From: Eubacteriales bacterium
GTDB lineage: Bacteria > Bacillota > Clostridia > Oscillospirales > QAKW01
Direction: 5' to 3'
Assembly (NCBI GenBank): GCA_045544795.1
Contig: JAZPZR010000017.1
Coordinates: 1-34,285 of the forward strand
Length of the DNA stretch: 34,285 bases
A model generated the notes under the pieces. That model saw only the letters and a list, made by a program, of their open reading frames with translations. It did no database searches and was not told the origin of the DNA. The position numbers were made by a program, and so were the translations under genes. Shown piece by piece: positions 1 to 34,285 of the stretch. How positions within the stretch are numbered: the first letter of the stretch is position 1; every line of letters begins with the position of its first letter.

Positions 1-91
1 GACCCGCTGAAATTCGTACAAAACAAGGCGGGTCGTCGAGGGCGCCGACCCCTACAAAATAATTATAAAACATCCCGCAAAACCGCAATTT
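1..91. repeat. Truncated REP/REPIN-like palindromic element (GTAG-type REP pair plus AT-rich arm and 21-bp terminal motif)
   Basis: 29..55 CGGGTCGTCGAGGGCGCCGACCCCTAC is the reverse complement of a GTAGGGGTCGG..CGACCCG hairpin; 1..7 GACCCGC pairs with 28..34; 45..91 matches the reverse complement of 34239..34285 at 44/47 nt. Confidence 0.8.
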
Positions 92-136
92 ATGCGGTTT
101 TGTTGCCAAACTACCCCAAAAAGAAATATAAACCGA

Positions 137-165
137 TTTAACTTGGCAAAAGTATGTGCTATAAT
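137..165 (+). promoter_or_regulatory. Putative sigma-A promoter (extended -10)
   Basis: TGcTATAAT at 157..165, weak -35 TTTAAC at 137..142 with a 17-nt spacer, ahead of RBS GGAGG at 189..193. Confidence 0.6.
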
Positions 166-206
166 TTTCATAATCAATATTGTGTTTTGGAGGATTCACT
201 TTTAAA

Positions 207-1763
207 ATGATATATTCTTCAAAAAATTCAGAGCTGATACAGGCGGACGGAGCGCTCGGCAGCGCGCTTATACGGCAGGACACCTATCGGTGCGTAACTC
301 CGTATAGTGAGGACGTCTGCTTTTCCATGCTCTACTCGCACAGAGTTGTCGAGATAAGCATGATAGTTGACGGAAGCGGTATACACAAGGTACTGGGTCA
401 GGCTATCCCCTGCGGTGTGGGTGACATATACATAATCAACGCAAACGTCCCGCACAGATACTTTGCATCGGAAGAGGGCGCGCCCCTTACTGTAAGACGG
501 CTGCTCTTTGACCCGAAGGACTGGCTTGAGGGAGAGCTTGCAAACGCGGCAAGTCCCGACTTCTGCTACGGTCTGTTTTCGGAAAACCCCATCACCGTCT
601 ACGCCATGCTTACAAATCAGGTGATGAACAGGATAGTATCGCTCTGCGACTCGGTGACGCTTGAAATGCTTGAGAAAAAGAGCGAATGGCGCAATTCCCT
701 CAGAGCATACCTGTCACTTATAATGATAGCGCTTAAAAGGTACGTAAACACGTCACTCAAAAACATTCCCAATACCGACCCTTCGGTATGGAATCCCGTT
801 TCGGCGGCGCTTACGCTTGTAAACGAAAACTACGGCGACCCAAACATGACGCTTGAGAGCATTGCCGATTCGTTTTACATAAGCAAGTCCCACCTCAGCC
901 GTCTTTTCAGACAGCTGACGGGCGTTTCCTTCTCGTCCTGTCTGCGTAAGATAAGAATCGCAAAGGCATGCTCGCTTCTCGTTGATACCGACATGACGGT
1001 AGAAAGCATTATGAAGACCTGCGGCATGCGTGACGTGACTTCGTTTTACAAAAGCTTCAGCGAATACACGGGGCTTACCCCGAATCAATACAGAAAAATG
1101 AATAATAAAGGAGAAAATACAATGAACATTCTTGCGGAAATTTCAGAAAATTTACAGAAGGGCAACACACCTGCCGACAAAGAAAAGGTACAGCAGGCAC
1201 TTGACGAGGGCATTGATGCAGGCGTTATTCTTACCGACGGTCTGCTTTCGGGTATGAGCGTTATCGGTGAAAAATTCAAGAACAACGAAATCTACGTTCC
1301 CGAAGTGCTTGTTGCGGCAAGAGCAATGAACGCAGGCACACAGATACTCAAGCCCCTTCTTGCGCAAAACGGCGTTGAAGCTACGGGCAAGGTATGTATC
1401 GGTACAGTTCAGGGCGACCTTCACGACATCGGTAAAAACCTCGTTAAAATGATGATGGAGGGCAAGGGTCTTGAGGTCGTTGACCTCGGTACAGACGTTT
1501 CTCCCGAAGCGTTTGTAAACACCGCAATTGAGCAGGACTGTCAGGTAATATGCTGTTCAGCGCTTCTTACGACCACGATGGGAGTTATGGAAGAGGTCGT
1601 TAAGCTTTGCGAGCAGAAGGGCATCCGCGACAAAGTGAAAATCATGGTCGGCGGCGCGCCCGTCAACGAAGAGTTTTCACAAAAGATCAGCGCAGACTGC
1701 TACACAAGTGACGCGGCAAGCGCAGCAGATGCCGCAGTTGAGCTTTGTAAAGCACTTCAGTAA
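207..1763 (+). CDS. AraC-family regulator (cupin + HTH) fused in frame to a C-terminal MtaC/MtbC-type corrinoid (B12-binding) protein
   Basis: Cupin HxxxE..H (SHRVVE...VPH) and AraC HTH (SHLSRLF...GLTPNQYR), then a cap domain (GMSVIGEKF..EIYVPEV) and the B12 motif GDLHDIGKN / SALLT / GGA. Start moved to ATG 207 because of GGAGG; internal AAGGAG (1108..1113) and in-frame ATG at 1122. Confidence 0.9.
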   Translation: MIYSSKNSELIQADGALGSALIRQDTYRCVTPYSEDVCFSMLYSHRVVEISMIVDGSGIHKVLGQAIPCGVGDIYIINANVPHRYFASEEGAPLTVRRLLFDPKDWLEGELANAASPDFCYGLFSENPITVYAMLTNQVMNRIVSLCDSVTLEMLEKKSEWRNSLRAYLSLIMIALKRYVNTSLKNIPNTDPSVWNPVSAALTLVNENYGDPNMTLESIADSFYISKSHLSRLFRQLTGVSFSSCLRKIRIAKACSLLVDTDMTVESIMKTCGMRDVTSFYKSFSEYTGLTPNQYRKMNNKGENTMNILAEISENLQKGNTPADKEKVQQALDEGIDAGVILTDGLLSGMSVIGEKFKNNEIYVPEVLVAARAMNAGTQILKPLLAQNGVEATGKVCIGTVQGDLHDIGKNLVKMMMEGKGLEVVDLGTDVSPEAFVNTAIEQDCQVICCSALLTTTMGVMEEVVKLCEQKGIRDKVKIMVGGAPVNEEFSQKISADCYTSDAASAADAAVELCKALQ

Positions 1764-1778
1764 TATACAGAGGTAAAT

Positions 1779-2795
1779 ATGTCAGATAAAAATATGAAAT
1801 TATGGATAGAATCGCAAAAGGGCACAGGTCCTAAAAAGGCGATGCCTATCCTCGCCTTTCCTTGCGTTAATATTATTGGTACAAATGTAAGACAGCTCAC
1901 ATCGGACAGCGAGCTTCAGGCAAAGGGCATGAAAGCGGTTGCAGACAGAACGGATGCGGCGGCAGCCATCAGCTTTATGGATCTTTCTGTCGAGGCGGAA
2001 TGCTTTGGCGCAAACGTTATCGTGACCGATGACGAGGTGCCCACCGTCAAGGGCAGAATAATCGGCAGTATGGATGATGCAAAGGCACTTGAAATTCCCG
2101 CTGTCGGCAGTAAAAGAACAAAAACCTATATCGACACCGTCAAAAAGGCAACAAAGCTCATCACCGACCGCCCCGTGATTGCGGGAATGATAGGTCCTTT
2201 TTCGCTTGCGGCAAGGCTTTTTGACGTGACAGAAATAATGATGGATTGCTACGACGATCCAGACGCGGTACATCTTGTGCTTGACAAGGTGACCCGCTTT
2301 CTTACCGACTATGCAAAAGCGTATAAAGAGGCGGGCGCTGACGGCATCATGATCGCAGAGCCTGTTTCGGGTCTTCTCTCACCCTCGCTTGAGGAGGAGT
2401 TTTCATCGCCCTACGTTAAAAAGATAGTAGATGCTCTGCAGGACGGCGGATTTTCAATAATCTATCACAACTGCGGTGACAACGTTGCAAAAATGCTTGA
2501 TTCCATCTTAACTATCGGCGCGCACGCCTACCATTTTGGCAACGCAGTCGATATGGAGAGGGATATTATCGCAAAGGTGCCCGCTGACACTCTCGTTATG
2601 GGCAACATCGACCCCGCGGGCGTACTGCGTATGGGCAGTCCCGATATTGTAAGGAAGGAGACGCTTGCACTGCTTGAAAAATGCGCAAAGTACCCCAATT
2701 TCCTGCTTTCATCGGGCTGTGATATCCCGCCCATGACACCGTGGGAAAACATTGATGCATTCTTTACTGCCTGCGGTGAATTTTATGGAAAATAA
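1779..2795 (+). CDS. UroD-superfamily methylcobamide:thiol methyltransferase (MtaA/CmuA-like)
   Basis: DLSVEAE..G, GPFSLA, Zn-ligand HNCG, GNIDP and SSGCDIPP motifs; directly follows the corrinoid domain; RBS GAGGT. Confidence 0.85.
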   Translation: MSDKNMKLWIESQKGTGPKKAMPILAFPCVNIIGTNVRQLTSDSELQAKGMKAVADRTDAAAAISFMDLSVEAECFGANVIVTDDEVPTVKGRIIGSMDDAKALEIPAVGSKRTKTYIDTVKKATKLITDRPVIAGMIGPFSLAARLFDVTEIMMDCYDDPDAVHLVLDKVTRFLTDYAKAYKEAGADGIMIAEPVSGLLSPSLEEEFSSPYVKKIVDALQDGGFSIIYHNCGDNVAKMLDSILTIGAHAYHFGNAVDMERDIIAKVPADTLVMGNIDPAGVLRMGSPDIVRKETLALLEKCAKYPNFLLSSGCDIPPMTPWENIDAFFTACGEFYGK

Positions 2796-3330
2796 AATTA
2801 TTGAAAAAGTAAAAGAGCTCGGCGCACACAAGTGCGCGTTTATCGACGCAAAGGATATTAAAACCGACCGCGCCTTTCGTGACATGTGCGAAATGAACTC
2901 ATGCGGTGTGTACGGCAAGTGTTACATGTGCCCGCCTGACGTGGGTGATATTGAAATGCTTATGAACGAGATCACAAGCTACGACCGCGCGTTTGTGTAT
3001 CAGACGGTGTCAGAGCTTGAGGACAGCTTTGATTTCGAGGGAATGGCAGCTGCAAAAAAGCGCACCTATCCCCTCGCGCAGGCACTGAGGTCTGTATTCT
3101 GCGAGGCGGGTATCACTGACGCACTTCACCTCGGCGCAGGCGGATGCGGTGTTTGCAAGGTATGTGCAAAAAGGACGGATGAGCCCTGCAGATTTCCCGA
3201 TAAAGCGATGCCCTCGCTTGAGGCATACGGCATAAACGTATCCGAGCTTGCAAAAGCCGCGGGCATGAAATATACTAACGGACAAAACACCGTCACCTAT
3301 TTCGGTGCTGTGTTATTTAAGGAGAAGTAA
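2785..3330 (+). CDS. DUF2284-like Cys-rich predicted metal-binding protein
   Basis: CxxNxCxxYGxxxxCPP and GxCxxCxxC..C..P...PSLEAYGI motifs; start taken at ATG 2785, overlapping the upstream gene end. Confidence 0.75.
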   Translation: MENKIIEKVKELGAHKCAFIDAKDIKTDRAFRDMCEMNSCGVYGKCYMCPPDVGDIEMLMNEITSYDRAFVYQTVSELEDSFDFEGMAAAKKRTYPLAQALRSVFCEAGITDALHLGAGGCGVCKVCAKRTDEPCRFPDKAMPSLEAYGINVSELAKAAGMKYTNGQNTVTYFGAVLFKEK

Positions 3331-3331
3331 T

Positions 3332-4417
3332 ATGAGTATAAATATGGATAAGCTTGCTGAGCGTTACGAGAGCTTCTGGAACCGTGAAAACGAGGACAGA
3401 CCTATCGTAAACATGACTACAAGAGCGTACAGGATACCTGTTGAGCTTGACGAAAAGCACAAGACCTTCCGCGATGCTTGGCTTGATACCGAGTACGTTA
3501 TCAAAAAGGCAAGACAGTCGATGGATGCCACCGTTTATCTGGGCGAAGGCTATCCCGCGCTCAACCCCAACCTCGGCCCCGACCTTGTCGGTGCTGTCTG
3601 CGGCTGCGAGATCGAATTCGGTGAGATAACAAGCTGGGCAGAGCCGTGTATTGAGGATTACGAGGCGTTTGGCGAAATAAAGTTTGACGAAAACAATCCT
3701 TATTGGAAAAAGATATGCGAGATAACACAGGCGGCGCTTGACGATTCAAAGGGTGACTACGTAGTCGGAATTACCGACCTTCATCCCGGCGGCGACGCGG
3801 TGGTTTCTCTTCGCGGCTCGGAAAATTCCGCATTTGACCTTTACGATTATCCCGATGAATTCAAAAAGACGGTGTGGGATATATTTCCCGTTTTCAAGGA
3901 GATGACCGCCCGTCTTCACAATATGATATCTGAAAAGCAGAAGTTTTGTTCCTGCTGGATGGGCGTTATCCACCCGACAGAGCTGTGGTACCCCACATCC
4001 TGCGACTTTTCCTGCATGATATCACCCGATAATTATAAGGAATTTATTCTGCCCGAGCTTTTAGAGGAGATAAAGTGGCTTCCCAACTCCATTTATCACC
4101 TTGACGGACCTGACGCTCTGCGCCACCTCGACACCCTGCTTGAAATAAAAGAGCTCAAGGGTATTCAGTGGGTATACGGCGCAGGTCAGCCCACCGCAAA
4201 GCATTGGATAGACGTGTATAAAAAGATTCAGGCTGCCGGCAAGGTCGCGCAGATAGGCTGCAGCGCAGAAGACCTCATCCCGCTTTGCGAGGCGCTCGAC
4301 CCCCGCGGTGTACATATAAGATGCGGTGTGCCCGACAGGGAAAGCGGTGAGCATCTTATTGCCGAGATGGAAAGAATTTGCAAGCAAAAACGCGGTCAGT
4401 TTTCGTTTGTGAAATAA
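3332..4417 (+). CDS. Second UroD/MetE-like TIM-barrel protein, candidate substrate-specific corrinoid methyltransferase
   Basis: NLGP, DLHPGGD, SCDFSCMISP, YHLDGP and IQWVYGAG motifs typical of UroD-like proteins in corrinoid operons; RBS AAGGAG before ATG 3332. Confidence 0.65.
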   Translation: MSINMDKLAERYESFWNRENEDRPIVNMTTRAYRIPVELDEKHKTFRDAWLDTEYVIKKARQSMDATVYLGEGYPALNPNLGPDLVGAVCGCEIEFGEITSWAEPCIEDYEAFGEIKFDENNPYWKKICEITQAALDDSKGDYVVGITDLHPGGDAVVSLRGSENSAFDLYDYPDEFKKTVWDIFPVFKEMTARLHNMISEKQKFCSCWMGVIHPTELWYPTSCDFSCMISPDNYKEFILPELLEEIKWLPNSIYHLDGPDALRHLDTLLEIKELKGIQWVYGAGQPTAKHWIDVYKKIQAAGKVAQIGCSAEDLIPLCEALDPRGVHIRCGVPDRESGEHLIAEMERICKQKRGQFSFVK

Positions 4418-4452
4418 AAAAAGAGGACGGTGTACACCGTCCTCTTATTTTT
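4416..4452. terminator. Bidirectional intrinsic terminator
   Basis: Perfect 26-bp palindrome AAGAGGACGGTGTACACCGTCCTCTT (4421..4446) with A-tract before and T-tract after, between convergent genes. Confidence 0.9.
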
Positions 4453-4460
4453 ATCGGTTG

Positions 4461-5783
4461 TTATTTCTTAACAACTGTATACCACGTATCTGCACCGTGT
4501 GTTTCGGTAACTACGGTATAGCCCTCGGCTACGTAACTGCCGTCGCCGTCATGGCTTACTCTCGGATCAAAGTTAATAAACGTACCGCCGTAAACTGTAA
4601 CTACACCCTCACGGCTTTCGTTAACGGTATATTTTTCAAAGCCTTTCCAATTGAACGTACCGCCATAGATATTAATTTTACCTGCGCGGTTAGCATAGAT
4701 ACCCTCGCAGTAATTGCTGCCTTCCAACGTAAAATCATCGGAATCCTGAATCCAGTTACCGCCGTATATATTGACTTCAGTCTCACCGCTTGCGCCTGTG
4801 CACCAGATAAACTGACCAATACCGCCGTTTATTTTAATATTACCCTCACCGACAATATCTACCTTTGCGCCGCCCAGTGCATAGATAACACCGTAGAATT
4901 CTTCATCAGGTACGTTTACTATAATATCATGCCCGTTAAGGTCGATCTGAGCATCATACTTAGCATAAAGGGAATATCCGCTTCCGAGACTGTCAATAAC
5001 CAGGTCGTCGTTAATCGCAATTTTTGCACCCGGAGTTTTCATAGCAGTTCTTAAGTCGCCGACTGACGCGACATAAACTACTTCGGGTGACAGTCCCGCA
5101 TCATAATCGTTACCGAACGAGTCGATTTCAGCCTCTGTCTGAATTGCAAGCAACGACAGACCAAACTCGATAGAAGGAACGGTATCACCGCGATAGTTAG
5201 CCTCATTACCGACTTCCTCAGGCATGTATACAACCAGAGCAATATACTGCTCTTCACCCGCAGCCATAGATACCGTCTTTGATGTATACTCAGTAAGCGG
5301 GGTGCCGTCGCCTGCGACAGCGGCAGCCTGCGCAGTTTCACGTGTGTAAGCGACAGGAGCTGTATTTGTCGGATAGGTAGCAGAAAACTTAAGTATCTCT
5401 GATAATCTGACATCACCGCCGTCTGCATTTTCACCGACAGTCTCGGTAACAGGTGTTACCTGAAGCTGATATTTGAGTGCAAGAGTGCCCTCGTTTTTAA
5501 TTTTAAGATAGGTGACCTCAGTATGTCCCGGCTCCCAGAGACCCTTTGTCTGACCCACAGGTGTGACGAAAACATCGCCTGCGCCGACAACGGAGGTATA
5601 CGTACCGTCGGGAGTATTTGCATAGTACATTTCAACGTCAAGATTGCCCGCAATAATCTTGTTATTGCCCGAAACAACAGAATCTGTAAACCATGCAAAC
5701 GTAGTACCCATAAGCATAGCCACACAAAGCATAAGTGACAATATGCTCATAAATAATGCGCGTCTTGTGGTGTTCTTTTTCAT
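4461..5783 (-). CDS. SipW-class signal peptide protein (TasA/camelysin-like N-domain plus C-terminal repeat domain)
   Basis: MKK..RR + hydrophobic core + GTTFAWFTD..GNLD signature; WEPG and KNEGTLALKY; C-terminal (I/V)xxYGGx(F/W) repeats; RBS AGGAGG. Confidence 0.8.
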   Translation of the reverse strand: MKKNTTRRALFMSILSLMLCVAMLMGTTFAWFTDSVVSGNNKIIAGNLDVEMYYANTPDGTYTSVVGAGDVFVTPVGQTKGLWEPGHTEVTYLKIKNEGTLALKYQLQVTPVTETVGENADGGDVRLSEILKFSATYPTNTAPVAYTRETAQAAAVAGDGTPLTEYTSKTVSMAAGEEQYIALVVYMPEEVGNEANYRGDTVPSIEFGLSLLAIQTEAEIDSFGNDYDAGLSPEVVYVASVGDLRTAMKTPGAKIAINDDLVIDSLGSGYSLYAKYDAQIDLNGHDIIVNVPDEEFYGVIYALGGAKVDIVGEGNIKINGGIGQFIWCTGASGETEVNIYGGNWIQDSDDFTLEGSNYCEGIYANRAGKINIYGGTFNWKGFEKYTVNESREGVVTVYGGTFINFDPRVSHDGDGSYVAEGYTVVTETHGADTWYTVVKK

Positions 5784-5819
5784 AAAAATCCTCCTTTTCT
5801 ATTTGTTCGCTATATAATA

Positions 5820-5848
5820 ATTATATCATATAACTTTTGAGTTTTCAA
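5820..5848 (-). promoter_or_regulatory. Sigma-A promoter of the SipW-class gene
   Basis: Minus strand TTGAAA-17 nt-TATAAT with extended TG. Confidence 0.7.
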
Positions 5849-6039
5849 CAAAAACCGCATTAAAATGAGTCTGCACCGTTTAATCGGGATGTTATATAAT
5901 ACCTATAATTTGCAAAATATTTAAAATCAAAGATACCCCCGCAACAGTAGCAACCGCAATTTTAAAGACTTTTTATATCTAAAAACGCAATGCAATATAT
6001 CCAACTATACTAAAAAGCATTTTAATTTTTTTATTTTTA

Positions 6040-6048
6040 TGGTATAAT
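6040..6048 (+). promoter_or_regulatory. Extended -10 element
   Basis: TGgTATAAT upstream of RBS AAGGAG and ATG 6076. Confidence 0.55.
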
Positions 6049-6075
6049 CATTAAAAACCAACAAGGAGAGAAGAT

Positions 6076-8370
6076 ATGTCAGTCATCATTTTAAAGCCGG
6101 ATCAGGGCGAAAAAGCATACTCGCACGCGGCAGATGCGTTTTGCAGACTTTACACGCTTGTCACAGGCAAAGAAATATCCGTAACAGAGACGGACGACGG
6201 TGTTTCCGACCTTATCGTGATAGGCTCGGACGCGGTAAACGATTTTGTGGCGGGCGAAGTGCTTGAGCTTCGCATAGAAAGTCTTGGGATCCGCTACGGA
6301 ACAGACGATTACTGCATACGCTCGCACAGGCAGGGAAAGCGCCGTGCGCTCATTCTTGCGGGCGGGCGCGGCCGTTCAACGCTTTATGCGGTGTACGATT
6401 ATTTCGAGCGTTTTGCAGGCTGTCACTATTTCTGGGACGGTGACGTTATCCCCCACCGTGACGGCTTGCCGTTGGATGACATTGATATTGTCGAATCTCC
6501 CCGCTTTGAATACAGAGGACTTCGCTACTTCGCCCACCGCGGACTCAAGCGTTTTCAGGCAGAGCACTGGTCGTTTGAGGACTGGAAGCGCGAGCTTGAC
6601 TGGATGACAAAGCGCAGGCTCAACTTTTTCATGCTGAGAATCGGTATGGACGACGTGTGGCAACGCGCTTTTCCCGATGACGTCCCCTACCCCGACGGTT
6701 ATCGCACGGTAACGGGTACCGATGCCGAGGGGTATAACGACCGTACTGATTTCTGGACGCTCAAATACCGCGGTGAGCTTCGTATAAAGATACTTGAATA
6801 CGCACGGGAACTTGACCTCATCTACCCTACCGACTGCGGCACGATGACGCATTGGTACAGCCGCACGCCCGAAAGCTTTCTTGAAAGCAAAAAGCCGGAT
6901 TTCTGTATACAGGAGATCGCGCAGTACACCGCTTCTGACACGGGACGTGTTTTTGATTTTACCAAAAAAGAAGGCATGGATCATTACATGCATCTTACAG
7001 AAACGATGGTAAAGGAGCACGAAAAGCAGACGGGGCTTTTCCACACCATAGGTCTGGGTGAGCGGAGAATGTTCACAGACCCCAGGAAAAATCTCGCGCT
7101 CAAGCTTATTGCATACCGCAGGATAGCGCAGAATATCCGTACCCGCTTTCCCGATGCAAAACTGATGCTTGCAAGCTGGGATTTTGTGGGTTGGTGGACC
7201 TCGGAAGAAATGCAGACGCTGATTGCCGAGCTTGACCCCGCAAAAACGATAATACTCGACTACACGTCCGAGGTAGACGACCCCGACGTAAGCTTTTTAA
7301 GCTGGGGTGTTGTCAAAAAATTCCCGTGGATATTCGGTCTTTTTCACGCCTACGAGTCGGACAGTGAGCTGCGAGGTCCCTACGACCGTTCGGACGAGAG
7401 GCTGAAAATTGCCGCAGACGACCCCTACTGTCAGGGCATGATACTGTGGCCTGAGCTTTCGCACAGTGACCCGCTTGTATTGGAATATCTTGCGCACAAT
7501 TCGTGGAATCCGCTTGAAAAACCGGTAGAAGAGCTTATAAACGGCTTCTGTCACAACCGCTACGGCGGATATGCCGATATCATGAACGAAAGCTGGCAGC
7601 AGCTGTTGCCGTTTATAAAGCTGAACGATTGGGGCGGTTATTCCCGCCGCACGCCCGATGATGAAAAGTATCTCGACTATCTTCCTAAAAAATTCCTGCA
7701 TCACGACCTGTGGGCAAAGCCGATCTACTTTTTAAAGAGGATCGACGGTGAGGACGGCGCGGTAATCGAGCAGTATTTTGATATAAAGAGAGAGCAGTAT
7801 CTTGGCGTTATTGAACAATCGATAACGGCGCTTGAACGCCTTTTTGCAATGGACGGCGCGTTTGACAATAAGTTTATTTTGAGAGACGCTGTTGACCTTA
7901 CCCGCACGGTGCTCGGCAGAATGATAAGCCTTTTGCTTGTCAGATGCCATAAGGCGCGCCGCGATAAAGAGCAGTTTGAAAAGGTGACGGCACTCTATTT
8001 TAATGCGCTGAAGGTGATGGGCGCTCTCCTTAGCGTAAACTCTGACTTTTCGATATATCAGTCACTTAAAGAGCTTGAAAAGGCAGCGCCCGTCAATCCC
8101 GATTTCGAGGTGGCGCTTAAGAGAAACATCTACAACAGATACTGCGCACAACCCGCATACGAGCTGGTAATGCACTATTTTGACAAGCTCGGAAAGGCGG
8201 TATTTGATCATATGCAAAAGCCGTACGATATAGATAAGGCAGAAATTGAGATAAACAGGCATTTTGAGAGTATCCCGCTTGAAAGCATGCAGCCGACAGA
8301 GATACCATCACCCGCCGATGCAATAAAAAACGCGACCGAGTGTGTAAAAACAATTGCAAAAATGATATAA
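6076..8370 (+). CDS. GH89-like (alpha-N-acetylglucosaminidase-like) glycoside hydrolase, no signal peptide
   Basis: N-terminal GH20/GH67-type domain (GRGRSTLYAVYDYFE); WSFEDWKRELDWM..LN resembles the GH89 W.W..WEREIDWM motif; candidate catalytic Glu in IGLGE and LWPE. Confidence 0.6.
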   Translation: MSVIILKPDQGEKAYSHAADAFCRLYTLVTGKEISVTETDDGVSDLIVIGSDAVNDFVAGEVLELRIESLGIRYGTDDYCIRSHRQGKRRALILAGGRGRSTLYAVYDYFERFAGCHYFWDGDVIPHRDGLPLDDIDIVESPRFEYRGLRYFAHRGLKRFQAEHWSFEDWKRELDWMTKRRLNFFMLRIGMDDVWQRAFPDDVPYPDGYRTVTGTDAEGYNDRTDFWTLKYRGELRIKILEYARELDLIYPTDCGTMTHWYSRTPESFLESKKPDFCIQEIAQYTASDTGRVFDFTKKEGMDHYMHLTETMVKEHEKQTGLFHTIGLGERRMFTDPRKNLALKLIAYRRIAQNIRTRFPDAKLMLASWDFVGWWTSEEMQTLIAELDPAKTIILDYTSEVDDPDVSFLSWGVVKKFPWIFGLFHAYESDSELRGPYDRSDERLKIAADDPYCQGMILWPELSHSDPLVLEYLAHNSWNPLEKPVEELINGFCHNRYGGYADIMNESWQQLLPFIKLNDWGGYSRRTPDDEKYLDYLPKKFLHHDLWAKPIYFLKRIDGEDGAVIEQYFDIKREQYLGVIEQSITALERLFAMDGAFDNKFILRDAVDLTRTVLGRMISLLLVRCHKARRDKEQFEKVTALYFNALKVMGALLSVNSDFSIYQSLKELEKAAPVNPDFEVALKRNIYNRYCAQPAYELVMHYFDKLGKAVFDHMQKPYDIDKAEIEINRHFESIPLESMQPTEIPSPADAIKNATECVKTIAKMI

Positions 8371-8405
8371 AAAATAGGAAGAGGTGAAAGCTTCTTCCTA
8401 TTTTT
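8369..8405 (+). terminator. Intrinsic terminator
   Basis: Stem AAAATAGGAAGA / TCTTCCTATTTT immediately after the stop codon. Confidence 0.85.
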
Positions 8406-8414
8406 GTTGTAGTC

Positions 8415-8616
8415 AAATTGTGGTTTTGCGGGATGAAAAGCCTCCCTTGCCTAAAGGGAGGGGGACCGAGCTTGCTCGGTGGAGGGATTTAGTTTTTACG
8501 TAAAAACATTGTAAATACAAGTATTTTTGCATCTTTGAATCCCTCAGTCTCGCATACGCTCGACAGCTCCCTTTACAAGGGAGCCTAAGGTTTGTTTCCC
8601 CGTTAAACCGCAATTT
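8415..8616. mobile_element. ~200-bp MITE/REPIN-like element: terminal inverted motifs enclosing an inverted pair of double-hairpin repeats
   Basis: Left end AAATTGTGGTTTTGCGGGATG, right end reverse complement AAATTGCGGTTTAACGGGGAA; inner units 8438..8489 (+) and 8538..8586 (-) share CTCCCTTG..AAAGGGAG + second hairpin + GAGGGATT. Confidence 0.65.
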
Positions 8617-9388
8617 ATCTGTTTTTATTTTGTTTTGAATAGTTTACGGGACTTATGCCTGTGTACTGTCTGAACATTTTTGAAAAGTGGTAGATACTGT
8701 TATACCCCACACTTTCCGCCACCTGCCCGACCGATTCAAAGTCGCTGTTTAAAATCGCCTTTGCCTTTTGTATACGCAGGTTGTGCAGATACTTCATCGG
8801 CGGTACACCGTAAACCGACACAAAGCATTTTCTGAAATAGACGGTGCTCATTTTGCAAAGTTCTGCCAGCATATCGTTTGTAACGTTACTGTCAAAATAC
8901 TGCGTGTGTATATAATCTGTCGCGGGCTTCAGTACAAGCGCTTTTTGCGGATGTACAGGCTCCGCTTGTGCCGATCTTATCAGAAAAAGCAAAATTTCAT
9001 ACAGGTAATAATAGCACTCCGTCTTTTTGGAACCAAGGCTTTTTTCGATTTTTTCAAAATCATTTATGATAAGTGAGTTATCTCTTATTTCAAAGCAGTC
9101 AAAATCGGAAAGCGTGCTGTTTGCATCAAATTCGATAAGGATGCACTCGCCCGCCTTTGTACACTCCCACGAGTAGTCGCATCCCTTCGGCAAAATCACG
9201 GGATGATAGCGGTCGGACAGCACCTTTTTATTACCTACAGTATAAATCGTTTCGCCTTTTACCTTAAGTACAACCGCCCAGCTTTTGCGGTTGTGTCTGT
9301 GAGTTGTAATTCCGACGGGAGAATTTAGCAGACGGTTGGCAGAAAATATATTTGTGACGGTCAGATCAGAAACAGAGCTTATAAACAA
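8615..9388 (-). CDS. AraC-family transcriptional regulator
   Basis: C-terminal AraC HTH (MSTVYFRKCF..PMKYL..VAESVGY..HFSKMF..G.SP); TTG start with RBS GAGGTG; divergent from the 9518..14336 operon. Confidence 0.9.
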   Translation of the reverse strand: MFISSVSDLTVTNIFSANRLLNSPVGITTHRHNRKSWAVVLKVKGETIYTVGNKKVLSDRYHPVILPKGCDYSWECTKAGECILIEFDANSTLSDFDCFEIRDNSLIINDFEKIEKSLGSKKTECYYYLYEILLFLIRSAQAEPVHPQKALVLKPATDYIHTQYFDSNVTNDMLAELCKMSTVYFRKCFVSVYGVPPMKYLHNLRIQKAKAILNSDFESVGQVAESVGYNSIYHFSKMFRQYTGISPVNYSKQNKNR

Positions 9389-9439
9389 ATGATATCACCT
9401 CGCAAAATATTATAACACAGAATTTAAATTTTGTGTATC

Positions 9440-9463
9440 ATAATTGATAAAAATATCAATTAT
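9440..9463. promoter_or_regulatory. Palindromic operator-like site
   Basis: ATAATTGATA-AAAA-TATCAATTAT perfect inverted repeat just upstream of a TTTACA-16 nt-TATACT promoter candidate (9468..9495). Confidence 0.5.
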
Positions 9464-9517
9464 TACATTTACATTGTTTTTTTGTGTTTTATACTGAAAA
9501 CAAGAGGTGACGCTTTT

Positions 9518-10333
9518 ATGAAAAAATTATCAAAAATTACAGCTCCTGCAATTGCGGGCGTCATACGTGAAAAAACAGAACGCTCTGCAATCGCTGAAAT
9601 TAAAAACTGCAGGTATGACGGCGCGGACATGATAGACCTTCATCTGTCCTGTCTTGAGGATACGGATGTTGATTCTCTCAGAAATATCATATCGTCGGCG
9701 GGTCTGCCCGTCCTTGCGCTCAACTATAACCGTACCTACGATAATAAAAAAGCAGGGTACACCGAGGACATGCGCGCCGACAGTTTTTTGCGCGCGGTAG
9801 ATGCGGGCGCCGCGGGTGTTGATATACAGGGGTATACCTTCCACCTTCCTTCAAAATCGGAATTCTGCGGTGAGGACAAATACTCGTTTACCAAGGGCAA
9901 TCCAAAAGAAATAGTAACCGACCCCGAGATAATATCAAAACAGTGTGAGTTTATTGAAAAAATTCACGGTAAGGGCGCTGAGGTTTTGCTTTCCTGCCAT
10001 CCGGGAATTGCCATGGACAGTACTCAGGTTACAGAGCTTGCGCTGTTTTTGGAAAAGAGAAATCCCGACATAATAAAAATTGTAACAAAGGCAAGCAACG
10101 AAGAGCAGATGCTTGAGGCGGTAAAGGCGATGCTGATGCTTAAAAAAGAGGTAAAAACACCCGTAAGCTACCATGCAAACGGACGCTGCGGCAATCTCAC
10201 CCGCGTGCTCAATCCCGCGCTCGGCGGACAGATAGCCTTTTGTGTTGACAGATTTTCCGAGAGCAGTACGATGGAGCAGATACATCTTAAAACTGCAAAA
10301 TCAGTAATTGAAGGAATACGGAGGATAGTATGA
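9518..10333 (+). CDS. Type I 3-dehydroquinate dehydratase-like (AroD-fold) Schiff-base enzyme, atypical
   Basis: GADMIDL, LLSCH (SxH), DIIKIV (Schiff-base Lys) and LTRVLNP..G...F motifs; start at ATG 9518 after RBS GAGGTG. Confidence 0.7.
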   Translation: MKKLSKITAPAIAGVIREKTERSAIAEIKNCRYDGADMIDLHLSCLEDTDVDSLRNIISSAGLPVLALNYNRTYDNKKAGYTEDMRADSFLRAVDAGAAGVDIQGYTFHLPSKSEFCGEDKYSFTKGNPKEIVTDPEIISKQCEFIEKIHGKGAEVLLSCHPGIAMDSTQVTELALFLEKRNPDIIKIVTKASNEEQMLEAVKAMLMLKKEVKTPVSYHANGRCGNLTRVLNPALGGQIAFCVDRFSESSTMEQIHLKTAKSVIEGIRRIV

Positions 10334-11328
10334 AAACAAAAAGTATAGTATTTACAAAACCGCAGACGGCGGAGCTTTTAATCAAAGAAACAAAACCGCT
10401 TGCTCCCGACAGCGTCATGGTGAAAATGGAGTACACCGTGGTATCGGGCGGTACAGAGCGCGCATGCATTATGGGTATGCCCAACACGGGCGCGGGCGAT
10501 TTTCCGAAGGCGCTCGGCTATTGCGGTGTCGGCTACGTGACCCAAATCGGAGAGGCTGTCACAAAGGTAAAGGTCGGGGACAGAGTGCTTGTCTACCACG
10601 GTGTTCATACTGAGTATAACGTCGTACCCGAAATCAAGGTGACCAAAGTCGAGGACGAAAATATCGACTCGCTCTACGCTTGCTTTGTAATAATTGCCTC
10701 GATGGGTCTTGGCGGAGTAAGAAAGCTTGAGCTTGAGCTCGGTGAGAGCGCGATGGTAATGGGTCTTGGACTTCTTGGTATGTTTTCGGTACAGTTTTTA
10801 AGACTCAGCGGAGCAAACCCGCTTATTGCGGTCGATCTTAACAAAGACCGCCGTGACCTTGCGTTAAAGCTTGGCGCGGACTATGCGCTCGACCCGTCTG
10901 CGCCCGATTTTGCAGAGACTGTAAAAAAGCTTACAAAGGGATGCGGTGTCAGGGCAACAGTCGAGGTGACGGGTGCATCCGTTGCCATGAAGCAGGCGCT
11001 TGAATGTGCATCGTGGATGGGAAGAATATCGCTTCTCGGCTGTACGCGTATTTCCGACTGTGCGGTGGATTATTATCAGCTGGTGCACAGACCCGGTGTC
11101 AAACTTATAGGCGCGCACAATCTTGTAAGACCAAAAGTAGAATCTTATCCGCACCATTGGACGCATCACGATGACTGCAGAGCAATACTTGATATGATAT
11201 CGGCAGGCAGACTTGATATGAAATCAATGGTGGGCCGTGTGGTAAAGCCTGAGGAGTGCACCAGGATCTATACAGAGCTTTGTCAAAACAATGATTTCAT
11301 AATGGGTACAGTATTTGATTGGAGATAA
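10330..11328 (+). CDS. Medium-chain dehydrogenase/reductase lacking canonical catalytic Zn ligands
   Basis: GroES-like N-domain with SGGTE and LGY replacing the usual C..D and GHE; Rossmann motif GLGLLG; overlaps upstream gene end. Confidence 0.85.
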   Translation: MKTKSIVFTKPQTAELLIKETKPLAPDSVMVKMEYTVVSGGTERACIMGMPNTGAGDFPKALGYCGVGYVTQIGEAVTKVKVGDRVLVYHGVHTEYNVVPEIKVTKVEDENIDSLYACFVIIASMGLGGVRKLELELGESAMVMGLGLLGMFSVQFLRLSGANPLIAVDLNKDRRDLALKLGADYALDPSAPDFAETVKKLTKGCGVRATVEVTGASVAMKQALECASWMGRISLLGCTRISDCAVDYYQLVHRPGVKLIGAHNLVRPKVESYPHHWTHHDDCRAILDMISAGRLDMKSMVGRVVKPEECTRIYTELCQNNDFIMGTVFDWR

Positions 11329-11330
11329 AA

Positions 11331-12338
11331 ATGATTAAAATCGGACAGATAGGCATCGGCCACAACCACGGCGAAGCCAAAATGAAGGCGGTGCGTAAGT
11401 TTCCCGAACTTTTTGAGGTTGTGGGATTTGCTGAGGAAAACGAACGTTGGATAGAAAAGCGGGGCGCAAGCCACGGCTACGCGGGACTTGCCCGCATGAG
11501 CGTTGACGAGGTTATAGAAAAATCGGATGCGGTACTTGTCGAAAGCGACGTGTGGAACCTTACAAAGTACGCAAAAATGTGTATTGATGCGGGCAGGCAC
11601 ATACACATGGATAAGCCTGCAAGCGGGACACTTGCCGAATACAAGCAGTTGCTTGACAGGGCAAAGTCGAAAAGCCTTATAATTCAGCTTGGCTATATGT
11701 ACCGCTACAATCCCGCAGTTTTAAAATGCTTTGAGCATATTAAAAACGGTGACCTCGGTGAGATATACTCAATAAATGCTGAAATGAGCACCTTTCATCC
11801 CGAAAATTATAAAAAATGGCTCACCAATTTCGGCGGCGGTATCATGTATATTCTCGGAAGCCATCTTGTTGACCTTATAGTTTATATGATGGGAGAGCCG
11901 AAAAAGATCACCTCATTCCTGAAGCACACAGGAATGGACGGCATTGATTTTGAGGATAACAATCTTGCGGTGCTTGAATACGATAAAGCGCTTGCGCGAA
12001 TATACGTGTCGTCTGTTGAGGTCAACGGCTTTGGCAGACGTCAGCTTATGGTGTCGGGAAGCCGAGGTACTGTCAACATCTGCCCGCTTGAGCGCCCCAT
12101 TACAATGACTTATTCTGATACAGGTATTGCGGATAAGACTTATGAGGACCGCAAGCTCATTATTCCTATGCAAGATAATACCAAAGACGGCAGATACGAT
12201 GAAATGATGAAAGATTTTTATGCGTACATTCAGGGTACGAAACAAAATCCCTTTACGTATGAGCATGATTATCTTGTACAGAAGGTGCTTGATGAAATAG
12301 TCGGCGGAGTGCGCTTTAACAGTAAACATATTGATTAA
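11331..12338 (+). CDS. Gfo/Idh/MocA-family oxidoreductase
   Basis: IGQIGIG, HIHMDKP, GYMYRYNP and GGG..LGSHLVD motifs; RBS GGAG. Confidence 0.9.
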   Translation: MIKIGQIGIGHNHGEAKMKAVRKFPELFEVVGFAEENERWIEKRGASHGYAGLARMSVDEVIEKSDAVLVESDVWNLTKYAKMCIDAGRHIHMDKPASGTLAEYKQLLDRAKSKSLIIQLGYMYRYNPAVLKCFEHIKNGDLGEIYSINAEMSTFHPENYKKWLTNFGGGIMYILGSHLVDLIVYMMGEPKKITSFLKHTGMDGIDFEDNNLAVLEYDKALARIYVSSVEVNGFGRRQLMVSGSRGTVNICPLERPITMTYSDTGIADKTYEDRKLIIPMQDNTKDGRYDEMMKDFYAYIQGTKQNPFTYEHDYLVQKVLDEIVGGVRFNSKHID

Positions 12339-12353
12339 AAGAGGATAAAGAAT

Positions 12354-13355
12354 ATGAAAAAGGTTTTGGTTTTAGGCTCGACGGGCGCTATGGGACGTTA
12401 TCTTGTTCCCGAGCTTATAAAATTAAATTACGACGTAACAGGTGTCGGACTTGATGAAAAAGCGCCGTGGTCGGACAGTGCACGTTACATAAAAGGAAAC
12501 GCCTTTGACAAGGAATTTCTTACTGAACTTCTCAAAGAAGAGTTTGACGGTATAGTAAACTTTATGGATTACGGCAAATACGATTTTGCAGATTATTACA
12601 ATCTGTTTTTGGAAAACTGCGAGCATTATATTTTCCTCTCATCCTGCCGTATTTACGACGATAAGGAACAACCGATAAAGGAGTCGTCGCCGAGGCTGTG
12701 GGATTCGTCGGAGGACGAGGAATTGAAGGCGTCTCACGATTACTGCATACAAAAAGCGCAGAACGAGGATCTTCTTATGGCATCGCCATACGGCAACTTC
12801 ACCATAGTCCGTCCTGCAACCACTTTTTCCACAATGCGACTTCAGCTTGTTACACACGAATTCAAGGACTGTGTGGGACGGGCAATGATGGGTAAAAAGG
12901 TGGTTCTGCCCGTTCAGGCAAAGGATAAGCCTGCAACACTTTCGTGGGGCGGTGACGTTGCAAAAATGATCGCGCGTATACTGTTTAAAAACGAGGCGAT
13001 GCGAGAGGCTTACAACGTATGCTCTGCAGAGCACAGAACGTGGGAAGAAATCGCAGAGTATTACCGTGAGCTTGTCGGACTTGAAGCGGTATGGGTGGAT
13101 AAAGAGGACTATATTAAAATCAAAAGCCCCGAAATGAGAAAAAACGTAAGGTGGCAGCTTGAGTATGCAAGACTTTTCCGCAGAATCACCGATAACTCCA
13201 AGGTGCTTGCGCTGACGGGACTTAAGCAAGAGGAGCTGATGCCGATGTATGACGGACTTAAGCTTGAGATATCAAATATCCCGAAGGACTATATTCCTGC
13301 CGATACAGAGGTCGGAATACGCATGGACGAATATCTTAAAGAACATAATCTGTGA
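12354..13355 (+). CDS. NAD-dependent epimerase/dehydratase (extended or atypical SDR)
   Basis: VLVLGSTGAMG, YIFLSS..Y, YCIQK (YxxxK), TIVRP. Confidence 0.85.
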   Translation: MKKVLVLGSTGAMGRYLVPELIKLNYDVTGVGLDEKAPWSDSARYIKGNAFDKEFLTELLKEEFDGIVNFMDYGKYDFADYYNLFLENCEHYIFLSSCRIYDDKEQPIKESSPRLWDSSEDEELKASHDYCIQKAQNEDLLMASPYGNFTIVRPATTFSTMRLQLVTHEFKDCVGRAMMGKKVVLPVQAKDKPATLSWGGDVAKMIARILFKNEAMREAYNVCSAEHRTWEEIAEYYRELVGLEAVWVDKEDYIKIKSPEMRKNVRWQLEYARLFRRITDNSKVLALTGLKQEELMPMYDGLKLEISNIPKDYIPADTEVGIRMDEYLKEHNL

Positions 13356-13364
13356 GGAAAAACT

Positions 13365-14336
13365 ATGAAAGCTGTACTTGTTGATGAAAATAAAAATTTA
13401 GTGTGGAGCGAGGTGCCTGGCCCCGTTATAAAAGAGGACGAATGTCTTGTGAAAATACACGCCGCGGCGCTTAACCGCGCAGATCTTTTGCAAAGACAGG
13501 GCAGATACCCATCTCCTGCAGGCTGTCCCGAATGGATGGGACTTGAGATTTCAGGAGAGATTACAGAGGTGGGCGCAGCTGTGGAAAAGTGGCAGGTCGG
13601 CGATAAGGTGTGCGCGCTTCTCGGCGGCGGAGGATATGCCGAGTACGTCTCCGTAAAATATGATATGCTCATGCCGATACCCAAAGGTCTTTCAATGGTC
13701 GAGGCGGCGTCACTCCCCGAAGCGTATGCGACCTCATACCTTAATCTGTTTATAGAGGGGCATCTTGAAAAAGGGCAGACCGCCTTTATTCCTGCGGGTG
13801 CAAGCGGGCTTGCATCTGTTGCAATACCCATGGCAAAGGCGTTTGGCGCAAGGGTGATAACGTCGGTGCTCTCCGATGAAATTGCAGAAAAAATAAAGCC
13901 TCTTGGCGCGGACGTTATAATAAATTCGGCTACGCAGCCGGTTGAGCAGATACTTGAAAAAGAGGAGCAAAACGGAACGCCCGTAAACGTTTCGATGGAC
14001 TGTCTGTCGGGCGAAACGCTCGGCAAAAGCCTGCCCTTTATGGCGCGCGGCGGCTATTGGATAGTAATTTCCACCCTTGCGGGAGTTGAAACTAATATTC
14101 AGCTTCGCCCGCTTCTTACAAAGGGATTGCACCTTGTAGGGTCGATGCTTCGCAACCGCACGCCCGAATTCAAAGCGTATATTCTGTCACAGCTTGTGAA
14201 AAACGTGTGGCCGAAAATTGAAAGCGGTGAGATAAAGCCGTCAATATATAAGACACTCCCGATACAGCAGGCAGAAGAGGCGCACGCGATACTTGAACGC
14301 GGTGAAAATATAGGTAAGGTCGTACTTACCGTGTAA
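13365..14336 (+). CDS. NAD(P)H:quinone oxidoreductase (PIG3/zeta-crystallin-like MDR)
   Basis: LNRADLLQRQGRYP, GLEISG, LLGGGGYAEY, AASLPE and GKVVL motifs. Confidence 0.9.
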   Translation: MKAVLVDENKNLVWSEVPGPVIKEDECLVKIHAAALNRADLLQRQGRYPSPAGCPEWMGLEISGEITEVGAAVEKWQVGDKVCALLGGGGYAEYVSVKYDMLMPIPKGLSMVEAASLPEAYATSYLNLFIEGHLEKGQTAFIPAGASGLASVAIPMAKAFGARVITSVLSDEIAEKIKPLGADVIINSATQPVEQILEKEEQNGTPVNVSMDCLSGETLGKSLPFMARGGYWIVISTLAGVETNIQLRPLLTKGLHLVGSMLRNRTPEFKAYILSQLVKNVWPKIESGEIKPSIYKTLPIQQAEEAHAILERGENIGKVVLTV

Positions 14337-14337
14337 T

Positions 14338-14364
14338 ATAGGGGAGGGTCTCCGTGCCTTCCCG
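14338..14364 (+). repeat. Solitary REP-like hairpin
   Basis: ATAGGGGAGGGTCTCCGTGCCTTCCCG has the same 27-nt NTAGGGG..stem-loop..CCCG architecture as the REP at 29..55. Confidence 0.55.
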
Positions 14365-14381
14365 CCAAAATACGTACAATT

Positions 14382-14420
14382 AAAAAACGGAACAGGCAAA
14401 ACAATGCCTGTTCCGTATTT
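14382..14420. terminator. Bidirectional intrinsic terminator
   Basis: Stem ACGGAACAGGCA / TGCCTGTTCCGT between convergent genes; homologous to the terminator at 28591..28630. Confidence 0.85.
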
Positions 14421-14422
14421 GT

Positions 14423-14521
14423 TTATATCTCTTTTTGTTTTTTGACCGGCCGCAGTCGGAGTATTTATTGCCCTCAAAGCTGACCTTACGCAGTATCGTT
14501 GCCGTTTCTTCGCGCAGACCG
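14423..14521 (-). pseudogene. Orphan 3' tail (~32 codons) of a GH20-like gene
   Basis: Reads GLREETATILRKVSFEGNKYSDCGRSK..EI*; about 83% identical to 28491..28590 (12 synonymous, 4 non-synonymous changes, 1 indel by manual alignment). Confidence 0.85.
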
Positions 14522-16837
14522 CTATTTCAAAGGACAGTTAACTATACATTTTTCGCCTGTGACAGGTCTGAATTTGAATACGGGGTCCTGCTGACGAAGT
14601 GCATCTGCAAGATTATCCGCGGTTATAGTTTCGGGGCAGGGGATATCGGTAAAGTTACCCGTGTACATGTTACCTTCCTCAGCAACAAGCGCAAATCTTG
14701 TTGCCCAGTCACAGCGGAGCGCATCTACAGGAAGGTAGGTGATCTTTTTACCCGCGACGTCAAGCTCTGTAAGTCTTTCCTTTTTGAGCGCGCCCGTGGG
14801 ACATACGGTAAGGCACTTTTCACAGCCTGCGCATGCAGCCGCAAGACCTTCCTTCACCTCGTCGCTTTCAAGGTCGGCATTGGTAACGATAGCAACAAAG
14901 CGCTGATGTATTCCGTACTCCTCAGTTACAACAGAGCCGTTAAGCGCCATTTTGCCGATTCCCGCGCAGACCGCCTCAAGCGCGTTACAGGATGCGTCGT
15001 TAAACTGACCGCGGGGACTTCCGACAGTCGAGCCTGCGCCCGTGAGATTATGCGAGTAGACCGCCTCGTAGCCGAGCGCATTGAGGCTTCTGCATACCGA
15101 GTATGCAAGATGGCCTGTCAGTCTGTTTACCTCATACTGCGTAAATACGTACGGTCCTACCGACTCTGCAGGCGGCTTGCCGACACGCTCTGCAGGTGTT
15201 TCGGGGTAATGCATACCGAGTACGATGACCGACTTTGCGTCCTTGAGATAGTCGCTCATATTGTTAAACTCCCTTTTTTCCTCCGTAACTACAGGGTCAA
15301 AGGGCATCATACGTGTATTTTTATCTTCAACGACAAGCTGTTTTTCGTCCTTGCGGATGCTTCTTAACTGCTCTACTATTGAATCAATATCCTTTGCGGA
15401 TGCAACGCCGAAGAGGTCTGCGCCTTTATCCTTGGCAAGCTGTCTGAGCTGTGCCTTGAGATTTTTGGCGGGCGCTATGGATGAAAGGTCGGTTGCCGCT
15501 TTATCAACAAAAGGAGCAGAGGTAAGTACGAGCGAGGTACGGATAAACGTATTTTCCGTCTTTTCGACCTTGCAAAGAGCACGGAACGGCTCATGATCCA
15601 TTCTTGTCTTGGGAAGCGCGGAATAACCGAGTGTTTCAAGCTCACGGCAGACGTCAAGCTCGGTAAAGTCAACGTTGAACTGCGCGATCCTTCCGTAGCT
15701 GTCAAGCGCGCTTGCGCGTGTTTTATGACAGCTGTCAAAGCTTTCGATATGCGCCATGCTTCCGTCATGGTCTATCTTCGCCTCTGCGGGAAGCTGATAG
15801 CGTGAGGTGAGCAGTATCGCGCCGACACCGTCGGGAAGCTCTGTTTTAATATCAATTCCCGCGCCTTCAAGCGACTCTTTTGATATAAAGTGTACGCTGT
15901 CAAGGTCCCATGCGCTTGCATGAGAGAGAACCTTATCGTATACCTGACGGTGCACGTCAAGCTCCGAGGGTGTCACGTGGCGGATGCGTCTTGCCGTCTT
16001 TTTGCAGTAATCCTCATCCCAGTTGCGAAGATGCTTTGGCAGACAGACCTTAAGGCAGACACCGAACTCACCGCCGCGCATTCCGTATTTTGCAACGTGC
16101 TCAAGAAGCACCTTTTCGTCCACCTTTTCGGGAATGGGAAGGTCGAGGTCGATATCAAAATGCTCGCCCCATGCACAGCGCCAGAGATTTTTGTTGCAGA
16201 AGATGTGGTCCTTGCCCTCTATCACAACGTTTTTTGTGCCGTTTACTTCCTTGCGGTATGCGTTTGTCGGACATTTTCTTATACACTCGCCGCACAGGTC
16301 GCAAAGCTTGGGACCGTTGTAAAGGGGAGTAGGTGTCAGCTCCGCCTCTGTGATAATTGAAATAAATCTGTTTCTTGCGCCGTATTCGGGAGTGATGCAA
16401 AGACCGTTCCAGCCAAGCTCACCGAGGCCCGCGCAGACCGCGCTGTAGATATGGCTGATATCGGGCGCAAAGGTCGCGTCCATCTCTTTATATCCGCGGT
16501 ATCTCCATATATTCGAGCTTGCTATCGGCACCGTCTCATAGCCGAGATCGTCAAGCATTCTCGCAATTTTAAAGGAAAGCACGTCAAGCTTGTCGTTCAT
16601 TATGTACTGAATACGGTAAGGACCCATCACCTGCGGATGAACCTCGCCGTCAAGCTCAATTGCTGCATCGGGATGATGTACCGCGCAGACTATAACCGAC
16701 TTTGCCGTAGGCAGAATTCCCTGCGGACTCATCTTTATCGGCGCATTCTCGTAGCGTTCAATATTTGCAATACCCACAAGGTCTGCGCCGAGACTGTAGG
16801 CAAGCTTTTTGACTTTTAAAGTAAGACTGTTTTCCAT
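14522..16837 (-). CDS. Multi-module epoxyqueuosine-reductase (QueG)/reductive-dehalogenase-superfamily protein, predicted cobalamin and Fe-S binding
   Basis: Two full modules, each GADL.G.A / AKSVIV / AVCAG(L/I)G / TxEYG / RF..I.T / CxxCxxCxxxCP / C.W / CxxxC, plus a degenerate middle module; start at the second ATG, 7 nt from AAGGAG. Confidence 0.8.
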   Translation of the reverse strand: MENSLTLKVKKLAYSLGADLVGIANIERYENAPIKMSPQGILPTAKSVIVCAVHHPDAAIELDGEVHPQVMGPYRIQYIMNDKLDVLSFKIARMLDDLGYETVPIASSNIWRYRGYKEMDATFAPDISHIYSAVCAGLGELGWNGLCITPEYGARNRFISIITEAELTPTPLYNGPKLCDLCGECIRKCPTNAYRKEVNGTKNVVIEGKDHIFCNKNLWRCAWGEHFDIDLDLPIPEKVDEKVLLEHVAKYGMRGGEFGVCLKVCLPKHLRNWDEDYCKKTARRIRHVTPSELDVHRQVYDKVLSHASAWDLDSVHFISKESLEGAGIDIKTELPDGVGAILLTSRYQLPAEAKIDHDGSMAHIESFDSCHKTRASALDSYGRIAQFNVDFTELDVCRELETLGYSALPKTRMDHEPFRALCKVEKTENTFIRTSLVLTSAPFVDKAATDLSSIAPAKNLKAQLRQLAKDKGADLFGVASAKDIDSIVEQLRSIRKDEKQLVVEDKNTRMMPFDPVVTEEKREFNNMSDYLKDAKSVIVLGMHYPETPAERVGKPPAESVGPYVFTQYEVNRLTGHLAYSVCRSLNALGYEAVYSHNLTGAGSTVGSPRGQFNDASCNALEAVCAGIGKMALNGSVVTEEYGIHQRFVAIVTNADLESDEVKEGLAAACAGCEKCLTVCPTGALKKERLTELDVAGKKITYLPVDALRCDWATRFALVAEEGNMYTGNFTDIPCPETITADNLADALRQQDPVFKFRPVTGEKCIVNCPLK

Positions 16838-16865
16838 AAGCATACTCCTTCATTTTATTGTCTAA

Positions 16866-16874
16866 ATTATATCA
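16866..16874 (-). promoter_or_regulatory. Extended -10 for the QueG-like gene
   Basis: Minus strand TGaTATAAT with a poor -35, consistent with activator dependence. Confidence 0.55.
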
Positions 16875-16931
16875 GGCAAATACTTTGCGTAAAAGAGACA
16901 AAACGACCTTTTTTTCGTAAAAATCAAGCAT

Positions 16932-16960
16932 TTGACACAGGGCAGGTCAGATGGTATACT
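16932..16960 (+). promoter_or_regulatory. Near-consensus sigma-A promoter
   Basis: TTGACA-17 nt-TATACT with extended TG. Confidence 0.8.
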
Positions 16961-16981
16961 AGACCTACGAGGTGAGTGAAT

Positions 16982-17788
16982 ATGAAAATCAACGCTCTGG
17001 CGCACGCATCCATCAATCAGCTTGCAGTTGTCGACCTTCGCATTGAGCCATGTCACGTTGCTGCATGCCACAGATTTGAAATGAAGCCCGTACCTATAGA
17101 CAGGTTTGTCTATATAACCGAAGGAACGGCGGTTTTTTCCTTTGGCAACGAAACGCTCTGCGCAGGCAAAAACGATATGGTCTATCTGCCCTGTGATACC
17201 GCCTACCGTTCCAAGTGGCAGGAAAATGCCGATTTTATGGTGATAGACCTTCTGCTTCACGATGCGGACGCAAAGCCGATCCGTTTTGACGACAGGGCGG
17301 GTGTTTTATTTTGCGACAGACACGGCACCTACCGCGGACTTTTGGAGGAACTTGCATCAAAAGCAAAAGCATCGGGGCCTTTCGACTGGCTTGAAAGACT
17401 GTCGCTTTCATTTAAGCTTTTATATGAAATGGCAAGGGATACCAACCGCACACAGCTTGATGAAAACAGCCGTAAGATAAAGGCGGGACTTTCATATCTC
17501 ACACATAATTTCGCGCTTGATTTTCCCATTGAACAGCTTGCAAAAATGTGCGGTATGTCCGAAGGCAGCTTTCGCAGGATATTTTCCGAATGTATGGGAA
17601 TGTCACCTGTGGAATACCGCAACAGACTGCGTATAAACCGCGCAACAGAGCTTCTTAAAACGGGGGAGTACACGGTGAGCGAGACGGCGGATGCCGTGGG
17701 AATTCATGATATAAAATATTTCAGTAAACTTTTTAAAAAATACGCGGGCGTCACCCCGCGCGCGATAAGAAAAGCGGGCGGAGAGTGA
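16982..17788 (+). CDS. AraC-family transcriptional regulator
   Basis: Cupin N-domain; HTH LAKMCGMSEGSFRRIF..SPVEY..YFSKLFKK..GVTP; RBS GAGGTG. Confidence 0.9.
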   Translation: MKINALAHASINQLAVVDLRIEPCHVAACHRFEMKPVPIDRFVYITEGTAVFSFGNETLCAGKNDMVYLPCDTAYRSKWQENADFMVIDLLLHDADAKPIRFDDRAGVLFCDRHGTYRGLLEELASKAKASGPFDWLERLSLSFKLLYEMARDTNRTQLDENSRKIKAGLSYLTHNFALDFPIEQLAKMCGMSEGSFRRIFSECMGMSPVEYRNRLRINRATELLKTGEYTVSETADAVGIHDIKYFSKLFKKYAGVTPRAIRKAGGE

Positions 17789-17879
17789 TCTCACCGTATA
17801 ATTTCGGCTAATTATCGTATAATTTTGGTTGAAAAAGGCAATTTTCTTCCTATTTTCTTTTTTAACAAATATAATGTGC

Positions 17880-17908
17880 TTGCTTTTTTGGACAAGACAT
17901 GGTATAGT
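17880..17908 (+). promoter_or_regulatory. Putative sigma-A promoter of the rfb cluster
   Basis: TTGCTT-17 nt-TATAGT with extended TG. Confidence 0.6.
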
Positions 17909-17962
17909 AAGATTGATTAAATTAACATTTAATATTATTTTATCACAGGGGAACAGGAAATT

Positions 17963-18745
17963 ATGAAAGTTGTAATTCTGGCAGGCGGCTTCGGCACCCG
18001 TATAAGTGAAGAATCACAGTTTAAGCCAAAGCCAATGATAGAAATCGGCGGAAAGCCTATTCTCTGGCATATAATGAAGCAATATGCTTATTACGGATTT
18101 AACGAGTTCGTCATATGTGCAGGATATAAACAGCACGTCATCAAAGAGTGGTTTGCCGATTACTTTTTGCACAACAGTGACATCACCTTTGACTTTACAA
18201 ACGGCACCAATGATATGATAATTCACAATCAGCACTGCGAACCGTGGAAGGTCACCGTTGTTGACACAGGTCTTAACACCATGACAGGCGGCAGGATCAA
18301 GCGTATAAAGCGTTATATCGGTGACGAGCCGTTTATGATGACCTACGGTGACGCCGTATGCGACGTTGATATTGCCAAGCTTGTAAAATTCCATAAGGAG
18401 CACGGTAAGATCGCAACGCTTACCGCTGTAACGCTTGCACAGGAAAAAGGTGTTCTTGACATTGACGAGGACAACTCGGTAAGAGCGTTCCGTGAGAAAA
18501 ACAAGCATGACGGCGCGCGTATCAACGCGGGCTATATGGTTCTTGAGCCTGAGATATTTGATTATATCAAGGGTGACAGCACCGTATTTGAAAAATCACC
18601 TCTCACAAGCCTTGTAGAAAAGGGTGAGCTTATGTCGTACATGCACAAGGGCTTCTGGCAGTGCATGGATACTAAGCGTGAGAAGGAAATGCTTGAGGAT
18701 TATCTTGAAAAAGGAACTGCCCCTTGGAAAAAGTGGGAAGATTAA
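17963..18745 (+). CDS. rfbF: Glucose-1-phosphate cytidylyltransferase
   Basis: LAGGFGTRISEES..KPKPMIEIGG, TMTGGR, TYGD, GFWQCMDT, APW. Confidence 0.95.
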   Translation: MKVVILAGGFGTRISEESQFKPKPMIEIGGKPILWHIMKQYAYYGFNEFVICAGYKQHVIKEWFADYFLHNSDITFDFTNGTNDMIIHNQHCEPWKVTVVDTGLNTMTGGRIKRIKRYIGDEPFMMTYGDAVCDVDIAKLVKFHKEHGKIATLTAVTLAQEKGVLDIDEDNSVRAFREKNKHDGARINAGYMVLEPEIFDYIKGDSTVFEKSPLTSLVEKGELMSYMHKGFWQCMDTKREKEMLEDYLEKGTAPWKKWED

Positions 18746-18751
18746 AAAATT

Positions 18752-19798
18752 ATGGATCTATCGTTTTATAAAAATAAAAAAGTATTTGTAACGGGTCACA
18801 CCGGCTTTAAGGGCACGTGGCTTTGCCGTATGCTCGTAGGCGCGGGCGCAATCGTTACAGGCTACAGTCTTGAGCCGCCCACAGACCCCAATCTGTTTTC
18901 CCTTGCGGGTCTTGAGGGTAAAATGACAAGCGTTATCGGTGATATCCGCGACCTCGCTTCGTTAAAGGCGGCATTTGATAAGGCTCGTCCCGAAATCGTG
19001 CTTCACCTTGCCGCGCAGCCTATCGTCCGCGACAGTTATAAGGATCCGCACTACACCTACGAAACAAACGTAATGGGTACTGTAAACATACTTGAATGTG
19101 TGCGTCTTTCCGACTGTGTCAAAAGCGTGCTTAACGTAACGACGGACAAGGTCTACCGCAACAACGAATGGTGCTGGGGTTACAGAGAAGACGAACAGCT
19201 CGACGGCTTTGACCCTTATTCAAATTCAAAAAGCTGCTCTGAGCTTGTTACACACAGCTATATAAACAGCTTTTTTACAGATAAGATCGCGGTATCTACC
19301 GCAAGAGCAGGTAACGTGATCGGCGGCGGCGATTTTGCCAACGACCGAATAATACCTGACTGTATACGCGCTATGGCAGACAAAAAGGTCATTGCCGTAC
19401 GCAACCCTTATTCCACACGTCCCTATCAGCACGTGCTTGAGCCGCTTTCGATGTATCTTATGATCGCGCAGAGGCAGTATGAGGACAAAAAGTACGCAGG
19501 CTTTTATAACGTCGGTCCTGACGACTGTGACTGTGTCACCACAGGTGAGCTTGTAGATCTTTTCTGCAAATACTGGGGCGAGGGCGCTTCGTGGGAAAAT
19601 CAGGCGGAGGCAAATGCGCCGCATGAGGCAAACTTCTTAAAGCTTGACTGCTCCAAGATCAAATCGGTATTCGGCTGGTCACCGCGCTGGCATATTGACG
19701 AGTGTATGGATATGACCTGCCGTTTCGGTAAGGTATGGCTTTCAGGCGGTGATATTCCTGCTGAAATGGACAGGGAGATCCAAGAGTTTTTGAAATAA
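18752..19798 (+). CDS. rfbG: CDP-glucose 4,6-dehydratase
   Basis: VTGHTGFKGTWL, HLAAQP, TTDKVY, DPYSNSK, RAGNVIGGGD, RPYQHVLEPL, HEA..LKLD. Confidence 0.95.
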   Translation: MDLSFYKNKKVFVTGHTGFKGTWLCRMLVGAGAIVTGYSLEPPTDPNLFSLAGLEGKMTSVIGDIRDLASLKAAFDKARPEIVLHLAAQPIVRDSYKDPHYTYETNVMGTVNILECVRLSDCVKSVLNVTTDKVYRNNEWCWGYREDEQLDGFDPYSNSKSCSELVTHSYINSFFTDKIAVSTARAGNVIGGGDFANDRIIPDCIRAMADKKVIAVRNPYSTRPYQHVLEPLSMYLMIAQRQYEDKKYAGFYNVGPDDCDCVTTGELVDLFCKYWGEGASWENQAEANAPHEANFLKLDCSKIKSVFGWSPRWHIDECMDMTCRFGKVWLSGGDIPAEMDREIQEFLK

Positions 19799-19809
19799 TT
19801 TCTGCATCG

Positions 19810-19844
19810 AAATCAAAGGGCAGTAATCATGCCCTTTGATTTTT
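19810..19844 (+). terminator. Terminator-like hairpin between rfbG and rfbH
   Basis: 13-bp stem AAATCAAAGGGCA / TGCCCTTTGATTT ending in a T run. Confidence 0.7.
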
Positions 19845-19926
19845 GTGCATTATATAATATAATTTTTCTCCGCAATTACGGGAAAAATAATATATACCAA
19901 TTCACTTAAACAGGGAGATTATTAAT

Positions 19927-21270
19927 ATGGCTATCTGGAAAAATGAACAAGAGGCTAGAGAGCAGATAAAAGCGCTCGTTGCTGAATATTATCATGATTT
20001 CAAAGAGAAAAAAGAGCCCTTCAAGGCAGGCGACCGTATCACCTACGCTTCGCGTGTATTTGACGAAAAGGAAATGTGCGCGCTCACTGATGCGACTCTT
20101 GATTTCTGGCTTACTACGGGTAGATTTGCAGACGAATTTGAAAAGAGCTTTGCCGAGTGGATAGGCGCTAAATACGCGCACCTGGTAAACAGCGGTTCAT
20201 CTGCAAACCTTATCGCGTTTATGACACTTACCGCACCCGAGCTCGGCGACCGTCAGGTAAAGCGCGGTGACGAGGTCATCACTGTTGCCTGCGGCTTCCC
20301 CACAACAGTAACGCCTGTTCTTCAGTACGGCGCAGTGCCTGTTTTTGTTGACGTTACCGTTCCGCAGTACAATATCGACGTAACACAGCTTGAGGCTGCG
20401 CTTTCAGACAAGACAAAGGCAGTCATGGTTGCACACACCCTCGGCAATCCCTTCGATCTCAAGGCTGTAAAGGAATTCTGTGACAAGCACGGACTCTGGC
20501 TTGTAGAGGACAACTGCGATGCGCTCGGTACACAGTACACCATCGACGGTGTTACCAGGTTCTCAGGCACCTGGGGTGATATCGGTACTTCAAGCTTCTA
20601 TCCTCCCCACCACATGACAATGGGCGAGGGCGGATGTGTATACACAAACAACGCTCAGCTCCACAGACTTATCCTCTCATATCGTGACTGGGGACGTGAC
20701 TGCATCTGTCCTTCAGGTATGGATAACTTCTGTAAGCACCGCTTTGACGGTCAGTACGGCGAGCTTCCGCAGGGCTACGACCACAAATACGTGTACAGCC
20801 ATTTCGGTTACAACTTAAAGGTTACCGACATGCAGGCTGCAGTAGGCTGCGAGCAGCTTAAGAAGTTTCCGTCATTTATCGAAAGACGCCGTCACAACTG
20901 GGACAGACTCCGCAAGGCGCTCGAATGTGTTGAGGATAAGATCATTCTTCCCGAGCCCGCAGAGAACAGCCGTCCTTCATGGTTTGGCTTCCTTATTTCA
21001 GTACGCGAGGGCTCAGGTCTTGACAGAAACGAGGTCACACGCTTTATTGAGGACAATAACGTTCAGACTCGTCTTCTCTTCTCAGGTAACCTTATCAAGC
21101 ACCCCTGCTTTGACCAGATAAGAGGAACTGACGCTTACCGTGTTGTCGGTGATCTTTCAGGCACTGACTTTATTATGAACAACACCTTCTGGGTAGGCGT
21201 ATATCCCGGCATGACAGACGAGATGATAGACCATATGGCAAAGGTCATCATTGAAGCTGTCAGCAAATGA
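19927..21270 (+). CDS. rfbH: CDP-4-keto-6-deoxyglucose 3-dehydrase (E1, DdhC; PMP and [2Fe-2S])
   Basis: NSGSSANL, EDNCDALG, SFYPPHHMTMGEGG (His in place of the aminotransferase Lys), DWGRDCIC....DNFC, YDHKY. Confidence 0.95.
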   Translation: MAIWKNEQEAREQIKALVAEYYHDFKEKKEPFKAGDRITYASRVFDEKEMCALTDATLDFWLTTGRFADEFEKSFAEWIGAKYAHLVNSGSSANLIAFMTLTAPELGDRQVKRGDEVITVACGFPTTVTPVLQYGAVPVFVDVTVPQYNIDVTQLEAALSDKTKAVMVAHTLGNPFDLKAVKEFCDKHGLWLVEDNCDALGTQYTIDGVTRFSGTWGDIGTSSFYPPHHMTMGEGGCVYTNNAQLHRLILSYRDWGRDCICPSGMDNFCKHRFDGQYGELPQGYDHKYVYSHFGYNLKVTDMQAAVGCEQLKKFPSFIERRRHNWDRLRKALECVEDKIILPEPAENSRPSWFGFLISVREGSGLDRNEVTRFIEDNNVQTRLLFSGNLIKHPCFDQIRGTDAYRVVGDLSGTDFIMNNTFWVGVYPGMTDEMIDHMAKVIIEAVSK

Positions 21271-22631
21271 AACGGGGCTTTGATCTGATCAATAAGATAA
21301 CACCCGTACGTCTTTTTTACGGCGCGCTTGCAATTTTGATTGCGCTGACGGTCATACAGCTTCCCGTTCAGGACGGAAAAGCGTTCTTTTCCCTGCTCCA
21401 CAGTGATAAAAACGATATTTTTATGGATTTTTTCAACAGCATCTACGATGCAGGCTTTGAAGATCCGTATGCAGAGCGCGGTGTGATATACCCGCCGCTT
21501 GCATATCTGTTTTACAGACTGTGCGGGTATCTGTTCCCGCAGGGCGCCGATGCGTTTTCGATGCGCAACTCACAGACGGGCATTGTCACGGCATGCGCTG
21601 TGACGGTATTTTCGGTTTTTATACTTTACAAGATTTTTCTGCCCGAAAAAGCCGATAATAAAGAAAGAAGAAAGGTGCTTGCCGTTTTACTTGCGACAGT
21701 ACCCTTCTGGTATACGTTTGAACGCGGTAATATAATTTTACCGACGCTCGTATTTCTTGCATACTTTGTACAGAATTACAAAAGCGAAAGCAGGATAAGG
21801 CGTGAGCTTGCGCTCATCAGCCTTGCAATTGCCGCCGCGCTTAAGATCTATCCCGCAATTTTCGGGATAATACTTATTACAGAAAAACGTTTTAAGGATG
21901 CACTGCGGTGCATCCTTTACGGAATAATACTGTTTTTTGTTCCGTTTCTGTTTTTCGGCGGTTTTTCATCACTCATTACCATGCTTGGCAATATCACGTC
22001 GACGGGGGTCGACATGTTCAGCCGCGGCACAGGCTACAAGGTCAATATCGACAATACGCTTCGGTTTATTTCCGAGGCGCTTCATATAAGTCCTGTCGGC
22101 GCCGACGCGGTCAAGGTAATATTTGCCCTTATCACAGCGTTTATATTCTTTTTTTCAAAAAAAGCATGGCAAAAATATATGGCGCTTTGCTCGGTGATGA
22201 TAATTTTTCCCGCCTTCAGCTATACATACACCCTTATTTTTATTGCGATTCCGTTTTTTGCATTTGTTTTTGATAAGCCAAAAACAAATACGAGAAACCT
22301 GACCTTCAGCCTGCTGTTTTTATGCATGCTCGCTCCCTTTCCGCTGGACGGTGAAAAGCTGTTTGACTCAGCGCCGCACAGCGTCTACTTATTAAATCTT
22401 ACGACTGTCATTTCAAGCATTGCAATTCTTACAATGCTTGTTGCGATATTATTGGATATGATTTATACTGCAAAACGCCCGCACACGCAAAACAAAACGT
22501 TTTCTTTAAAAGGCGGTGCCGTTTCTATGGCATATATAAAATTTGCAATTTTAGTTGCCATTATTGTAATTTTATTTATTGCAGGCTATCTGTACTGTGA
22601 CCGTCTTTACAATACAGCAGCCTCATTATAA
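21267..22631 (+). CDS. GT87/DUF2029-like multi-TM GT-C glycosyltransferase (lipid-phosphate-sugar donor)
   Basis: Many hydrophobic helices; DFFN, YPPL, ERGN and LKIYP motifs; ATGA overlap with rfbH. Confidence 0.75.
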   Translation: MKRGFDLINKITPVRLFYGALAILIALTVIQLPVQDGKAFFSLLHSDKNDIFMDFFNSIYDAGFEDPYAERGVIYPPLAYLFYRLCGYLFPQGADAFSMRNSQTGIVTACAVTVFSVFILYKIFLPEKADNKERRKVLAVLLATVPFWYTFERGNIILPTLVFLAYFVQNYKSESRIRRELALISLAIAAALKIYPAIFGIILITEKRFKDALRCILYGIILFFVPFLFFGGFSSLITMLGNITSTGVDMFSRGTGYKVNIDNTLRFISEALHISPVGADAVKVIFALITAFIFFFSKKAWQKYMALCSVMIIFPAFSYTYTLIFIAIPFFAFVFDKPKTNTRNLTFSLLFLCMLAPFPLDGEKLFDSAPHSVYLLNLTTVISSIAILTMLVAILLDMIYTAKRPHTQNKTFSLKGGAVSMAYIKFAILVAIIVILFIAGYLYCDRLYNTAASL

Positions 22632-22674
22632 TTGAGCTTTTCCCCAAAAATAACTTAAAAGATAGGAGAAACCC

Positions 22675-24507
22675 GTGAAAATAAGACTGGCAGATTATGT
22701 TGCAGACTTTTTAGTATCAAAAGGAGTTACCGACGTATTTTCAGTAGTCGGCGGCGGTGCAATGCATCTTAACGACGCACTCGGCCACAACGAAAATCTT
22801 AAGGTTACCTATAACCATCATGAGCAGGCATGTGCTATCGCTGCCGAAGCATATGCAAGACTTGACAATAAAATTGCGGCGGTTTGTGTCACCACAGGCC
22901 CCGGAGGCACCAACGCGCTTACAGGTGTCGTAGGCGGCTGGCTCGACTCTATTCCCATGTTCGTCATCAGCGGTCAGGTAAGATATGACACAACTGCGCG
23001 CTATGCGCTTTCATACACCGAGACACCGCTTCGCGCAATGGGTGATCAGGAGTACGACATTGTAAAATCTGTTGAGCATATGACAAAATATGCCACAATG
23101 ATAGAAGACCCCAAGGATATCCGTTACGCGCTTGAAAAGGGCTGGCACCTTGCTACAACGGGCAGACCCGGTCCCGTCTGGATAGACATTCCCGTAAACT
23201 TCCAGGGCGGATATATCGAAACTGACGAGCTTTACGGCTACGACCCGACAGAAGACGACAAGCTTTTGCCCCCGCCCGTTGAGGACAGCGTTATCGACTC
23301 GGTCATCGGGCAGATAAAGGCGGCAAAGCGCCCTGTTTTCCACGCAGGCTACGGCATCCGTCTCTCAGGCGCATACGACACCTTCAGAGAGGTTGCCAAG
23401 AAACTGAATATCCCGATAGTTACCTATTGGAACGCAGTCGACCTTATCGAAGACGAAAACCCGCTTTACTGCGGAAGAGCAGGTAACATGGGCGACCGCG
23501 CGGGCAACTTTGCTATACAGAACGCAGACCTTATCCTTGCGATAGGCACACGAATCTCTATCCGTCAGGTAGGCTATAACTGGCAGACCTGGGCGCGCGA
23601 GGCAAAGGTCATCATGGTCGACATCGATAAAGCTGAGCTTAAAAAGCCTACGCTTCACGTTGAGATGCCTGTCTGGGCTGATGCAAAGGACTTTCTTGAA
23701 AAGCTCAATAAAAAAGCAGAAGGACCTCTCTTTAACGATTCGCTCTGGCTTGACACCTGCGCACGTTGGAAGCGCGAATATCCCGTTGTCCGTGACGATC
23801 AGTGGCAGGAGAACGGCACTACCGCAAACGTGTACGCATTTGTACGCTATCTCAGCTCACGTCTTCCCGAAAACAGCCTTACCGCTGTATCAAACGGCGC
23901 GTGCTGTGTTGTCGGCAACCAGGCGTACGTTATCCAGAAGGGCAGCCGTATGGCAAACAACAGCGCTATCGCAAGCATGGGCTACGGTCTTCCCGCTGCG
24001 ATAGGTACATGTATCGGCGGCGGCAGAAAAGAAACCATCTGTCTTGAAGGTGACGGCAGTATCATGATGAACCTTCAGGAGCTTCAGACGATTCTTACAA
24101 ACAAGCTTCCTATAAAAATATTCCTTATAAATAACGGCGGTTATCATTCCATCCGCATAACACAGACAAATCTGTTTTCAAATCATTGTAAGGTAGGCAT
24201 CGGTGAGGAGTCGGGCGACCTCTCCTTCCCGCAGTTTGAACTGCTTGCAAAAGCATTCGGCTATCCCTACTACAGCGCAAAGAGCAACGCGGAAATGAAG
24301 TCTGTTGTTGACACGGTGCTCTCGCTTGACGGTCCTGTTTTCTGTGAGATATTCACAGACACCGTACAGGTATGGGAGCCCAAGAGCTCGACCAAGCGTC
24401 TTGCAGACGGAACACTCGTTTCTCCGCCTCTTGAAGACCTTGCGCCCTTCTTACCGAGGGAAGAGCTTAAAAAGCAGATGTTTATTCCTATGATCTCAGA
24501 AGAATAG
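22675..24507 (+). CDS. ThDP-dependent acetolactate-synthase-like enzyme (YerE-like carboligase by context)
   Basis: HHEQ..A.AAEAY, TTGPGGTN, GRPGPVWIDIP, SMGYGLPAAIG, GDGS...NN ThDP motif; GTG start with AGGAG; embedded in a CDP-deoxysugar cluster. Confidence 0.85.
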   Translation: MKIRLADYVADFLVSKGVTDVFSVVGGGAMHLNDALGHNENLKVTYNHHEQACAIAAEAYARLDNKIAAVCVTTGPGGTNALTGVVGGWLDSIPMFVISGQVRYDTTARYALSYTETPLRAMGDQEYDIVKSVEHMTKYATMIEDPKDIRYALEKGWHLATTGRPGPVWIDIPVNFQGGYIETDELYGYDPTEDDKLLPPPVEDSVIDSVIGQIKAAKRPVFHAGYGIRLSGAYDTFREVAKKLNIPIVTYWNAVDLIEDENPLYCGRAGNMGDRAGNFAIQNADLILAIGTRISIRQVGYNWQTWAREAKVIMVDIDKAELKKPTLHVEMPVWADAKDFLEKLNKKAEGPLFNDSLWLDTCARWKREYPVVRDDQWQENGTTANVYAFVRYLSSRLPENSLTAVSNGACCVVGNQAYVIQKGSRMANNSAIASMGYGLPAAIGTCIGGGRKETICLEGDGSIMMNLQELQTILTNKLPIKIFLINNGGYHSIRITQTNLFSNHCKVGIGEESGDLSFPQFELLAKAFGYPYYSAKSNAEMKSVVDTVLSLDGPVFCEIFTDTVQVWEPKSSTKRLADGTLVSPPLEDLAPFLPREELKKQMFIPMISEE

Positions 24508-24520
24508 ATTGGAGACTTGT

Positions 24521-25450
24521 ATGTCTTTAAGACAAATCAAAAAAGCAGTTGTAACAGGCCCTACAGGCGCTATCGGTATTGCGCTCTGTAACGAGCTTGC
24601 GTCAAACGGCATCGAGGTTATTGCAGTATGCCGCGAAGGCTCGGCAAGGGCTGATTCGTTGCCGGACCACCCGCTGATAACAAAGGTGTTTTGTGATATC
24701 AGCCGTCTTGAAAACTTAAAAGAGCTTGTAGTACGCGCCGATGCATTTTTCCATCTTGCGTGGGCACATACGATAGGCGAGGGAAGAAACGACATGAGCG
24801 CGCAGATCGCCAACATGCAGTACACTATTGATGCGGTGCGTGTGGCAAGTGCGCTGTCCTGCTCAGTCTTTGTCGGCACAGGCTCTCAGGCTGAATTCGG
24901 CAGAGTCGACGGTGTTATAACGCCTGCCACCCCCTGTTTTCCCGAAAACGGCTACGGTATTGCAAAATATTCTGCAGGCAGAATGGCAAGAATAGAATGT
25001 GAAAAGCTTGGTCTTGACTTTGAATGGGTGAGGATATTCAGCGTTTACGGTCCGCACGACGGTCCGCTTACAATGGTGTCATCGGTAATAACAAAGCTTT
25101 TAAAAGGCGAAAAGCCGTCACTTACCGCAGGCATTCAGCTGTGGGACTATCTCTATTCGGGTGATGCGGCGCGTGCGCTCATGCTTGTGGCACAAAAAGG
25201 TGTGCACGGCAAGACCTATCTTGTTGCAAACGGTCAGTCGCGCAAGCTTTGCGAATATATTTATATTATCCGCGACAGCATTGACAAGGATCTGCCGCTC
25301 GGAATCGGGGATATACCCTATCCCGACGGTAAGATAATAAATCTTCAGGCGGATATTTCAGAGCTTTGCGAAGATACAGGCTTTAAGCCGCTTACCGATT
25401 TCAGATCGGGAATTGCAAAAACCATTGATCATATCAGGGGGACTTTATAA
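24521..25450 (+). CDS. NAD(P)-dependent sugar epimerase/reductase (extended SDR)
   Basis: VTGPTGAIG, HLAW, GSQAE, YGIAK, R.FSVYGP; RBS GGAG. Confidence 0.85.
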   Translation: MSLRQIKKAVVTGPTGAIGIALCNELASNGIEVIAVCREGSARADSLPDHPLITKVFCDISRLENLKELVVRADAFFHLAWAHTIGEGRNDMSAQIANMQYTIDAVRVASALSCSVFVGTGSQAEFGRVDGVITPATPCFPENGYGIAKYSAGRMARIECEKLGLDFEWVRIFSVYGPHDGPLTMVSSVITKLLKGEKPSLTAGIQLWDYLYSGDAARALMLVAQKGVHGKTYLVANGQSRKLCEYIYIIRDSIDKDLPLGIGDIPYPDGKIINLQADISELCEDTGFKPLTDFRSGIAKTIDHIRGTL

Positions 25451-26385
25451 TGGCTAAAACGATATCTGTAATGATTCCTTGCTACAACGAGGAAGAAAAC
25501 GCGCGACCCATTTACGAGGCGGTACGCGATGAGCTTAAAAAAAACTGCAGTGACTATAATTATGAGATCCTGTTTATCGACAATAAATCAACAGACAGAA
25601 CCCGCGAGATAATCAGAGAGATCTGTAATGAGGATAAAAACGTAAAGGCGATATTAAACTCAAAGAACTTCGGTCAGTTTAACAGCCCCTATTACGGCAT
25701 TATCAACACGACAGGCGACTGCACTATCACCATCTGCGCTGATTTTCAGGATCCTGTTGAAATGATCCCGCAGTTTGTTGCCGAATGGGAAAAGGGTTAT
25801 AAAATAGTTATCGGTAAAAAGACACGCAGTAAGGAAAGTAAGATAATGTACTTCCTTCGCGGCTGCTATTATAAGATCATCCGTAAAATGAGCAGTGTTG
25901 AGATGATCGAGCAGTTTACAGGCTTCGGTCTTTATGACAAAAGCTTTGTAAAAACACTCAGAGAGCTTGGTGACCCGACCCCCTTTATCCGCGGTATCGT
26001 GGCAGAGCTTGGTCCTGAGCGTAAAGAAATTGAGTATGAACAGCCTCAGCGCCGCGCCGGTAAAACGCACAACAACTTTGCAAGCCTTTACGATGCGGCA
26101 ATGCTGTCTTTTACAAGCTACACCAAAACGGGTATGCGCGTTGCAACCTTCCTCGGCGTATTCTTTGCTATGCTCAGCATAATTGCAGGCATCGGACTCG
26201 GAATTGCAAAGCTCATACTGTGGAACAGCTTTTCACTCGGTCAGCTTCCCGTTATACTGGCTATATTCTTTATAGGCGGTATTCAGCTTGGATTTATGGG
26301 ATTTTTGGGCGAGTATATCCTGACAATGAACACACGTATCATGAACAGACCTCTTGTAATCGAGGAAGAGCGCCTGAATTTTTAA
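25450..26385 (+). CDS. GT2 polyprenol-phosphate glycosyltransferase (GtrB/DPM1-like)
   Basis: IPCYNEE, IDNKSTD, NFGQ, ADFQDP, R.AGK, two C-terminal TM helices followed by GEY...RP. Confidence 0.9.
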   Translation: MAKTISVMIPCYNEEENARPIYEAVRDELKKNCSDYNYEILFIDNKSTDRTREIIREICNEDKNVKAILNSKNFGQFNSPYYGIINTTGDCTITICADFQDPVEMIPQFVAEWEKGYKIVIGKKTRSKESKIMYFLRGCYYKIIRKMSSVEMIEQFTGFGLYDKSFVKTLRELGDPTPFIRGIVAELGPERKEIEYEQPQRRAGKTHNNFASLYDAAMLSFTSYTKTGMRVATFLGVFFAMLSIIAGIGLGIAKLILWNSFSLGQLPVILAIFFIGGIQLGFMGFLGEYILTMNTRIMNRPLVIEEERLNF

Positions 26386-26402
26386 TACATACTGAAAATA
26401 TT

Positions 26403-26432
26403 GCGGAAGAAGGTCACTTCTTCCGCTTTTTT
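26403..26432 (+). terminator. Intrinsic terminator
   Basis: GCGGAAGAAG-GTCA-CTTCTTCCGC followed by T6. Confidence 0.9.
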
Positions 26433-26519
26433 GTAATAGTTTAACGGGGATGAGATGAAAACAAGATATTAACACCTCACCGTGAAACCATAATTTAAAT
26501 ACAGACTCCTCGCTTTTTG

Positions 26520-26548
26520 TTTACTTTTTAATTGTAACATAGTATAAT
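26520..26548 (+). promoter_or_regulatory. Sigma-A promoter, homologous to the mscS promoter
   Basis: TTTACT-17 nt-TATAAT; 23/29 identical to 30908..30936. Confidence 0.65.
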
Positions 26549-26580
26549 AAAGCTATTAAACCTAAGGGAGAGATAATAAC

Positions 26581-27870
26581 ATGAAAATCACCTATCAGAA
26601 TCAGATTGAGCTTTACGGCGAATATGACGTTGCAGTTATCGGCGGCGGACCTGCGGGCGTGTGCGCCGCAATTTCTGCCGCACGTCACGGCGCCAAGGTC
26701 ATACTTGTCGAATCTACGGGTATGCTGGGCGGTATGGCAACGTCGGGCATTGTCGGCCCGTTTATGACAGTTTACGACCGCGACGGCAACAAAAAGGTGC
26801 TCGGCGGTCTGTTTGACGAAATTATAGAGCATCTTGAAAAGTATAATGCAGTCGTCACTCCCGACAAGACCGACTCTCCCTCTCTGCACACCTCGTTTAT
26901 ACAAAGATATCACAGACACGTAACACCCTTTGATGCGTTTTATCTTCAGGTGGTGCTTGATGAAATGGCGGAGGAAGCAGGGGTTGAGGTGCTTTGCTAT
27001 ACAAAGTTTGCCGACTGCATCACAAAGGATAAAAATATAACCTACGCGGTCCTTGACGCACCGCAGGGACTTATCTGCATATCCGCAAAGGTGTTTATCG
27101 ACAGTACGGGTATCGCGGCAGTCGCGGACAAGGCGGGCGTTCCCACCTACAAGGGTCACGAAGAAAGCGGTATACCGCAGCCCGCAACGCTTATGTTTGA
27201 GGTTGACCGCGTGGACGACGAAAAGTATAACGAATTCGGCAAAAGACCCGAGCTTCCCGTAAAGGCGTATCTTATGCCCGAAAAAGGACATTATAAGGTA
27301 AACCACTACCGCACCTTCTCAGTTGACGCGGCGGACGCGAAAAGTATTTCGGACGGACACCGCAACGCAAGACGTCAGGTGCTTGACGCATTCAGCGTTC
27401 TTAAAGACAAGACGCCCGGCTTTGAAAATGCAAAGATCACCAACGTCGGCTCGGTGCTCGGCGTAAGAGAGTGCAGACATATCGAGGGTGACTACCGCAT
27501 TACTGTAAAAGACGTGGCTGACGGCACAAAATTTGACGATACTATTGCAGTTTACGGCTACGGCATGGACGTTCACGTAAGAACGCCTGAGGAATCCGGC
27601 AACTTCAAAATTGAAATTGCGGAAAGATATTATATCCCTTATCGCTCAATGCTTCCCAAAAACTGCGAAAACCTGCTCGTTGCAGGTAAGACGATAGCGT
27701 GCGAGTCGCAGGCGGTGGGCGGTATGCGCTGTATGCCCGCGGCGATGGCAATGGGACAGGCGGCAGGACTTGCGGCAACACTTGCCGTAAACGAAAACAA
27801 AACAATAAGAGAAATTGATATAACACGCCTGCAGGAACAGCTTGTAAAAGACGGCGCAAATCTTGACTAG
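26581..27870 (+). CDS. FAD-dependent oxidoreductase (FAD_oxidored-type)
   Basis: DVAVIGGGPAG..AA, LGGM.T.G, IDSTG, GVRE.R.I.G.Y, IPYRSMLP..ENLLVAGK, GQAAG. Confidence 0.9.
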   Translation: MKITYQNQIELYGEYDVAVIGGGPAGVCAAISAARHGAKVILVESTGMLGGMATSGIVGPFMTVYDRDGNKKVLGGLFDEIIEHLEKYNAVVTPDKTDSPSLHTSFIQRYHRHVTPFDAFYLQVVLDEMAEEAGVEVLCYTKFADCITKDKNITYAVLDAPQGLICISAKVFIDSTGIAAVADKAGVPTYKGHEESGIPQPATLMFEVDRVDDEKYNEFGKRPELPVKAYLMPEKGHYKVNHYRTFSVDAADAKSISDGHRNARRQVLDAFSVLKDKTPGFENAKITNVGSVLGVRECRHIEGDYRITVKDVADGTKFDDTIAVYGYGMDVHVRTPEESGNFKIEIAERYYIPYRSMLPKNCENLLVAGKTIACESQAVGGMRCMPAAMAMGQAAGLAATLAVNENKTIREIDITRLQEQLVKDGANLD

Positions 27871-27954
27871 ATGCATTTACGGAGAAAGAATAAATGCTTG
27901 ATTTTTTAAATAAAAATTTTCCCTATGCAAAGGTGGTAACGGTTGCGCTTCTTA
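27871..27954 (+). repeat. 84-bp direct repeat of the mscS 5' UTR and first 20 codons
   Basis: 81/84 identical to 30972..31055 (offset 3101 bp). Confidence 0.95.
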
Positions 27955-28590
27955 AACAGGTACGGGGTGAGTTGTACGACTTGTTCGGAGAGGGCGAATT
28001 TATGCATATCGGTTGTGACGAGGCGTATTATTACACCCGCTGTGACAAAGACAGAAAAAAGCTTCCCGCATTTTTAAAATCACTCACAGACGAGGTAGCG
28101 GAGGAAGGCGACGTCCTATGGTGTGGATGGATATGTTGCTTGAAAAAGATAAGTATAACAAGACATACCGCGCATACGCAACCTGTGAACCTGACGAAGT
28201 GGAAATAATGCAGGAGGCGCTCAATCCCAAAACCGTTATGGTAGACTGGCAGTATAACGCAAAAGTGCCACCCATTCAGCCGCTTGTCAGCCTTAAAGAC
28301 AATATCCGCGATGCAATGGGTGCGCCGTGGTACGATCCCGATAACTACAGCGCCTACGTAGATACGGCAAGCGAATACGATGCGTTCGGTATTATGATGA
28401 CCACCTGGCACACACTCCGCGAGAAAATGCCAAGCGTTCTTGGATGCGCAAAAAATGCGGGGCTATTACTTTCCCATGGTCGCAAAACAACGGTCTGCGT
28501 GAAGAGACGGCAACGATTCTTCGCAAGGTCAGTTTTGAAGGTAATGAATATACCGACTGTGGTTGGTCAAAAAAACAGATAGAGATATAA
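27894..28590 (+). pseudogene. Chimeric pseudogene: MscS N-terminus fused to the C-terminal half of a GH20-like hexosaminidase, two frameshifts
   Basis: MLDFLNKNFPYAKVVTVALL then LLKQVRGELYDLF..MHIGCDEA (GH20 HxGxDE), PMVWMDML, VDWQY, MMTTW; 1-nt deletions near 28110 and in the A-run at 28450..28455; restored frame ends at TAA 28590. Confidence 0.8.
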
Positions 28591-28630
28591 AAAATACGGA
28601 ACAGGTTAAAATGCCTGTTCCGTTTCTATT
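28591..28630. terminator. Bidirectional intrinsic terminator
   Basis: Stem ACGGAACAGG / CCTGTTCCGT between convergent genes. Confidence 0.8.
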
Positions 28631-28643
28631 TATACGTATAAGA

Positions 28644-30002
28644 TTACGCGTTTTTCTTTTTAAGCCATTTGTTTTTAGCAAAATACGGGGTGAAGATAAC
28701 GGCGCGAACGACCCAGTCGCCAAGCATTGCCACCCACACACCAAGTATTCCAAGCCCCAGTCCCCGTATTGTCAGTCCGAAAAGGTGGGCGGCATCAAGC
28801 GACAGAATAAATGCCGAACCTATTCTTACCACCCACATTGAAACGGGGGATACAAACATTGACAGCCTAACGTCGCCTGCGGATTTGAAAATTGCAGGGA
28901 GTACAAACGCAAGCGGGCGCACCGTCGACACGCAGAGCGCGTGGAAAAGCGTCAGCATAACCGCGATTTTTCTGCCCTCATCCGTCAGGTTGTACAGGCT
29001 TGTTATCGGCCTTACAAAAATGCAAAGTAAAAGAGACACTACCCACATACAAAGGTAGGTCCACCACAAAAGCATTTTTGCATATTTTTTTGCCTCTTTA
29101 AAATCCATCGCGCCGTAGCATCTGCCGACAACCGTCACGGCTGCGTTCTGTATTGCGTTTGACGGCAGATAGAGATAATTTGCAAGCGTGTTGGCGACAG
29201 AATTTGCCGCAATTACCGACGTGCCCATGCCCGATATCAGCACCTGAGTTACAAGCCTGCCGAACTGAAACATACTGCTTTCGATACCGTGCGGTATACC
29301 GATACGGAGTATCTTTTTTACAACATTAAAATCGGGCTTGTACTGCCACAGCCGTTCATAATAGACACTCCGCTTTTTGTTATGTAAAATTGCCGTGATT
29401 ATTATCGCATAGCTCGCTCTTGCAATAACGGTCGCCATAGCGGCACCGCGTACACCCATGCCAAGACCGTAAATAAAAATTGCATTACCCGTAACGTTTA
29501 TTGCATTTGTCAAAAGCGAAAGATACATAGAGGTTGTGGTATTGCCCATAACGCGAAGCAACGCCGTGCCCGTTTCTGAAATTGCAAGAAACGGAAATGA
29601 CAGCGCAACTATGCCCATGTATGCCACACCGTTTTGTATAACCGTCTTTTCCGCGCTTGAATAGAGAGTGTTTATAAGCGGTACTCTGAATAGCACGGCA
29701 AATGCACACACAAGAGTCGAGATAGTCAGCGCCACGTAAAAAAGCTGTTTTGCGCTGTTTCTCGTGTATTGTCTGTCGCCGCTGCCGAGCGCGTGAGATA
29801 CGGTAATTGCACCGCCCGTTACAAGTGACGAAAACAACAGCACAAGAAGTGAATCAACAGAACCGACAAGTGACACGCCCGACACCGCTGCCTCGCCCGC
29901 GCTCGATACCATCATTGAGTCTGCGGTGCCAACAAGTATCGAAAGTACGTTCTGAATTATCATAGGAATGATAAGCTTTATAATATCCCGCTTTATAAAC
30001 AT
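28644..30002 (-). CDS. MATE-family efflux transporter
   Basis: PMIIQN...ADSMMV..GEAAVSGV, LR..G.T, N..GN.IFIYG..MGVRGAA.AT, GVW.AM..DW; about 12 TM helices. Confidence 0.92.
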   Translation of the reverse strand: MFIKRDIIKLIIPMIIQNVLSILVGTADSMMVSSAGEAAVSGVSLVGSVDSLLVLLFSSLVTGGAITVSHALGSGDRQYTRNSAKQLFYVALTISTLVCAFAVLFRVPLINTLYSSAEKTVIQNGVAYMGIVALSFPFLAISETGTALLRVMGNTTTSMYLSLLTNAINVTGNAIFIYGLGMGVRGAAMATVIARASYAIIITAILHNKKRSVYYERLWQYKPDFNVVKKILRIGIPHGIESSMFQFGRLVTQVLISGMGTSVIAANSVANTLANYLYLPSNAIQNAAVTVVGRCYGAMDFKEAKKYAKMLLWWTYLCMWVVSLLLCIFVRPITSLYNLTDEGRKIAVMLTLFHALCVSTVRPLAFVLPAIFKSAGDVRLSMFVSPVSMWVVRIGSAFILSLDAAHLFGLTIRGLGLGILGVWVAMLGDWVVRAVIFTPYFAKNKWLKKKNA

Positions 30003-30013
30003 GGCTGTTCCTC

Positions 30014-30041
30014 TTGCAAAAAATATTTACGTTGGTATAAT
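30014..30041 (+). promoter_or_regulatory. Putative sigma-A promoter of the AraC gene
   Basis: TTGCAA-16 nt-TATAAT with extended TG. Confidence 0.5.
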
Positions 30042-30111
30042 ATTAACATAACGATATGGCACTTTGTTGCCAAAAAACATTAAAAATGTGCTATTTTTTT
30101 ACGAGGTTACA

Positions 30112-30885
30112 ATGCATCCGAAGCTTCTGGTGTCAAGAGAACGAAAAAATAAAATATTTTGCATCCACCGTCACAAATCCACAGGTTCAACACAGCTTCA
30201 CTTTCATTCAAACGTCGAGTTGCTTAGCGTAAACGCAGGTAACGTCGACGTGTGGATAAACGGAAAGTATCGCCGTCTCGGTGCAGGTGATATGGCGGTT
30301 TCATTAAGCTATGATGCCCACCGCTACGAGCCTGTGGAGGTGGCAAACACGTCTTATATTATCGTGCCCGCCTCTATGTGTCAGGAACTGTCGGGTAAAT
30401 CGGCATACGACCCGTTTATCTGCGATAAAGAACTGTATCATTCCGTTGATAAGCTTACAGAACTTGTTGCCGATAATAAAAACGAACTGCTTACAAACGG
30501 TGCGGTCAGTGTTATTTTCGGGCTGATTATCGAGCATATCCGTTTTACGGAGCGTGACGGCTCTGTCGGTGCGGACGGTACGTCACAGGTGCTTTTGTAC
30601 CTGCACGATAATTTCAAAAGCAATATTACACTCCAATCGGTGTCGGCAGCGCTCGGCTATAATCCCAGTTATCTTTCACGTATGTTTCACGAGACGACGG
30701 GTATTACCTTTAATTCCTATCTGACTGTAATACGGCTTCGCGAGGCAGTAAAACTGTTAAAGGAGGGAAAAAAGGTGTCTTTTTGCGCTTATGAAAGCGG
30801 GTTTAATTCAGCGCGCACCTTTTACCGCGCGTTTTCCGATGAATTTTCCTGTACACCGAAAGAATATTTAAAAAGCCAGTTATAA
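30112..30885 (+). CDS. AraC-family transcriptional regulator
   Basis: Cupin HFH..VE...H; HTH GYNPSYLSRMF..ESGFNSARTFYRAF...TPKEY; start at ATG 30112 after GAGGT. Confidence 0.9.
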   Translation: MHPKLLVSRERKNKIFCIHRHKSTGSTQLHFHSNVELLSVNAGNVDVWINGKYRRLGAGDMAVSLSYDAHRYEPVEVANTSYIIVPASMCQELSGKSAYDPFICDKELYHSVDKLTELVADNKNELLTNGAVSVIFGLIIEHIRFTERDGSVGADGTSQVLLYLHDNFKSNITLQSVSAALGYNPSYLSRMFHETTGITFNSYLTVIRLREAVKLLKEGKKVSFCAYESGFNSARTFYRAFSDEFSCTPKEYLKSQL

Positions 30886-30907
30886 TTCCGTCAGTTGATT
30901 CTTTCTA

Positions 30908-30936
30908 TTTACTTTTAAAACAATACATAGTATAAT
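30908..30936 (+). promoter_or_regulatory. Sigma-A promoter of the mscS operon
   Basis: TTTACT-17 nt-TATAAT. Confidence 0.65.
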
Positions 30937-30994
30937 TCAAATGAGATTAAACTTTACGGCATACCTTAAATATGTATTTACGGAGGAAGAATAA

Positions 30995-31789
30995 ATGCTT
31001 GATTTTTTAAATAAAAATTTTCCCTATGCAAAGGCGGTAACGGTTGCGCTTCTTACCGTTATATGCCTTGTTGCGATAAAGCTTATACTTGTGCTTTTTG
31101 ACAAGTTTGTCAAAAAGTCAAAGATCGACCCTATCATATGCAAAATACTGCGCGTGTCGGTAAAGGCTCTGCTTATATTTATAGCAGTAATAATAGTGTT
31201 CGGCAGTATGGGCGTGTCGGTATCGTCACTCGTTGCCGCGCTGTCTGTTGTCGGTGTTGCGGTATCTCTTGCGATACAGGGCTTTTTATCCAACGTTTTC
31301 GGCGGAATACAGATAATATCAAACAAGCCGTTTCACATCGGTGACTACGTTGACGCGGGCGGTGAGTCGGGCACGGTACGTGAGGTAGGTCTTTTTTACA
31401 CAAAGCTTTACACACCCGATAAAAAACTGATACAGATCCCCAACAGCACGATCGCCAACTCAAACATAACCAACTACTCAAGCGCATCCAAGCGCCGCGT
31501 TGATATCACGGTCAGCGCATCATACGCTGACGACACGGAAAAGGTGAAAGCGCTTCTTTTAAAGCTGCTTTCAGACCACCCGCTGACGCTTGATGAGGAG
31601 GACTATCTTCCCACAGTCCACGTAAGCGCGTATAACGCAAGCGACATCAGCTACACCTTGCGCGCGTGGTGTAAAAACAGCGACTATTGGACAGTTTATA
31701 ACGAAATGATGGACAGCATCAAGCCCGCGTTTGATAAAAACGGAATTTCAATGAGCTTCCCCCATGTGAACGTTCACATGATCAAATAA
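30995..31789 (+). CDS. mscS: Small-conductance mechanosensitive channel
   Basis: Three TM helices, G.AVSLA.QG.LSN.FGG, KPF.IGD, IPNS...ITNYS..RRVD, I..SFP. Confidence 0.9.
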   Translation: MLDFLNKNFPYAKAVTVALLTVICLVAIKLILVLFDKFVKKSKIDPIICKILRVSVKALLIFIAVIIVFGSMGVSVSSLVAALSVVGVAVSLAIQGFLSNVFGGIQIISNKPFHIGDYVDAGGESGTVREVGLFYTKLYTPDKKLIQIPNSTIANSNITNYSSASKRRVDITVSASYADDTEKVKALLLKLLSDHPLTLDEEDYLPTVHVSAYNASDISYTLRAWCKNSDYWTVYNEMMDSIKPAFDKNGISMSFPHVNVHMIK

Positions 31790-31803
31790 AAAGGAGAATG
31801 ACC

Positions 31804-33573
31804 ATGAATATTTCAGCGCTTATCTATCTGCTTCTGTTTATCCCCTTTATGATACTTTTTGCCGTATTCGGCGCAACCTTTATGACGGCAGGCTACAAAA
31901 AAGACCTCGGACGCTCGCTCATATCACTCGGCGCGTCGGTTAGCGCAGTAATCATCAGCTTTTTTACCTCAAAGCTGTTTGCGTGGGCGCTGTCAAAGCT
32001 TTTTGGCGGCATTATTTCAAAGATAGTGCCCAAAGACAGCGGTGTGATGGCAGGCTTGATCGAGGGCACGGCGGCAGGTGTTATAAAAATAGTCCTGTCA
32101 CTCCTGCTTTTCGGCACGTTTTTTGCTATCACTCTGGGTGTTTTCAAAACTATATTTAAAAATCACCTGTGCGGCGCATGGCTTGACAAATTAAATCCCG
32201 CAACAAGCGGGTCAAAATGGGGCGGCCTCGGCGTACGTTTTGTCGATGCGCTCCTCGTTGTAATAATGCTTTCACTCCCGCTTTACGGCACTATTGCAAC
32301 GGTCGTCCCGCCTGTAAGCTCGCTCATGCAGATGTCAGAGCCAAAAGAGGCTGACGATGCTCTGACACTCACAAAAGCAGGCAAAAGCGCACTTTCTGTA
32401 AGCTACATGGATACGGCGGCAGAGCCCGCGCCCGCACCTCAGAAAAGCGGTGACAACGTCGCTCTTGAAATTGTGCAGATGATAGAAAAGCACCCTGTCC
32501 TCATCCCGTACACTTACGGCCCTGCAGAATGGGTGTATTCGGGTCTTTCAAGCTTTTCAATGAACGGAAATTCGGTTGATGTCAGCCGTGCCGCCGAGGC
32601 GGTGGCAGGTCTTACCGAGCGTTTTGTCGGTTTGATTGAAATAATTGACAGCGGGGACGAGGACGTCATTATTTCAAAAACGGAAGACATCGTTTCTTAC
32701 GCACGCGACAACGTTATTGAAGAGCGTTGGTTTTACAACATGTGCATGGCGCTTTTGTCCGAGTTTGACAAGGCTATGGCAGAGGAGCGCCTGAATTTCG
32801 GACAGGGAGAGCAGTTTATTTTACAGCTCCGCCCCCTTTTTGACATGTCTTACGGGGAATTTAAGAGCAACGGCGTTGCACTCCTCGACTTTTTGGAGTA
32901 TCTTTTAAGTGAAGAAAATATAGTCATGTTCAAAGGACAAAACGACCTCACCTACGATCAGACGACGGAAAAAACGGACGAGTTTTTATCAAAGCTCGGT
33001 GCTCTCATAAACCACAGCGAGCAGTCGGTTGCCGCAAAGCAGTTTATTTATATGGCGGTATTTTCGAGCAAGTTTTCAATGCAGGACATGACCGATATGT
33101 TTAAAAATTGGAATGACGGAAAGCTTACAGACGCTGATGACCAAAAGCGTGATGCATTTCTCTTTTTTAATCTGACTACCGGCGGCGGTACGTTTGACGT
33201 GATAACGCTTGTCTCAATGCATCCGCTGTTTGGAAACGAAAGCGCTATGCTCCTTTTACAAAGCGAAAACGTGGCAGAGCAGCTTAATTGGGAGTTTGAC
33301 ACATATGTAGGCGCAGACGAGATAGAAAAGGCGATTACAGACGAATCTGTAAAGGCTAAGCTCACAGCAAAGCTTGATTCTTATAAGGATGCGTCAATTG
33401 CCGACGTTTCTCTGCTTATCGGTAATGACGATCTATATGAGTACGTAAAGGACGTTATTGCCAATAAGCTGAGCATTGACCTTTCACAAAAGCCCAGGTA
33501 TTATTCAGAGGACGGGTTTTTGCTGATACCCGACAGTGAGCAGGTTACTGTAGTACAGCCTTCGTTTTTCTGA
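31804..33573 (+). CDS. Membrane protein with CvpA-like N-terminal TM region and a large acidic C-terminal domain
   Basis: 4-5 TM helices with GYKK.L.RSLISL and KWGGLG..FVDALL patterns; start at the second ATG, 7 nt from AAGGAG. Confidence 0.5.
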   Translation: MNISALIYLLLFIPFMILFAVFGATFMTAGYKKDLGRSLISLGASVSAVIISFFTSKLFAWALSKLFGGIISKIVPKDSGVMAGLIEGTAAGVIKIVLSLLLFGTFFAITLGVFKTIFKNHLCGAWLDKLNPATSGSKWGGLGVRFVDALLVVIMLSLPLYGTIATVVPPVSSLMQMSEPKEADDALTLTKAGKSALSVSYMDTAAEPAPAPQKSGDNVALEIVQMIEKHPVLIPYTYGPAEWVYSGLSSFSMNGNSVDVSRAAEAVAGLTERFVGLIEIIDSGDEDVIISKTEDIVSYARDNVIEERWFYNMCMALLSEFDKAMAEERLNFGQGEQFILQLRPLFDMSYGEFKSNGVALLDFLEYLLSEENIVMFKGQNDLTYDQTTEKTDEFLSKLGALINHSEQSVAAKQFIYMAVFSSKFSMQDMTDMFKNWNDGKLTDADDQKRDAFLFFNLTTGGGTFDVITLVSMHPLFGNESAMLLLQSENVAEQLNWEFDTYVGADEIEKAITDESVKAKLTAKLDSYKDASIADVSLLIGNDDLYEYVKDVIANKLSIDLSQKPRYYSEDGFLLIPDSEQVTVVQPSFF

Positions 33574-33584
33574 AGAGGTAAATT

Positions 33585-34223
33585 ATGAAAATTATAAAAG
33601 AAACAACTGATAAAAATATTTTTCCCTATATTGCATATATCCCCGATACCGTAAGCGAAAATCCTGCGATTTTGTTTCAGCTTCACGGCGCAGGGGAGAG
33701 GGGATACGGAGATGGAGATCTAGAGCTTGTGCTGAAGCACGGCTTTGCAAACACAGTCAATGACGGTAATCTTAAAGACTGTATTCTTATAATGCCCCAA
33801 TGCCCCAAAAACAGCTTCTGGGTTGCAAAGATAGAAAGCATTAAACGGTTTATCGACCTTATGACAGAAAAGTACAGCGCAGATAAAAGCAGGCTGTATC
33901 TTTGCGGTCTGAGCATGGGCGGATTCGGCACCTGGTACACCGCCATGGCATACCCCGACGTCTTTGCGGCGATAGCGCCCTGTTGCGGCGGAGGCATGGC
34001 ATGGAATGCATCCACCCTTAAAATGCCGATATGGGCGTTCCACGGTCTTGACGACAAGGTGGTATCTCCCAATCAGACGATTGAAATGGCAGAAAAATTA
34101 AAGGTGTCCAACCCTGAGTTCAAGTGTGATCTGTACCAGGGCGTTGCCCATAATTCGTGGCAAAAAGCGTTTGATACCCCGACACTTGAATGGTTGCTTT
34201 CACATAAAAAAGACGTAAGGTAG
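33585..34223 (+). CDS. Alpha/beta-hydrolase (phospholipase/carboxylesterase or predicted peptidase)
   Basis: LHGAGERG, PQCP, GLSMGG nucleophile elbow, HG.DD.VV, H.SW catalytic triad. Confidence 0.9.
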   Translation: MKIIKETTDKNIFPYIAYIPDTVSENPAILFQLHGAGERGYGDGDLELVLKHGFANTVNDGNLKDCILIMPQCPKNSFWVAKIESIKRFIDLMTEKYSADKSRLYLCGLSMGGFGTWYTAMAYPDVFAAIAPCCGGGMAWNASTLKMPIWAFHGLDDKVVSPNQTIEMAEKLKVSNPEFKCDLYQGVAHNSWQKAFDTPTLEWLLSHKKDVR

Positions 34224-34238
34224 ATCCTTACGTCTTTT
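34206..34238 (+). terminator. Intrinsic terminator overlapping the stop codon
   Basis: AAAAGACGTAAGG-TAGAT-CCTTACGTCTTTT. Confidence 0.85.
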
Positions 34239-34285
34239 AAATTGCGGTTTGTCGGGATGTTTTATAATTATTTCGTAGGGGTCGG
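34239..34285. repeat. Truncated copy of the REP/REPIN-like element
   Basis: AAATTGCGGTTTGTCGGGATG + AT arm + GTAGGGGTCGG; 44/47 identical to the reverse complement of 45..91. Confidence 0.85.

Follow-up and report, generated by a model that had tools for sequence, protein, structure and literature searches.

CarH/LitR proteins are MerR-type, B12-dependent photoreceptor repressors, and the AerR/PpaA proteins are likewise B12-binding proteins that take part in the control of transcription. To our knowledge, the B12-dependent transcription factors described so far (CarH/LitR, AerR) are light sensors. Bacterial genes can also give rise to two proteoforms by means of in-frame internal starts, as is the case for CheA, IF2 and ClpB. 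Starts of this kind have been mapped genome-wide (bioRxiv 10.1101/520783), and the Cas11b case has been described (10.1101/2024.10.02.616218).

In the mta operon of the methylotrophic acetogen Eubacterium limosum, as described in PMC13602510, the first gene encodes the AraC-type activator MtaR and the operon also encodes the corrinoid protein MtaC. The mlp gene clusters, described by Kountz and Balskus (PMC10418091), are bacterial clusters of MtaA-like URO-D proteins that include a single corrinoid protein and lack a tetrahydrofolate methyltransferase.

Here we describe a gene at positions 207..1763 of a 34,285-nt stretch of DNA (the window) in which an AraC-type regulator and a corrinoid protein are joined. 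As in CarH/LitR and AerR/PpaA, a transcription-control protein bears a B12-binding module made of a four-helix bundle and a Rossmann domain. Unlike in CarH/LitR, however, the DNA-binding domain of the 518-residue product is AraC-type and, preceded by a cupin, is located mid-protein, the B12 module is of the methyltransferase carrier type, the hosts are dark-living gut anaerobes and the gene also appears to give a free carrier. The locus shares with MtaR/MtaC the placement of an AraC-type regulator at the head of a corrinoid methyltransferase operon, but MtaR, as described in PMC13602510, has a PocR sensor domain and no cupin, and is encoded by a gene separate from that of the corrinoid protein. 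The corrinoid part has the four-helix cap, the Rossmann domain and the DxHxxG/SxL/GG residues of MtaC, MtbC, MttC and MtgC; those proteins stand alone, whereas this one is tethered to a regulator. As in the described internal-start genes, a Shine-Dalgarno (SD) sequence and an in-frame ATG inside a longer ORF would give an independently working C-terminal product, the differences being that here the short product would be a complete component of an enzyme system and the long one a transcription factor, and that the case is known from comparison alone. Like the mlp clusters, the operon combines an MtaA-like URO-D protein with a single corrinoid protein and has no gene for a tetrahydrofolate methyltransferase (PMC10418091). 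The main text of that paper, however, does not contain the terms AraC, fusion or DUF2284, and in the window's genome the RACo-type activase is on a different contig (C127) from the operon, which has one clear MtaA-like gene.

Domain architecture of the fused gene

Coordinates are those of the window, and all features lie on the + strand except for a two-way terminator. An open frame extends unbroken from 180 to 1763; its first ATG, at 207, gives a product of 518 residues and its first stop is the TAA at 1761-1763. By ORF analysis, Pfam and protein-cluster comparison, the full-length gene (207..1763) encodes an AraC cupin, an AraC HTH, a linker and a corrinoid protein, and the preliminary description of this DNA was right in placing a cupin, an AraC HTH, a linker and a complete MtaC-like carrier in one frame. 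In the Pfam scan of the 518-residue product, every reported family exceeded its curated cut-off except Cupin_2, which scored 25.0 bits against a cut-off of 27.2. The AraC-type cupin ligand-binding domain occupies residues 45-130 (339..596; PF02311 AraC_binding, 28.3 bits, cut-off 21.1), and the HTH occupies residues 219-297 (861..1097; PF12833 HTH_18, 75.4 bits, cut-off 33.6; PF00165 HTH_AraC, 66.5 bits, cut-off 26.6) and matches solved AraC-family HTH domains in a structure-sequence search. With an AraC HTH and a cupin N-terminal to it, the protein has the domain content of an AraC/XylS family member. Within the cupin, G56, G58 and G122 do not vary, and at least 90% of sequences retain H60, C69, H83 and C120.

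The linker, MNNKGENT (residues 298-305; 1098..1121), is AT-rich, with little predicted RNA structure, and is intergenic-like in character. Following it are a four-helix cap domain (B12-binding_2, residues 309-382; 1131..1352; PF02607, 60.6 bits) and a Rossmann-type B12-binding domain (residues 395-498; 1389..1700; PF02310, 89.4 bits). Base-off/His-on B12 binding has the signature DxHxxG ... SxL ... GG. Read directly from the residues, this signature is complete in the corrinoid part: GDLHDIGKN, the DLHDIG of which is encoded by nt 1416-1433, followed by SALLTTT and GGAP within the B12-binding domain. Residues 307-515 align end to end with the solved corrinoid proteins 1y80, 7xcn, 4jgi and 3ezx, with E values of 1e-33 to 1e-47. 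Against the curated families the corrinoid part scored 185 bits for TIGR02370 (cut-off 215), 215 bits for MtgC_2 (cut-off 370), 159 bits for MtbC (cut-off 350) and 121 bits for MtaC (cut-off 420). Because it falls below every curated equivalog cut-off, it is best considered a relative of the MtaC/MtbC/MttC/MtgC group that lies outside the named substrate-specific families.

AlphaFold modeling of the whole protein gave confident domains and a pTM of 0.48, with pLDDT falling to 64 at the linker; in this model no contact was predicted between the regulator and the B12 module that could account for signaling. A predicted complex of the AraC part (1-299) with the carrier (306-518) scored 0.00 and was counted neither way.

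Conservation of the fusion

Two ordinary genes might appear fused because of a sequencing or assembly indel in the A run at 1094-1098, or might have been joined by a recent stop loss. The second possibility, in which the AraC gene lost its stop codon recently, had been raised in the preliminary description, which pointed to an out-of-frame TAATAA at 1103..1108. This motif is indeed present and would come into frame with one extra A, giving A6 in place of the A5 run at 1094-1098. Its presence out of frame can be attributed to the AT-rich nature of the linker, as 75 of 80 linkers contain stops in the other two frames. Contigs from three DNA runs of different studies (X1 record 2, X7 record 18 and X8 record 27) span 1090..1125, the stretch earlier singled out for checking, with 0 gaps. 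These independent assemblies concur in having no indel, and at the junction they differ solely by A1115G, which is synonymous (GAA>GAG).

Relatives were collected from species-representative Clostridia genomes. A scan keyed on the AraC HTH only was the productive one and yielded 111 relatives, with 80 loci kept, while a carrier-keyed genome scan gave about 9 fused loci. When 83 distinct AraC-subfamily ORFs were pooled from all collected loci, mostly from the carrier-keyed and AraC-keyed genome scans, 80 of the 83 were found to continue in frame into DxHxxG. The linkers of these 80 fused genes have 18 different lengths, from 10 to 31 residues, and are in frame every time. The same architecture is present in 120/120 of the best protein clusters (54-98% identity), and a protein 98% identical to the 518-residue product occurs on 12 contigs. 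The fusion extends over two or more orders of Clostridia, and the identity of the AraC parts falls as low as 36%, which refutes a recent loss of the stop codon. Thus, the cupin-HTH_AraC-B12-binding architecture, which the preliminary description had suggested seeking in other genomes, recurs with its frame kept, and 64 of the 80 fused genes also have the internal SD and ATG. Judged from these comparisons, the fusion is old and selected, and the chance that an artefact or recent accident joined the two genes is so slight as to be negligible.

The fused loci from public collections came from MAGs in every case, those of gut and rumen anaerobes. The earlier statement that MtaC-type proteins usually stand alone holds for most loci; in each of the stand-alone carrier loci listed, a stop precedes the carrier gene, and a metagenome scan gave nearly all stand-alone carriers among the matches listed. 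A DNA search in 40 relatives matched mostly the carrier half and found no close fused orthologue within the genus.

A conserved, probable internal start at the junction

The junction contains an SD sequence, AAGGAG (1108..1113), located 8 nt before an in-frame ATG (1122-1124) and conserved among relatives; the AAGGAG-N8-ATG previously reported at 1108..1124 was thus read correctly. This ATG would open an internal frame (1122..1763, coding to 1760) for a putative free corrinoid methyl carrier of 213 residues, and Met is present at the start column in 108/120 cluster representatives. SD pairing at the junction is -8.8 kcal/mol, compared to a median of -2.4 for 1063 other in-frame ATGs of the gene family, only 7.9% of which reach -6 kcal/mol; thus, the junction SD exceeds chance. 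An ATG preceded by SD pairing of -6 kcal/mol or better is found in 64/80 fused genes. The family therefore displays what is expected of two-product genes, namely a properly spaced SD before an in-frame start that is conserved in relatives.

GGAG is present in 62 of the 64 start-bearing junctions, lying 8 nt from the ATG in 58 of them and 9 nt from it in 4. Four junctions have GGAG in a different codon register (AAG GAG) and two more have GAGG instead (AGA GAG GAA). The Gly codon at the junction is GGA in 65/65 cases, as against 527/2354 Gly codons (22%) in the same ORFs. Over 57 distinct junction strings the GGAG, its distance of 8-9 nt from the ATG and the GGA codon do not change, while the adjacent bases and the linker length vary. 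Among 54 distinct junctions the GC content is 29% compared to about 52% in the flanks, and the MFE is -2 compared to about -10 kcal/mol, a trough of GC and predicted RNA structure with z = 2.3. On the evidence of these alignments, the internal start is selected at the nucleotide level, and the internal site most likely initiates translation.

An internal promoter was considered as the source of the short product; the only match, 9/12 at 1423-1450, lies within the carrier part, and nothing supports it. Contigs of RNA run X13 cover 142-565 and scattered further pieces; as contigs only, they do not reveal expression or where transcripts end.

Complementarity with free carrier genes

Sixteen of the 80 fused loci lack a good internal start, and in 15 of these 16 the genome has a separate free carrier gene. 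Eight of the start-less loci have this gene in the locus, in seven cases at 32-101 nt downstream, and seven of the other eight have it elsewhere in the genome. L186, the lone start-less locus without a separate free carrier, keeps the ATG with a weak SD. By contrast, only 1/64 start-bearing loci has a second carrier gene nearby. A stand-alone carrier ORF was found in 0/10 sampled start-bearing whole genomes, which were hand-picked across the tree rather than drawn at random, and none was found in the window's own genome, an 81% complete MAG; as MAGs are incomplete, a missing carrier is not a proven absence. In this census, the contig-edge fragments G046:C109 and G050:C226 might be parts of further carriers.

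The association between start and free carrier has a Fisher p of 3.6e-6, a value that ignores relatedness. The tree requires 6-10 changes of start, and the independent pairs divide into 4 opposite, 0 same and 2 ties, for a sign-test median p of 0.125 from these few independent events. Because the start-less genomes have a free carrier gene and the start-bearing ones do not, a free carrier appears to be required, and its most likely source is the internal start. Locus L216 is a natural split, in which an in-frame TAA in the linker is followed by AAAGGAGAC-N6-ATG; the genome has no carrier besides this one.

Where a free paralogue lies beside the fused gene, the tethered B12 domain has GDLHDIGKN, SALLTTT and GGAP all intact. 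In loci with both copies, identity to the window's carrier is 60-72% for the tethered copy and 73-81% for the free copy, and the tethered-copy divergence is mainly in the first cap helix, which is the cap helix most conserved in working carriers. We infer from these copies that the tethered B12 domain is retained for another purpose, which is probably regulatory sensing.

Operon and upstream region

Two upstream blocks, at about 91-106 and 131-144 (91..144), stand out in an alignment of the window with three relatives (four sequences, 59% mean identity) and are a putative operator of the AraC part. The second block overlaps the -35 region of a putative sigma-70-like promoter (138..165; TTAACT, 16 nt, TG-extended TATAAT). 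This is a consensus match only, and although at 10/12 it is the best site in 1..4700, the promoter-like sites found in that scan equal the shuffle expectation in total. The full-length start has a GGAGGA SD (190..195) at 11-12 nt before ATG 207, compared to 8 nt at the internal site.

Downstream of the fused gene, 1779..2795 encodes an MtaA/CmuA-like URO-D-family methyltransferase of 338 residues (PF01208, 213 bits; TIGR01463, 136 bits, below its cut-off of 235). It is followed by a gene for a Cys-rich, predicted metal-binding DUF2284 protein (2785..3330; PF10050, 166.8 bits), the start of which is uncertain (ATG 2785 or TTG 2752); in most related loci, too, the DUF2284 gene comes after the URO-D gene. 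The next gene (3332..4417) encodes a 361-residue protein with no match in Pfam, NCBIfam or PDB sequences; a feature search points to URO-D-like clusters, a lead only, by which it is possibly a distant URO-D-like methyltransferase. A two-way terminator hairpin (4421..4446), with an 11-pair stem and T runs on both strands, closes the four-gene operon.

Discussion

We propose that gene 207..1763 heads a four-gene corrinoid methyl-transfer operon, composed of the fusion, the MtaA-like methyltransferase, the DUF2284 protein and possibly a URO-D-like protein, and that one mRNA would give two proteins from the fused gene. Translation from ATG 207 would produce the 518-residue AraC-type regulator with its tethered B12-binding module, while the internal AAGGAG-N8-ATG (1108..1124) would produce the 213-residue free corrinoid protein, which presumably serves as the working carrier of methyl groups between the methyltransferases of the operon. 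Control of its own operon, with binding to the conserved upstream blocks, is the probable role of the full-length protein, and the tethered B12 module may report corrinoid availability or state, besides any ligand of the cupin. Taken as a whole, this explanation, that of an old, selected fusion, two products from one mRNA and a full-length self-regulator with a B12-reporting module, is in our estimation a fairly probable one. The two-product idea of the preliminary description (a carrier of ~213 residues and a 518-residue fusion) finds strong comparative support in the conserved SD and ATG, the fixed GGA codon and the complementary carrier genes. For its further suggestion, that the fusion may tie transcription to corrinoid loading, methylation or redox state, the support is indirect and comes from the tethered domain, whose B12 motifs stay intact even in the presence of a separate carrier gene. 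A more detailed version, which is speculative and rather doubtful, would make the tethered module a catalytic-state sensor. It would be methylated by the operon's substrate methyltransferase as the free carrier is, and its methyl-Co(III), Co(I), Co(II) or empty state would move the cap helix joined to the last HTH helix, so that turnover and B12 supply, and not a diffusible ligand alone, would switch the regulator; the two ribosome binding sites of differing quality on the same mRNA would set a low-regulator/high-carrier ratio.

Other readings of the locus differ in the role that they give to the internal start or to the tethered module. The full-length protein might be the single product, at once regulator and working carrier, with the internal SD-ATG a functionless relic of an ancestral two-gene arrangement. 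The SD-ATG could descend from an AraC/carrier gene pair because such pairs exist: in 16 of the 152 stand-alone carrier loci listed, the gene that immediately precedes the carrier encodes a distantly related AraC-family HTH protein. A relic would decay, however, and yet the GGAG, its spacing and the GGA codon are fixed; moreover, 15/15 genomes truly without the start own a separate free carrier, which would be needless if the full-length protein sufficed. These points render a single product improbable. The two products might instead be made while the tethered B12 module is a passive passenger, the fusion serving to couple expression or stoichiometry and regulation proceeding via the cupin ligand site alone. 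The lack of a predicted interdomain contact in the AlphaFold model is consistent with this, and the cupin, with its conserved glycines, histidines and cysteines, could be the sole sensor. But a passenger behind a stop-rich linker should be readily lost or frameshifted, and 80/83 remain in frame. In addition, the tethered copy retains all of its B12-binding motifs even with a free paralogue 32-101 nt downstream, and it has changed mainly in the cap helix that working carriers conserve most. Thus, we regard a passive module as unlikely.

A last alternative is a light sensor of the CarH kind, in which adenosylcobalamin photolysis would control DNA binding. The order of parts is the same, with a four-helix bundle and then a Rossmann B12 module after the DNA-binding domain. 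The B12 part, however, scores as a methyltransferase carrier (MtgC_2, TIGR02370), and its best solved relatives are the four corrinoid proteins noted above. The CarH cap carries the motif W-x9-EH, which is absent from the 518-residue product because its cap has no tryptophan. The Pfam scan of that product contained no MerR family, the DNA-binding domain being AraC-type, and the gene is the first of a methyltransferase operon found in anaerobes of the gut and rumen. A CarH-like function is therefore highly improbable.

Under the model of two products and a B12-reporting self-regulator, an AraC regulator carrying a methyl-transfer corrinoid module would constitute a B12-linked switch that is metabolic and works in the dark, present in many uncultured gut and rumen Clostridia. 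A literature search, with subscription journals and supplements outside its scope, returned no paper that deals with a fusion of AraC and corrinoid proteins, or with DUF2284 in such a role. As a natural experiment on internal translation starts, the family is also unusually clean. Its one gene occurs in four states: start present and no further carrier, start absent and the free carrier duplicated, interrupted by a stop codon, and decayed by deletion. Because these four states exist in nature, the two-product and sensor models are directly testable with few constructs. In existing annotation the fused genes are labeled 'cobalamin-dependent protein' or 'helix-turn-helix domain-containing protein', and with such labels the free carrier would be overlooked in metabolic reconstructions.

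The frame joining an AraC-type regulator to a corrinoid protein

The fused gene occupies a single open frame (180–1763) whose first ATG, at 207, yields a 518-aa product. Pfam places AraC_binding at residues 45–130, HTH_18/HTH_AraC at 219–297, B12-binding_2 at 309–382 and B12-binding at 395–498. Between the last HTH helix and the cap domain lies an eight-residue linker, MNNKGENT (nt 1098–1121), whose DNA contains AAGGAG (1108–1113), followed after 8 nt by an in-frame ATG (1122–1124), and an out-of-frame TAATAA (1103–1108); the DxHxxG motif reads DLHDIG (nt 1416–1433). All features given in the preliminary description are present in the sequence. The B12 half is related to methyltransferase corrinoid proteins and scores below every curated cut-off, so that no substrate can be assigned from the family. 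Comparison with solved structures found none covering both halves of the protein. The cap loop at residues 320–327 (nt 1164–1187) reads NTPADKEK, while position 322 is K and position 324 is V in at least 90% of relatives, and A1177T in other strains restores V324; this change is lineage-specific and falls within the carrier helix that is otherwise most conserved.

Such a gene could reflect a sequencing or assembly artefact at the junction or, as had been suggested from the TAATAA, a recent loss of the AraC stop codon. In three DNA runs, each from a different study, contigs span the junction (1090–1125) with no gap (X1 record 2, 826–1442; X7 record 18, 74–1231; X8 record 27, 1072–1389). The sole difference among runs there is the synonymous A1115G, and the only indels listed within 1–4500 between contigs of other runs and the window are at 3335 and 4447. 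A protein search gave the same architecture, with an AraC HTH and both B12 domains in all of the best 120 cluster representatives (54–98% identity), 118 of which are 496–568 aa long; the exceptions are P0027 (476 aa) and P0082 (843 aa). To avoid bias towards the fusion, species-representative genomes were scanned with the AraC HTH pattern alone, which gave 111 relatives, and the best 80 loci of the 111 were pooled with loci from earlier scans. The pool contained 83 distinct ORFs belonging to this AraC subfamily, 80 of which run on in frame into a DxHxxG domain. Of the other three, L207 stops at a contig edge and L216 carries a TAA in frame within its linker. In L235 the linker leads directly into the C-terminal ~35 residues encoded by a DUF2284 gene (L235:5780–5990), indicating that a deletion removed the carrier and URO-D genes along with most of the DUF2284 gene; a search of the whole L235 genome found no carrier-type protein.

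In the 80 fused loci the linker, measured from the HTH end to the cap motif, has 18 different lengths (10–31 residues), and 75 of the 80 linkers contain stops in the two other frames. Varied lengths together with these stops indicate that the open frame is kept by selection, and they make an out-of-frame TAATAA ordinary for such an AT-rich stretch. The gap-free contigs and the fused relatives exclude an artefact, and the maintained frame in 80 of 83 ORFs rules out a recent stop-codon loss. The fusion is instead widespread, in MAGs of Oscillospiraceae, Acutalibacteraceae, Pumilibacteraceae, Lachnospiraceae (Acetatifactor) and unclassified Clostridia. The 843-aa cluster (58% identity, 11 member sequences) also carries a URO-D domain, a triple fusion in which one protein holds regulator, carrier and methyltransferase.

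Conservation of the putative internal start

A methionine occupies the M306 column in 108 of the 120 representatives, usually with K-G-E two residues before it, and the remaining linker is variable. At the nucleotide level, 64 of the 80 fused loci (57 distinct junction strings) have an in-frame ATG with anti-Shine-Dalgarno (anti-SD) pairing of −6 kcal/mol or stronger, a value reached by 7.9% of 1063 other in-frame ATGs in the same ORFs; the medians are −8.9 and −2.4 kcal/mol, respectively. GGAG is present in 62 of the 64, with a spacing to the ATG of 8 nt in 58 and 9 nt in 4, and the other two have GAGG. Glycine at the site is encoded by GGA in 65 of 65 cases, compared to 527 of 2354 (22%) elsewhere in these genes, and four loci place GGAG in a different codon register (AAG GAG, K-E). 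Conservation at the internal start acts on the nucleotides, not on the peptide, and the putative ribosome-binding site noticed in the window is retained in most fused relatives. Across 54 distinct junctions there is also a trough in GC (29% versus about 52%) and in predicted RNA structure (about −2 versus about −10 kcal/mol per 50 nt; z = 2.3). Low GC and little RNA structure are typical of real initiation regions.

Complementarity between the internal start and free carrier genes

The strongest result of the analysis is that the internal start and a separate carrier gene occur in complementary patterns. Eight of the 16 fused loci without a good internal start have a separate free corrinoid-protein gene within the locus; seven of these free genes have a GGAG-ATG of their own and lie 32–101 nt past the fused gene. 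In whole genomes of the other eight, a stand-alone carrier ORF was found elsewhere in seven (214–235 aa, 59–76% identity), leaving L186, which keeps the ATG behind a weak SD (−5.2), as the sole locus with neither a good start nor a free carrier. By contrast, a second carrier gene lies close by in only 1 of the 64 start-bearing loci. A whole-genome census of 10 start-bearing genomes, hand-chosen across the tree, gave the fused gene itself as the only carrier-type match; other matches were two small contig-edge fragments and 690–900-aa ORFs at 33–42% identity, presumably MetH-type judging by their size. The window's own genome (81% complete) likewise has no carrier-type match besides the fused gene. 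A stop codon interrupts the gene in L216, and that genome has no carrier other than the one following the retained SD-ATG.

The start/free-carrier association has a Fisher p of 3.6e-6, a value that ignores the relatedness of loci. A tree built from the AraC parts requires 6 to 10 changes of the start, and of the independent pairs four agreed with the expected direction, none ran opposite and two were ties (sign-test median p 0.125). The simplest reading of these sequence patterns is that a free carrier is indispensable, that the full-length protein would be no substitute, and that the internal start would supply the carrier in most species. The earlier proposal of two products from one gene thus gains support from the conserved SD-ATG and the complementary carrier genes, with both products being predicted ones.

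The tethered B12 domain

Where a free paralogue is present, the tethered domain keeps GDLHDIGKN, SALLTTT and GGAP intact; its identity to the window's carrier is 60–72%, compared to 73–81% for the free copy. Divergence of the tethered copy falls mainly in the first cap helix, a segment that hardly varies (EISENLQKGKAK) among working carriers. Intact B12 motifs with an altered first cap helix suggest that the tethered domain probably still binds corrinoid and is released from docking to methyltransferases, a pattern that looks like subfunctionalisation towards a role within the regulator. That role may be sensing of corrinoid supply or state. A structure model of the full protein (pLDDT 85.6, pTM 0.48) predicted no contact between domains.

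Origin and genomic context

Of 152 loci with a stand-alone carrier, 16 have a distant AraC-type gene ahead of the carrier gene (gaps of −3 to 283 nt), and mtaR of acetogens provides a known case of this pairing (PMC13602510). It is plausible that the fusion arose from this recurrent pair. With CarH/LitR the protein shares only the general idea of a regulator carrying a B12 module, and their defining MerR domain is absent from it. Internal in-frame starts are already known in bacteria (bioRxiv 10.1101/520783; 10.1101/2024.10.02.616218). A search of a literature library found no paper in it that describes an AraC-corrinoid protein fusion.

The fused gene is the first of a four-gene operon that continues with an MtaA/CmuA-like URO-D methyltransferase (1779–2795), a DUF2284 protein (2785–3330) and a 361-aa protein without a family (3332–4417), for which a feature search pointed to URO-D-like clusters, and ends at a two-way terminator (4421–4446). 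Two of four runs have a 6-base deletion at 3335, where the 361-aa gene begins; the true start of this gene may therefore be further downstream. In a table of 83 related loci, a URO-D homologue follows the fused gene in 54 rows and a DUF2284 homologue in 42, and many loci are cut off before this could be seen. They form an adjacent travelling pair, often separated from the fused gene by 1–3.5 kb of variable genes and usually in the order URO-D then DUF2284, which is reversed in one clade (L023, L190, L199, L238, L243, L248, L250). A RACo/RamA-type activase is on a different contig of the genome. Upstream of the fused gene, a promoter-like site (138–165) and two blocks conserved with three relatives are candidates for the operator region of the regulator itself.

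Elsewhere in the 34 kb, ORF 14522–16843 (−; 773 aa) has sub-threshold 4Fe-4S matches only and ORF 31798–33573 (+; 591 aa) has no family match. Three further AraC-family regulators (8615–9388, −; 16976–17788, +; 30064–30885, +) lack a B12 domain, and the window's own genome has about 30 AraC-type matches. Contig depth over 1–150 is hundreds-fold higher than elsewhere (2067 and 4439 versus about 6), with many loose contig ends at 20–75 and two hairpins (30–51 and 78–102); this segment is probably a short repeated or terminator-like element common to many organisms or places.

Follow-up and report, generated by a model that had tools for sequence, protein, structure and literature searches.

The minus strand of the window (the whole 34,285-nucleotide stretch of DNA that was analysed) encodes a single protein chain built from three modules of the kind found in the RdhA and QueG enzymes, and each of its two complete modules is one iron–sulfur cysteine short. 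To our knowledge, dehalogenation and epoxyqueuosine reduction are the only established reactions of class-III cobalamin enzymes. Full-text searching returned no paper on the three-module family, and relatives may appear in the 'cytosolic' group of the PMC12219181 supplements. The 'novel clade' of that study can be ruled out as the three-module family since, in the part of the paper available to us, it is membrane-anchored, with transmembrane helices and RdhB.

The open reading frame (14522..16843, minus strand) specifies 773 amino acids plus a stop codon. The end that the first-pass annotation gave, 16837, is the second ATG, and the frame itself extends to 16843. That second ATG, which would yield 771 amino acids, is the likelier start because it lies 7 nt after the ribosome-binding site (Table 1). 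Translation reproduced the motif strings quoted in the annotation at their coordinates. The gene stands alone as a monocistronic unit, and Rfam gave no match in the window. Three short contigs (97–99% alike) in one RNA library cover parts of the gene at a depth of 3–9 and may be DNA carry-over. Neither a Tat-type RR motif nor a hydrophobic segment was found in the protein (maximum 19-residue Kyte–Doolittle mean, 1.23), the flanks leave no room for an RdhB-like gene, and no adjacent small ORF is a candidate membrane protein. The absence of these features, together with the gene layout, supports the earlier picture of a cytoplasmic, stand-alone enzyme with no Tat signal or RdhB anchor. No ferredoxin or other electron-donor gene lies beside the enzyme gene, here or in 38 homologue loci.

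Table 1. Positions of features at the three-module locus, in coordinates of the window
Feature	Position	Strand	Basis or remark
Two-way terminator between convergent genes: 12-bp hairpin with T runs on both strands	14387..14416	.	
M3 ferredoxin-like part, residues 661–773, seven conserved Cys	14525..14863	-	Chain ends three residues past last Cys
M3 GEKCIVNC	14534..14557	-	G763 at canonical first-Cys position; then E764, C766, C770
M3 C711 (LRCDW)	14711..14713	-	Translation, alignments
M3 motif CAGCEKCLTVCP (C671, C674, C677, C681)	14798..14833	-	Translation, alignments
M3 core, residues 470–660	14864..15436	-	Y565, N620, AGIG (627–630), R648
M2, residues 300–465, degenerate third core copy	15449..15946	-	No AGLG loop, no Fe-S cysteines, least conserved
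M1 ferredoxin-like part, residues 171–290, seven conserved Cys	15974..16333	-	Alignments
M1 FGVCLKVC	16043..16066	-	F260 at canonical first-Cys position; then C263, C267
M1 C223 (WRCAW) through E227	16163..16177	-	C223 is QueG Cys214 counterpart by position
M1 motif CDLCGECIRKCP (C181, C184, C187, C191)	16268..16303	-	Translation, alignments
M1 core, residues 1–170, nitroreductase-like alpha/beta domain	16334..16843	-	D59, H131, AGLG (138–141), R159; most conserved part
Ribosome-binding site AAGGAG	16845..16850	-	Sequence
Promoter-like site TTTACG-16-TATAAT with TG, upstream of enzyme gene	16866..16893	-	Consensus match only
Divergent AraC-family regulator, 270 aa	16976..17788	+	132 bp from enzyme gene

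A three-module member of the RdhA/QueG superfamily

Profile and fold comparisons place the protein in the RdhA/QueG superfamily, as the first-pass annotation had proposed. Its two best NCBIfam matches are RDH (TIGR02486, 106.7 bits over two stretches) and QueG (TIGR00276, 65.5 bits), both below their curated cut-offs of 160.35 and 200 bits, respectively. Pfam recognized only Fer4-type domains, with QueG_DUF1730 reaching 22 bits against a cut-off of 25.1, and sequence searching of the PDB returned PceA (5e-9 and 1.8e-8) and QueG (3.4e-8). The AF2 model has a pLDDT of 80.6 and a pTM of 0.87, with its last 14 residues, C766 and C770 included, below a pLDDT of 50. Foldseek ranked NpRdhA at the top (1.7e-10), followed by PceA and QueG, at a probability of 1.00. 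By VIA-align, residues 458–773 superpose on QueG 2–250 (Z 17.4, rmsd 4.0, 231 aligned), and the first module superposes on QueG 2–263 (Z 16.7); the complete modules match PceA at Z 16.8. Structural matches with Z above 15 are cobalamin enzymes only; further down, the B12 chaperone MMACHC (Z 8.9) and flavin nitroreductases (Z of at most 8.5) lie less than 1 Z apart and are tied. A nitroreductase-like core followed by a two-cluster ferredoxin domain is present in each complete module. In QueG and RdhA, the kind of domain that forms the core of the first module binds cobalamin.

Three modules make up the chain: two complete ones, M1 (residues 1–290) and M3 (470–773), and between them a degenerate copy of the core, M2 (approximately 296–465). 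M1 and M3 are 31% identical over 216 residues by BLASTP (E 8e-28), and hhalign profile comparison aligned their cores at E 9.8e-51. BLASTP of M2 against M1 and M3 found nothing significant, the best hit being a 13-residue match at E 0.009. Profile comparison, however, matched M2 to the M1 core at E 1.8e-24 and to the M3 core at E 1.2e-21. The M2 strings quoted in the annotation are therefore remnants of a true third copy, which bears out its degenerate middle module. M2 is without the SNIWRYR..PD.SH loop, the AGLGE.GW.GL loop and the entire ferredoxin part.

Conservation was read from two alignments, of 26 close homologues (A1) and of 36 distant ones (A2). Mean top-residue frequencies for M1, M3 and M2 are 0.81, 0.67 and 0.49 in A1 and 0.59, 0.49 and 0.29 in A2. 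Core columns conserved to at least 90% number 93 of 170 in M1 against 49 of 191 in M3 (A1), and 23 against 17 (A2); across A2, the only invariant residues of M3 are its cysteines, A685 and G724. M1 is therefore clearly more constrained than M3, and two equal active sites become less plausible. The best-conserved stretch in both complete modules is the AGLG..G..TPEYG.R block common to the cobalamin domains of PceA and QueG. R159, which aligns without gaps to PceA Arg305, is kept in 26/26 sequences of A1 and 36/36 of A2, and R648 in 22/26 and 28/36 (50/62 overall). Where QueG has its catalytic Asp, M1 has H131 and M3 has N620. Respiratory RdhAs pair the active-site Arg305 with Tyr246; candidates for the Tyr are Y76 or Y80 and Y565 or Y570, the QueG and PceA HMM alignments pointing to different columns; Y565 is kept in 33 of the 36 distant sequences.

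Structures of QueG (Bacillus subtilis 5D08/5D0A and S. thermophilus 5D6S) superpose through their cobalamin-binding and ferredoxin domains on each complete module (Z 16.7–17.4), with the same CxxCxxCxxxC ... C ... CxxxC order and AG[IL]G..N...TPEYG block. QueG continues into a HEAT-like tRNA domain, whereas the three-module chain ends soon after C770. It also has a DYH motif and a catalytic Asp (PMC4646009), whereas the three-module protein has no DYH and places His or Asn at the Asp column; conversely, the Arg represented by R159 and R648 is absent from QueG (PMC4646009). Three cores in one chain, a regulator of its own and a score below the TIGR00276 cut-off further distinguish the protein. 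PceA (4UQU, 8Q4H), the best PDB sequence match, shares the Arg305 counterpart and differs in its Tat signal, RdhB partner, N-terminal unit and eight rather than seven cysteines; tandem architecture and a sub-cut-off TIGR02486 score set the three-module protein apart from it. The catabolic enzymes NpRdhA, JtRdhA and BhbA (4RAS, 6ZXU) are likewise cytoplasmic and of monomer type, with a vestigial duplicate of the core, as described in the accessible part of PMC10463259. In the NpRdhA type that duplicate sits next to one active module, whereas here M2 is flanked by two complete ones; the PDOR reductase domain is absent, the model as a whole fits 6ZXU poorly (Z 15.6, rmsd 13.7 Å over 361 residues), and the catabolic RdhAs come from aerobic Proteobacteria rather than anaerobic gut Clostridia.

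Seven cysteines in each complete module

Each complete module carries a CxxCxxCxxxCP motif, the cysteine of an RC.W motif and a CxxxCP motif, and is without the Cys expected three residues ahead of CxxxC. In M1, all seven cysteines (C181, C184, C187, C191, C223, C263 and C267) are invariant in 26/26 and 36/36 sequences of A1 and A2. The same holds for C671, C674, C677, C766 and C770 of M3, and C681 and C711 are present in 26/26 and 35/36. Judged from these alignments, the seven-cysteine pattern lies far beyond chance.

A homologue alignment had been proposed as the check on the missing ligand, and its outcome is a conserved loss. The vacant position is F, M, V or I in M1, with Cys in 0/62 sequences, and G, A or V in M3, with Cys in 1/62. 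Among 160 full-length relatives, no nearby Cys was found in 153 of 158 scored M1 copies and in 133 of 159 scored M3 copies. Since the pattern holds across homologues, we regard the missing Cys as a conserved trait and not local decay. The annotation's statement that the same Cys is missing from both modules holds when limited to this protein and the 117 scored close relatives; it does not extend to the whole family, as 15 of 42 distant representatives have an M3 Cys at −5.

Two further cysteines were considered as a conserved eighth ligand and ruled out. C216, the IFCNK cysteine suggested as a substitute in M1, is kept in only 8/26 (A1) and 3/36 (A2) sequences, and C736 (DIPCPE), an extra M3 cysteine that the first-pass annotation had not mentioned, in 13/26 and 1/36. 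Among the distant homologues, C53 and C619 are not conserved either.

QueG uses eight cysteines for two [4Fe-4S] clusters, and Cys198, Cys214, Cys240 and Cys243 hold the one proximal to cobalamin, according to the portion of PMC5175355 at hand. The residue lost from the three-module protein is the counterpart of Cys240, a ligand of the cobalamin-proximal cluster. Two glutamates lie nearby. E227 stands one helical turn after C223, in a helix spanning 220–227 in the AF2 model, and is near-invariant (26/26 and 33/36); E764 is similarly conserved (25/26 and 34/36). They occupy non-equivalent positions in M1 and M3, and E764 is kept even where the −5 Cys is present. That E227 and E764 serve as cluster ligands is a guess.

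Six single-module paralogues in the same genome (298–370 aa, in tandem sets on contigs C186, C64 and C103) are 27–34% identical to M1 with the same core-plus-ferredoxin layout, and each has at least eight Cys, arranged as CxxCxxxC, Cx4CxxxC or close variants. We take CprA of Desulfitobacterium dehalogenans to be an example of an RdhA with one [4Fe-4S] and one [3Fe-4S] cluster. RdhAs with this cluster pair, likewise one ligand short in one cluster motif, are reported in the available part of PMC6095959; those are single-module, Tat-exported and respiratory, whereas the protein described here is cytoplasmic and tandem, and the loss, fixed across its clade, affects both complete modules.

Family, regulators and host genome

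Searches returned 598 near-length matches to the three-module protein, 169 cluster representatives below 1e-30 and, in a scan of species-representative genomes, 192 confirmed family stretches. The family is common in animal-gut, fermentative Clostridia. Short family matches of 290–475 aa mostly look like contig-end fragments, and the ESM Atlas clusters were named only 'hypothetical protein' and 'epoxyqueuosine reductase (fragment)'.

The dedicated divergent AraC gene described in the first-pass annotation was confirmed. It is orthologous (57–69% identity) to the divergent AraC beside close homologues and co-diverges with the enzyme. For the wider neighbourhood, 44 loci were scanned for ORFs; five (L020, L023, L025, L073 and L077) had no target ORF, probably through frameshifts or contig ends, and L056 was left out as a layout twin of L055, which left 38 loci for counting. 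A regulator gene lies immediately upstream in 32/38 (18 divergent AraC, 1 co-directional AraC, 10 IclR and 3 His kinase). Carbohydrate-related neighbours occur in 19/38. Past the regulator gene, gene content is not conserved from locus to locus, which makes the substrate class no more than a lead.

The host genome, which is 81% complete, has five B12-binding domains, one of them in the window, and uses corrinoids. CobS and CbiB were not found in this 81%-complete assembly, so the cobamide would have to be salvaged. QueH (240.9 bits) and QueA (344.8 bits) are present; at this level of completeness, a search for QueG gave nothing above the cut-off.

A proposed mechanism and its alternatives

The reading that we favour, at a probability of roughly 0.5, is that the protein is soluble, is induced through AraC and belongs to a third, uncharacterised branch of class-III (RdhA/QueG) corrinoid/Fe-S enzymes, acting on a small-molecule substrate that is probably linked to sugar or glycan breakdown. 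In the scheme that we infer for cobamide, cluster type, electron path, module roles and substrate class, reduced ferredoxin would feed electrons into a module through its distal [4Fe-4S] cluster, which has four Cys ligands. They would pass from there to a proximal cluster held by three Cys (C191, C223 and C263 in M1; C681, C711 and C766 in M3) and on to a base-off cobamide in the nitroreductase-like core. Co(I) would attack the substrate, with the RdhA-type Arg (R159 or R648) and a nearby Tyr aiding protonation. In the proximal cluster, the fourth site may be empty, giving [3Fe-4S], or may take a non-Cys ligand, for which E227 and E764 are the best candidates. M1 would be the main catalytic module, M2 a vestigial core forming a structural interface as in NpRdhA, and M3 either another site under less constraint or a module through which electrons enter.

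Two alternatives concern the cofactor and the number of active sites. The cores may no longer bind corrinoid, with the free iron of the three-Cys cluster binding the substrate and reducing or dehydrating it in the manner of IspH, IspG, aconitase or a QueH-type enzyme. IspH, IspG and aconitase use three-Cys clusters, and the ligand lost here sits on the cluster facing the active-site pocket; this loss is universal for M1, which is conserved better than the other modules, and both the sub-cut-off family scores and the missing late cobamide-assembly genes in the 81%-complete host genome fit such an enzyme. We nevertheless think a cobamide-free protein unlikely, given that every match above Z 15 is a cobalamin enzyme, that the PceA/QueG cobalamin-domain block is the best-conserved stretch of both modules and the RdhA-type Arg is invariant in M1, and that a distal relay cluster and a large core would be an unusual build for an enzyme that works by its cluster alone; the tie between MMACHC and the flavin nitroreductases tempers the first of these points. 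It is similarly doubtful that catalysis is confined to one complete module, with the other as a built-in partner for electron transfer or pseudo-dimerization and with plain [3Fe-4S] clusters in the three-Cys sites that only tune potential. The much stronger constraint on M1 and the short list of M3 invariants favour a single site, as do the NpRdhA duplicate, which according to PMC10463259 serves only as an interface, and the RdhAs with one [3Fe-4S] cluster in PMC6095959. Against this, M3 keeps AGIG, R648, Y565 and seven Cys, more than a pure interface needs, and M2 exemplifies a vestigial copy within the same protein.

The two known class-III reactions fit less well. Reduction of epoxyqueuosine in tRNA by a QueG isoenzyme is highly improbable: some sources do label relatives 'epoxyqueuosine reductase QueG', and the host seems to lack a QueG above the cut-off, but the TIGR00276 score falls far short, structural matches stop at QueG residue 250–263 before any HEAT-like tRNA-binding domain, DYH and the catalytic Asp are missing, QueH and QueA are already in the genome, and a tRNA-modification gene would not be expected to have an AraC or IclR regulator of its own. 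The earlier suggestion that the protein is not simply QueG therefore holds. A true reductive dehalogenase acting on natural gut organohalides is very unlikely, if better motivated, as RDH is the best NCBIfam match, the Arg305 counterpart is kept and, in the section of PMC12219181 available, catabolic RdhAs are also cytoplasmic with a vestigial core and lie beside IclR/MarR regulators and galactose degradation genes. The RDH score is nonetheless below its cut-off, the architecture and Cys pattern are unlike those of every characterised RdhA, and fermentative gut Clostridia commonly carry the family. Around its genes lie glycoside hydrolases, sulfatases and sugar dehydrogenases; aromatic and haloacid genes are absent from these neighbourhoods.

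A bolder version of the third-branch reading, which we hold to be distinctly unlikely, gives the corrinoid-side cluster a directly catalytic role: it would be site-differentiated, with three Cys and a Glu or open iron, and each chain would have two sites for reductive deoxygenation. The cluster would then bind the leaving oxygen of a sugar-derived or cyclitol-like substrate as Co(I) attacks the carbon, and such reductive deoxygenation would be new to carbohydrate catabolism. For the favoured third class-III branch, the conserved three-Cys proximal site provides a sharp handle for testing, and the dedicated AraC and IclR regulators offer a route to the substrate. Once found, the reaction of the three-module family would be a third class-III chemistry and possibly a new cobamide-dependent step in gut metabolism.

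Seven conserved cysteines in each complete module

The three-module layout proposed in the first-pass annotation, with two full modules and one degenerate, cluster-free module, held up under comparison. Modules M1 (residues 1–290) and M3 (470–773) are homologous at 31% identity (E = 8e-28), and profile comparison of their cores gives E = 9.8e-51. The intervening M2 (about 296–465), for which BLAST returned no match, aligned by profile comparison with both M1 (probability 99.6%, E = 1.8e-24) and M3 (99.4%, E = 1.2e-21), and reads clearly as a third copy of the core. M2 lacks the SNIWRYR..PD.SH loop, the AGLGE.GW.GL loop and the entire ferredoxin part, and is the least conserved region of the protein: mean top-residue frequencies for the M1 core, M3 core and M2 are 0.81, 0.67 and 0.49 in the close set and 0.59, 0.49 and 0.29 in the distant set.

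Both complete modules carry CxxCxxCxxxCP (C181/184/187/191 in M1, C671/674/677/681 in M3), a lone cysteine in an RC.W context (C223, C711) and a CxxxCP (C263/267, C766/770). Where QueG and RdhA have CxxCxxxC, the target protein reads FGVCLKVC in M1 and GEKCIVNC in M3. This missing Fe–S cysteine, remarked on earlier from the single sequence, proved to be a conserved feature in alignments of 26 close homologues (50–88% identity) and 36 distant cluster representatives (28–46%). All fourteen cysteines are invariant in the close alignment and present in 36/36 distant sequences, but for C681 and C711 (35/36). The column of the missing residue is occupied by F, M, V or I in M1 and by G, A or V in M3, with cysteine in 0 of 62 and 1 of 62 sequences, respectively.

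We then scanned the six residues preceding CxxxC in 160 full-length (700–860 aa) family proteins. No cysteine was present in 153/158 M1 and 133/159 M3 modules. The canonical −3 position was cysteine in 0/158 and 1/159, position −1 in 4/158 and 8/159, position −5 in 0/158 and 15/159, and position −6 in 1/158 and 2/159; all 15 M3 cases at −5 lie among the 42 distant representatives, with none in the 117 scored close relatives. These counts indicate that the loss is universal in M1, where it is probably ancestral, and fixed in M3 within the clade of the target protein, with a Cx4CxxxC form persisting in M3 in part of the wider family. Six single-module relatives in the same genome (298–370 aa, 27–34% identical to M1; a tandem of three on contig C186, a pair on C64 and a single copy on C103) each keep at least eight cysteines, as CxxCxxxC, Cx4CxxxC or close variants, so within this genome the seven-cysteine state is specific to the three-module protein. 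A Cys-rich protein of 310–362 aa without a Pfam match adjoins the paralogues on C186 and C103, and a divergent AraC-like gene adjoins those on C64.

Bacillus subtilis QueG carries the motif Cys188-X2-Cys191-X2-Cys194-X3-Cys198-Xn-Cys214-Xm-Cys240-X2-Cys243-X3-Cys247, with Cys198, 214, 240 and 243 as ligands of the cobalamin-proximal cluster and Cys188, 191, 194 and 247 as those of the distal cluster (PMC5175355). By motif position, the residue absent from M1 and M3 is the counterpart of Cys240, so that in both modules the predicted corrinoid-facing cluster would have three cysteine ligands and the distal cluster would keep four. A ligand-short cluster is not unprecedented in the superfamily, as PMC6095959 mentions RdhAs that combine a [4Fe-4S] with a [3Fe-4S] cluster.

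The extra cysteine of M1 (C216, in IFCNK), put forward as a substitute ligand, did not survive alignment, being kept in only 8/26 close and 3/36 distant sequences, and we rejected it as a conserved ligand; C736 (13/26 and 1/36) was rejected likewise. In each module a single near-invariant glutamate stands next to a cysteine of the proximal cluster: E227 in M1 (26/26 and 33/36), four residues past C223 on a predicted helix (220–227) of the AlphaFold2 model, and E764 in M3 (25/26 and 34/36), which immediately follows the missing-cysteine position and precedes C766 by two residues. They are candidate fourth ligands as a hypothesis only, because their positions are non-equivalent (the −2 position of M1 is Gly, and +4 in M3 is occupied by Lys, Ser or Thr) and E764 is kept also in sequences with the −5 cysteine.

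Placement relative to RdhA and QueG

Pfam reported only Fer4-type domains, QueG_DUF1730 falling short of its 25.1-bit cut-off with 22 bits. The top two NCBIfam models also stayed below threshold, with 106.7 of the required 160.35 bits for reductive dehalogenase and 65.5 of 200 for QueG, and the best PDB sequence matches were PceA (5e-9, 1.8e-8) and QueG (3.4e-8, 8.1e-8). An AlphaFold2 model built with 26 homologues as input (mean pLDDT 80.6, pTM 0.87) retrieved NpRdhA first by Foldseek (1.7e-10), then PceA and QueG. In VIA-align, M3 (458–773) matched QueG 2–250 (Z 17.4, rmsd 4.0, 231 aligned), M1 matched QueG 2–263 (Z 16.7) and residues 375–773 matched PceA 100–393 (Z 16.8). M2 (292–444) matched FMN nitroreductases at Z of about 8; the B12 chaperone MMACHC (Z 8.9) and flavin nitroreductases (Z 8.5 or less) fall inside the tool's tie margin of 1. 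These matches place the protein in class III (RdhA/QueG-type cobalamin/Fe–S proteins) at the level of fold; by curated thresholds it belongs to neither named family.

The target protein has no Tat motif, no DYH motif and no hydrophobic segment (maximum 19-residue hydropathy 1.23), and no RdhB-like small membrane ORF adjoins its gene, bearing out the earlier reading that a Tat signal and RdhB anchor are absent. QueG has a HEAT-like tRNA domain, the DYH motif and eight cysteines, whereas the target protein lacks the motif, keeps seven conserved cysteines per module and, ending three residues past its last cysteine, has no such tRNA domain. No QueG scored over cut-off in the window's genome (81% complete), which encodes QueH (240.9 bits) and QueA (344.8 bits), so the genome already has a route to epoxyqueuosine reduction.

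The best-conserved stretch common to the target protein, PceA and QueG is AG[LI]G..(W)NG...TPEYG.R.R. In an ungapped alignment counted from the anchor Cys329, PceA Arg305 falls on R159, which is invariant (62/62); the equivalent M3 residue, R648, is found in 50/62. PMC4646009 describes a Tyr246–Arg305 proton-transfer pair in RdhA, and QueG as without such an Arg, so in this respect the family resembles RdhA. The QueG catalytic-Asp column holds H131 in M1 (25/26 close, 30/36 distant) and N620 in M3 (23/26, 28/36). Candidates for the conserved Tyr are Y76/Y80 in M1 and Y565/Y570 in M3, the QueG and PceA HMM alignments disagreeing on placement. D59, T165 and D182 are also invariant in M1, and in the distant alignment only the cysteines, A685 and G724 are invariant in M3; with this richer invariant set, M1 looks like the principal catalytic module. 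The initial interpretation is reasonable but unproven on its central points, namely the cobamide, the cluster type and the two active sites.

Transcription unit and neighbourhood

Features of the window and of paralogue loci
Feature	Position	Strand	Remark
Target ORF	14522..16843	-	773 aa; single long ORF at the site
Promoter-like site	16893-16866	-	TTTACG-16-TATAAT, upstream of target gene
RBS	16850-16845	-	AAGGAG, upstream of target gene
Hairpin	14387-14416		12 bp, T runs on both strands; between target and convergent genes
Divergent AraC-family gene	16976-17788	+	132 bp from target gene
Second AraC gene plus convergent operon	8615-14336		
Second AraC gene	8615-9388	-	
NAGLU (GH89-like) protein	6076-8370	+	764 aa
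Polysaccharide locus	17963-26385	+	
Gene set headed by the 527-aa AraC/B12-binding protein	180-4417	+	
Single-module paralogue, L087	1000-2082		
Single-module paralogues, L084	200-1096, 1093-2028		
Single-module paralogues, L088	68-1180, 1183-2094		
Single-module paralogue, L083	299-1348		
Cys-rich protein, L087	65-997		
Cys-rich protein, L083	1296-2384		

Two in-frame ATGs lie at 16835–16843. The longest-ORF start at 16843 is a single nucleotide past the RBS, and the second, at 16837, has a normal 7-nt spacing; translation therefore probably begins at 16837, the start favoured in the first-pass annotation. Homologues are mostly 772 aa long. The target gene has its own upstream signals, and the downstream hairpin divides it from a convergent zinc-dehydrogenase gene, so it is monocistronic. 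Parts of the gene are covered by three short contigs, 97–99% alike, from a single metatranscriptome library, which is weak support for transcription.

The divergent AraC gene reported beside the target gene is present. We read 38 loci for neighbours (44 taken, 5 lacking the target ORF and 1 twin left out), and a regulator lies directly upstream in 32. The immediately upstream ORF is a divergent AraC in 18 loci, a co-directional AraC in 1, a co-directional IclR in 10, a YesM-type histidine kinase in 3, GH20 in 2 and something else in 4. Compared along its whole length, the window's AraC shows 57–69% identity to its divergent counterparts in the ten closest loci; identity falls to 37% in locus L027 and to 22–29% in the 45%-identity clade, so the regulator co-diverges with the enzyme while outer flanks change. 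No conserved genes were found past the regulator across the 38 loci.

Carbohydrate-related genes occur within two ORFs in 19/38 loci: GH20, GH28, GH39, GH4, NAGLU, sulfatase, NamZ, PIG-L, aldose epimerase, sugar ABC permeases, GFO/IDH/MocA, xylose-isomerase-like barrels, DHquinase_I and galactokinase. The operon convergent into the target gene encodes DHquinase_I-like, Zn-ADH, GFO/IDH/MocA, NAD-epimerase and Zn-ADH/quinone-reductase proteins, and at locus L038 a DHquinase_I and epimerase pair is convergent to a 45%-identical homologue in the same position. At most, this context hints at the class of substrate. The second AraC gene is divergent from the window's DHquinase_I-like operon, and the window's NAGLU-like gene lies further up; in L040 and L062, too, a homologue has a NAGLU-like gene no more than two ORFs away. 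Directly after the target-divergent AraC stands a polysaccharide locus (sugar-1-phosphate nucleotidyltransferase, 4,6-dehydratase, DegT-type enzyme, GT87-like membrane protein, TPP enzyme, epimerase and GT2), whose first three genes we take to resemble a CDP-dideoxyhexose set.

Cobamide supply and distribution

Five B12-binding domains are encoded in the window's genome, including one in the window itself, and CobS and CbiB were not found in this 81% complete assembly, a combination that would fit a cobamide salvager. The domain in the window belongs to a 527-aa protein in which the ligand-binding and HTH domains of an AraC regulator are joined to a full B12-binding_2/B12-binding pair. The genes after it encode a URO-D/MtaA-like methyltransferase, a metal-binding protein of the DUF2284 type and a protein of 370 aa without a Pfam match; the 527-aa protein may be a corrinoid-sensing regulator at the head of a corrinoid methyltransferase set.

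A near-length search recovered 598 proteins at E of 0.001 or better, nearly all of 745–790 aa, and an exhaustive search 2,089 representatives at 0.001 or better, 169 of them at 1e-30 or better. A pattern scan of species-representative genomes gave 231 matches, of which 192 encode a relative. Most of these are in MAGs of Oscillospiraceae and further Clostridia, recovered from digesters and animal guts, and a few are in Spirochaetes. A full-length homologue (50% identity) on a 4,162-base contig (L033) comes from a bin labelled 'uncultured thaumarchaeote', likely a mis-binning given that every other match is bacterial. A full-text literature search found no paper on the family. The three-module proteins form a large, unstudied family, and the target protein is a variant within a known enzyme class.
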